In this document: positions 1-28,806 of the stretch, one piece after another | How the letters are laid out: every line of letters begins with the position of its first letter | Position numbering within the stretch: the first letter of the stretch is position 1 | Source: a virus | Taxonomy: Duplodnaviria > Heunggongvirae > Uroviricota > Caudoviricetes | DNA length: 28,806 bases | Virus record (IMG/VR): IMGVR_UViG_2529292922_000011 | Direction: 5' to 3' (one strand) | Translations under genes and position numbers: made by a program | Notes under the pieces: generated by a model | What the model was told of the DNA's origin: nothing | What the model saw: the letters and a program-made list of their open reading frames with translations, nothing else | Database searches by the model: none

Positions 1-10
1 AGTTATCAGA

Positions 11-40
11 GCCATCAGTACTTAACTGGTGGCTTTTTTT
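11..40 (+). terminator. Rho-independent terminator upstream of the lysis genes (tR'-like late terminator)
   Basis: Inverted repeat gccatcag / ctggtggc (one G-U pair) with 7-nt loop followed by a T7 run; sits directly upstream of the holin, where lambdoid phages place tR'. Confidence 0.4.
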
Positions 41-75
41 ATTGTTGTCAGCTTCCGGATAACGGGAGACGGGGT

Positions 76-291
76 ATGGACCAGATGGAAAAAATCACAA
101 CAGGTGTGTCATACACCACGTCAGCGGTGGGAACGGGCTACTGGTTCCTGCAGTTGCTGGACAGGGTTTCCCCGTCTCAGTGGGCGGCAATAGGCGTGCT
201 GGGGAGTCTGCTGTTTGGGCTGCTGACATATCTGACTAACCTGTATTTCAAAATCAGAGAGGACCGTCGTAAGGCGGCACGGGGAGAGTAA
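76..291 (+). CDS. Class II holin / pinholin, phage 21 S-like, with dual-start motif
   Basis: 71-aa product [11 protein letters not shown]...[24 protein letters not shown]...[13 protein letters not shown] closely matches phage 21 S (recalled from memory); two TM segments; Met codons at positions 1 and 4 as in the S21 antiholin/holin pair; GGAGA RBS upstream. Confidence 0.85.
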
Positions 292-295
292 TTCA

Positions 296-646
296 ATGAC
301 TCAAAACTATGAACTGATTGTGAAAGGGATCCGCAATTTTGAGAATAAAGTTACGGTAACTTTAGCGTTACGGGACAAAAAACGCTTTGACGGTGAAATT
401 TTTGACCTGGACATCTCGCTGGACCGTGTTGAAGGTGCCGCGCTGGAGTTTTATGAGGCAGCAGCCAGAAGGAGCATCAGACAGGTCTTCCTGGATGTTG
501 CTGCCGGGTTATGTGAAGGGGATGAGCAGTCGCCGGAAAAGCGCCCCGTAATTTTAGAGGCGCAGAATGTATGGATAACCTACAAAGGAAAGCTACCGGG
601 AAGAATTACTGGTTCTCTGAAGACTCCTCCGGAATCACAACCTTAA
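296..646 (+). CDS. Hypothetical soluble acidic protein inserted between holin and endolysin
   Basis: 116-aa ORF on the same strand filling the gap between holin and endolysin; no TM segment; no family recognised by eye. Confidence 0.5.
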   Translation: MTQNYELIVKGIRNFENKVTVTLALRDKKRFDGEIFDLDISLDRVEGAALEFYEAAARRSIRQVFLDVAAGLCEGDEQSPEKRPVILEAQNVWITYKGKLPGRITGSLKTPPESQP

Positions 647-709
647 GTCACTGACCGGAACAGATAAACCTGTCCGTGGGCAGAAACCGATAAATCCTGA
701 TAAATATCC

Positions 710-1243
710 ATGAACGCAAAAATCAGATACGGCCTGTCGGCTGCCGTTCTGGCGCTGATTGCCGCTGGTGCGCCTGCGCCTGACATTCTCGACCAGTTTC
801 TGGATGAAAAGGAAGGTAACCACACCACGGCATACCGTGATGGCGCGGGTATCTGGACCATCTGCCGCGGTGCCATCCTGGTGGATGGCAAACCTGTCGT
901 TCCGGGCATGAAGTTGTCGAAGGAAAAATGCGACCGGGTTAACGCCATTGAGCGTGATAAGGCGCTGGCATGGGTGGAGAAAAACATCAAAGTGCCATTG
1001 ACCGAACCCCAGAAAGCGGGGATCGCGTCATTCTGTCCGTACAACATTGGTCCCGGTAAGTGTTTCCCGTCGACGTTTTACAGACGAATTAATGCAGGTG
1101 ATCGCAGGGGAGCATGCGAAGCGATTCGCTGGTGGATTAAGGACGGTGGCAGAGACTGCCGTATTCGCTCAAATAACTGTTACGGTCAGGTATTCCGTCG
1201 TGACCAGGAGAGCGCGCTGGCGTGCTGGGGAATCGACAGATAA
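710..1243 (+). CDS. SAR endolysin (phage lysozyme with N-terminal signal-anchor-release domain)
   Basis: N-terminal Gly/Ala-rich weak TM stretch GLSAAVLALIAAGAPA followed by an E...D...T catalytic arrangement (EKEGNHTTAYRDGAGIWT); pairing with a pinholin is the expected partner arrangement. Confidence 0.85.
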   Translation: MNAKIRYGLSAAVLALIAAGAPAPDILDQFLDEKEGNHTTAYRDGAGIWTICRGAILVDGKPVVPGMKLSKEKCDRVNAIERDKALAWVEKNIKVPLTEPQKAGIASFCPYNIGPGKCFPSTFYRRINAGDRRGACEAIRWWIKDGGRDCRIRSNNCYGQVFRRDQESALACWGIDR

Positions 1244-1337
1244 GCAGAATATTTTGCTGAAAAATGAGGTTGGCCAACGCGGGCGGATAACACGAAGTCC
1301 TGTGAACTGGCAAAACCTAAGTGAATAAAAGTAAAAA

Positions 1338-1372
1338 CCCCGTTTGTTGGCAGCAAGCGGGGTTTTGTTTTT
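1338..1372 (+). terminator. Rho-independent terminator after the endolysin
   Basis: 9-bp stem ccccguuug / caagcgggg (one G-U) with 7-nt loop, followed by ttttgttttt. Confidence 0.55.
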
Positions 1373-1535
1373 ATGGCAGTAAGCTATGGGAGGCTGCCTT
1401 GATTGATTTTAGCAAACTGATTAGGGAGTTGCGACTCATGATTAGTCAATTACCAAACTGGAAATTTTTGCTGGTCTGGAGCATCCCTTTTTTATGGGTA
1501 GTATCCCAGTTAATTGTGGCAATTAAGGGGTAGCT

Positions 1536-1667
1536 ATGTCAGACAAACTCATAACGCCGGCAAAGGTCCTGTGTGTGATTGTCGGTATTTCATTTTCACT
1601 AATGCTGGTTGCTCTTTTTCTGTCCCTCGCCTGGGTGATGTTGTCTTCGTCGGGGCTGCTGGGGTGA
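1536..1667 (+). CDS. Small hydrophobic single-TM peptide (43 aa), hypothetical
   Basis: ATG with AAGGGG RBS 5 nt upstream; product MSDKLITPAKVLCVIVGISFSLMLVALFLSLAWVMLSSSGLLG; its stop overlaps the next start (GTGA). Below the 60-aa cutoff of the supplied ORF track. Confidence 0.3.
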   Translation: MSDKLITPAKVLCVIVGISFSLMLVALFLSLAWVMLSSSGLLG

Positions 1668-1786
1668 CAGTGACTGATGACATCAGCAGAGCGCTGGCTT
1701 TTGCTATTAAGTGGGTGGCTGTTGGTATTGCTGTGTCTCCGATGCTGTATGGGCTGGCAAAACTGGTCATTGCGCTGAAATCGTGA
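1664..1786 (+). CDS. Small hydrophobic peptide (40 aa), hypothetical, GTG start
   Basis: Hydrophobic product ...ISRALAFAIKWVAVGIAVSPMLYGLAKLVIALKS; resembles the next peptide; start is coupled to the preceding stop. Confidence 0.3.
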   Translation: MTVTDDISRALAFAIKWVAVGIAVSPMLYGLAKLVIALKS

Positions 1787-1797
1787 ACTTTAAAAAG

Positions 1798-1884
1798 ATG
1801 AGTGCTGAACTTATTCGGGCAATGGCATTTGCCATTCGTATTGTGGCCATTGCTGTTCTGGTCTGGGCAATCCGTTGGTGGTGA
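1798..1884 (+). CDS. Small hydrophobic peptide (28 aa), hypothetical
   Basis: [28 protein letters not shown]; stop TGA lies 1 nt before the Rz ATG; resembles the previous peptide (RALAFAIKWVAVGIAV vs [16 protein letters not shown]). Confidence 0.3.
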
Positions 1885-1885
1885 T

Positions 1886-2380
1886 ATGAACCGTGTTCTG
1901 TGTGTGGTGATTATTGTCATGCTGGTAGCCTGTGGTGTGCTTAGTCTGGGGCTGAATCATTACCGCGATAACGCCATCACCTACAAAGCGCAGCGCGATA
2001 AAAAAGTCAGTGAGCTGAAACTGGCGAATGCCACTATTACTGACATGCAGCAGCGCCAGCGAGATGTCGCTGCGCTTGATGCCAGATACACGAAGGAATT
2101 AGCCGATGCGAGAGCTGAAAATGAAACTCTGCGCGCTGATGTTGCCGCTGGTCGTAAGCGCCTGCGGGTCAACGCCACCTGCCCCGGTACCGTGCGTGAA
2201 GCCACCGGCACCTCCAGCGTGGATAATGCAACCGGCCCCCGACTGGCAGACACCGCTGAACGGGATTATTTCATCCTCAGAGAACGGTTGATGACAATGC
2301 AGAAGCAGCTGGAAGGGGCGCAGGAATATATCCGCACTCAGTGCACTAAGCTGGCTTTTTATTATCCGGAGGATACATGA
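1886..2380 (+). CDS. Rz: Rz i-spanin (inner-membrane spanin subunit)
   Basis: [55 protein letters not shown]... is highly similar to lambda Rz (recalled); N-terminal TM segment plus coiled-coil periplasmic domain. Start is at an internal Met of the longer track ORF 1802..2380. Confidence 0.85.
2106..2291 (+). CDS. Rz1: Rz1 o-spanin (outer-membrane lipoprotein), embedded in Rz in the +1 frame
   Basis: [23 protein letters not shown]...[32 protein letters not shown] matches lambda Rz1, including the lipobox (VVSAC) and proline-rich region; fully nested in Rz. Confidence 0.8.
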
Positions 2381-2601
2381 AGAAATTACGGGTAACCGTA
2401 GAACCTTGTCAGGGAACAATTCCGTTCCGTATTTTGCAGCGTGGTCGTGTTCTTGTTGAAGGTTCGTTCAGTGGTAAATGTACGCAATTACACTCCCGGA
2501 CCTTTCAGGTGAATGCCACGAATGAAGAGCTAACCGTGGAGTGTACGATGAATGCCGCTAAATGCCGCATGGTATCCGCTGCATTACAGCCAGTGTGTTG
2601 A
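2377..2601 (+). CDS. Hypothetical 74-aa protein, translationally coupled to Rz
   Basis: ATG overlaps the Rz stop (ATGA) and is preceded by GGAGGA; product carries 5 Cys; no family recognised. Confidence 0.4.
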
Positions 2602-2799
2602 GCGACCTTATTATCCATGCGCGGTATTGTCGCCGTATTCCTGCATTAACAGAGACCGCAGCCCGACAGGGAGACTCCTCTGCGCGAGTGTGCGGGGATA
2701 ATCAAAAACGATACACACCGGGGTTTACCGCGTTAACGGAGCGCGGCGTTGTCCCCTCATAGTCGCCTGTCCGGTGCGATGGTGGAAGAAACCGAACGT

Positions 2800-3000
2800 T
2801 CATTTCTCGTTATTTGTCATGCTGGCCGGGCGCAGATGCGTTGCATCTGTTGCCAGCCTTCTCCTGCAGGCTTCAATAACCCACGCTGAAAAGTTACCGG
2901 ACCCTTTATGCTCAAGGGCGATGTTGATCTGTTCAATTATGTGATTGGGGAAACGGATATTGCGGGTTGTGGTTCTGCGGGTCCGGTTTTTCGATGACAT
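2800..3000 (-). CDS. YlcI-like small prophage protein (DUF3950-like)
   Basis: MSSKNRTRRTTTRNIRFPNHIIEQINIALEHKGSGNFSAWVIEACRRRL... resembles the E. coli DLP12 YlcI family found between lysis and terminase genes. I chose the internal Met at 3000 because of the AAAGGAAAT RBS; the track ORF runs to 3060. Confidence 0.55.
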   Translation of the reverse strand: MSSKNRTRRTTTRNIRFPNHIIEQINIALEHKGSGNFSAWVIEACRRRLATDATHLRPASMTNNEK

Positions 3001-3041
3001 ATTTATTTCCTTTACTGATTGCCATATGACGGGGATTTTAC

Positions 3042-3407
3042 ATGGCTGAGCTTCGTACACTCCAGAGCAGAATCAAAACACTGAATACCCGACGGGTGAA
3101 TATTCTGAAGGGGGAGCAGCGTCGTGTCAGTGGCAGTGCACGTGTTTCCCTCAAGCGTCATATCTGGCTGAGGGACGCCGGGCAGTGCTGTATCTGTGGT
3201 CGTGTGGTTGACCTCTGTGACAGTGAACTCGATCACCGAATTGCACTTCAGTTCGGTGGTGGTAATGAGGAGACGAATCTTTGGACGCTCTGTGCCGAAT
3301 GCCATCGACAAAAGTCTGCTCGTGAAGCGGCGAGTGGTATGCCGGACCCGACGCTGCCGGAGGTGTCCGGAGGTAGTGGCAGAGAGGACGACATCATCGG
3401 ACTGTAA
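3042..3407 (+). CDS. HNH endonuclease (terminase-associated)
   Basis: Cys-rich HNH core CCICGR...DLCDSELDHRIALQFGGGNEETNLWTLCAECHRQK; lies immediately upstream of the terminase genes, as HNH proteins do in cos-type HK97-like phages. Confidence 0.85.
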   Translation: MAELRTLQSRIKTLNTRRVNILKGEQRRVSGSARVSLKRHIWLRDAGQCCICGRVVDLCDSELDHRIALQFGGGNEETNLWTLCAECHRQKSAREAASGMPDPTLPEVSGGSGREDDIIGL

Positions 3408-3500
3408 CCCAACCCGGGGGGGGTATCATCCGGCGTAAAAAACGATCGCTTTGGACACCGCGCCCCCTCTCACGCAGAGAAAAAATTCCCGTTTCAGGGC

Positions 3501-3626
3501 AGTTAACATGTTAACTGGCTGCCCGGGCATTTTTGCGGTTTTTATCTTTATTATTCAGTTTGTTGTGCGGAAAAAATGTTAACAGGCTTTTTCAGCAAAT
3601 GTTAACCGGGCAGCAGTTAACATTTG
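3501..3626. repeat. Cluster of ATGTTAAC repeats including a 16-bp perfect palindrome; candidate cos / terminase-binding region
   Basis: AGTTAACATGTTAACT at 3501-3516 (perfect palindrome); ATGTTAAC at 3576-3583 and 3599-3606; inverted copy GTTAACAT at 3616-3623. All lie in the 290-bp noncoding gap between HNH and the small terminase. Confidence 0.4.
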
Positions 3627-3697
3627 CGGCATGAGACGCCGGGAAAAATGGGCTGAACCATACCCGGCTGAGTGCGTTCTGGACCCGGGAGGAGGCT

Positions 3698-4261
3698 GTG
3701 CTGACAACGCAAAAACGAAAATTTGCGCTGGCGCTCATGTCCGGGAAAAACAAAACAGCGTCAGCCATTGCCGCCGGTTATTCGGCGAAGACCGCCAGGG
3801 TTAAAGGCTCGCAGCTGGCAAAAGATCCGGAGGTGCTTGCGTTTATAGCCCGTAAACAATGCGAGACGGTGGAGGTGGATGAGGTTCCTGTTTACCGGCA
3901 GAAAAAATCAGAGCAGGAGGATAAACCCCGTCGCCGTGAGGCGGCTGCAATACCACAGCCGGACGAAAACAATCCGGAGATGCCACCGTCCGCGGTGATG
4001 TCTCCTGGTATTGAATATATGGAGGATGGTCTTCCCGATCCGGTGAAAGCCATGGGGCGGATCCTGGTGGAAAACCTCTGCATTGATCCGAAACTGGCAC
4101 TGGATGCGGCCTGGCGTCTGGCGCAGTTCACGCACCATAAAAAAGGGGATACCGGGAAAAAATCGGCAAAAGGTGATGCCGCGAAAAAAGCGGCTAACCG
4201 TTTTGCGGTGCCACCGCCACCCCGACTGGTGGTGAATAACGATAATGAGGGCAACGGATGA
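3698..4261 (+). CDS. Terminase small subunit
   Basis: GTG start behind a strong GGAGGAGG RBS; N-terminal HTH-like region QKRKFALALMSGKNKTASAIAAGYSAKTARVKGSQLAKDPEV typical of small terminases; directly precedes and overlaps the large subunit. Confidence 0.8.
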   Translation: MLTTQKRKFALALMSGKNKTASAIAAGYSAKTARVKGSQLAKDPEVLAFIARKQCETVEVDEVPVYRQKKSEQEDKPRRREAAAIPQPDENNPEMPPSAVMSPGIEYMEDGLPDPVKAMGRILVENLCIDPKLALDAAWRLAQFTHHKKGDTGKKSAKGDAAKKAANRFAVPPPPRLVVNNDNEGNG

Positions 4262-5919
4262 TACCTGTATGGAGCACAGCCTGCCCGGACTGGGCAGAGC
4301 GCCTGAAAAAGGGGCTGTCGATTATTCCGGATCCGATTTATCCGGACGAGGCCGCACATGCCCTGGCGATTTTTAAACAACTGCGGATTGTGGATGCACC
4401 TGGTAGCCCTACGTTCGGGGAGTCCTGTGCACCGTGGGTGTTTGACCTGGTGGCGGCCCTGTTTGGCTCCTACGATGCGCAGACCGGTGTACGCCATATC
4501 AAGGAAGTTTTTATCCTTATCCCCAAGAAAAACTCGAAGTCCACGCTGGCCGCGGGGATCATGATGACTGCACTGTTACTGAACTGGCGGCAGGCGGCGG
4601 GTTACACGATTCTGGCCCCGACTGTGGAGGTGGCGGCCAACGCCTTCAACCCTGCCCGGGATATGGTACGACGTGACGATGATCTGGATGACCTCTGCCA
4701 GGTACAGACCCATATCCGGACCATCACCCACCGGGTGACAGACACCACCCTGAAGGTGGTGGCAGCCGATCCGAATACGGTGTCCGGTATCAAGTCCGTG
4801 GGTACGCTGATTGATGAGTTGTGGCTGTTTGGCAAGCAGTGCAAGGCGGAGGACATGTTACGTGAAGCCATAGGCGGCCTTGCCTCCCGCCCGGAAGGGT
4901 TTGTGGTGTATACGACCACCCAGTCGAATGAACCGCCCGCCGGGGTGTTCAGACAGAAACTGCAGTACGCCCGGGATGTGCGCGACGGCAAAATTCATGA
5001 TCCGCACTTTCTGCCGGTGATATTTGAACACCCTCCTGAAATGGTGGAAAGCGGGGCTCACCTGCTGATGGAAAACCTCGCCATGGTCAATCCTAATCTC
5101 GGCTATTCAGTGGATGAGGCCTTTCTGTACCGGGAGTACCGTAAAGCCCGGGAAGCCGGTGAAGAGACATTCCGGGGGTTCATGTCAAAACACGCCAATG
5201 TGGAAATTGGTCTTGCCCTGCGCTCTGACCGCTGGGCGGGGGCTGATTTCTGGGAAGAGCAGGGCCGTTGTATCAGCCTGGACGATATCCTGCGTCGTGC
5301 TGATGTGGTGACGGTGGGGATTGACGGCGGAGGGCTGGATGATCTGCTGGGGATGTATGTGATTGGGCGTGACCGGGAGACCCGCGAATGGCTGGGCTGG
5401 GGCCATGCCTGGGCGCATGAAACCGCGGTGGTCCGACGGAAGAGCGAGGCGTCCCGGTTTCAGGATCTTGTTGCCTGTGGAGATATGACCATTGTCCGGC
5501 GTGTCGGGGATGACACGGCGGAAGTGGCGGAATATGTGCGTCGCATTCATGAGGCTGAGTTACTGGACCATATCGGTATTGACCCGTCAGGGGTGGGGCA
5601 GATTCTGGATTCACTGGCGGAAGCCGGGATCCCCGACGGAATTGTGGTGGGGATAAGCCAGGGCTGGAAACTGGGCGGGGCCATTAAAACCACCGAGCGC
5701 AAACTGGCTGAAGGGGTGCTGGTGCATGGTGACCAGCCCCTGATGGCCTGGTGTGTCGGCAATGCCCGGGTGGAGCCTAAAGGTAACGCCATTCTTATCA
5801 CCAAACAGGCCAGTGGACGGGGAAAAATTGACCCGCTGATGGCGCTGTTCAATGCGGTCTCCCTGATGTCCCTTAACCCGGAACCGAAAAAGAAAGAATA
5901 TGCGGTTTTTTTCATATAA
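4258..5919 (+). CDS. Terminase large subunit
   Basis: 553-aa product with ATPase-type N-terminal region and nuclease-type C-terminal region (VVTVGIDGGGLDD...); position between small terminase and head genes. Confidence 0.9.
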   Translation: MIPVWSTACPDWAERLKKGLSIIPDPIYPDEAAHALAIFKQLRIVDAPGSPTFGESCAPWVFDLVAALFGSYDAQTGVRHIKEVFILIPKKNSKSTLAAGIMMTALLLNWRQAAGYTILAPTVEVAANAFNPARDMVRRDDDLDDLCQVQTHIRTITHRVTDTTLKVVAADPNTVSGIKSVGTLIDELWLFGKQCKAEDMLREAIGGLASRPEGFVVYTTTQSNEPPAGVFRQKLQYARDVRDGKIHDPHFLPVIFEHPPEMVESGAHLLMENLAMVNPNLGYSVDEAFLYREYRKAREAGEETFRGFMSKHANVEIGLALRSDRWAGADFWEEQGRCISLDDILRRADVVTVGIDGGGLDDLLGMYVIGRDRETREWLGWGHAWAHETAVVRRKSEASRFQDLVACGDMTIVRRVGDDTAEVAEYVRRIHEAELLDHIGIDPSGVGQILDSLAEAGIPDGIVVGISQGWKLGGAIKTTERKLAEGVLVHGDQPLMAWCVGNARVEPKGNAILITKQASGRGKIDPLMALFNAVSLMSLNPEPKKKEYAVFFI

Positions 5920-5981
5920 CCCTGTTCACACTGTAACCATCACGAACCGCTCCGGCGGTTTTTTATTTTCAGGAGGCTGAT

Positions 5982-7919
5982 GTGACTCTTAAACGGGCCT
6001 GTTCCCTGCTGACGGTGAAATCCTTCAGTGAGGATGAACGAGTGATCACCGGGATTGCGTCAACGCCTTCTCCGGATCGGGATGGTGACATCCTGGAGCC
6101 GGAGGGCGCGGAGTTTGGCAGTGCGATCCCGTTTCTCTGGCAGCATGACCATTCCCGCCCGGTGGGGCAGTGTACGGTGCGCCGGGTCAGCGAAGGGCTG
6201 GAAATCACGGCAACACTGGTGAAGCCCGTACCGGATATGCCGTCGCAACTGGCTGCCCGGCTGGATGAGGTCTGGGCGGCCATTAAGACCGGGCTGGTCA
6301 GGGGGCTGTCCGTGGGCTTCCGTCCCCATGAATACACCTTTCTGGACGGAGGCGGACTGCATTTTCTGCGCTGGGAACTGATGGAGGTGTCTGCCGTCAC
6401 CGTGCCCGCGAATGCGGAATGCACCATCCGGACCATTAAATCTTACGACCGCCCGTTTTCTGCCGCGTCCGGCAACCGGAAACCGGTGGTGAAAATCGCA
6501 TCTTCTGCCGGCGCTGCGGCACAGTCAACAACCGTTTTTCATAAGGAAAAGACCATAATGAATATTGGCGAACAGATTAAAAGTTTTGAAAACAAGCGTG
6601 CAGCGCTGGCAGCCTCCCTTGAGGAGGTCATGACCAAAGCCGCAGAGGAAGGGCGCACGCTGGATGTGGAGGAGGAAGAGCATTACGACAACACCGCAGC
6701 GGAAATCCGTCAGGTGGATGCGCACCTGAAGCGCCTGCGTGAACTGGAAGCCGGTAAGGCCGCCACGGCGCAGCCGGTGAAACAGGCCGGTAACGGGAAT
6801 GTGGCCGCGGTGGCTTCTGCGCCGGTGATCCGTGTGGAGCAGAAACTGGATAAGGGGATTGGCTTCGCCCGCTTTGCCAAATCGCTGGCTGCGGCTAAAG
6901 GCGTCCGATCTGAAGCCCTGGAAGTGGCCCGTCGTCAGTATCCGGATGACAGTCGTCTGCATCATGTCCTGAAATCGGCAGTGGGCGCGGGGACCACCAC
7001 GGATCCGCAGTGGGCAGGCAGCCTGTCTGAATATCAGGAATACGCACAGGACTTTATTGATTACCTGCGTCCGCAGACCATTATCGGGCGATTTGGTCAG
7101 GGCGGGATCCCTGCACTTCGTCAGGTGCCGTTCAATATCCGTGTGCACGCCCAGGTGTCCGGCGGTGCTGCCGGCTGGGTGGGTGAGGGTAAGGCAAAAC
7201 CCCTGACGAAGTTTGATTTTGAATCCATCACCTTCAGTCATGCGAAGGTGTCGGCCATTGCGGTACTGACGGAAGAATTGATCCGTTTTTCCAGTCCGGC
7301 TGCTGATGCACTGGTCCGTAATGCGCTGGCGGAAGCGGTGGTGGCGCGTCTGGATACAGACTTTGTGGACCCGAAAAAAGCCGCAGTGGCAGATGTCTCC
7401 CCGGCGTCCATCACCCATGATGTGAAGGGCACGGCATCAACCGGTAACCCGGATGCGGATGCAGAGGCTGCGTTTGGACAGTTTGTGGCAGCAAACCTGC
7501 AGCCCACCGGTGCGGTCTGGCTGATGTCCAGCACCAATGCCCTGGCACTGTCCATGCGTAAAAATGCGCTGGGTCAGAAGGAATACCCGGACATGACCCT
7601 GCTGGGTGGCTCCTTCCAGGGGCTGCCGGTGATTGTCTCCCAGTACGTGGGTGACCAGCTGGTGCTGGTGAATGCCCCGGATATTTATCTGGCGGATGAC
7701 GGAGGCGTGGCAGTGGATATGTCCCGCGAGGCATCACTGGAAATGCAGTCTGAGCCGACCGGCGACAGTACCACGCCGTCCCCGGTGGAGCTGGTTTCCA
7801 TGTTCCAGACAGGCAGCGTGGCCATCCGTGCGGAGCGCTGGATCAACTGGCGTCGTCGCCGTACCGCGGCGGTGGCGGTGATCACCGGAGTGAACTACGG
7901 CAGTGCGTCCGGCGGCTGA
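5982..7919 (+). CDS. Prohead protease - major capsid protein fusion (HK97-type)
   Basis: N-terminal ~170 aa carry prohead-protease motifs (GIASTPSPDRDGDIL, GLSVGF); from residue ~193 a coiled-coil delta domain followed by an HK97-fold capsid domain. One uninterrupted frame of 645 aa; internal AAGGAAAAG RBS plus ATG at 6558. Confidence 0.85.
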   Translation: MTLKRACSLLTVKSFSEDERVITGIASTPSPDRDGDILEPEGAEFGSAIPFLWQHDHSRPVGQCTVRRVSEGLEITATLVKPVPDMPSQLAARLDEVWAAIKTGLVRGLSVGFRPHEYTFLDGGGLHFLRWELMEVSAVTVPANAECTIRTIKSYDRPFSAASGNRKPVVKIASSAGAAAQSTTVFHKEKTIMNIGEQIKSFENKRAALAASLEEVMTKAAEEGRTLDVEEEEHYDNTAAEIRQVDAHLKRLRELEAGKAATAQPVKQAGNGNVAAVASAPVIRVEQKLDKGIGFARFAKSLAAAKGVRSEALEVARRQYPDDSRLHHVLKSAVGAGTTTDPQWAGSLSEYQEYAQDFIDYLRPQTIIGRFGQGGIPALRQVPFNIRVHAQVSGGAAGWVGEGKAKPLTKFDFESITFSHAKVSAIAVLTEELIRFSSPAADALVRNALAEAVVARLDTDFVDPKKAAVADVSPASITHDVKGTASTGNPDADAEAAFGQFVAANLQPTGAVWLMSSTNALALSMRKNALGQKEYPDMTLLGGSFQGLPVIVSQYVGDQLVLVNAPDIYLADDGGVAVDMSREASLEMQSEPTGDSTTPSPVELVSMFQTGSVAIRAERWINWRRRRTAAVAVITGVNYGSASGG

Positions 7920-8130
7920 GTCTGATAAGGAGGACGGGAGGCGTGCGCCTCCCGTAACAGGTTATGGCAAAGATCCGATATCTGCAGGGCACGCATGATG
8001 CCCGGGCCGGGGATATCCGTGATGTGGCACAGCCGTGTGCGGAGGTGCTGGTTCGCCTGGGAAAGGCGGAGTACATCACGGTGCGACGTCCGGCAGGTCA
8101 GAAAAAGAAACGAGATGCGGAGCATGGCGA

Positions 8131-15264: not shown

Positions 15265-18200
15265 ATGGCGACGTTACGTGAACTGATTATCAAAATTTCG
15301 GCAAATTCGCAGTCATTCCAGTCGGAGATCCAGCGGGCTTCCCGCATGGGCAGTGAATATTACCGGACCCTGCAGAATGGCGGGCGTCAGGCTGCCGCAG
15401 TCGCCCGGGAGCAGCGACGCGCCCTGGCTGAGCTGAACAGCCAGTTGACGGAAATCCGCGCTTCAGCTGCCGGAACGGCGGGGGCATTTGCAGGTGCCTT
15501 TGCCACCGGACACCTGATTTCTCTGGCCGATGAATGGAGTTCCGTGAATGCCCGACTGAAACAGGCGTCGCAGTCATCCGATGAATTTTCGTCATCACAG
15601 AAAGTGCTGATGGATATCAGCCAGCGGACGGGCACGGCATTTTCAGATAATGCGGCCCTGTTTGCCCGCTCGGCAGCCTCAATGCGTGAATATGGTTACA
15701 GTGCTGATGATGTGCTGAAGGTGACGGAGGCCATTTCCACGGGGCTGAAAATCTCCGGTGCCAGTACGGCAGAGGCGGGCTCGGTGATCACCCAGTTCAG
15801 CCAGGCGCTGGCACAGGGTGTGTTACGCGGTGAGGAATTTAATTCGGTCAATGAAAGCGGAGACCGGATCGTACGTGCACTGGCTGCGGGTATGGGCGTG
15901 GCCCGTAAAGACCTTAAGGCGATGGCGGACGACGGCAAACTGACGGCGGATAAAGTCGTTCCTGCGTTAATCAGCCAGCTGGGGGTATTGCGTGATGAAT
16001 ATGCCGCCATGCCGGAAACGGTCTCTGACGGGATCACAAAGGTGGAAAACGCCTTTATGGCCTGGGTGGGTGGCGCGAATGAAGCCAGCGGAGCGACGAA
16101 AACGCTCTCCGGCGTGCTGAACGGTGTTGCCGGTAATATTGATAATGTGGCAACAGCCGCTGGGGCGCTGGTTGCCGTCGGGGTTGCCCGGTACTTTGGC
16201 AATATGGCCTCCGGAGCGGTGTCTGCCACGGCAGGACTTGTGACGGCAGCACGTAATGAAGTGGCACTGGCGGAAGCACAGCTCAGGGGGACGCAGATTG
16301 CCACGGCGCGGGCAAGGGCAGCCGTGTACCGTGCACAGCAGGCTGTGGCGGCAGCCCGCGGGACGGAGATGCAGATTGCTGCAGAAGCCCGTCTGGCGGC
16401 CACACAGGAACGCCTGAACAGAAATATTGCTGCCAGAACCGCAGCCCAGAATGCGCTGAACAGTACAACGGCGGTGGGCTCACGTCTGATGACTGGTGCG
16501 TTGGGACTGGTTGGTGGCGTACCCGGACTGGTGATGCTGGGGGCAGCAGCATGGTATACGCTGTACCAGAATCAGGAGCAGGCCAGGGAGTCAGCGCGCC
16601 AGTATGCACTGACGATAGATGAAATCGCGCATAAAACGCTGTCAATGTCTTTGCCTGAAGCCTCAGATAATGAAGGACGAACACGGGCGGCGCTGGCAGA
16701 GCAGAACCGGCTGATTGATGAACAGGCCAGCCGGGTGAAATCCCTGCAGGAAAAAATCGCTGGATATCAGTATGTTCTGGCTAACCCTGGCTGGACAACC
16801 GGTGACGGATTCATGATAAACCATCTGACATCGGTGAAGACCGTGACGGAAGGGCTTTCTCAGGCAACAGAGCAGCTTGCCGTTGAGCAGTCCCGTCTGG
16901 CACAGATGCAGGAAAAAGCGCAGTCCATTCAGGATGTGCTTGCCGGGCTGGAAGACCGTCGTGTGGCGTTAATTCGTCAGCAGGCGACAGAGCAGAATAA
17001 GGTGTACCAGTCCATGCTGGTTATGAACGGTCAGCATACGGAATTCAACCGTCTGCTGGGGCTGGGTAATGAACTGCTTCAGCAGCGGCAGGGACTGGTG
17101 AATGTGCCGTTACGGCTGCCACAGGCCACTCTGGATGATAAACAGCAGAGTGCCCTGACAAAAACAGAGCGTGAGCTGGCCCTGTCCAGACTGAAAGGGG
17201 AAGAAAAAGAGCGTGTCCGACTGGGGTATGCGGCGGATGACCTCGGTTTTGTGGGTGAACCGTATCAGGAGGCGAGACAACGTTATATCAGTAATGCCCT
17301 GGAAGCCTGGCGCAATAACGAGGCGAATAAACCCAAATCCCGGGGTGGAAAATCAGAGACGGAAAAAGCGGAAGACAGTTTTTCCCGGCTGCTGAAGCAG
17401 CAGAAAGAGCAATTGGCACTTGCGGGGCAGAATACAGAGCTGGCGAAGCTGAAATACCAGACTGCGCAGGGCGAACTGAAAACCCTGACGGAGATGCAGA
17501 AGCAGGAACTGCTGCGCAATGCGGCCCTGATTGACCAGCAAAAAATCCGGGAGCAGTTGCGGTCCCGGGAAGAGACCCTGAAGAATGATAATGTGGCTGC
17601 GCGTGCATCAAATGAAGCGGAACTGCTGGGGTACGGGCAGGGAGAGCGGCTCCGTGAACGCATGCGGGAGTTGCAGCAGATCCGCGACAGTTTCCGCCAG
17701 AAGGATGCGGACCTTCAGTCTCAGTATCAGACCGGGGATATCAGTGAGGATTTTTACAGACAGGCTCTGGCACAGAACGCGCAGTATCTGAGTGAACGTC
17801 TGAAAGAGCAGGAAGCCTTTTATGCCGAATCGGATGTGCAGCGTGCGGACTGGCAGAAAGGGCTGCAGGAGGGATTCAGTAACTGGGTGGATAATGCGTC
17901 CGATTACGCCTCACAGGCAGCACAGCTGGCGACGGAGGGTATCTCAGGGATGGTGAATAACATCACGGAGATGCTGAACGGAAATAAAGTGGAATGGCGC
18001 AGCTGGGCCTCATCAGTGCTGCAGGAAATATCAAAAGTTCTTATGAATGCCGCGATTGACAACGGGATCAAGACGGCGGCAAACAGTATGTCCGGAGCGG
18101 GAGGATTTATCGGCAGTATTGGTAGCTGGCTGGGCGGTGCGGTGGCCAATGCAAAAGGCGGGGTGTATACCTCGGCAAACCTGAGTGCGTACAGCAACAG

Positions 18201-18507
18201 TATTGTGGATACGCCCACGTACTTTGCCTTTGCAAAAGGGGCGGGACTGATGGGGGAGGCCGGTCCTGAAGCCATTATGCCCCTGACCCGGGCGGCGGAT
18301 GGCTCGCTGGGTGTGCGAGCGGTGGGCAGTATGAACGGCAGTGCAGGTCTGGTGTATTCCCCGGTCTACCATATCGCCATTCAGAATGACGGGACTAATG
18401 GCCAGATAGGGCCGGAAGCTGCGGGCAGCCTTGTGCAACTGATTGACCAGCGGGTGCAGGCGGTGATGCTGTCCATGCGACGTGACGGAGGAATGCTGAG
18501 TGGCTGA
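15265..18507 (+). CDS. H: Tail tape measure protein (lambda H-like)
   Basis: 1080 aa, Ala/Gln-rich coiled-coil protein; C-terminal region (IQNDGTNGQIGPEAAGS...RDGGMLSG) matches the lambda H C-terminus (recalled). Confidence 0.9.
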   Translation: MATLRELIIKISANSQSFQSEIQRASRMGSEYYRTLQNGGRQAAAVAREQRRALAELNSQLTEIRASAAGTAGAFAGAFATGHLISLADEWSSVNARLKQASQSSDEFSSSQKVLMDISQRTGTAFSDNAALFARSAASMREYGYSADDVLKVTEAISTGLKISGASTAEAGSVITQFSQALAQGVLRGEEFNSVNESGDRIVRALAAGMGVARKDLKAMADDGKLTADKVVPALISQLGVLRDEYAAMPETVSDGITKVENAFMAWVGGANEASGATKTLSGVLNGVAGNIDNVATAAGALVAVGVARYFGNMASGAVSATAGLVTAARNEVALAEAQLRGTQIATARARAAVYRAQQAVAAARGTEMQIAAEARLAATQERLNRNIAARTAAQNALNSTTAVGSRLMTGALGLVGGVPGLVMLGAAAWYTLYQNQEQARESARQYALTIDEIAHKTLSMSLPEASDNEGRTRAALAEQNRLIDEQASRVKSLQEKIAGYQYVLANPGWTTGDGFMINHLTSVKTVTEGLSQATEQLAVEQSRLAQMQEKAQSIQDVLAGLEDRRVALIRQQATEQNKVYQSMLVMNGQHTEFNRLLGLGNELLQQRQGLVNVPLRLPQATLDDKQQSALTKTERELALSRLKGEEKERVRLGYAADDLGFVGEPYQEARQRYISNALEAWRNNEANKPKSRGGKSETEKAEDSFSRLLKQQKEQLALAGQNTELAKLKYQTAQGELKTLTEMQKQELLRNAALIDQQKIREQLRSREETLKNDNVAARASNEAELLGYGQGERLRERMRELQQIRDSFRQKDADLQSQYQTGDISEDFYRQALAQNAQYLSERLKEQEAFYAESDVQRADWQKGLQEGFSNWVDNASDYASQAAQLATEGISGMVNNITEMLNGNKVEWRSWASSVLQEISKVLMNAAIDNGIKTAANSMSGAGGFIGSIGSWLGGAVANAKGGVYTSANLSAYSNSIVDTPTYFAFAKGAGLMGEAGPEAIMPLTRAADGSLGVRAVGSMNGSAGLVYSPVYHIAIQNDGTNGQIGPEAAGSLVQLIDQRVQAVMLSMRRDGGMLSG

Positions 18508-18841
18508 GATAAAAACGCTGCATCTGGTCCCGCGTGAAGGGATGCAGGTGAGTGAGAAACCGTCGGTGGCGAGGGTACGGTTTGGTGACGGTTATGAACA
18601 GCGCCGCCCGACGGGACTTAATGCCCGACTGAAGACGTTTCAGGCGGTGTTCCGGGTGACGGATGAGGCGACCCGGCGATGGCTGGAAGAGTTTTTATCG
18701 TGGCATGGTGGTTACCGTGCCTTTTTGTGGCGACCGCCGAAACATAACCGGACGGTGAGGGTGGTATGCCGGGAGTGGAGCGTCACAGATAACGCCAGGT
18801 ACAGTGATTTCAGTTGTACGATTGAGCAGGTGGTGAACTGA
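18500..18841 (+). CDS. M: Minor tail protein M
   Basis: VRFGDGYEQRRPTGLNARLKTFQAVF...FLWRPP...EQVVN matches lambda M (VRFGDGYSQRAPAGLNANLKTY...EQVVN, recalled). Confidence 0.9.
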   Translation: MAEIKTLHLVPREGMQVSEKPSVARVRFGDGYEQRRPTGLNARLKTFQAVFRVTDEATRRWLEEFLSWHGGYRAFLWRPPKHNRTVRVVCREWSVTDNARYSDFSCTIEQVVN

Positions 18842-19539
18842 TGCAGGATATTCACGAAGAAAGTCTGAACGAGTCGGTTAAATCAGAGCAGTCACCGCGG
18901 GTGGTACTCTGGGAAATCGACCTGACGGTACAGGGTGGTGAGCGGTATTTTTTCTGCAATGAGCTGAATGAAAAAGGGGAGGCGGTTACCTGGCAGGGGC
19001 GGCAATATCAGGCATACCCGATTGACGGCAGTGGCTTTGAGATGAACGGGAAGGGCAGCAGTGCCCGCCCGTCGCTGACGGTGTCGAATCTGTTCGGTCT
19101 GGTCACCGGAATGGCGGAGGACCTGCAGAGCCTGGTGGGGGCCACGGTGGTCCGCCGCCGGGTGTATGCCCGTTTTCTGGATGCGGTGAATTTTGTGGCG
19201 GGCAATCCGGAAGCGGACCCGGAGCAGGAGCTGAGCGACCGCTGGGTGGTGGAGCAGATGTCAGAGCTGACGGCCATGACAGCCTCGTTTGTGCTGGCAA
19301 CACCGACGGAGACGGACGGAGCGCTGTTTCCCGGTCGCATCATGCTGGCGAACACCTGTATGTGGGATTACCGGGGAGATGAATGCGGGTATAACGGTCC
19401 TGCGGTGGCGGATGAGTTCGATAAACCCACCACCGATATCCGTAAGGACAGATGCAGCAAGTGCATGCGCGGGTGTGAGATGCGCGGCATGGTGGCTAAT
19501 TTTGGCGGTTTCCTTTCCATTAACAAACTTTCGCAGTAA
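18841..19539 (+). CDS. L: Minor tail protein L
   Basis: 232 aa with C-terminal Cys cluster (CSKCMRGCEMRGM); lambda L position and size. Confidence 0.85.
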   Translation: MQDIHEESLNESVKSEQSPRVVLWEIDLTVQGGERYFFCNELNEKGEAVTWQGRQYQAYPIDGSGFEMNGKGSSARPSLTVSNLFGLVTGMAEDLQSLVGATVVRRRVYARFLDAVNFVAGNPEADPEQELSDRWVVEQMSELTAMTASFVLATPTETDGALFPGRIMLANTCMWDYRGDECGYNGPAVADEFDKPTTDIRKDRCSKCMRGCEMRGMVANFGGFLSINKLSQ

Positions 19540-19544
19540 ATCCA

Positions 19545-20290
19545 ATGACACAGACAGAATCAGCGATTCTGGCGCATGCCCGGCGGTGTGTGCCTGCGGA
19601 GTCGTGCGGCTTCGTGGTGAGAACGCCGGAGGGGGAGCGGTATATCCCTTGTGTGAATATCTCTGCAGAGCCTGAGGCATATTTTCGTATTGCCCCGGAA
19701 GACTGGCTGCGGGCAGAGATGCAGGGGGAGATTGTGGCGCTGGTTCACAGTCGTCCCGGTGGTCTGCCCTGGCTGAGCGAGGCTGACCGGCGGCTGCAGA
19801 TAAAAAAGCGCACTGCCCTGGTGGCTGGTCAGCCGGGGTGACATTCACAAATTCCGCTGCGTTCCGCACCTGACCGGACGGCGCTTTGAACACGGGGTGA
19901 CGGACTGTTACACCCTGTTCCGGGATGCATACCATCTGGCGGGGATTGAGATGCCGGATTTTTCACCGTGAGGATGAGTGGTGGCGCAACGGTCAGAACC
20001 TGTACCTGGACAATATGGAGGCAACGGGCTTTTACCGGGTGCCCCTGTCCTCTGCACAGGCGGGCGATATCCTGCTGTGCTGCTTTGGCGCATCGGTGGC
20101 CAATCATGCCGCCATTTACTGCGGCAACGGTGAACTGCTTCACCATCTGCCTGAACAACTGAGTAAACGGGAGAGGTATTCCGAAAAATGGCAACGACGA
20201 ACGCATTCTGTCTGGCGTCACCGCCACTGGCACGCATCTGCCTTCACGGGGATTTGCAACGATTTGGCCGCCGCCTCAGCCTGTATGTGA
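19545..20290 (+). pseudogene. K: Tail assembly protein K, split into three frames by two single-base insertions
   Basis: Frame 0 (19545-19841) matches lambda K N-terminus MTQTESAILAHARRC...LPWLSEADRRLQ; the +1 frame continues ...LPWWLVSRGDIHKFRCVPHLTGRRFEHGVTDCYTLFRDAYHLAGIEMPDF; the +2 frame (to 20290) continues HREDEWWRNGQNLYLDN... Shifts coincide with an A6 run (19802-19807) and a T5 run (19959-19963). Confidence 0.8.
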
Positions 20291-20868
20291 ACACGGCAGC
20301 GGAAGCCATCCGGGCGCTGTCGTTACAGGTGCCGGGATTCCGCCGTCAGATGAACGAAGGCTGGTACCAGATACGTATTGCCGGTGAAGACACGGCACCG
20401 GAGGTGGTGTACGCCCGCCTTCACGAACAGCTGGGTGAGGGAACGGTCATCCACATTGTGCCGCGACTGGCCGGGGCCGGAAAGGGTGGACTGCAGATTG
20501 TGTTGGGGGCGGCAGCCATCGTGGGCTCTTTCTTCACTGCCGGGGCATCAATGGCGTTATGGGGTTCAGCCCTGGCAGCCGGTGGTTTTTCTGCCACCAC
20601 GATGCTGTTTTCTCTGGGGGCCAGCATGATTCTGGGCGGTGTGGCCCAGATGCTGGCCCCGAAGGCAAAAACACCGGATTACCGCGCAACGGATAACGGC
20701 AGACAGAACACGTACTTTTCCTCGCTGGATAACATGATTGCCCAGGGGAACCCGATGCCGGTGCCTTACGGGGAAATGCTGGTTGGCTCCCGCCGTATAT
20801 CCCAGGACATCAGCACCCGTGATGAAGGCGGGGGCGGAAAGGTCGTGGTTATCGGGCGACAGGGATAA
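20188..20868 (+). CDS. I: Tail assembly protein I
   Basis: MATTNAFCLASPPLARICLHGDLQRFGRR...GASMILGGVAQMLAPKAKTP...NTYFSSLDNM matches lambda I nearly throughout (recalled). Confidence 0.9.
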   Translation: MATTNAFCLASPPLARICLHGDLQRFGRRLSLYVNTAAEAIRALSLQVPGFRRQMNEGWYQIRIAGEDTAPEVVYARLHEQLGEGTVIHIVPRLAGAGKGGLQIVLGAAAIVGSFFTAGASMALWGSALAAGGFSATTMLFSLGASMILGGVAQMLAPKAKTPDYRATDNGRQNTYFSSLDNMIAQGNPMPVPYGEMLVGSRRISQDISTRDEGGGGKVVVIGRQG

Positions 20869-20881
20869 AACATAAAAAAAT

Positions 20882-20906
20882 CCCGCAGTGATCGCGGAGC
20901 TGCGGG
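20882..20906. other. GC-rich hairpin in the I-J intergenic region (terminator-like when read on the minus strand)
   Basis: cccgcag / ctgcggg stem with 11-nt loop, A7 on the 5' side on the + strand (a U7 tail if transcribed from the - strand). Confidence 0.3.
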
Positions 20907-21044
20907 GACAGACAAATGAAGATCAATGTGAAGGAGTTGTTTTTGTTACTCGGGCAAAAAAACACTAACGCAGCGAAATTATAAGCGCCACAGTCAGTGT
21001 GTGAAAATGTGAAGATATTCAGAAATTTTATTCCGTCATGACGC

Positions 21045-21073
21045 AGGCACCCGGTGAGGTGCCTGTTGTTTTT
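21045..21073 (+). terminator. Terminator-like hairpin just upstream of J
   Basis: aggcacc / ggugccu stem with 6-nt loop followed by gttgttttt. Confidence 0.4.
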
Positions 21074-21108
21074 GTGAGTGAACAATTATCACGGTAAGAG
21101 GTGATGTA

Positions 21109-24100
21109 ATGGGCAAAGGTGGCGGCAAGGCGCACACACCGCGTGAGGCGAAAGACAATCTCAAATCCACGCAGATGATGAGCGTGATTGATGCGATTGG
21201 TGAGGGACCGATAGAAGGCCCGGTGAAAGGCCTGCAGAGTATTCTGGTGAACAAAACCCCGCTGACGGACACGGACGGTAATCCCGTGATACACGGTGTG
21301 ACGGCGGTCTGGCGCGCCGGGGAGCAGGAGCAGACACCACCGGAAGGCTTTGAGTCCTCCGGAGCTGAAACCGGACTGGGCGTGGAAGTGACGAAGGCAA
21401 AGCCGGTAACGCGCACCATTACATCCGCGAACATTGACCGCCTGCGGGTCACCTTCGGGGTGCAGTCACTGTTGGAGACCACCTCAAAGGGCGACCGTAA
21501 TCCCTCTTCTGTCCGACTGCTGATTCAGTTGCAGCGTAACGGTAACTGGGTGACGGAAAAGGATGTCACCATTAACGGCAAGACCACCTCACAGTACCTG
21601 GCGTCGGTGATTCTGGAGAATCTGCCTGAGCGGCCCTTTAACATCCGGATGGTCCGGGAGACAGCGGACAGCACCTCGGACCAGCTGCAGAATAAGACGC
21701 TCTGGTCGTCATACACCGAAATCATCGATGTGAAACAGTGCTACCCGAACACGGCGATTGTGGGGCTGCAGGTGGATGCGGAGCAGTTTGGCGGTCAGCA
21801 GATGACGGTGAACTACCATATCCGAGGTCGCATCATCCAGGTGCCGTCAAACTATGACCCGGAAAAACGCACGTACAGCGGCATCTGGGACGGCAGCCTG
21901 AAACCGGCATACAGCAACAACCCGGCCTGGTGCCTGTGGGACATGCTGACTCACCCGCGCTACGGCATGGGAAAACGTCTGGGGGCGGCAGACGTGGACA
22001 AATGGGCGCTGTATGCCATCGGGCAGTACTGCGACCAGACGGTCCCGGATGGTTTCGGGGGCACAGAGCCGCGGATGACCTTTAATGCGTACCTGTCACA
22101 ACAGCGTAAGGCATGGGATGTGCTCAGTGATTTCTGCTCGGCGATGCGCTGTATGCCGGTATGGAACGGCCAGACGCTGACGTTCGTTCAGGACCGCCCG
22201 TCGGATGTGGTGTGGCCGTACACCAACTGCGATGTGGTGGTGGATGATAACGGCGTGGGGTTTCGCTACAGCTTCAGCGCCCTGAAGGACCGCCACACGG
22301 CGGTGGAGGTGAATTACACCGACCCGCAGAACGGCTGGCAGACCTCCACGGAACTGGTGGAAGACCCGGAAGCCATACTGCGCTACGGGCGCAACCTGCT
22401 GAAGATGGATGCGTTCGGTTGCACCAGTCGCGGTCAGGCCCACCGTGCCGGGCTGTGGGTGATAAAGACCGGACTGCTGGAAACGCAGACGGTGGATTTC
22501 ACGCTCGGGTCACAGGGGCTGCGTCACACACCCGGTGACATTATTGAAATCTGTGATAACGACTATGCCGGGACCATGACCGGCGGACGTATCCTGTCCA
22601 TCGATGCCGCCAGCCGCACCCTGACACTGGACCGTGAGGTGACCCTGCCGGAGACAGGTGCCGCCACGGTGAACCTGATTAACGGCAGCGGTAAGCCGGT
22701 GAGCGTGGCCATCACCGAACACCCCGCGCCGGACCGGATACAGGTCAGTACCCTGCCTGATGGTGTGGAGACATACGGGGTGTGGGGACTCTCCCTGCCG
22801 TCACTGCGCCGTCGCCTGTTCCGCTGTGTCTCCGTCCGGGAAAACACGGACGGCACCTTTGCCATCACGGCGGTGCAGCACGTACCGGAAAAAGAAGCCA
22901 TCGTGGATAACGGTGCCCGCTTTGAGCCGCAGTCAGGTTCCCTGAACAGCGTCATCCCACCGGCAGTGCAGCACCTGACGGTGGAGGTGAGCGCAGCTGA
23001 CGGCCAGTATCTGGCGCAGGCGAAATGGGACACGCCGCGGGTGGTGAAGGGTGTGCGCTTCAGTCTGCGCCTGACCAGTGGTAAGGGAACGGATGCCAGA
23101 CTGGTGACCACCGCCATCACCGCAGACACGGAGCACCGTTTCAGCGGCCTGCCGCTCGGGGAATACACCCTGACGGTGCGGGCGATAAACAGCTATGGCC
23201 AGCAGGGTGAACCTGCCACCACCACCTTCCGGATTGCCGCACCGGCAGCACCGTCGCGGATTGAGCTGACGCCGGGCTATTTTCAGATAACCGCCACGCC
23301 GCATCTTGCCGTTTATGACCCGACGGTACAGTTTGAGTTCTGGTTCTCGGAAAAGCGGATTGCGGATATCAGGCAGGTTGAAACCGCAGCCCGCTATCTT
23401 GGCTCGGCGCTGTACTGGATAGCTGCCAGTATCAATATCAAACCGGGCCATGATTATTATTTTTATATCCGCAGTGTGAATACTGTTGGCAAATCGGCAT
23501 TTGTGGAGGCTGTTGGCCAGCCGAGTGATGATGCATCCGGCTATCTGGATTTTTTCAAAGGAGAGATAGGGAAAACCCATCTGGCTCAGGAGTTGTGGAC
23601 GCAGATTGATAACGGTCAGCTTGCGCCTGATCTGGCTGAAATCAGGACGTCCATTACGAATGTCAGCAATGAAATCACGCAGACCGTCAATAAAAAACTG
23701 GAAAATCAGAGCGCGGCAATCCAGCAGATACAGAAAGTTCAGGTTGATACAAATAATAACCTGAACAGCATGTGGGCCGTGAAACTGCAGCAGATGAAGG
23801 ACGGACGCCTTTATATTGCGGGTATCGGAGCCGGTATTGAGAATACGCCAGCAGGTATGCAGAGTCAGGTGCTTCTGGCTGCTGACCGGATTGCGATGAT
23901 TAATCCTGCGAATGGCAACACAAAGCCGATGTTTGTTGGTCAGGGCGATCAGATATTCATGAACGAAGTGTTCCTGAAATACCTGACGGCTCCCACCATT
24001 ACCAGTGGCGGTAATCCTCCGGCATTTTCCCTGACACCGGACGGGCGGCTGACGGCGAAAAATGCCGATATCAGCGGTAACGTGAATGCGAACTCCGGGA

Positions 24101-24582
24101 CGCTCAACAACGTCACGATTAACGAAAACTGTCGGGTTCTGGGAAAACTGTCCGCCAACCAGATTGAAGGCGATCTCGTTAAAACAGTGGGCAAAGCTTT
24201 CCCCCGGGACTCCCGTGCACCGGAGCGGTGGCCATCAGGGACCATTACCGTCAGGGTTTATGACGATCAGCCGTTTGACCGGCAGATTGTTATTCCGGCG
24301 GTGGCATTCAGCGGCGCTAAACATGAGAAAGAGCATACTGATATTTACTCCTCATGCCGTCTGATAGTGCGGAAAAACGGTGCTGAAATTTATAACCGTA
24401 CCGCGCTGGATAATACGCTGATTTACAGTGGTGTTATTGATATGCCTGCCGGTCACGGTCACATGACACTGGAGTTTTCGGTGTCAGCATGGCTGGTGAA
24501 TAACTGGTATCCCACAGCAAGTATCAGCGATTTGCTGGTTGTGGTGATGAAGAAAGCCACCGCAGGCATCAGTATCAGCTGA
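21109..24582 (+). CDS. J: Tail tip / central tail fibre host-specificity protein J
   Basis: 1157 aa; near-colinear with lambda J over ~1000 residues ([22 protein letters not shown]..., fibronectin-like region, ...[20 protein letters not shown]...); the last ~150 aa diverge. Confidence 0.9.
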
Positions 24583-24601
24583 ATTTTATAACCCATATAC
24601 G

Positions 24602-24625
24602 GGCGCCAGAAATGGCGCCTTTTTT
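24602..24625 (+). terminator. Rho-independent terminator after J
   Basis: ggcgcc / ggcgcc 6-bp stem, 6-nt loop, T6 run. Confidence 0.6.
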
Positions 24626-24649
24626 ATTGCAGAAAAGCGAGAGGTAATT

Positions 24650-25249
24650 ATGCGTAAAGTTTGTGCAGCCATTTTGTCCGCAGCCATCTGTCTGTCCGTA
24701 TCCGGTGCGCCTGCATGGGCGTCTGAACATCAGTCCACACTGAGCGCGGGGTATCTTCATGCCCGTACGAACGCTCCCGGCAGCGATAATCTGAACGGGA
24801 TTAACGTGAAATACCGTTATGAGTTTACGGACGCGCTGGGGCTGATTACGTCCTTCAGTTATGCCAATGCTGAGGATGAGCAAAAAACGCACTACAGCGA
24901 TACCCGCTGGCATGAAGATTCCGTGCGTAACCGCTGGTTCAGCGTGATGGCGGGGCCGTCTGTACGCGTGAATGAATGGTTCAGCGCGTATGCGATGGTG
25001 GGTGTGGCTTACAGCCGTGTGTCGACTTTCTCCGGGGATTATCTCCGCGTAACTGACAACAAGGGGAAAACGCACGATGTGCTGACCGGAAGTGATGACG
25101 GTCGCCACAGCAACACGTCTCTGGCGTGGGGGGCTGGCGTGCAGTTTAACCCGACCGAATCCGTGACCATTGACCTTGCTTATGAAGGTTCCGGTAGTGG
25201 CGACTGGCGAACGGATGCATTTATTGTTGGTATCGGATACCGTTTCTGA
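24650..25249 (+). CDS. lom: Lom outer-membrane protein (Ail/Lom/PagC family beta-barrel)
   Basis: Signal peptide MRKVCAAILSAAICLSVSGAPAWA; barrel motifs GINVKYRYEFTD..., SVMAGP..., AYEGSGSGDWRTDAFIVGIGYRF match lambda Lom nearly exactly at the C-terminus (recalled). Confidence 0.9.
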   Translation: MRKVCAAILSAAICLSVSGAPAWASEHQSTLSAGYLHARTNAPGSDNLNGINVKYRYEFTDALGLITSFSYANAEDEQKTHYSDTRWHEDSVRNRWFSVMAGPSVRVNEWFSAYAMVGVAYSRVSTFSGDYLRVTDNKGKTHDVLTGSDDGRHSNTSLAWGAGVQFNPTESVTIDLAYEGSGSGDWRTDAFIVGIGYRF

Positions 25250-25354
25250 CAACAGACGCCGATTTATCTTCTGTAAATATTGTTATGATACGCAGGTTCA
25301 TCCACCTTATGGGGTGAACTGCGTTTGAGGAAACGTAAAGTTACACTGTCCTGA

Positions 25355-25387
25355 AGCCCGTGGCGTCACTGCTGCGGGCTTTTTTTA
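25355..25387 (+). terminator. Rho-independent terminator after lom
   Basis: agcccg / cgggcu stem with long loop followed by T7. Confidence 0.45.
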
Positions 25388-25400
25388 TTGGTGGAAAAGT

Positions 25401-26704
25401 ATGACAGTAAAAATTTCTGGCGTGCTTAAAGATGGCACAGGAAAACCAGTACAGAACTGCACCATTGTGCTGAAGGCCAGACGAACCAGCAGCACGGTGG
25501 TGGTGAACACGGTGGCCTCTGAAAATCCGGATGAAGCCGGACGTTACAGCATGGATGTTGAGCATGGTCAGTACAGCGTCACCCTGCTGGTTGAAGGTTT
25601 TCCGCCTTCACATGCCGGGACCATTACCGTCTATGAAGGTTCCAGACCAGGTACGCTGAATGATTTTCTCGGTGCCATGACGGAGGATGATGTCCGACCG
25701 GAGGCACTGCGTCGTTTTGAACTGATGGTGGAAGAAGCGGCGCGTCACGCTGAGGAGGCGAAGAAGAATGCCGGAGAGGCGGAGACGTCCGCGAGGAATG
25801 CCGGCATATCAGCCAGTCAGGCAGAAGAGAGCGCTGCAAATGCTGACACTTCAGCAGGGGATGCATCGGAGTCAGCCCGGCAGGCGGCAGAAAGTGCAGC
25901 CGCTGCAAAGCAGTCAGAGGAGGCGTCCTCGTCCTCGGCCTCTGCGGCTGCTCAAAAAGCCAGTGAGTCATCACAAAGTGCAGCAGATGCTGAGTTGTCA
26001 AAAAAGACGGCAGAAAGTGCAGCCGGTAATGCAGCCAGGGATGCAACGACCGCAACAGAAAAAGCCCGGGAGTCAGCAGAAAGCGCACAGTCAGCGGAAC
26101 AAAGCAGGATAGCGGCGGAAGAAGCCGTAAACCGAATCCCGACCGTGGTGGGGCCTCCCGGGCCAAAGGGGGAACCGGGGCCCGCGGGTCCTCAGGGGCC
26201 GAAGGGAGATAAAGGAGAGCGTGGCGACACCGGCCCGGCAGGGGCAACCGGCGAACGGGGACCGGCAGGTGATGCTGGTCCGGCAGGCCCGCAGGGGCCG
26301 AAAGGTGACAGGGGAGAGCGGGGAGAGACCGGTCTGACGGGAAATGCAGGTCCACAGGGTCCAAAGGGAGATACCGGTGCGGCAGGCCCGGCAGGCCCAC
26401 AGGAGAAACAGGTGCGGCTGGCCCGGTGGGGGCAACCGGACCTCAGGGACCGAAGGGCGACCCGGGGGAGACACAAATCCGTTTTCGTCTGGGGCCGGCG
26501 AGCATTATTGAGACAAACAGCAATGGCTGGTTCCCGGATACAGATGGCGCACTCATCACCGGACTGACCTTTCTTGACCCCAAAGATGCCACACAGGTTC
26601 AGGGGCTGTTTCGGCATTTGCAGGTCAGGTTTGGTGACGGGCCGTGGCAGGATGTTAAGGGGCTGGATGAAGTGGGCAGTGATACAGGCAGAACAGGAGA
26701 ATGA
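25401..26704 (+). pseudogene. Side tail fibre protein (lambda Stf-like N-terminus, collagen-like repeats), interrupted by a 1-nt deletion
   Basis: N-terminus [28 protein letters not shown]...[15 protein letters not shown] matches lambda Stf (recalled); Ser/Ala-rich region; Gly-X-Y collagen repeats from ~26150. The Gly-X-Y periodicity breaks at 26400-26403 and resumes in the -1 frame, which continues to the stop at 26704. Confidence 0.75.
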
Positions 26705-26705
26705 C

Positions 26706-26975
26706 ATGAATATACTAAAAAAACTTATGCAGCGTCTGTGCGGGTACGGAAAGCATGATGACCGTGAACACGGGGAGTTACTTACAGCACAACTGCGTCT
26801 GGGACCGGCAGACATTCTGGAGTCAGATGAGAATGGCATTATTCCGGAGCAGGACAGGGTAATCACGCAGGTGGTGATACTGGATGCAGATAAAAAGCAG
26901 ATACAATGCGTGGTAAGACCGTTGCAAATTCTGCGTGCTGACGGGACGTGGGAAAATATTGGCGGGATGAAGTAA
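26706..26975 (+). CDS. Hypothetical protein resembling the fibre C-terminal domain (alternative fibre-tip cassette or tfa-position gene)
   Basis: 89 aa from ATG 26706 (track ORF starts earlier at 26574); LRLGPADILESDENGIIPEQDRVITQVVILDADKKQIQCVVRPLQILRADGTWENIGG aligns with the fibre C-terminus [62 protein letters not shown]. Confidence 0.4.
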   Translation: MNILKKLMQRLCGYGKHDDREHGELLTAQLRLGPADILESDENGIIPEQDRVITQVVILDADKKQIQCVVRPLQILRADGTWENIGGMK

Positions 26976-26993
26976 CCCGACAGCTTCACAAAA

Positions 26994-27015
26994 CCGGAGT
27001 CCGGCTCCGGTTTTT
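26994..27015 (+). terminator. Rho-independent terminator ending the tail fibre region
   Basis: ccggag / cuccgg stem with 5-nt loop followed by T5. Confidence 0.55.
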
Positions 27016-27130
27016 GTTGTCATGTATAGGGGATATTTGTTATTAGAGTGTGAAGTAATAAACATGTTAATACGATGGTAACCGGCTCATTTAAACCGTC
27101 TGGTCTGTTTCCTCCGGCTCTACAAAAATA

Positions 27131-27808
27131 ATGTCCATCATTTTTAATGGACACTATCGTATGAAACACCGGACCTGGATCACTGAAGCTTTACGTCTTC
27201 ACTTTGAAGAACATTTACCCCGGGTTGTGGCCGGGCGTCGCCTGGGTGTACCAAAATCAACAGTTTGTAGTATGTTCGTGCGCTTTCGGAGAGCTGGCCT
27301 TTCGTGGCCTTTGCCCGCAGGCATGTCGGAGCAGGAACTTGATGCCTGCCTTTACGGACAATTTTCCACGGTACCAGTCGTACGTCCTGAAAGCACCGTT
27401 ATATCCGAAGCCCCCGTGGTAAAAAAACGTCCTCGGCGGCCCAACTTCCCTTATGAGTTTAAAATCGCCTTAGTGGAGCAGTCACTGCAGCCCGGAGCCT
27501 GTGTGGCGCAGATCGCCCGGGAAAACGGAATCAACGATAACCTGCTCTTCAACTGGCGCCATCAATACCGGAAAGGTGGCCTGCTGCCTTCCGGAAAAAA
27601 TATGCCGGCACTGCTTCCCGTGACGTTAACGCCGGAGCCGGATAATAAAATCCCGGCCCCCGCACAGGAACCAGAGCAGATAAATACACCGTCCGACAGT
27701 CTGTGTTGTGAGCTGGTTCTGCCGGCCGGAACTCTCAGGCTTAAAGGTAAACTGACGCCGGCGTTATTACAGACACTTATCCGCGAAATAAAAGGGAGCA
27801 GCCACTGA
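27131..27808 (+). CDS. IS66-family TnpA-like protein (orf1) with N-terminal extension
   Basis: C-terminal half (KKRPRRPNFPYEFKIALVEQSLQPGACVAQIARENGINDNLLFNWRHQYRKG ... LPAGTLRLKG) fits IS66 orf1; real start may be an internal Met; stop overlaps the tnpB start. Confidence 0.55.
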   Translation: MSIIFNGHYRMKHRTWITEALRLHFEEHLPRVVAGRRLGVPKSTVCSMFVRFRRAGLSWPLPAGMSEQELDACLYGQFSTVPVVRPESTVISEAPVVKKRPRRPNFPYEFKIALVEQSLQPGACVAQIARENGINDNLLFNWRHQYRKGGLLPSGKNMPALLPVTLTPEPDNKIPAPAQEPEQINTPSDSLCCELVLPAGTLRLKGKLTPALLQTLIREIKGSSH

Positions 27809-28155
27809 TGATATCTCTCCCTGCAGGTTCGCGTATCTGGCTGGTTGCAGGTATCACCGATATGCGAAATGGCTTTAACGGCCTGGCATCAAAAGTTCAG
27901 AACGTCCTGAAGGATGACCCGTTCTCCGGACACCTGTTCATCTTCCGCGGACGCCGGGGTGACCAGATAAAAGTGTTGTGGGCTGACAGTGACGGACTGT
28001 GCCTCTTCACCAAACGCCTGGAGCGGGGCCGCTTCGTCTGGCCAGTCACCCGTGACGGCAAGGTGCACCTTACTCCGGCTCAGTTATCCATGCTTCTTGA
28101 AGGTATCAACTGGAAGCACCCGAAACGAACGGAACGCGCTGGAATCCGCATATAA
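27808..28155 (+). CDS. IS66-family accessory protein TnpB (orf2)
   Basis: MISLPAGSRIWLVAGITDMRNGFNGLASKVQNVLKDDPFSGHLFIFRGRRGDQIKVLWADSDGLCLFTKRLERGRFVWP is the canonical IS66 orf2 sequence pattern. Confidence 0.85.
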   Translation: MISLPAGSRIWLVAGITDMRNGFNGLASKVQNVLKDDPFSGHLFIFRGRRGDQIKVLWADSDGLCLFTKRLERGRFVWPVTRDGKVHLTPAQLSMLLEGINWKHPKRTERAGIRI

Positions 28156-28174
28156 CCCGTTGTAAAGTGAGGAT

Positions 28175-28600
28175 ATGGACACCTCACTTGCTCGTGAGAA
28201 CGCCCGCCTGCGGGCACTGTTGCAGACGCAACAGGACACCATCCGCCAGATGGCTGAATACAACCGCCTGCTCTCACAGCGGGTGGCGGCTTATGCTTCC
28301 GAAATCAACCGGCTGAAGGCGCTGGTTGCGAAACTGCAACGTATGCAGTTCGGTAAAAGCTCAGAAAAACTTCGTGCAAAAACCGAACGGCAGATACAGG
28401 AAGCACAGGAGCGAATCAGCGCACTTCAGGAAGAAATGGCGGAAACGCTGGGTGAGCAATATGACCCGGTACTGCCATCCGCCCTGCGCCAGTCTTCAGC
28501 CCGTAAACCGTTACCGGCCTCACTTCCCCGTGAAACCCGGGTTATCCGGCCGGAAGAGGAATGCTGTCCTGCCTGTGGTGGTGAACTCAGTTCTCTGGGA
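28175..28600 (+). pseudogene. IS66-family transposase TnpC, N-terminal fragment only
   Basis: Leucine-zipper N-terminus and MQFGKSSEKL motif, then zinc-finger CPACGGEL; family similarity ends right after LSSLG where foreign sequence begins; most of the catalytic domain is missing. Confidence 0.75.

Positions 28601-28806
<206 letters not shown>

Follow-up and report, generated by a model that had tools for sequence, protein, structure and literature searches.

The lysis cassette at the start of this lambdoid prophage raises the question of what a third gene is doing between holin and endolysin. The window, i.e., the whole stretch of DNA analyzed, consists of 28,806 nucleotides from a virus of the Caudoviricetes (IMG/VR record IMGVR_UViG_2529292922_000011). 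Its first 2.4 kb are 100% identical to a lambdoid prophage of E. coli O127:H6 E2348/69 (NC_011601.1). An open reading frame at 296-646 on the + strand starts with ATG and encodes 116 amino acids. The locus asks what this gene is, how it came to lie between the two lysis genes, and what its product does late in infection.

The open reading frame is, with essential certainty, ydfR, a late cargo gene of the DUF1327/YdfR family. The protein matches Pfam DUF1327 (PF07041) at 145.1 bits (E 7.5e-43; gathering cutoff, 25 bits), with residues 1-112 aligned to profile positions 1-92 of 93. PHROG 406/2091, both of unknown function, match at E ~1e-68, and an NCBIfam scan with the open reading frame matched no model. 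The identical coding sequence in NC_011601.1 is WP_000193280.1, named "YdfR family protein" in RefSeq. Residues 1-74 share 60 of 74 positions (81% identity, 96% similarity, E 2e-46) with YdfR of E. coli K-12. After residue 74 the two proteins diverge completely and their C-termini are unrelated. The gene is thus a member of a catalogued family in its usual place; it is already known and is not a new element.

The initial annotation, made from the sequence alone, took the open reading frame to be real, and the full-length Pfam match, the 320 relatives recovered, and dN/dS values of 0.15-0.54 bear this out. Its description as belonging to an unrecognised family was mistaken, given the Pfam, RefSeq, and PHROG assignments. 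A clear profile match to a known lysis-accessory family common in such cassettes was an outcome that it named as refuting its reading. The match to DUF1327 comes close to this, but DUF1327 is not a characterized lysis-accessory family. The protein was also called soluble and acidic, and the first term stands. YdfR is a soluble, cytoplasmic protein: a hydropathy scan found no hydrophobic or transmembrane segment (maximum 19-residue Kyte-Doolittle average 0.69; GRAVY -0.4), and no signal-like N-terminus was apparent by inspection. Acidity is only mild, with a pI of 5.55 and 18 acidic residues to 17 basic ones.

The cassette is bounded upstream by a terminator-like hairpin and T-run directly 5' of the holin gene (8-46, + strand; a 12-pair stem at 8-36, then TTTTATTGTT). 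The holin (76-291, +; stop codon at 289-291) is a 71-residue S21-type class II holin of the pinholin type. It matches PF04971, "Bacteriophage P21 holin S" (E 9e-33), and the holin PHROGs phrog_9876/20, and RefSeq names it "class II holin family protein". Positions 76-87 hold two candidate start codons, Met1 and Met4 (MDQM), and the three-residue extension carries an Asp and no positive charge, unlike the S21 antiholin form, which begins with MKSM. The ydfR gene is made up of two parts. Codons 1-73 (296-514, +) encode the conserved DUF1327 core, as supported by PF07041, an AlphaFold2 model, and identity to K-12 YdfR. Codons 74-116 and the stop (515-646, +) encode a C-terminal module (EKRPVILEAQNVWITYKGKLPGRITGSLKTPP...) that allele comparison marks as variant-specific. 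A spacer (647-709, +) leads to the SAR-type endolysin (710-1243, +), a 177-residue protein annotated rrrQ that matches Phage_lysozyme (PF00959). Direct reading of its sequence finds a Gly/Ala-rich hydrophobic N-terminal stretch and E35, D44, and T50 at the positions of the R21 catalytic triad. A strong terminator-like hairpin lies 3' of the endolysin (1334-1376, +; a 15-pair stem, then GTTTTTATGG). This hairpin and the one at 8-46 mark the downstream and upstream edges of the holin-ydfR-endolysin block. The two resemble intrinsic terminators, and they bracket the block inside what should be a single Q-antiterminated late transcript.

The Rz spanin gene (1886-2380, +) and the Rz1 gene embedded in it (2106-2291, +) complete the cassette, as identified by PF03245/PF06085 matches. 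Between endolysin and Rz, positions 1244-1885 form a second cargo slot of ~640 bp and low G+C (46%) that includes the hairpin at 1334-1376. VT2-Sakai carries ant at this place. Three small hydrophobic open reading frames lie here in the window (1536-1667, 43 aa; 1631-1786, 51 aa; 1798-1884, 28 aa), and the small open reading frames of this slot match PHROGs 4906 and 3246/1115/4493, all of unknown function. The stop codon of Rz is overlapped by a 74-residue hypothetical gene (2377-2601). Two further genes, YlcI/YnfO on the reverse strand (2800-3000) and one for an HNH endonuclease (3042-3407), lie close upstream of the terminase small subunit.

The position of ydfR is best understood by alignment of the window with VT2-Sakai and the K-12 Qin prophage. 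All three share one junction, in which the holin ends in GGAGAG-TAA and an ATG follows after 4 nt. That ATG is the endolysin start in VT2-Sakai and the ydfR start in the window and in Qin. The VT2-Sakai holin (933W type) is 97% identical to the holin of the window and has the same GGGGAGAG-TAA-4 nt-ATG junction. Both VT2-Sakai and the essD-rrrD cassette of K-12 DLP12 have the Rz/Rz1 organization of the window. The 933W/VT2-Sakai and DLP12 cassettes lack ydfR, the junction ATG belongs to the endolysin, and R is unlike the Qin type in its 5' end and leader. By this alignment the gene is a clean insertion exactly at the holin-endolysin junction that has taken over the Shine-Dalgarno (SD) element within the holin gene.

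The SD element GGGGAGAG (281-288, +) lies within the last codons of the holin gene, with a predicted anti-SD pairing of -8.1 kcal/mol. It serves ydfR in the window and the endolysin in cassettes without ydfR. The same element precedes ydfR in all seven ydfR cassettes examined, with pairing of -8.1 to -9.1 kcal/mol. Six of these cassettes have an R gene of this type, and no anti-SD pairing was detected 5' of R in any of the six. The seventh, phiSTEC1575-Stx2k, has no such R and was left out of the R-leader count. The sequence CCTGATAAATATCC, a leader without an SD at 696-709 of the window according to an anti-SD pairing scan, is conserved in all six. It occurs in 97 phage records, compared with 101 records that carry YdfR; in the rest of the matching records, the part similar to R starts only within the coding sequence. 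A direct repeat, GATAAAT, lies 5' of the endolysin at 689-695 and 699-705. Comparison of the cassettes indicates that insertion of ydfR shifts the holin-embedded ribosome-binding site away from the endolysin, an observation added by the present analysis.

These features bear on several points of the initial annotation. It had given the gene its own GGAGAG-like ribosome-binding site 4 nt after the holin stop. The site in fact precedes the stop, in holin codons, and it is the ATG that lies 4 nt past the stop. Because ydfR uses an SD embedded in the holin gene, which serves the endolysin where ydfR is missing, the site is not the gene's own. The suggestion that comparative synteny might reveal an indel proved right, relative to the cassettes of VT2-Sakai/933W and K-12 DLP12 in which S and R are adjacent. 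No promoter-like site was found between 1 and 700 of the window, so none lies upstream of ydfR. The G+C content of ydfR is 47%, compared with 54-55% in the neighboring holin and endolysin genes. Taken with the indel, the late slot without a promoter-like site and the lower G+C make "cargo gene in a late-transcribed slot" a fair description.

The holin-ydfR-endolysin arrangement had been regarded as unusual for cassettes of the phage 21 type. Counts across genomes and phage records show a common form of the cassette rather than an anomaly. DNA similar to ydfR is present in 4,349 of 5,426 complete E. coli genomes (~80%), at 8,617 places and up to 10 per genome. The phage collection holds S21-type holins in 427 records and a YdfR homologue in 101, about a quarter. 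Carriers include viable phages, e.g., mEp460, and many Stx1a and Stx2c phages. E. coli K-12 holds both layouts: Qin has essQ-ydfR-rrrQ-rzpQ/rzoQ, with 4 nt between holin stop and ydfR start as in the window, and DLP12 has essD directly followed by rrrD. The gene began 3-4 nt past the stop of an S21-type holin in every Escherichia/Shigella locus inspected. YdfR is regarded as late cargo and not as a lysis core gene because it is a clean insertion without a promoter-like site, is low in G+C, and accompanies only 101 of the 427 holin records.

K-12 YdfR (b1555, P76160) is the closest point of reference. It has the same N-terminal domain and Pfam/RefSeq family as the window protein, and occupies the same slot, 4 nt after the stop of an essQ-type holin and upstream of an rrrQ-type endolysin. 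Its total length is 103 residues, the last 30 forming an unrelated tail, and its stop overlaps the R start as ATGA. The window allele instead carries a 43-residue EKRP...KTPP module and a 63-nt spacer between its stop and the R start. Further alleles reach 176-287 residues in length.

Pairwise comparison with diverged alleles gives dN/dS of 0.23-0.46 for codons 1-75 and 0.15-0.54 for codons 76-112. The gene is also mosaic. Between the window and Stx-phage alleles, dS is 0.8-2.0 in the first 75 codons and 0.16-0.3 in the C-terminal module, and in the alignment the divergence is concentrated in the first ~45 codons. The loop that connects strands 2 and 3, residues 26-37 (window 371-406), occurs in unrelated versions, RDKKRFDGEIFD in some alleles and EIGGYPSLLLPD in others.

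Long YdfR alleles of 176-287 residues (L014:2501-3136, L017:1501-2307, P0021, and P0131) carry one or two extra C-terminal modules, assigned to phrog_1085/2091. Searches with these extensions and the neighboring genes returned no Pfam domain and only PHROGs of unknown function, so the domain fusions gave no functional hint. A long allele often precedes a small convergent gene that lies before the endolysin. The variable small genes after long alleles mark the holin-endolysin junction as a hot spot for variable cargo. The lysis region of phiSTEC1575-Stx2k (L016, 1281-3299), just after stx2, is apparently a hybrid. It is composed of an S21-type holin and ydfR, two convergent small genes, a second holin pair, and an M15 metallopeptidase that replaces the SAR lysozyme.

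Structure prediction had been proposed for the 116-residue product and succeeded for its core but not for its C-terminal part. AlphaFold2 applied to the full protein gave a mean pLDDT of 59, and the C-terminal 48 residues scored below 50. Residues 1-76, modeled on a deeper and more diverse alignment, gave a mean pLDDT of 92.3 and a pTM of 0.78. The conserved core (residues 4-71) is confidently predicted as a three-strand-plus-helix domain without a specific structural relative, with antiparallel strands at 5-14, 18-27, and 34-43 and a long helix at 50-71. A sequence-profile search of the PDB with the family alignment found no match, i.e., no solved structure, and Foldseek against BFVD returned nothing at E <= 0.001. 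Weak fold matches are to double-stranded RNA-binding domains (dsRBDs), to halves of the RNase H-like fold, and to T7 Gp1.2. The model is best described as a generic three-strand-plus-helix unit, and a lean towards nucleic-acid binders is suggestive only. Membership in the dsRBD family was considered and rejected. The first helix that is present in the dsRBDs of PKR, ADAR, TRBP, Staufen, and RNase III is missing in YdfR, sequence identity amounts to 7-14%, and scores of this size are also seen for a generic motif. Two relatives of 170-176 residues, P0191 and P0198, hold two DUF1327-like domains in tandem, which hints that the YdfR unit works as a dimer.

Beyond the lysis cassette, the domain is found free-standing in other late slots. 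A profile search of 1.84 billion representative proteins recovered only 86 clusters, including free-standing proteins of 72-76 residues with ~25-35% identity. Named distant members come from Sodalis ligni, Serratia sp., Cronobacter malonaticus, and Yersinia mollaretii. At identities as low as ~25%, residues Y5, Y53, and E54 still show little or no variation. The free-standing domain lies between tail genes L and K (L003-L008), between tail genes M and L (Sodalis ligni, L010; also L024), and between a tail chaperone (DUF1799) and the tape measure gene (metagenome contig L020, with the protein named in Serratia sp.). It also lies directly after Rz (L012), in a cluster that includes the Cronobacter protein. 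The tandem two-domain relative P0191 (176 aa; L022:4001-4531) is encoded upstream of a holin.

The distant homologues are always on the late-gene strand. The homologue starts within ~30 nt of the preceding gene, or overlaps it, in five of six contexts; the Sodalis locus has a gap of ~600 nt. Since these homologues occupy tail and other late slots, the activity of the domain cannot depend on an adjacent holin or endolysin. Gene context across the family identifies DUF1327, as an observation added here, as a portable late-operon cargo domain and not a dedicated lysis factor. At L022, the P0191 gene lies between a DUF4406 gene and a holin of a different type, and the stretch from Q to the lysis genes contains ParE, HicA/HicB, and HTH genes.

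A small convergent gene often follows the DUF1327 gene. Those of 182 and 186 residues in the tail L-K slot and the post-Rz slot are homologous (42% identity, E 1e-48; phrog_18578). They lie on the - strand (L003:4273-4821, L007:4273-4821, and L012:768-1328) and have no Pfam or PADLOC match. The shared convergent gene suggests a two-gene cassette that may have moved between late-operon slots. A universal module of DUF1327 plus a convergent gene was rejected, as only the 182/186-residue pair is homologous.

The only functional data found are those of one study of the K-12 orthologue. A two-hybrid library yielded YdfR as residues 1-72, which interact with Rne 1-597, the catalytic N-terminal half of RNase E; the interaction with RNase G was weaker (PMC13232886, RNA Biol 2026). 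This fragment coincides exactly with the conserved domain described above. For full-length T25-YdfR, Rne 1-597 was the only partner to score, FLAG-tagged Rne 1-598 co-eluted with Strep-YdfR, and the Strep-YdfR eluate was rich in DNase-resistant nucleic acid (PMC13232886). The co-purification was carried out without nuclease treatment for YdfR (PMC13232886), and RNA bridging could explain it. Overproduction of YdfR changed few transcripts and left growth unaffected, and K-12 ydfR is silent, with almost no reads under standard growth (PMC13232886). The available part of that report makes no link from RNase E binding to the position of ydfR in a phage late operon (PMC13232886). An overexpression screen has also associated ydfR with a 3-fold increase in the streptomycin MIC.

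Several explanations of YdfR other than an action on RNase E have to be weighed. One of the functions first suggested, a regulator of lysis timing, would make YdfR a cytoplasmic partner of the S21-type pinholin, e.g., of its basic C-terminal tail, or of the SAR endolysin. The constant position after the holin agrees with this, even in phiSTEC1575-Stx2k, where the next lysis genes are another holin pair and an M15 peptidase. A ydfR knockout also appears in an envelope-integrity screen, in the supplementary tables and not in the main text (PMC3879167), but the resistance cassette may have caused this entry through polarity on the endolysin gene that follows. The distant homologues in tail modules and other late slots, with no holin near those in tail modules, weaken the proposal, as does the lack of ydfR in about three-quarters of phage records with an S21-type holin. 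Growth was unaffected when K-12 YdfR was overexpressed (PMC13232886). The features of an antiholin or dedicated regulator are also missing: YdfR has no membrane segment and no transmembrane or periplasmic features, and linkage to holin or endolysin is not obligate across the family, which includes members in tail modules and one after Rz. A role in lysis timing is improbable. Equally improbable is that the main effect falls on endolysin translation, with ydfR taking the holin SD, R left without one, and either RNA binding by YdfR or its translation setting the level of R. The SD-less R genes of the six ydfR cassettes and their conserved leader fit this proposal, and so do the use of the holin-embedded SD by VT2-Sakai R, the near-equal numbers of records with the leader and with YdfR, the ATGA overlap in K-12, and the RNA that co-purifies with YdfR (PMC13232886). 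The link between leader and ydfR may, however, only reflect shared ancestry of one cassette lineage. The 63 nt from stop to R start in the window are too far for coupling, and the homologues in tail slots have no endolysin gene downstream.

That YdfR serves in counter-defense or host takeover through some target besides RNase E, for instance as a small late inhibitor of a host or competitor enzyme, is unlikely, though less so than either lysis-based proposal. The domain is small and mobile, occurs in many late slots, and often lies beside unrelated small convergent genes. Its mosaic alleles, the highly variable residues 26-37, and the weak similarity in fold to T7 Gp1.2, which inhibits host dGTPase, also speak for this explanation. 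The initial annotation had raised a defense or anti-defense function, which gained no support from a PADLOC scan: the window protein, the long variants, and the convergent neighbor genes gave no matches. It is very improbable that the gene is dispensable filler, a selfish or decaying open reading frame that persists through its linkage to lysis genes. In favor of this, databases contain many versions that are frameshifted, truncated, or fused, and K-12 Qin is a cryptic prophage. The dN/dS of 0.15-0.54, a confidently predicted fold, near-invariant residues in a domain kept down to ~25% identity across Enterobacterales, and the presence of ydfR in viable phages such as mEp460 all speak against it.

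The reading preferred here, put forward tentatively and at somewhat less than an even chance, is of a cytoplasmic protein, expressed late, that would use its domain to bind RNase E, RNA, or both and to modulate RNA metabolism in the late phase of infection. The gene would be co-transcribed in the Q-dependent late operon and translated from the SD in the 3' end of the holin gene. The working part of the protein would be the conserved 70-residue three-strand-plus-helix domain. The target of this domain is most likely a cytoplasmic component of the host rather than the lysis machinery. Among the candidates, the N-terminal, catalytic half of RNase E has the best support, perhaps with RNA as well, and YdfR would then modulate RNA decay or processing. 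We infer from the K-12 orthologue that the window allele would bind RNase E in the same way, that the interaction would matter in phage growth, and in which direction it might act. Several points count against RNase E as the target. The link comes from one study of the K-12 orthologue (PMC13232886). The holin-linked position in every inspected Escherichia locus leaves room for a holin-related role in that clade, and the conserved C-terminal module of the window allele is unaccounted for.

Phage proteins that act on RNase E include T4 Srd, T7 gp0.7, and phiKZ Dip, and Srd binds the N-terminal half of the enzyme. These proteins are unrelated to YdfR in sequence or fold and would be its functional analogues if RNase E binding is biologically relevant. 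The lambdoid morons bor and lom are another point of comparison. Like them, YdfR is accessory, lower in G+C, and variably present, and its homologues occupy classic tail-region insertion slots. A classical moron has a promoter and a terminator to itself and is expressed in the prophage state, whereas ydfR relies on the late transcript and the holin SD. Neither moron signal was found for ydfR itself: positions 1-700 hold no promoter-like site, and the terminator-like hairpins flank the whole holin-ydfR-endolysin block and not ydfR alone. The prophage also carries classic lysogen-expressed cargo, namely an Ail/Lom-family outer-membrane protein gene after gpJ (23090-23689, +) and, at the far end of the prophage, nleA (26634-27956, -), which encodes a type III effector.

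A broader proposal, doubtful as a whole, is that YdfR is to temperate lambdoid phages what proteins that target RNase E are to virulent ones. Expressed late and probably acting as a dimer, the domain would bind RNA and RNase E and reshape how late transcripts, perhaps the SD-less endolysin message among them, decay or are translated. Such an activity would couple RNA metabolism to lysis timing or yield, and phages across Enterobacterales would redeploy the domain as portable cargo, in tail slots as well as lysis slots. Genes of the ydfR type lie mid-cassette in most complete E. coli genomes and in many Shiga-toxin phages. They raise the question of whether temperate phages manipulate RNase E, or the translation of their own endolysin, late in infection.

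Follow-up and report, generated by a model that had tools for sequence, protein, structure and literature searches.

Hairpin and minigenes in the endolysin-Rz gap

We find that the gap between the endolysin and Rz genes of this E. coli prophage holds a hairpin and four tiny, coupled open reading frames that encode hydrophobic peptides (ORF0 to ORF3; Table 1). Judged by comparison of related loci, these ORFs are genuine mobile modules that are widespread in prophages of E. coli and Salmonella; they are not a corrupted copy of Rz. The segment from 1334 to 1885 of the window, by which we mean the whole stretch of DNA analysed (28,806 nucleotides; IMG/VR record IMGVR_UViG_2529292922_000011), is probably accessory late-operon cargo, in which the hairpin and four mobile membrane-peptide minigenes would be transcribed through the action of Q and coupled in translation to Rz. 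A first-pass annotation of the same DNA had drawn attention to this segment as a terminator followed by a chain of membrane-peptide ORFs. We confirm that observation, and the interpretation attached to it is partly supported.

The array is followed, on the same strand, by Rz, Rz1, and the packaging and head genes. No corresponding insert exists in lambda, as had been noted before; there R and Rz overlap by 4 nt, and rrrQ and rzpQ of K-12 Qin overlap as well; in relatives of the prophage, the gap ranges from 338 to 1902 nt and consists of extra DNA between conserved genes. The plus strand of 1373-1890 contains five transmembrane (TM)-like ORFs of at least 28 aa, compared with 0.18 +/- 0.41 in composition-matched shuffles, among which five were reached in 0 of 2000. 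The plus strand of the minigene region is also strongly T-rich (AT skew -0.26 to -0.31), and all four peptides have a 19-residue window with a mean hydrophobicity of 1.9-2.9. Three short hydrophobic ORFs of 43, 40, and 28 aa had been described here previously; all three are present, but the actual number is four, ORF0 having been missed. The description of the ORFs as chained by their stop and start codons into Rz is correct, with GTGA at the ORF1/ORF2 junction and TGAtATG at the ORF3/Rz junction, where the Rz ATG lies 1 nt 3' of the ORF3 stop. Two further reading frames were judged spurious: a 123-aa minus-strand ORF at 1549-1920, as the selection signal sits in the annotated plus-strand frames, and a +1-frame ORF at 1677-1778, whose amino acid identity between two loci (L001 and L005) is 85% versus 97% in the annotated frame.

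Table 1. Features of the lysis region, with window coordinates
Feature	Position	Strand	Evidence
Phage-21-type class II holin (pinholin family), 71 aa	76..291	+	Pfam PF04971 Phage_holin_2_1, E = 9e-33
Endolysin R, lysozyme-type, 177 aa, hydrophobic N-terminus	710..1243	+	Pfam PF00959, E = 9e-24; RefSeq 'lysozyme'
Non-coding stretch from R stop to hairpin; hypervariable recombination boundary	1244..1333	+	23/93 sites variable among otherwise near-identical 645-nt-type loci
Predicted intrinsic-terminator hairpin and T-run; left edge of conserved minigene/Rz module	1334..1372	+	Terminator scan and folding
ORF0, 31-aa single-TM peptide (MISQLPNWKFLLVWSIPFLWVVSQLIVAIKG)	1438..1533	+	Shine-Dalgarno; phrog_6632, E = 6e-5
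Sigma-70-like motif CTGACA-18-CACAAT with TG, speculative	1513..1542	-	Consensus scan, 9/12 matches
ORF1, 43-aa single-TM peptide, ATG start	1536..1667	+	phrog_4906, E = 4.5e-21
ORF2, 40-aa 'headless' o2-family copy	1664..1786	+	phrog_1115, E = 6.4e-25
ORF3, 28-aa short RWW-tailed o2-family paralogue, ATG start	1798..1884	+	phrog_4493, E = 3.8e-6
Rz (i-spanin), 164 aa	1886..2380	+	Pfam PF03245, E = 4e-51; phrog_13
Rz1 (o-spanin lipoprotein), inside Rz	2106..2291	+	Pfam PF06085, E = 1.7e-21

The four ORFs differ in how their translation could begin. ORF0 has a Shine-Dalgarno (SD) sequence, AGGGAG, 8 nt upstream of its ATG (duplex -8.4 kcal/mol), and in the classes of loci that carry a KilAC antirepressor (Ant) its ATG overlaps the Ant stop. 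The ORF0 stop lies 2 nt before the ATG of ORF1, and its terminal codons, AAG GGG, form the SD of ORF1, an equally strong site (-8.4 kcal/mol) that is retained in four different upstream contexts. The start of ORF2 is inferred to be either GTG 1664, inside the GTGA shared with the ORF1 stop, or GTG 1670, with an SD duplex of -5 to -6 kcal/mol; RefSeq places the gene at 1631-1786, an odd start, and does not record ORF0 at this locus. ORF3 has no SD (duplex +0.3 kcal/mol) but starts 11 nt after the ORF2 stop, and in other loci a TGAnATG junction like the one at its end leads into Rz or into a Dam methylase gene.

Predicted terminator hairpin upstream of the array

The presence of a strong putative terminator after the endolysin, as first proposed, is borne out by RNA folding of 1325-1380, which gave -23.8 kcal/mol (z = -4.8), a value equalled in 0 of 200 shuffles. 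A terminator scan placed a 15-pair stem with 6 GC pairs and a 3-nt loop at 1334-1366, followed by the tail GTTTTTATGG. Because an A-run lies upstream and a T-run downstream, the hairpin is shaped as a bidirectional terminator. Across 13 variants, its outer 9 pairs are invariant and pair 11-25 covaries (UG in 6, AU in 4, GC in 2, UA in 1); the inner stems are lineage-specific, and the differing Salmonella and E. marmotae versions still pair. With a stem-loop, a U-run, and a structure kept with covariation, 1334-1372 is a predicted intrinsic terminator.

The gap classes of 338, 490, 607, and 645 nt all contain the hairpin, which was not found in the first ~170 nt past the endolysin stop in E. 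coli classes that carry Ant and which lies just upstream of o2 in Salmonella (we write o0 to o3 for the modules in related loci). It moves together with the minigene module in both E. coli and Salmonella. Only the first ~86 nt of the non-coding stretch before the hairpin are shared with the Ant-carrying classes, and a conserved RNA in this interval was considered and dropped, the stretch being the most variable part of the locus; a search of 1-3200 against Rfam gave no match at E <= 1. A consensus scan, which is a weak test, found no plus-strand sigma-70-like promoter in 1373-1535. The only strong predicted terminator at the array lies upstream of it, and the array continues straight into Rz.

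Coding evidence for the four ORFs

The ORF2/ORF3 family carries the clearest signature of coding sequence. The resemblance of ORF2 to ORF3 that had been reported holds (z = 5.25, 0/2000 shuffles), and the two peptides both match phrog_4493, phrog_3246, and phrog_1115 and align within one family, here termed o2, with members in E. coli, E. marmotae, and Salmonella. Family members are 38-62 aa long and consist of an MKNGLExDAP head and one TM segment (canonical sequence, MKNGLELKAPVTDDISRALAFAIKWVAVGIAVSPMLYGLAKLVIALKS). The earlier idea of duplicated TM minigenes is therefore apt for this pair, but the array as a whole is just one among many shuffled arrangements. To judge from substitution patterns, the family is clearly under purifying selection, with a pN/pS (here and below a rough value, summed pairwise over non-independent sequences) of ~0.15. 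For o2 the ratio is 0.125-0.16, versus about 1 to 4 in shifted frames, and variable sites are distributed 14/7/34 over the three codon positions; for ORF3 it is 0.34, versus 0.70 and 1.06 in shifted frames. Conservation at the protein level extends to the 38-62-aa relatives.

Both window copies are N-terminally truncated relative to the family and lack the MKNGLExDAP head, and therefore they may be weakened or TM-only derivatives of it. ORF3 carries an alternative head, MSAELIRA, and related ORF3 heads and tails occur in other variants (P0224, P0226, P0241). A dual-start reading of the 60-aa versus 48-aa o2 forms, of the holin/antiholin kind, was dropped, the 12-codon extension having no coding signature. 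The o2/o3 alignment found no relative among GTDB species representatives, and the family is missing from those reference genomes.

ORF1 belongs to a 43-aa family under moderate constraint, less firmly coding than the ORF2/ORF3 family. Its 103 database relatives are almost all from E. coli, its length is retained down to ~65% identity across many variants, and its core is nearly unchanged, with GISFS-M-V strictly invariant. Constraint on ORF0 and ORF1 is weak overall, and among close variants the shifted frames of ORF1 are not much worse than its own (pN/pS 0.69 versus 0.82 and 1.10); against the E. marmotae copy, at 65% nucleotide identity, the values are 0.40 versus 1.10 and 2.06. Substitutions in ORF1 are mildly conservative (p ~0.02). 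Coding evidence is weakest for ORF0, whose status as a gene is only weakly supported: it is intact in 101 of 102 loci, with a pN/pS of 0.62 versus 1.08 and 0.96 in shifted frames, and a substitution test found no excess of conservative changes and no protein-level signal.

Across loci, the ORFs are intact in 97-100% of cases, and the single-TM hydrophobic character is retained in every variant. For the window-type block, intactness says little, because the block is almost clonal, with 9 variable sites in 434 nt (5 synonymous, 4 non-synonymous). The first-pass annotation had named conservation of nucleotides alone, and not of the frames, as the outcome that would count against its proposal; related prophages conserve the frames of o2, of o3, and, in the deepest comparison, of o1, so the proposal passes its own test.

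Searches of Pfam, NCBIfam, and PADLOC returned no match for any of the four peptides. No holin match in Pfam or NCBIfam places them among holins or antiholins, and no described type I toxin or antitoxin family was matched (Pfam; Rfam at E <= 1; PADLOC). The window peptides do belong to phrog_6632, phrog_4906, and phrog_1115/3246/4493, with full-peptide profile matches for ORF1 (phrog_4906), ORF2 (phrog_1115), and ORF3 (phrog_4493), all annotated 'unknown function', and they are members of or identical to the RefSeq 'hypothetical protein' entries WP_001280935.1, WP_042004856.1, and WP_032140280.1. A literature search found no publication on these peptides and no ribosome-profiling or proteomic report of them. 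The databases and literature reached give no function for the peptides and do not link the families as one array.

Module shuffling, cargo site, and prevalence

Our comparison took in about 260 related loci, with architectures tallied among 253. Alignment shows each minigene to be a module in its own right: recombination has joined them at the ends of ORFs, and their order and combination in the gap vary widely. Stretches of DNA homology shared by different gap classes stop where ORFs do; in PhiR5_2, 1536-1667 and 1670-1787 are matched separately, with o2 placed ahead of o1. More than 15 architectures are found between R and Rz in the 253 loci, among them o2-o1, o0-o1-o2-o3, Ant-o1, Ant-o0-o1, Ant-o1-o3-Dam, o2 alone, and o3 alone; cargo in the gap also includes P22_AR_N and KilAC antirepressors and a D12 methylase. 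Three holin/endolysin types are followed by o2 directly upstream of Rz: S21-type with lysozyme, holin_3_1 with GH19, and holin_2_3 with lysozyme. Throughout the arrangements compared, the distance from the upstream stop to the Rz start is -4 to +10 nt.

The modules are not confined to this site. ORF1 and the o2 family are also found without any Rz following, and modules away from Rz include SASA-o2-DUF1353, copies that follow tail-fibre genes, and an o1 located ahead of a 220-aa gene; such placements fit generic cargo as well as they fit a lysis factor. Of 5426 complete E. coli genomes, 2068 (~38%) carry at least a part of the segment and 587 (~11%) carry 80% or more of it; the carriers include the pandemic ST131 lineage. 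Stx1 phages, Stx2 phages, and Salmonella prophages have related modules.

Comparison with known systems

The closest known parallels are the accessory membrane proteins of phage lysis cassettes, such as P2 LysA, P1 LydB, the T4 RI antiholin, the Mu gp25 'releasin', and other Mu lysis regulators. These proteins are small, lie in or beside the holin-endolysin-spanin cluster, are co-expressed late, stand outside the minimal machinery, and are absent from related phages. The minigene peptides are likewise small, predicted membrane peptides in the lysis cluster that are absent from related phages; unlike the accessory lysis proteins, they are only 28-43 aa long and form a shuffled, partly paralogous array, and they show no sequence or profile similarity to those proteins. 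Against a lysis role, it may be observed that the well-studied cassettes of lambda and Qin function without minigenes.

The array also shares features with lambdoid morons (lambda bor and lom; the Ant/Dam cargo of Stx phages) in interrupting a series of conserved late genes, in being missing from close relatives, in having mosaic boundaries at gene ends, and in occupying an R-Rz slot that is shared with antirepressor and methylase cargo. A classical moron is expressed in the lysogen from a promoter of its own and has a terminator behind it. The minigenes are extra DNA of this kind, but in a weak consensus scan neither an own promoter nor a downstream terminator was found; unlike in classical morons, the terminator is upstream and the ORFs are chained translationally into the essential Rz gene.

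With one TM segment and a basic C-terminal end, the peptides are reminiscent of the phage 21 pinholin S21, in which TM segment 2 forms the hole. The o2 TM segment can be aligned with holin residues 34-49 (KWVAVGIAVSPMLYGL against 15 residues), a weak similarity (z = 4.2, p ~0.004) that is not significant after multiple testing. Unlike S21, however, the peptides have no Pfam holin match, o2 also accompanies non-pinholin holins, and the window copy is headless. Type I toxins (Hok/Gef, Ldr, Ibs, TisB, ShoB) are hydrophobic peptides of <60 aa with one TM segment, often found as tandem paralogues and often in prophages. The minigene peptides (28-43 aa, one TM-like segment each) are small and hydrophobic in the same sense, and a type I arrangement is conceivable given the antisense promoter-like motif and the bidirectional terminator; in contrast to type I toxins, no own promoter was found for them, and their ORFs lie inside a late operon to which they are coupled.

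Proposed role and alternatives

In the explanation that we consider probable, the element would belong to the late (lysis) operon of a phage-21/Stx-type lambdoid prophage. The lack of a convincing own promoter, the upstream terminator, and the same-strand late genes downstream suggest that only Q-modified polymerase would transcribe the array. Such a terminator-resistant RNA polymerase would transcribe the minigenes along with holin, endolysin, and spanin genes; read-through of the hairpin is presumed by analogy with Q antitermination in lambdoid phages, and the window does not contain the Q gene. Ribosomes would load at the strong ORF0 and ORF1 SD sites, and a termination-reinitiation relay would carry translation on to ORF2, ORF3, and Rz, restoring the translational coupling that lambda gets from its R/Rz ATGA overlap. 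Each minigene would yield a predicted single-pass peptide of the inner membrane, where at the time of lysis it would join the pinholin, the i-spanin, and the membrane-tethered endolysin.

Our guess as to the most likely role of the peptides is that they are non-essential modulators of lysis, acting on its timing or on the behaviour of the pinholin, endolysin, or i-spanin. If so, their effects would extend to the timing of the burst and the release of Shiga toxin, and the best-understood lysis pathway would gain a new layer. A bolder version, which we regard as rather unlikely, is that o1 and o2/o3 are a new class of lysis regulator that binds the TM segment of the i-spanin, pinholin, or endolysin, with the hairpin as a prophage-state lock, possibly together with an antisense RNA; module combinations would then tune different phages and, in Stx phages, the timing of toxin release. 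If the minigenes are only cargo, the locus would be a clean natural case of exon-like shuffling of 30-50-codon genes with Rz coupling preserved, and a useful test case for small-protein annotation.

The alternative with the best prospects, though still an unlikely one, is that the cargo is partly decayed: other loci would have ORF1 and the o2 family as genuine genes, and the headless ORF2 and ORF3, perhaps with ORF0, are non-functional recombination leftovers in this prophage. They would persist since the block is young and its stop/start junctions happen to keep Rz translated. The missing family head of ORF2 and ORF3, the missing SD of ORF3, the near clonality of the 645-nt-type block, and the absence of a protein-level signal in ORF0 all agree with decay, as does the ORF1/ORF2 junction, which resembles a fusion at GTGAC microhomology; frameshifted or fused versions are known from other loci (L003, P0197, P0207). 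However, the in-frame starts are placed exactly at coupling positions, and the alternative head, as MS[AT][ED][LF]IRA, recurs with both tail types elsewhere (P0224, P0241). ORF3-type copies at ~85% identity, moreover, differ mostly synonymously, as their pN/pS given above reflects, and loci of the Ant-o1-o3-Dam class have an in-frame fusion of o3 to the o2 start, VTVTDD.

It is improbable that the peptides are lysogen-side morons held in a lock like that of type I toxins, that is, membrane toxins or exclusion factors repressed by an antisense RNA that ends at the hairpin. Under this proposal, the terminator and an antisense RNA from the minigene 5' end would silence the array and the coupled Rz in the prophage. 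The size and hydrophobicity of the peptides are suited to it, the A- and T-runs that flank the hairpin would allow termination from either side, and modules also occupy classic moron sites, such as those after tail-fibre genes. Minus-strand promoter-like sites aim at the hairpin: the speculative motif at 1513..1542, a candidate promoter that we treat as a lead only, points through ORF0 toward it, and TAGTCA-18-TATACT is shared by Salmonella and the 490-nt class of E. coli, within a 44-nt stretch of nearly invariant DNA that has no coding signature. Nevertheless, both kinds of site match the consensus at only 9 of 12 positions, about the chance rate (2.7 such sites are expected in the region scanned for the window motif), and loci of the Ant(KilAC) class do not conserve the window motif. 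The conservation of the 44-nt stretch would be explained by the canonical o2 start, whose GAGG SD and ATG also lie within it. Neither a plus-strand promoter for the supposed toxin nor, as described above, a match in Rfam, Pfam, NCBIfam, or PADLOC was found.

We give still less credence to the view that the ORFs are recombination linkers or coupling spacers, conserved as nucleotides in the role of homology patches for Ant/Dam exchange or as upstream ORFs whose peptides do not matter. Identical short blocks do flank different cargo genes, the ORF1 core is nearly invariant in protein variants and sampled loci alike, and ORF0 combines a lack of protein-level constraint with an end that doubles as the ORF1 SD. 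Linkers of this sort are hard to reconcile, however, with the third-position bias and low pN/pS of o2, with the contrast between the ORF1 frame and its shifted frames (>1) in the E. marmotae comparison, or with the TM character kept in all variants.

Finally, the suggestion that the ORFs are degenerate duplications of the 5' end of Rz, drawn from a resemblance of ORF1 to the Rz TM segment, is scarcely credible: the local similarity (KVLCVIVGISFSLMLVA against 13 Rz residues) is not significant (z = 2.7, p ~0.015 among 21 comparisons, for protein; z = 1.4 for DNA), so we reject the spanin-duplication idea, and ORF1 also precedes type-B Rz genes, whose N-terminus (VSINRMLSAF...) lacks the motif, while ORF1 and o2, which occur without Rz as well, are independent families with PHROGs of their own.

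Modular minigenes in the endolysin–Rz gap of a lambdoid lysis cassette

A lambdoid lysis cassette occupies the window's first 2.6 kb; in it, a run of minigenes (ORF0–ORF3) separates the endolysin gene (R) from the i-spanin gene Rz. Prophages of many ST131-type Escherichia coli (O25b:H4, JJ1887) carry this gap sequence at 100% identity, as do three induced-phage records; among 5426 complete E. coli genomes, 2068 carry part of it and 587 carry at least 80%.

Features of the lysis cassette and its flanks (window coordinates)
Feature	Position	Size	Match or remark
Terminator-like hairpin	8-36 (+)	12 pairs + T-run	≈40 nt upstream of holin
Phage-21-type class II holin	76-291		PF04971
YdfR/DUF1327 gene	296-646		PF07041
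ydfR-like gene to endolysin spacer	647-709	63 nt	
Lysozyme-type endolysin	710-1243		PF00959
Endolysin–Rz gap	1244-1885	642 nt	
Endolysin stop to hairpin	1244-1333		
Hairpin stem, then T-run	1334-1366	15 pairs	
ORF0	1438-1533	31 aa	MISQLPNWKFLLVWSIPFLWVVSQLIVAIKG; AGGGAG Shine-Dalgarno
Promoter-like motif	1542->1513 (minus strand)		
Longer ORF2	1631-1786		RefSeq hypothetical protein
Rz	1886-2380		PF03245
Rz1, inside Rz	2106-2291		PF06085
ORF after Rz	2377-2601 (+)	74 aa	ATG overlaps Rz stop (ATGA); RefSeq, 71-aa hypothetical protein

In related loci, the endolysin stop and the Rz start are separated by distances that fall into classes of 338, 490, 607, 645, ≈1000, ≈1200, ≈1416, and ≈1900 nt. 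With o0–o3 denoting the modules that correspond to ORF0–ORF3, R-o2-o1-Rz is the commonest architecture in the IMG/VR sample and R-o0-o1-o2-o3-Rz is the window type; we also found R-Ant(KilAC)-o0-o1-Rz, R-Ant(P22_AR_N)-o1-Rz, R-Ant-o1-o3-Dam-Rz, R-Ant(KilAC)-o0-o1-o2-o3-Rz, R-o2-Rz (Salmonella), R-o3-Rz, R-o2-o3-Rz, and R-o2-o1-o2-o3-Rz. The larger cargo genes are, by Pfam, P22_AR_N and KilAC antirepressors (Ant) and a D12 adenine methylase (Dam). DNA homology blocks between classes stop at ORF limits, the pattern classically left when lambdoid mosaicism acts on functional units; in PhiR5_2, for instance, window 1536-1667 and 1670-1787 are matched by two separate pieces in reversed order. The o2 module immediately precedes Rz in cassettes with three unrelated holin/endolysin pairs, namely S21-type plus lysozyme, holin_3_1 plus GH19, and holin_2_3 plus lysozyme; in E. 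marmotae it comes after a fourth pair (holin_8/holin_3_7 plus GH108), where no Rz was called downstream.

Modules also occur outside the gap: flanked by SASA esterase and DUF1353 genes, behind tail-fibre genes, and, for o1, upstream of a 220-aa gene in another phage. Because of these non-Rz sites, the minigenes are taken to be mobile in their own right and not parts of Rz. We reject the first-pass proposal that they arose as a degenerate duplication of the spanin 5′ end.

Among further loci (L258-L261, from Salmonella, and L172-L173), o2 occurs in the order SASA/DUF6645 protein, o2, DUF1353 protein near prophage ends, with two tandem o2-like ORFs in L261, and a divergent 66-aa form lies downstream of tail-fibre/DUF4376 genes. 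Both kinds of site are other cargo sites for the o2 minigene.

Coding potential of the minigenes

The first-pass annotation described three coupled ORFs, and ORF1–ORF3 lie and join as it stated, with ORF1 ending ...GGG TGA and the GTG within GGGGTGA starting ORF2; it overlooked a fourth, ORF0. The ORF0 stop lies 2 nt upstream of the ORF1 ATG, and the ribosome-binding site of ORF1 is made up of the two final ORF0 codons (AAG GGG). In each of the four peptides, a 19-residue window reaches a mean hydrophobicity of 1.9-2.9, and five TM-like ORFs are found in 518 nt versus 0.18 +/- 0.41 in composition-matched shuffles. ORF1 and ORF3, like the longer ORF2, are hypothetical proteins in RefSeq, where ORF0 is unannotated. 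The four peptides have no match in Pfam, NCBIfam, or PADLOC; among PHROGs of unknown function, ORF0 matches phrog_6632, ORF1 matches phrog_4906, and ORF2 and ORF3, whose resemblance had been noted, both match phrog_1115/3246/4493.

Databases contain 103 relatives of ORF1, E. coli being the source of nearly all; a length of 43 aa is retained down to ≈65% identity, the core is almost unchanged, and GISFS-M-V is strictly invariant. The ORF2 family, seen in E. coli, E. marmotae, and Salmonella, amounts to only 24 clusters, all of 20-87 aa, when 1.84 billion representative proteins are searched with a profile. Its canonical form is a 48-aa protein, MKNGLELKAPVTDDISRALAFAIKWVAVGIAVSPMLYGLAKLVIALKS; full-length members combine an MKNGLExDAP head with one TM segment and end in ...ALKS or ...RWW, and ORF3 is the RWW-tailed short form with the alternative head MS[AT][ED][LF]IRA. 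Both window copies are unusual in lacking the conserved head: ORF2 starts VTVTDD... at a junction that joins the native ORF1 3′ flank (GGGGTGACAG) to o2 codon 11, and ORF3 starts MSAELIRA with no Shine-Dalgarno sequence.

Selection was assessed across ≈260 related loci by comparing pN/pS in the annotated frame with two shifted frames, the values being rough pairwise sums over non-independent sequences.

Selection on the minigene modules
Module	pN/pS, annotated frame	pN/pS, shifted frames
o2	0.125	1.3 / 1.6
o2, canonical 48 codons including Salmonella	0.16	0.98 / 4.2
o3	0.34	0.70 / 1.06
o1, close variants	0.69	0.82 / 1.10
o1, window vs E. marmotae (65% nt identity)	0.40	1.10 / 2.06
o0	0.62	1.08 / 0.96

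Variable sites of canonical o2 are distributed 14/7/34 over the codon positions. Substitutions in ORF1 are mildly conservative (p about 0.02), and those in ORF0 show no conservative tendency. Overall, the o2/o3 family is certainly coding and ORF1 probably so; coding by ORF0 is doubtful. ORF intactness within the window-type class carries little weight as evidence because this block is almost clonal in the sample (9 of 434 ORF sites variable, five synonymous and four non-synonymous).

Coupling into Rz

In every arrangement examined, the ORF preceding Rz either overlaps the Rz start or ends at most 10 nt away. The junction is TGAtATG from o3, a GTGA overlap from o1 into type-B Rz, and an ATGA overlap from R in lambda; gaps of 7, 8, and 10 nt follow o1 of locus L264, Dam, and Salmonella o2, respectively. 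Type-B Rz reads (M)VSINR[MI]LSAF..., a start confirmed by the ATGGTGAGC version located after Dam. That translational coupling into Rz would be kept whatever cargo is inserted is the best-supported functional statement on the array.

Many related phages carry a second Rz type (L004 2208-2250, L005 2482-2550, L100 ~3025-3045) whose true start seems to be the GTG overlapping the ORF1 stop (GGGGTGAGCATAAACCG); the internal ATG chosen by annotators is ATT in some variants. Given this upstream GTG, the Rz start in at least one public record, PhiR5_2, is probably annotated ≈60 nt too far downstream.

A conserved hairpin at the array boundary

The strong terminator reported after the endolysin is real, with a folding energy of -23.8 kcal/mol (z = -4.8 vs shuffles), and because an A-run lies upstream, it could be active on both strands. 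The hairpin is found in gap classes without Ant and is absent within the first ≈170 nt past the endolysin stop in E. coli Ant classes; the Salmonella copy sits just ahead of o2, even behind an Ant gene, with the same outer stem (AAAACCCCG...CGGGGTTTT) and different inner stems. Comparison of 13 variants shows nine invariant pairs and one that covaries (UG/AU/GC/UA). None of the 39 hairpin sites varies in the sampled window-type block, whereas 23 of 93 vary between the endolysin stop and the hairpin, a mutational or recombinational hot spot; the next 550 nt are nearly identical among these same loci. The hairpin thus marks the left boundary of a module that has spread recently.

Since Rz, Rz1 (the o-spanin gene), terminase, and head genes lie downstream on the same strand, late transcription would have to read through the hairpin. 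Such read-through is expected of Q-modified polymerase, as is well established for lambdoid phages; the Q gene lies outside the window. No convincing plus-strand promoter was found between the hairpin and ORF0.

Possible roles of the array

What the sequences show is a conserved hairpin, modular and mostly coding minigenes, and a chain of coupled ORFs that ends in Rz. We propose that the array would be expressed only in the late, antiterminated transcript and that ribosomes would be relayed along the chain to Rz. Our guess is that the peptides act in the inner membrane as non-essential lysis modulators, as their location, presumed co-expression, and coupling with three membrane-acting lysis proteins would suggest, together with a weak similarity (z = 4.2) between the o2 TM segment and the second TM segment of the pinholin. 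Against this guess, modules also occur in non-lysis contexts, lambda does without the minigenes, and window ORF2 and ORF3 are headless. A rival reading takes window ORF2, ORF3, and ORF0 as decaying fragments kept for coupling. Another regards the minigenes as lysogen-side morons or a type-I-toxin-like lock: the minus-strand promoter-like motif in the window faces the putatively bidirectional hairpin, as does a minus-strand TAGTCA-18-TATACT site in E. coli and Salmonella o2 loci that sits inside a 44-nt stretch almost invariant at the DNA level, but such motifs occur at chance level and the stretch also contains the o2 Shine-Dalgarno sequence and ATG. The idea that the minigenes are recombination linkers or spacer ORFs is contradicted by the o2 selection signal.

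The 44-nt stretch surrounds the canonical o2 start (AAGTATAAACGAATTCTGTTGAGGTTGACTATGAAAAACGGCCTT; L005 2164-2193, L168 3008-3037), where the Shine-Dalgarno sequence is GAGG. It is almost invariant across E. coli, E. marmotae, and Salmonella; synonymous diversity in the rest of o2 is ~0.25.

RefSeq and PHROGs already list the peptides, with the function given as unknown, and our literature search yielded no paper about them. Three elements appear undescribed: the combinatorial array in the endolysin–Rz slot, its conserved hairpin boundary, and the rule of always-preserved coupling into Rz. We class the array with the accessory genes or morons known from late operons of lambdoid phages; it is widespread, present in medically relevant phages, and easily tested.

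Flanking features

In matching genomes, a SASA sialate-esterase gene ends just upstream of the hairpin at the left end of the window. Because the prophage sRNAs PasA/PasC occupy exactly this esterase-sRNA-holin-lysozyme position according to a 2026 preprint, the hairpin may be the 3′ end of a PasA/PasC-like sRNA, with only the last ~36 nt inside the window. The 74-aa ORF after Rz seems to be part of a once larger gene, since its match to the phrog_2571 profile (E = 7e-28) covers only positions 100-172 of 291.

The spacer between the ydfR-like gene and the endolysin is 343 nt (641-983) in L266, an otherwise matching O25b:H4 prophage, and holds a minus-strand hypothetical (DUF1823-like) ORF there; the window therefore stems from a variant that differs by ~274 nt at this point. 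At least the L266 copy of the prophage is probably defective, because its tape-measure gene is frameshifted and an IS21-family element interrupts its lom-like gene (L266 13974-17224 and 23473-26658).

Follow-up and report, generated by a model that had tools for sequence, protein, structure and literature searches.

Phage lambda and phage 21 carry two natural alleles of packaging specificity, in which the repeats at cos and the recognition helix at the N terminus of TerS, the small terminase, change together and are exchanged as a cassette. In SPP1 and SF6, the repeated pacL and pacR boxes of the pac site flank intrinsically bent A/T-tract DNA, and these boxes are contacted by a ring of helix-turn-helix (HTH) domains. 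In HK97 (HNH protein gp74, gp1 and gp2; Kala 2014; Chechik 2024, PMC11331095), cos directly follows the HNH gene, the nick is followed at +15 to +29 by a single 15-bp A-tract site for TerS, which is read by a substructure of the ring channel, the 3′ overhang is 10 nt, and terS starts at +50.

Here, we analyzed a 28,806-nt stretch of DNA from a virus of the Caudoviricetes (IMG/VR record IMGVR_UViG_2529292922_000011; hereafter the window), for which an earlier note had proposed an HK97-like cos site in a 290-bp noncoding gap between an HNH gene and terS. Reading of the sequence confirmed this gap (3408 to 3697), as the HNH reading frame ended at 3407 and the GTG start codon of terS was located at 3698, with GGGAGGAGG at 3687 to 3695 as the ribosome-binding site. 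In Pfam searches, lysozyme and Rz genes were found 5′ of the HNH gene, and a prohead protease-capsid fusion (5982 to 7919) and a portal gene (8035 to 9495) were found beyond the terminase genes, with HK97/lambda-type tail genes further downstream. The large terminase TerL showed 23% identity to HK97 gp2 over 489 residues in BLASTP (E = 2e-11), indicating a large terminase of the HK97 lineage. As in HK97, the HNH gene, 290 bp upstream of terS, adjoined the terminase genes and cos, a layout that relatives share, the putative TerS sites followed past the nick, and the capsid and portal were of the HK97 fold.

The spacer between the HNH gene and terS was 100% identical to that of a prophage in EPEC E2348/69, for which RefSeq holds no annotation inside the gap. 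Across 94 phage records, comprising the long-tailed Stx-converting phages BP-4795, 2851, 1717 and YYZ-2008 and many Stx1a and Stx2c prophages, it was 95 to 99.7% identical. The packaging module in the window is that of the long-tailed Stx/EPEC prophages. IS elements were located after or next to the tail-fibre gene of the window prophage, and because they adjoin this gene, it is doubtful that this prophage still makes virions, and the copy may be defective.

The location of the cut was predicted from relatives with mapped ends (Table 1). According to Zhang et al. 2021 (PMC7946995), the Stx1 phage Lys8385Vzw was induced, and PhageTerm revealed cos packaging and 3′ cohesive ends, with CGCCCCCCCT at the genome end. 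The record of this phage (MT225100), which is ordered on the PhageTerm termini, ends with ...GGACACCGCCCCCCCT and begins with CTCACGCAGAGAAAAAATTCCCGTTTCAGGGCAGTTAACATGTTAACTGG, the equivalent in the window being GGACACCGCGCCCCCT/CTCACGCAGAG... (slash, end between 3468 and 3469); the two spacers are 95 to 97% identical, and the cohesive sequences differ at 1 of 10 positions. The Acinetobacter phage fEg-Aba01 has 10-nt 3′ cohesive ends, CGCCCCCCAT, as determined by PhageTerm and a heat/cool restriction-fragment gel assay (PMC7354433), and its record begins with CGCACGCACAAAAAAAATTCCC, the homologue of the window from 3469 onward. The record of the Burkholderia phage Bcep176, read in the terS orientation, begins with CGCACGTTCC/CTCACGCGCAGAAAATTTTCCC, and this start corresponds to 3459 in the window; a search for a paper in which its ends had been mapped found none, and the phage counts only as consistent. 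Both fEg-Aba01 and Bcep176 are very distant phages that share the TerS family of the window. Three further sets of candidates were discarded: phi330 and a 1.5-kb ECO95 fragment were uninformative on ends, the start of the vB_PR2a record is arbitrary, and the cos sites in a Serratia phage paper and in the LLS/mEp213 paper are of other types.

From these alignments, we infer that the window prophage has 10-nt 3′ cohesive ends at 3459 to 3468, with nicks predicted after 3468 on the top strand and before 3459 on the bottom strand. The expectation that the virion ends lie in the interval thus held by homology; the cut, however, is predicted upstream of the repeats that had drawn attention to the interval, and not within them, the alignments supporting a position about 33 nt upstream of the palindrome. 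[quoted passage not shown]

Table 1. Features of the predicted cos site and the adjoining genes in the window (numbers with a plus sign are counted from the predicted nick, +1 being 3469).
Feature	Coordinates	Strand	Basis
HNH endonuclease gene, presumed accessory nuclease for cos cleavage	3042–3407	+	Pfam PF01844, E = 2.7e-7; RefSeq 'HNH endonuclease' in E2348/69
Left arm of the core: G8 run (3416–3423), TATCATCCGG, GATCGC, GGACAC	3416–3458	+	Kept across the TerS family and in a satellite
cosN, predicted 10-nt 3′ cohesive-end sequence CGCGCCCCCT	3459–3468	+	Homology to the ends of Lys8385Vzw and fEg-Aba01
Right arm of the core, CTCACGCAGAGAAAAAATTCCC, +1 to +22, with an A6 tract	3469–3490	+	Invariant regardless of TerS specificity type
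Putative cosB dyad 1: 18-bp perfect palindrome CAGTTAACATGTTAACTG, two overlapping ATGTTAAC half-sites, +32 to +49	3500–3517		Repeat and palindrome scan
190-nt block that the short-spacer majority of the family lacks; contains sites 3 to 5 and the present ribosome-binding site	3516–3705	+	Alignment with SP-016
T-tract-rich spacer, with the IHF-like match ATTCAGTTTGTTG at 3553–3565	3528–3572	+	Candidate bend between TerS sites, weak
Putative cosB site 3: AAATGTTAACAGG	3574–3586	+	Repeat scan, conservation
Putative cosB dyad 2: GCAAATGTTAAC-CGGGCAGCA-GTTAACATTTGC, sites 4 and 5, inverted	3595–3627		Perfect inverted repeat, N9 between arms
Small terminase gene terS, 187 aa	3698–4261	+	Pfam Terminase_2
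terS codons 1–55: predicted four-helix DNA-binding domain with HTH; type-A allele AIAAGYSAKTARVKGS	3698–3862	+	Pfam, AF2, Foldseek
Large terminase gene TerL, 553 aa, HK97-related	4258–5919	+	Pfam TerL_ATPase and TerL_nuclease

Downstream of the nick, the 16-bp palindrome pointed out in the earlier note was recovered as AGTTAACATGTTAACT at 3501 to 3516, and it extends to a perfect palindrome of 18 bp. Three more copies of its motif, in both orientations within 125 bp, had also been claimed, and the scan bore this out with five copies of ATGTTAAC in total within 122 bp. These copies, at 3502 (−), 3508 (+), 3576 (+), 3599 (+) and 3616 (−), are the only ones in the 28,806-bp window, and all fall in 3502 to 3623, or +34 to +155, between the nick site and terS; 0.55 copies would be expected by chance over 28.8 kb, and in 100 dinucleotide-preserving shuffles the count never came to five. 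The core of the motif, GTTAAC, is itself palindromic, and the orientation of a copy is set only by the flanking AT. The arms of dyad 2 are 12 nt long and 100% complementary, and GGCAGCR between sites 4 and 5 is kept in both of the spacer types described below. In the T-rich spacer, T/A tracts were located at 3530, 3539, 3547, 3559 and 3571. The IHF-like match there has one mismatch to the consensus, matches of this quality being common (36 found, about 25 expected), and it is kept in both spacer types, where ATTCA....GTT is invariant.

This architecture was kept in all long-spacer relatives, and the motif was conserved beyond its surroundings: 95% of the motif columns were invariant versus 47% of the other spacer columns in type A (Fisher p = 2e-8), and 97% versus 76% in type B (p = 1.3e-3). 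By analogy with lambda cos (cosQ-cosN-cosB, with R3-I1-R2-R1), the window would share the order of the nick, TerS repeats in mixed orientations together with a spacer that is rich in A/T and may be bent by IHF, and then terS. Unlike lambda, the window has an HNH accessory nuclease, and its IHF site is a weak candidate only. Furthermore, lambda has 12-nt 5′ overhangs and the winged HTH of Nu1, whereas the window family has 10-nt 3′ overhangs and a TerS with a four-helix HTH of the SF6 type. One difference from HK97 lies in the TerS sites, a single A-tract site there versus five putative HTH-type half-sites over 125 bp in the window.

The TerS of the window matched PF03592 (Terminase_2) over residues 2 to 57, with a score of 36.0 bits against a gathering cutoff of 26.1. 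In the AF2 model, residues 1 to 50 had pLDDT values of 93 to 97, with helices a2 at residues 19 to 25 and a3 at 33 to 41. Foldseek identified the DNA-binding domain of SF6 TerS (4zc3) as the best PDB match to the N-terminal domain (TM 0.84, rmsd 1.6 Å, 30% identity), and the same SF6 domain was recovered by a profile search with TerS. BLASTP similarity between TerS and HK97 gp1 was absent, and gp1 had no Terminase_2 match. The HK97-like framing of the locus was therefore right for the HNH gene next to cos and the terminases and wrong for TerS, which is of the SF6/SPP1 type and not a gp1 homologue. SPP1/SF6 G1P belongs to the same TerS family and has the same DNA-binding fold as the window protein, and the window would also resemble these phages in short repeated boxes that flank bent A/T-tract DNA and are contacted by an HTH ring; those phages, however, package by the headful mechanism from pac, in contrast to the defined cohesive ends of the window family (Lys8385Vzw and fEg-Aba01).

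For SF6 TerS, NMR has implicated a surface of the HTH in DNA contact, and the prototype HTH bound DNA weakly in vitro, showing little preference for particular sequences (PMC4737164). For this fold, it is thus not guaranteed that one 8-mer is recognized specifically. By contrast, the window family has a strongly conserved 8-mer that changes along with the HTH.

This covariation was revealed by comparing the E. coli relatives with a long spacer, which fall into two classes by repeat version. In type A (the window, 78 IMG/VR loci, L166, L173 and L175), the TerS HTH reads AIAAGYSxKTARVKGS, and the spacer contains four to five copies of ATGTTAAC and none of ATGTTTAY; L166 has six GTTAAC cores. In type B (L168, L169, L172 and L174, with L167 and L176 as partial loci), the HTH reads AIEAGYSxKSARCKGS, and the spacer has no ATGTTAAC and five copies of ATGTTTAY, located at the same positions as in type A, with TATAAACATGTTTATA as the palindrome. 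No exception to the pairing of repeat version and HTH allele was found among loci with a complete spacer, which represent about three to four independent lineages for type A and two to three for type B. An IMG/VR scan by TerS alone returned only relatives at least 94% identical and was useless for covariation. The type-specific substitutions, K19R, A25E, A30E, T32S and V35C, map in the AF2 model to the ends of a2, the turn and the first turn of a3, which is the surface that NMR points to for DNA contact in SF6.

The clearest pair consists of L172 (type B) and L173 (type A), which are 93 to 100% identical in the HNH gene, the cos core, the body of TerS and TerL, and which drop to 40 to 83% identity over a stretch that opens with the first base of the dyad (+32) and closes near +347, at terS codon ~41 and the end of a3. 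As read from this alignment, the pair is a natural module swap, and the swap of repeat and HTH as one cassette parallels the lambda/21 pair. The other proteins of the module were considered as readers of the repeats and rejected, as no HNH residue partitioned by motif type, and the 5′ region of TerL, 92 to 96% identical across types, showed no such partition. Beyond the two E. coli types, the core was accompanied by a divergent TerS and different repeats in a PICI-like satellite of E. coli (L170/L182, AAAAGTTACAC twice), in fEg-Aba01 (AAGTTAAA three times) and in a Pantoea prophage (GTTAACCC repeats by the same core). Plain linkage contributes to, and could account for, the co-inheritance of spacer and HTH, the spacer and the first 40 codons of terS being contiguous, and the spacers of the two types differ throughout (~77% identity), beyond the motif alone.

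Taken together, the covariation of the motif with the HTH strongly supports the earlier suggestion that the repeats are binding sites for TerS, with the small terminase most likely docking on the ATGTTAAC copies. We consider it quite probable that the interval is the cos site of an HK97-style packaging system that leaves 3′ cohesive ends and uses the HNH protein as accessory nuclease, and that the repeats are TerS half-sites.

In contrast to the repeats, the DNA around the nick did not change with TerS. About 125 nt are common to the window, Salmonella phage FSL SP-016 (with a TerS at 48% identity) and 22 loci spread over various genera of the Enterobacterales, and this stretch can be written as CCGGGGGGGGTA...GATCGC..GGACACCGCGCCCCCT/CTCACGCACAGAAAAAATTCCCCTCTGGAGGGTGTAAAC ATGTTAACAGCG. 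The left arm was conserved in SP-016, at least 20 Enterobacterales loci and the satellite L170, with many invariant columns in the alignment, and it could be a cosQ-like or nuclease-positioning element. The right arm lies roughly at the position of the HK97 TerS site. Because the core is unchanged with TerS specificity and is kept by satellites, it would be read by the shared TerL/HNH nuclease complex or have a structural role.

The right arm also brings up another reading of the locus, in which cos is located here and TerS is placed, as in HK97, mainly by the A-tract box at 3475 to 3490 (+7 to +22), the ATGTTAAC repeats being accessory or acting in some other way, for instance by enhancing initiation, keeping out competitors or regulating the expression of terS. 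The minimal HK97 TerS site does include an A-tract, the box of the window family, CAGAGAAAAAATTCCC, is kept, like the rest of the right arm, across phages of E. coli, Burkholderia and Acinetobacter and also in the satellite, and most relatives have the dyad alone, over the terS start, without further copies. HK97 TerS, however, is unrelated in sequence and lacks an HTH domain of the window type, and the box stays unchanged when the TerS HTH allele changes, even in the satellite with its own divergent TerS. This constancy across HTH alleles fits a TerL/HNH site or a structural role better than a determinant of specificity, and it is the ATGTTAAC repeats, unlike the box, that change with the HTH. 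We thus regard placement of TerS mainly by the A-tract box as unlikely.

The relatives with a short spacer bear on how many of the putative half-sites are needed. The distance from the nick to the terS start is 229 nt in the window versus 40 nt in most relatives; a start 40 to 50 nt after the nick is typical of the window family and resembles that of HK97, unlike the window itself. In the majority layout, the first codons of terS, ATG-TTA-ACA (Met-Leu-Thr), form the right half of the near-palindrome GT(A/T)AAC-ATG-TTAAC. The palindrome of the window shares its distance of 40 nt from the nick with the dyad of SP-016 and of most of the 22 genomic loci. By alignment, dyad 1 corresponds in position to the site where most of the family has its terS start codon, and CAGGGC in the window appears as a decayed form of the Shine-Dalgarno sequence that reads GGAGGG in the majority. 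The terS start of the window, GTG-CTG-ACA, follows 190 nt further on, so that in this lineage the dyad is, on the same alignment, separated from the start codon. The 190-nt block is either an insertion in the window lineage or a deletion elsewhere.

Codon usage supports a role of the dyad as DNA. Among the 22 loci with Leu at position 2, TTA was used at Leu2 in 20, whereas it made up 47 of the 1,201 other Leu codons (3.9%) in the terS and terL genes of the same loci, and the high-GC phage Bcep176 has TTA at Leu2 and at none of 22 other Leu codons. In lineages with the motif upstream of the gene, Leu2 is the common CTG. Because the rare TTA is held at Leu2, and CTG takes its place where the motif lies upstream, the (G)TTAAC dyad is under selection as DNA. 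Thus, of the repeat cluster described in the earlier note, the palindrome is family-wide, and the other three copies lie on the lineage-specific 190-nt block. Sites 3 to 5 may be accessory, since the dyad by itself suffices for SP-016 and most relatives.

The block could also be taken to mean that the cluster is a non-functional relic of duplications of the terS start, or that packaging is of the headful (pac) type with no end-generating site here. It is flanked by ATGTTAAC (3508) and GTGCTGAC (3698), there is a weak similarity between 3472 to 3484 and 3636 to 3648, and TerS proteins of the Terminase_2 family come classically from the pac phages SPP1 and SF6. Yet local alignments of the block as a duplication of the nick-to-start segment were non-significant (p = 0.09 and 0.07), the motif columns are far better kept than the surrounding spacer over ~20% divergence, all copies switch together between types A and B, and in two relatives whose TerS belongs to this family, 10-nt 3′ cohesive ends have been mapped to the homologous position. 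We consider a relic or headful packaging most improbable.

The overlap of the dyad with the start codon and ribosome-binding site of terS in most relatives is also a natural spot for expression control. The repeats might therefore be operators for another DNA-binding protein (a phage late regulator, or host IHF or Fis) or part of a structured mRNA leader that controls terS translation, in line with the IHF-like match at 3553 to 3565 and with RNA of 3469 to 3700 folding better than shuffles (z = −3.5). The stability of this RNA, however, arises from the inverted DNA sites themselves, the extra flanking complementarity (3516 to 3526 with 3606 to 3615) is missing in L175, L166 and type B, no Rfam match to 3300 to 3800 was obtained (E ≤ 1), and a scan of 2900 to 4300 detected no plus-strand promoter or terminator in the gap. 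Moreover, the concerted A-to-T switch in all five copies, tied to the TerS HTH allele, is inexplicable by a host factor, no other DNA-binding gene lies inside the swapped cassette, and the distance between nick and dyad remains 40 nt even in loci whose start codon lies elsewhere. These data render another operator protein or a structured leader very unlikely. The only minus-strand promoter-like match in the 2900 to 4300 scan is built from the motif copies themselves.

On the reading of the repeats as TerS half-sites, the locus would have two layers, namely the core from the G-run to the A-tract (3416 to 3490) and a cosB-like array downstream of the nick (3500 to 3627). TerL and the adjacent HNH nuclease would make staggered nicks at 3459 to 3468, leaving 10-nt 3′ overhangs, and the mature left end would begin at 3469 and read into terS. 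After the palindrome at +32 to +49, the array would continue with a T-rich spacer that is probably bent, then one lone site and another inverted pair. The HTH domains of an oligomeric SF6-type TerS would bind the ATGTT(A)AC half-sites, and this binding would mark the DNA as viral and place TerL/HNH on the core. In this scheme, binding of TerS to the motif, the role of the T-rich spacer and the reader of the core are inferred.

The cohesive-end sequence of this phage group is already published (PMC7946995). Lys8385Vzw has the same packaging module as the window, and in the text of Zhang et al. 2021 (PMC7946995) as far as searched, only the 10-nt overhang from PhageTerm is reported, with no description of the repeats, the link to TerS or the architecture of the core. 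In the literature searched, neither the array of repeats nor its link to the TerS HTH was found described, and the same holds for the pair of specificity cassettes and for the ancestral dyad embedded in the start codon. The system as a whole is of a known kind and no new type: a lambda-cosB-like arrangement on a 3′-cos/HNH chassis of the HK97 type, with an SF6-type TerS.

We tentatively propose, as an idea with somewhat less than an even chance of being right, that the segment from +32 to terS codon ~41 is a portable packaging-specificity cassette, of which at least two mutually incompatible versions (ATGTTAAC/KTARV and ATGTTTAY/KSARC) exist in E. coli on a shared TerL/HNH/cosN chassis. PICI-like satellites would exploit this chassis by keeping the cosN core and providing their own TerS and repeats, and the ancestral TerS operator inside the terS start codon, fixing the rare TTA, may couple packaging to terS expression.

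Types A and B are a natural pair on which to study how a ring of SF6-type HTH domains reads a specific DNA sequence, and the locus provides a minimal cos fragment for transduction or cosmid-style tools. The cut together with the probable TerS sites predicts which co-resident prophages and satellites each terminase packages. If the cassette proposal is true, co-resident prophages, with up to seven cos copies per genome, and satellites would compete or avoid cross-packaging via the cassette. The module was detected in 1,272 of 5,426 complete E. coli genomes, in up to seven copies per genome.

In most members of this small terminase (TerS) family, a dyad, GTAAAC ATG TTA ACA, overlaps the terS start codon, and in this layout the distance from the predicted nick to the dyad is 40 nt. 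The rare leucine codon TTA is kept at the start of terS even in the high-GC Burkholderia phage Bcep176, and this retention suggests that codons 1 to 3 of the gene are constrained at the DNA level. Possibly, TerS binding is coupled to terS expression.

In a Morganella morganii prophage, a GTTAAC/GTTAAT cluster is found left of the G-run, immediately behind the stop codon of the HNH gene, instead of in the interval from the nick to terS. From this position, the putative TerS sites may occur on either side of cosN, depending on the lineage. Across the whole window, GTTAAC, which is the HpaI site, occurs 9 times versus 3.7 expected, and since five of these nine occurrences are cosB sites, a digest with HpaI or HincII would split cos into small diagnostic fragments.

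Over-long CDSs enter the noncoding cos spacer in several database records. One starts the 'terminase' at a non-standard codon that lies 45 nt upstream; in others, a 'putative DNase' or 'HNH' is stretched across the gap. The terS start MLTTQKRKFA is conserved and is preceded by its own Shine-Dalgarno sequence, which indicates that these extensions are over-calls. Among the 5,426 complete E. coli genomes searched, 1,272 contain the type-A spacer, with one of two repeat versions that each track their own TerS HTH allele, and just 11 contain the type-B spacer.

A cos core almost the same as that of the phage (G-run..GGACACCGCCCCCCGT followed directly by CTCATTCGTAGAAAA) was also found in a compact E. 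coli island, where it comes after an integrase, small ORFs and an AAA_25 replicase. The island carries its own Terminase_2 TerS (protein P0064, 46% identical, entered in 244 contig-index blocks) and a capsid-family gene, with no TerL adjoining, and two AAAAGTTACAC copies stand where the phage has ATGTTAAC. The element looks like a PICI-type satellite parasitising phages with the same TerL, HNH and cosN.

Features identified in the window and in the comparison loci
Feature	Location	Detail
Compact integrative island	L182:3446-11944; also L170 and L171, around 1380-1500	E. coli
Start-codon dyad	L085:1495-1510; L086-L107, around 1495-1510; L179	L179, Bcep176
CDS running into spacer	L003:185-793; ON470625, ON470626, JQ347801	L003, MT225100
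GTTAAC/GTTAAT cluster	L104:1330-1400	GTTAACcgGTTAATtgccgGGTTAATtgcatggttgcgctcatGTTAAC; Morganella morganii prophage
TerS linker	window 3869-4000	residues 58-101
Protease-capsid fusion	window 5982-7919	single 645-aa ORF
Side tail-fibre gene	window 25401-26567	
Transposase-type ORF	window 27131-27808	HTH_Tnp_1
Transposase-type ORF	window 28175-28660	IS66 leucine-zipper domain

Disorder is predicted for the TerS linker (pLDDT <50), a segment that is hypervariable across the E. coli relatives; both HTH types carry unrelated linker versions in shuffled combinations, and the E. albertii protein P0001 contains a 15-residue tandem duplication within it.

Elsewhere in the window, both transposase-type ORFs (27131-28660) lie directly behind the side tail-fibre gene. 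IS insertion has probably broken up the tail-fibre region, and this prophage may consequently give no infectious particles. The fusion ORF combines two domains, a prohead serine protease (Peptidase_S78) and an HK97-fold major capsid domain, and the portal gene is located downstream, not upstream, of it.

Follow-up and report, generated by a model that had tools for sequence, protein, structure and literature searches.

The question raised by this locus is whether the tail assembly gene K of an E. coli prophage has been broken by mutation or only appears broken in a draft sequence. The window, by which we mean the whole 28,806-bp stretch of DNA that was analysed, is the complete contig AIEX01000029.1 of the E. 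coli DEC1C draft assembly GCA_000249095.2. It carries the late region of a lambdoid prophage, beginning with the lysis genes and continuing with the terminase, capsid, portal and head-tail connector genes. Downstream of these, the tail genes follow in the order V-G-T-H-M-L-K-I-J, then come lom and a tail fibre gene, and nested IS66/IS21 elements lie at the end.

Gene K as deposited and as repaired

An earlier note, made from the sequence of the window, had held that K is split by two +1 insertions in homopolymer runs and that the two insertions do not cancel. Translation of positions 19545-20290 bears out both statements. Homology to K is distributed over frames 0, +1 and +2, and a three-frame translation showed that repair at one site alone leaves the ORF broken; removal of both one A and one T is needed, and it yields an ORF of 744 nt. 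The coordinates of the two runs, their lengths (A6 and T5) and the direction of the indels were all given correctly in that note, as was a count of 248 codons for the intact gene, which corresponds to 247 amino acids and a stop. A continuous frame of about 247 codons is present in every relative examined, and it is this frame that the deposited K, with its two +1 shifts, fails to provide.

The ATG of K lies six bases past the stop of gene L and opens an N-terminus, MTQTESAILAHARRC, that is as in lambda-type K. From there the deposited gene falls into three pieces (Table 1). Fragment 1 covers most of the JAB/MPN domain, which is cut at residue 86 (Prok-JAB, E 1.3e-11). The middle segment, which lacks its own start codon near the 5' end, holds the catalytic Cys121 of the NlpC/P60 domain (in the motif DCYTLF). 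The T5 shift splits the NlpC/P60 domain, and the C-terminal part of this domain, with the His in NHAAIY, is found in fragment 3 without the catalytic Cys (NlpC/P60, E 3.6e-9). In the annotation of the contig, small ORFs stand in place of K, and they would be spurious if the indels are errors.

In the repaired protein, Prok-JAB (PF14464) was matched at residues 3-105 (E 2.7e-12) and NlpC/P60 (PF00877) at residues 111-224 (E 4.8e-14). The repaired 247-amino acid sequence is identical to a database protein found on 16 other contigs, and it is also exactly the K protein of sister strains. This exact match to a database protein, together with the domain matches, rules out a chance resemblance as the source of the split K. 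EHU13776.1, an accession on the exact intact K, may come from DEC1C. A Logan contig, SRR094165_1123 (L009), has T4 and the same I protein and was considered as a copy from DEC1C; it was rejected on account of its DEC1A/B-type bases at 20613, 20616 and 20619.

Table 1. Features of the window and their positions. Indels are given relative to the near-identical prophage of the NCTC genome GCA_900448265.1.
Feature	Position	Strand	Remarks
G run, indel	3416		G8 in window, G9 in NCTC genome; odd one out is NCTC genome (E2348/69 agrees with window)
T6 run, intergenic, indel	5959..5964	+	Terminator-like sequence after large terminase gene; T7 in E2348/69, NCTC genome and GCA_965140055; odd one out is window
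ISEc13 (IS4 family)	11386..12935	-	Direct repeat (target duplication) GTCGGCTGGG; a few codons before end of head-closure gene
1.8-kb repeat	18825..20636		3' part of L, all of K and 5' part of I; both K indels inside
Gene L, minor tail protein L	18841..19539	+	Intact; Phage_tail_L, E 6e-92; directly upstream of K
Gene K, tail tip assembly protein K	19545..20290	+	JAB and NlpC/P60; interrupted; PGAP name "C40 family peptidase"
K fragment 1	19545..19841	+	98-aa ORF: codons 1-86 in frame, 12 out-of-frame codons, stop at 19839-19841
A6 run, first +1 shift	19802..19807	+	Shift at codon 87, between JAB and NlpC/P60; A5 in close relatives and in NCTC genome; odd one out is window
K middle segment	19808..19958	+	Codons 87-138, frame +1; stop just past T run
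K fragment 3	19925..20290	+	121-aa ORF, frame +2; K-homologous from 19964 (codons 139-247), stop at 20288-20290
T5 run, second +1 shift	19959..19963	+	Shift at codon 139, inside NlpC/P60; T4 in relatives and in NCTC genome; odd one out is window
Gene I, tail assembly protein I	20188..20868	+	Ubiquitin-like N-terminal domain; Lambda_tail_I, E 1.2e-16
Gene J	21109-24582		From ORF list and domain matches
10-bp deletion site, indel	26401..26402	+	AGGGACCGAA missing in window, present in NCTC genome and L038; collagen-like repeat region; odd one out is window

By domain content, synteny and sequence identity, the gene belongs to the lambda K (TAPK) family. Lambda K lies between L and I, as in the window (K at 14276-14875 and I at 14773-15444 in lambda coordinates), and in both phages gene I starts within K, so that the two overlap by 103 nt. 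Lambda K has the same pair of domains, Prok-JAB and NlpC/P60, and is 85% identical to the repaired K across the 199 amino acids annotated in lambda; the N-terminus of the window K is the same in resequenced lambda derivatives. The window K differs from lambda K in that its ORF is broken twice as deposited and in that it reads HSRPGG instead of HSHPGG. In lambda, gpK is required for tail assembly and has gone undetected in virions (PMC10721106, PMC12617516), and a role in processing the ubiquitin-like protein I has been predicted for it (PMC1779556).

K alleles in other assemblies

An identical prophage is absent from the complete RefSeq E. coli genomes, among which the nearest relative is the nleA-carrying prophage of E2348/69 (NC_011601, 1.44-1.475 Mb), one of the defective lambdoid prophages of EPEC/EHEC. 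The late genes of the two are in the same order from the lysis genes to the tail fibres, and identity is 99-99.96% across most of the window (99.96% over 1-11385). In the L-K-I-J region, however (about 18.9-22.7 kb in the window), E2348/69 carries a different mosaic allele, and ISEc13 sits elsewhere in its prophage.

The same prophage was found in the E. coli NCTC genome GCA_900448265.1 (UFZD01000005.1, 741,854-775,386). It has in common with the window an identical ISEc13 insertion and the same portal arrangement of a 454- and a 407-amino acid ORF. Its K gene, at about 760,351-761,094 of that record, has A5 and T4 and encodes an intact 247-amino acid protein identical to the repaired K of the window. 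When positions 1050-28806 of the window were compared with this genome, 27,757 bases were aligned with two substitutions and five indel events. Both substitutions (27433 and 28194) lie within the multicopy IS66 element, and either sequence may be the odd one out there. Four of the five indel events are one-base changes in homopolymer length, and over the 6.7 kb from 16545 to 23290 the extra A and the extra T in K are the sole differences. The changes private to the window are three of these homopolymer changes and the 10-bp deletion, that is, four indel events as compared to two substitutions.

A second prophage of the NCTC genome, which carries sodC between I and J, holds an exact repeat of the segment 18825-20636, and in short-read assemblies the segment emerges as separate contigs of 1.8-1.9 kb. 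To judge by the sequences, this exact repeat would fit a recent exchange between resident prophages, by gene conversion or recombination.

All 13 of the other K-bearing loci that cover the two sites have A5 and/or T4. They include the sister DEC drafts AIEV, AIEW, AIFB and AIFC, as well as RN587/1, E2348/69, an ENA metagenome scaffold and Logan contigs. A search of 5,426 complete E. coli genomes gave 26 records that match a 219-nt stretch spanning both sites perfectly save for the two extra bases, and neither A6 nor T5 occurred in any of the 26. Exact-pattern scans of IMG/VR and metagenome contigs gave no instance of T5. The A6 pattern was likewise found in no metagenome contig and in a single IMG/VR contig, compared to at least 120 IMG/VR contigs with A5. 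The frameshifted K products of 98 and 121 amino acids were absent from a collection of 15 billion proteins.

The single IMG/VR contig (L038, IMGVR_UViG_2541047429_000043) carries its A6, within 7307-7331, in a different K allele that is 95% identical to that of the window, and it has T4 at the second site. This A6 points to one of two things, a miscall of the same type in a further draft genome or slippage that recurs at the run. Save for this different allele, the A6 and T5 alleles of K are private to one assembly.

Probable miscalls and the alternatives of decay and recoding

Taken together, these comparisons of sequence suggest that the extra A and T are homopolymer-length miscalls in the DEC1C draft contig and not mutations, a reading to which we assign a probability of roughly 0.8. 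The earlier note had regarded lesions and sequencing errors as equally likely, and on this point the evidence is unbalanced: the extra bases are private, the near-identical prophage and the other copies of K have A5 and T4, and the private differences are almost all indels and not substitutions. The changes are of the kind that miscalls leave behind, namely one-base changes in run length (A5 to A6, T4 to T5 and, at 5959, T7 to T6) with an excess of indels over substitutions. They also resemble the homopolymer errors of 454-type drafts, which are one-base changes in A, T or G runs, occur in one assembly only and produce apparent frameshifts in conserved genes, as here.

In the mutation spectra of E. 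coli, substitutions outnumber indels by about 10:1, and in mismatch-repair-deficient strains transitions are still more frequent than indels. About 26 kb of unique sequence is free of substitutions between the window and the NCTC genome. Given that figure, we assumed 0.3 expected real indels as an illustrative ceiling, under which the Poisson probability of three or more private indels is about 0.004. The distance between the two K indels is 157 bp, and both fall in a single 744-bp gene within 27.7 kb; the probability of this is about 3% if no selection acts. A technical cause explains both observations, the pattern of indels without substitutions and the clustering of the two K indels. A locally poor consensus fits as well, since the two lie so close together inside an exact 1.8-kb repeat between prophages.

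If the extra bases are miscalls, the real DEC1C prophage would have A5 and T4 and would encode an intact 247-amino acid K of the lambda type. Such a protein would combine an N-terminal JAB/MPN domain with a C-terminal NlpC/P60 cysteine peptidase domain and would be a tail tip assembly factor that stays outside the virion. The errors would fall in a 1.8-kb stretch that is duplicated exactly in another prophage of the lineage, which is where the poorest consensus quality would be expected. We infer a technical cause, a pyrosequencing platform and the presence of the second prophage copy in DEC1C itself. The contig is free of any N across both the 1.8-kb repeat and the 1.55-kb copy of ISEc13, an element with about 30 copies in the related E2348/69, and this fits a paired-end 454 and Celera assembly of that period. 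The related draft RN587/1 was produced with 454 Titanium and Celera at the same sequencing centre (PMC3715677).

One alternative is that both insertions are real and arose by recent slippage in DEC1C, so that K is a pseudogene in the ordinary decay of a defective lambdoid prophage. Homopolymer runs are natural hot spots of real frameshifts, and this prophage was already damaged: the ISEc13 insertion at the 3' end of the head-closure gene is real, as it is common to the NCTC relative. With an IS in the head genes, selection may no longer act on K, which makes real decay plausible. The 10-bp deletion, which is private to the window and shifts the frame of the tail fibre gene, is also untypical of homopolymer error, and this copy could really have accumulated indels. 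The A6 in the independent K allele of L038 could mean that the run is a genuine slippage hot spot. In addition, 6.7 kb of paralogous prophage from four sister drafts, including the 454-sequenced RN587/1, showed no homopolymer indels when compared with the NCTC genome. The error rate of the draft series is thus not uniformly high, which slightly weakens the argument for error without overturning it. On the other hand, three private homopolymer indels with no substitution in the unique sequence run against real mutation spectra, including those of mismatch-repair-deficient strains, in which substitutions exceed indels. Two independent indels would have had to strike the same 744-bp gene, with the probability of about 3% given above, and neither allele occurs in any other assembly of the same K sequence. 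We consider real decay unlikely on this evidence.

Were the indels real, the DEC1C copy would yield a truncated JAB fragment. It could yield no active C40 (NlpC/P60) peptidase, because the piece with Cys121 has no nearby start and the His lies in a separate ORF. Assembly of the tail tip from this copy would then fail unless another prophage supplied K. The earlier note had concluded that the prophage could in that case make no functional tails. The premise that K is needed for tail assembly stands; the conclusion has to be qualified. ISEc13 at the head-closure gene and the tail fibre deletion bear on it as well, the K segment is duplicated in the second prophage of the closest relative, which could provide K in trans, and the virion does not contain gpK (PMC10721106). 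Complementation in trans by the identical K of a second prophage in DEC1C is conceivable.

It could also be speculated that the insertions are real and that K is still made, or is switched, by +1 ribosomal or transcriptional slippage or by phase-variable runs. By inference, the exact wild-type K would result if tRNA-Lys re-paired by +1 on AAA-AAA and tRNA-Phe did so on TTT-TT. The heptamer A-AAA-AAG, a classic -1 slippery sequence, is in phase in the zero frame, and A6 is also found in one other K allele, that of L038. A -1 programmed frameshift at the heptamer was rejected, since the -1 frame stops after 24 codons and K continues in the +1 frame. Against recoding of any kind, both required shifts are +1 and the A site has no rare or stop codon. 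Efficient transcriptional slippage takes runs of about nine or more bases, and A6 and T5 are far shorter. The two events would have to occur in succession, so that their low efficiencies multiply, and a programmed site should be conserved, whereas the relatives are all in frame with A5 and T4. Recoding or phase variation is therefore highly improbable. We give just as little credence to the proposal that the runs are hypermutable and that recurrent +1 slippage, as in the window and L038, reversibly switches off lambdoid tail-tip assembly; functional K could in that event return through back-slippage, low-level +1 recoding or gene conversion, the last with the identical second-prophage copy as donor.

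To return to miscalls, the split K is most likely not a real feature, and it is of little biological weight either way. If the insertions are errors, they amount to a quality flaw of one 2012-era draft contig, through which an intact tail assembly gene is mistaken for a pseudogene. If they are real, they are routine decay of a prophage that already bears an IS insertion. Homopolymer frameshift artefacts in drafts and the pseudogenisation of prophages are both already well known. The lesson for screening is that homopolymer frameshifts in draft contigs should be compared with near-identical assemblies before gene loss is inferred; where reads are absent, indels without substitutions are a useful warning sign.

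The JAMM motif, gene I and other variable sites

The JAMM motif has been defined as E-x(n)-H-S/T-H-x7-S-x2-D (PMC300881). It is incomplete in the K allele of this lineage: Glu19, His68, Ser78 and Asp81 are kept, and position 70 is Arg. The codon concerned (window 19752-19754) gives HSRPGG in place of the HSHPGG of lambda, E2348/69, L002 and 12 cluster members, and the residue lost is the second zinc-ligand His of the motif. Arg70 is independent of the indels. It was found in all 16 contigs with the exact intact K, including both NCTC prophage copies, and the change is therefore real. The altered motif suggests that the JAB metalloprotease activity of K is lost or dispensable in this lineage.

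The reference sequence of lambda has a discrepancy of its own in K. Relative to resequenced lambda, imm21 (700-1002), imm434, DE3, HK629/HK630 and others, J02459/NC_001416 lacks one G after GAGGC at about 14260-14265. With this G restored, lambda K is a continuous ORF of 247 codons with an MTQTES start at about 14133. Absence of the G throws the first 45 codons out of frame, and the annotated protein of 199 amino acids starts at 14276 and misses the JAMM Glu; this 199-amino acid annotation is still copied in several newer lambda records. The discrepancy offers a precedent in a 1982 reference, but it is a missing G and not a long-homopolymer change as in the window.

The gene I product is identical to EHU13508.1 of E. 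coli DEC1C. In PGAP-type annotations of relatives, the gene begins at a GTG that overlaps the K stop (20287-20868, 193 amino acids). A lambda-like start is located 33 codons further upstream, inside K, and gives a protein of 226 amino acids with MATTNAFCLASPPLARICLHGDLQRFGRR, which is close to the MAATHTLPLASPGMARICLYGDLQRFGRR of lambda I. Part of the ubiquitin-like domain is probably missing from the 193-amino acid version.

Insertion of ISEc13 results in a 136-amino acid head-closure product whose tail derives from the IS. The NCTC genome and GCA_965140055 have this insertion too, and the ORF at its junction was found in long assemblies only. The transposase ORF of ISEc13 has 429 codons from a GTG in the window, compared to 457 amino acids in E2348/69.

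As a result of the 10-bp deletion, the tail fibre gene (25401-26567) encodes 388 amino acids instead of 437. E2348/69 has a 10-base gap in the same stretch of the gene, and a protein look-up found the 388-amino acid truncated form on no contig besides that of the window. The deletion could be real or could reflect misassembly of paralogous fibre genes.

The G run at 3416-3423 lies just downstream of an HNH endonuclease gene (3042-3407) and before the small terminase gene. The window and E2348/69 have G8 here, the NCTC genome has G9 and GCA_965140055 has G10.

A second polymorphic G run, at 9476-9480, is G5 in the window, the NCTC genome and several Illumina and Logan assemblies, and G6 in E2348/69 and GCA_965140055. 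The G5 at the portal gene was considered as a further error and rejected, as it occurs in many independent assemblies, Logan contigs among them. In the G5 state, a 454-amino acid portal ORF is followed by the 407-amino acid ORF, the two overlapping by ATGA; in the G6 state they are fused into a "portal protein" of 861 or 807 amino acids. The run occupies the position expected of a ribosome-binding site for the downstream ORF. This 407-amino acid ORF, which has no Pfam match on record, contains tandem repeats of about 162 bp at 9656-10249 with about 91% mutual identity, and the number of repeat copies varies among assemblies (299 amino acids in L029).

Follow-up and report, generated by a model that had tools for sequence, protein, structure and literature searches.

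A collagen-like side tail fibre gene with a broken reading frame, followed directly by a small gene that carries a second version of the fibre's C-terminal domain, raises the question of whether the two domains are alternative receptor-binding tips. The locus occupies positions 25,401-26,975 of the virus IMGVR_UViG_2529292922_000011, of which one strand of 28,806 nt was analysed; this whole stretch is referred to as the window. An earlier note on this DNA had attributed the frame break to a single missing base, and had read the tandem domains either as cassettes exchanged by recombination or as a tip domain that doubles as the assembly partner of the fibre. We consider it likely that a lambda-like E. 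coli prophage encodes its EPclA-type side tail fibre module in this region, and that the fibre gene is a pseudogene. The small ORF is a conserved free-PfC protein, which accompanies the PfC-ending fibres of long- and short-tailed Stx-type phages, and is not a spare tip.

The late genes of a lambda-like E. coli prophage occupy the window. By sequence similarity, the closest relative is the nleA-carrying prophage of EPEC E2348/69, the two being 99.3% identical over 25 kb. Only three substitutions separate the two between positions 24603 and 26252, and the collagen-encoding segment at 26256-26293 differs in length by 36 nt. The genes ECs_1808 and ECs_1809 of Sakai Sp9 (O157) are 96% identical to the window at the nucleotide level. 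The similarity to E2348/69 stops at position 27078, and an IS66-family element occupies the position of the type III effector cargo in the relatives. This element is context and lies outside the fibre module. The features surrounding the module are the following:

21109-24582, J
24650-25249, Lom (PF06316)
25353-25382, + strand, terminator-like hairpin with a T-run, between lom and the fibre gene (13-bp stem, 7 GC pairs, T tail)
27079-28660, + strand, IS66-family element (PF01527, PF05717, PF13007), with genes tnpA at 27131-27808, tnpB at 27808-28155, and tnpC starting at 28175

Late transcription, antiterminated by Q, presumably passes through the hairpin downstream of lom.

The fibre gene is of the EPclA type, with the domain order PfN-PCoil-Col-PfC described by Ghosh et al. 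2012 (PMC3368898), who list ECs_1808 as an EPclA with a 116-aa PCoil (Table 2). Its parts are arranged as follows:

25401-26567, + strand, fibre ORF (PF08400 and PF01391)
25401-25799, + strand, PfN domain, an Stf-type N-terminus predicted to dock the fibre on the tail (PF08400, residues 1-133, E 1.8e-67)
25800-26150, + strand, Ala/Glu/Ser-rich low-complexity region corresponding to PCoil (from the sequence itself and its alignment to ECs_1808)
26151-26402, + strand, Gly-X-Y collagen-like repeat in the original frame, 28 triplets or 84 aa (PF01391, E 9e-15)
26400-26404, + strand, site of a 10-nt deletion (from the alignment to two intact relatives)
26405-26704, + strand, stranded 3' part of the fibre gene in another frame (PF06820, E 3e-37)

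The PfN domain, the PCoil region and the single collagen domain that define EPclA are all present. The PfC domain (PF06820) is there as well, and its frame was lost through the 10-nt deletion. The PCoil-type region, at residues about 134-250, aligns with ECs_1808 and with the fibre of E2348/69, and its coiled coil is predicted. In the other frame, the ORF at 26426-26704 continues the collagen and encodes the Phage_fiber_C domain (PF06820). The stranded 3' part contains eight further Gly-X-Y triplets, a PfC knob at 26477-26668 and an 11-residue tail, and its protein is identical to the copy in phage Lys8385Vzw. The ancestral fibre would have been 437 aa long, with a collagen domain of 111 aa. 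The lambda Stf-type N-terminus, the approximately 80 residues of Gly-X-Y repeat and the C-terminal domain after the collagen, which the earlier note had recognised, are all borne out by these profile matches, with the in-frame repeat measuring 84 residues.

The position of the module corresponds to that of stf-tfa in lambda, where J, lom, stf and a small downstream gene follow one another, and the PfN domains (PF08400) of the two fibres are homologous. The Pf2 repeats of lambda Stf (PF03406) have no match here; the fibre has a collagen stem instead of the lambda shaft, and a PfC knob. The slot of lambda tfa is taken by a paralogue of the knob and not by a Tfa chaperone. The stf gene of lambda PaPa is itself frameshifted.

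The reading frame of the fibre gene is interrupted within the collagen repeat by the loss of ten nucleotides, CAGG[GACCGAAAGG]AGAAAC, where the missing nucleotides are enclosed in brackets. The same gap appears in comparison with Sakai Sp9 ECs_1808 and with EPEC E2348/69, and the intact form of the segment, which would fall within 26380-26420, is GGACCGAAAG. The placement of the GACCGAAAGG deletion is ambiguous over the flanking 3-nt AGG repeat. The deletion removes one Gly-Pro-Lys (GPK) triplet together with one base, and the net effect is a -1 frame shift. The sequence GPQ-GPK-GET is found in every intact copy that keeps that part of the collagen among the 121 IMG/VR copies of the fibre and small ORF that were scanned. 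The loss of a single base was also considered and rejected: the allele with one G restored, which would read GPQ-GET, occurs neither in 5,426 complete E. coli genomes nor in the 121 IMG/VR copies, and the 10-nt deletion is therefore preferred. The junction of the window itself is absent from the same two collections. The single base that the earlier note had found missing at about 26402 is thus a 10-nt gap relative to two intact relatives, but the reading of the frames given there is right, because the net effect is still -1.

Past the break, the upstream frame adds 54 missense codons before the stop codon at 26565-26567 closes it. The predicted product of 388 aa consists of 334 native and 54 missense residues, and the PfC knob and the last turns of the collagen are gone. 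Since the private 10-nt deletion puts PfC out of frame, the fibre copy is defective and EPclA*-like. ECs_1808 of Sakai Sp9 shares the EPclA architecture and 96% of the nucleotides, and only the copy in the window has the private deletion. Most simply, the event would be a private 10-nt deletion by replication slippage in the repeat.

It is unlikely that the frame break is an artefact of sequencing or assembly and that the fibre is intact. The remaining single-base differences from E2348/69 are all located in homopolymer runs, which is a typical signature of errors, and the collagen region is present in multiple copies, with a median of nine places per genome, which invites misassembly. However, the loss of ten nucleotides beside a 3-nt direct repeat looks like replication slippage and not like a homopolymer error. 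Furthermore, according to an approximate classification by a regex-based ORF-tracing script, 19 of the 101 assessable IMG/VR copies are broken, so that about one in five of the public viral-contig copies are damaged in the same region; the small ORF is intact in 16 of the 19. Frame-broken copies also occur in published complete genomes, since EPclA* copies "with frame-loss between domains" are tabulated for EDL933 and Sakai (PMC3368898, Table 2). It is extremely improbable that fibre production is regulated through the break as a programmed or phase-variable frameshift. The break is positioned within a repetitive tract, and this tract is broken repeatedly in other copies, but the particular junction was found in the window alone when complete E. 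coli genomes and the 121 IMG/VR copies were searched, and a 10-nt deletion is not readily reversible. A slippery heptamer is absent from the site when the sequence is read directly, and Mondal et al. found no signal for programmed frameshifting in the homologous genes of Sp5 (PMC5155283). The preferred reading remains a private deletion that turned the fibre gene into a pseudogene.

Other genes of the prophage are interrupted as well. ISEc13 is inserted at 11385-12935, at the head-closure/gp10 junction, between direct repeats GTCGGCTGG. In comparison with E2348/69, the portal gene is split into 8035-9495 and 9492-10715 by a change from G6 to G5, and the K gene (JAB and NlpC/P60) is split by changes from A5 to A6 and from T4 to T5. 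All three single-base indels are located in homopolymers and could be sequencing errors. The IS insertion and the 10-nt deletion are therefore the main grounds for the picture of a decaying prophage.

The gene downstream of the fibre is intact and is accompanied by its own signals:

26695-26699, + strand, Shine-Dalgarno sequence AGGAG of the small ORF, within the end of the fibre gene
26706-26975, + strand, small ORF of 89 aa, intact (PF06820, E 5e-36)
26990-27014, + strand, intrinsic terminator hairpin followed by a T-run, ending the transcription unit of the fibre and small ORF (-21.2 kcal/mol, z -3.55)

The stop codon TGA of the fibre is located at 26702-26704, and one base further on the small ORF begins with the ATG at 26706. 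This junction, AGGAGAATGACATG, which combines AGGAG with TGAcATG, is unchanged in nine of nine alleles. A scan of the sequence between the fibre gene and the small ORF revealed no promoter- or terminator-like site. The small protein has a variable leader of 27 residues followed by a free PfC domain (26787-26972, residues 28-89), which is 40% identical to the PfC domain of the fibre (BLASTP, E 2e-15). The earlier note was correct that this ORF has a start of its own and encodes a diverged copy of the same C-terminal domain. The protein belongs to phrog_576, which it matches over profile positions 1-89 of 89 (E 7e-60), and its PHROG matches are limited to families 576 and 13758, both of tail fibres. 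Its E. coli counterparts are 98-99% identical to it, and RefSeq uses the name "phage tail fiber C-terminal domain-containing protein".

The variation among alleles differs between the parts of the two genes. Among 82 unique alleles of the small ORF, pN/pS is 0.076 in the PfC domain and 0.38 in the 27-residue leader, and the PfC domain of the fibre has a value of 0.23 (75 alleles). These ratios point to strong purifying selection on the PfC domain of the small ORF. Because the start signals are invariant and pN/pS of the domain is so low, we infer that the small ORF is a real, independent gene that is separately translated. An open frame of 46 codons extends upstream of its ATG in nine of nine alleles. 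Dual coding, or a fusion of the fibre and small ORF by ribosomal frameshifting, was considered and rejected, since the overlap does not display extra conservation (11 of 132 variable sites versus 13 of 149).

That the small ORF serves as a silent or alternative PfC cassette, which is recombined onto the collagen stem and changes the receptor specificity, is highly improbable. Mondal et al. 2016 had already put the idea forward, as an 'intragenomic reservoir', for ORF68 of Sp5 (PMC5155283). It draws on the tandem arrangement of the PfC copies and on an 11-nt identity, GGGACCGGCAG, which is present in the collagen at 26258 and again in the small ORF at 26801. In one protein of 95 aa (P0063), collagen is joined to a type-2 domain exactly at GGGACCGGCAG; however, the contig encoding it is only 3.3 kb long and starts within the collagen repeat, and the 25 top-ranked complete-genome matches to its DNA, which are followed by 699 lower-ranked records, all have the normal two-piece arrangement. 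One chimera of the 5' half of the small ORF and the 3' half of the fibre PfC (P0121) is out of register, lacks ten residues and forms a single cluster. An in-register swap, defined by exact motif matches as the end of the collagen, 25-55 nt and the type-2 DENGII motif, has no match in IMG/VR, compared to at least 120 matches of the normal arrangement. The homologue search, in which sequences were clustered at 90% so that a rare swapped fibre could be hidden, contained no type-2 homologue longer than 131 aa, and thus yielded no fibre of full length that ends in a type-2 knob.

The equipment for tip switching is also missing from the locus. As the earlier note had observed, there is neither an invertase nor a reverse transcriptase nearby: neither the ORFs of the window nor the annotation of the syntenic E2348/69 region include one, and the only recombinase-type genes of the window are IS transposases. 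No crossover-type inverted repeats bound the cassettes, since the only two inverted repeats are imperfect, 16 nt long and located elsewhere. The invertible G segment of Mu and C segment of P1 resemble the locus in having adjacent, alternative-looking C-terminal fibre segments. However, the cassettes of Mu and P1 are inverted, whereas both PfC copies of the window are on the + strand in direct orientation, without a Gin/Cin-type invertase or crossover sites. Diversity-generating retroelements differ in that they require what is absent here, a reverse transcriptase, and the PfC copies, at 40% identity, are unlike a pair of template and variable repeats. Paralogues this diverged are a poor substrate for homologous exchange. 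The conserved start signals of the small ORF, the strong purifying selection that its alleles suggest, and the clustering of its orthologues with each other across lineages speak against a spare tip as well. The reading of the domains as two alternative tips is therefore refuted, if weakly, and neither the joinings among relatives nor the search for invertases and crossover sites, which the earlier note had proposed as checks, gave it support.

In other chimeras, fragments of the small ORF are joined to parts of J, Lom or CII, and E2348/69 contains partial 3' remnants beside nleA and nleH. Such fragments and remnants are the expected outcome of deletions that erode phage genes but leave the neighbouring effector cargo intact.

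The small ORF is very unlikely to encode an essential, Tfa-like assembly chaperone of the fibre. It does occupy the position of tfa, right after an stf homologue and in close translational coupling with it, and it co-occurs with PfC-ending fibres. Nevertheless, the Pfam scan of the small ORF returned PF06820 only, without a match to a Tfa-type tail-fibre-assembly family, and so the unrelated chaperone-type protein that the earlier note had considered at this position was not seen. Recombinant EPclA alone forms a stable, dumbbell-shaped trimer with a folded triple helix, in which PCoil and PfC are each a trimerisation module and PfC can renucleate the collagen triple helix (PMC3368898). Sp5 can form plaques and lysogens on K-12 without ORF68 (89 aa), but its fibre, ORF67, is essential (PMC5155283). 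The trimerisation of EPclA alone and the dispensability of Sp5 ORF68 contradict an essential chaperone role. Of the assembly partner suggested in the earlier note, an accessory role is thus what stays plausible.

The small protein of the window and Sp5 ORF68 (phrog_576) have the same length, the same PF06820-only architecture and the same position directly after a collagen-like fibre. The copy of phage Min27, a short-tailed Stx phage of the Sepvirinae, is about 90% identical to the small ORF at the protein level. Unlike Sp5 ORF68, the copy in the window belongs to a long-tailed lambda-like prophage, where it is located behind J and lom, and it has outlived a broken fibre gene.

Of 297 matching phage records, 286 contain both the fibre and the small ORF, and long-tailed Stx1 and short-tailed Stx2 phages are among them. 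The family of the small ORF was found in E. coli, E. albertii and C. rodentium only (word-indexed search), and C. rodentium also retains the pair. When 1.84 billion proteins were searched exhaustively with a profile, only 82 representatives were recovered, and the family is therefore too narrow for a deep alignment. One orthologue (P0123, in L011), which is 63% identical, is encoded directly 3' of a 212-aa non-collagen protein ending in PfC, with NleG- and SopA-type effector genes once more downstream. The domains of small ORFs cluster together across lineages with 60-85% identity. The PfC domains of fibres are 30-71% identical among themselves and about 27-38% identical to those of the small ORFs. 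Orthologues of the small ORF, 63-85% identical, have been kept beside quite different PfC-ending proteins. The duplication is thus an old one, and both copies were retained.

Structure prediction of both C-terminal domains, which the earlier note had suggested, gave a confident result for the fibre PfC in one of five models (pLDDT 80, alignment of 16 sequences), which contains three long beta-strands. The AlphaFold2 (AF2) prediction of the small ORF, calculated from a 12-sequence alignment, has low confidence (pLDDT 54). A Foldseek search of the PDB with the fibre PfC model returned no match, and neither did a sequence search of the PDB. The weak Foldseek matches of the model in BFVD are to other phage tail fibres (E 0.005-0.1, TM about 0.6).

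Based on the domain composition of the two genes and on the published properties of EPclA, a sequence of events can be proposed. In an intact fibre, the PfN domain would dock on the tail, the PCoil region would form a trimeric coiled coil and the collagen a triple helix, and the PfC knob would trimerise and nucleate the triple helix. A slippage-type deletion of ten nucleotides in the Gly-X-Y repeat may have shifted the frame, giving rise to the 388-aa product without the knob. The truncated fibre may still trimerise through PCoil, without its distal domain. On the late transcript, ribosomes would initiate on the small ORF at its own Shine-Dalgarno sequence and ATG, and its product may form a PfC-type trimer of its own that, for example, caps or extends the distal knob.

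We predict that the small ORF is most likely expressed as an accessory protein at the fibre tip. More specifically, it is tentatively proposed that the small protein may be a non-essential accessory of the tip. It is somewhat more doubtful whether the free PfC binds to the distal knob of collagen-like and other PfC-ending fibres, or assembles together with it, and so modulates host recognition. If true, the docking on the knob would explain why two or more diverged lineages have retained the small gene together with a PfC-ending protein, why it is constrained more tightly than the fibre knob (pN/pS of 0.076 versus 0.23), and why it is dispensable on K-12 in the laboratory.

The fibre, the small ORF and the main hypothesis of the earlier note are all in the literature already, because they were described by Ghosh et al. 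2012 and Mondal et al. 2016, and we found no functional study of PF06820 (Phage_fiber_C) beyond these two. The window adds a further inactivated copy of a prophage fibre gene that exists in multiple copies, which in itself matters very little. EPclA-type fibres decorate the Stx-converting and effector-carrying phages of EHEC and EPEC. The comparisons presented here make the published speculation about a reservoir cassette unlikely and point to an expressed accessory protein instead. The remaining interest lies in the role of the conserved free-PfC protein, which is strongly constrained and co-inherited with the fibre.

The frame of the 89-residue free PfC protein (26706-26975), which directly follows the collagen-like fibre gene, extends 5' of its ATG as 46 open codons (26574-26705) that overlap the end of the fibre gene. 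This extension is open in all nine alleles examined, and some records annotate the longer version of the protein (ORF65 of phage Min27 and ORF76 of phage BP-4795). No excess conservation was found in the overlap of the two genes (26574-26705) among the nine alleles.

The fibre of the nleA-carrying prophage of the EPEC strain E2348/69 is near-identical to that of the window, apart from a length difference of 36 nt, which corresponds to four Gly-X-Y triplets of the collagen domain (26256-26293). The fibres of the IMG/VR copies range in length from 371 to 441 residues. The portal-region gene encodes a C-terminal extension containing a tandem repeat (9717-10249; 3.3 copies of a 162-nt unit, 95% matches), which codes for a repeated 54-residue module. 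The same array is present in E2348/69. Compared with E2348/69, the window has four one-base length changes, all of which are located in homopolymer runs.

Homopolymer length changes in the window relative to E2348/69
5958: T7 to T6, intergenic
9475: G6 to G5, splitting the portal gene into pieces 8035-9495 and 9492-10715
19802 and 19959: A5 to A6 and T4 to T5, splitting the K gene into 19545-19841 (JAB) and 19925-20290 (NlpC/P60)

These changes reflect either genuine mutation by slippage or errors of sequencing.

A copy of the IS4-family element ISEc13 (11385-12935), bordered on both sides by the direct repeat GTCGGCTGG, occupies the junction of the head-closure and HK97-gp10 genes. It is 99.8% identical to an ISEc13 copy of E2348/69. 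The corresponding insertion site in the E2348/69 prophage is empty. The region 3' of the small PfC gene contains effector cargo in the relatives. In the window, an IS66-family element (tnpA, tnpB and the start of tnpC) replaces this cargo within 27079-28806. The frame of tnpC stops early, at approximately 28660, next to a fragment of another IS.

28670-28780, minus strand: fragment of an IS21-family IstB gene

The position of the IstB fragment beside the prematurely ended tnpC suggests nested IS insertions at the 3' end of the window.

In E2348/69 (locus L003), incomplete copies of the small PfC gene that retain part of its 3' end (9042-9161 and 12547-12618) are located upstream of nleA and of nleH1-2/nleF, adjoining an integrase pseudogene. 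They resemble scars of prophage remnants arranged in tandem, where deletions ended within the final phage gene preceding the effector cargo. NleG- and SopA-type genes follow a diverged PfC pair in another assembly.

L011 110-974 (GCA_008387015.1, contig AAKHPG010000016.1): diverged PfC pair

The first gene of the pair encodes a 212-residue non-collagen protein with a C-terminal PfC domain, and is overlapped by the second, a 79-residue free-PfC ORF with 63% identity to the small protein of the window. The pair had no megablast match among complete E. coli genomes. The representative library also contains a 565-residue collagen-containing phage-like protein (P0144) with four tandem modules similar to the C-terminal half of PfC (…VVVLxADxxxxxGQxGILRVRQADGTWKEIPA…). 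Therefore, the PfC-like unit may also occur as a repeat within unrelated fibres.
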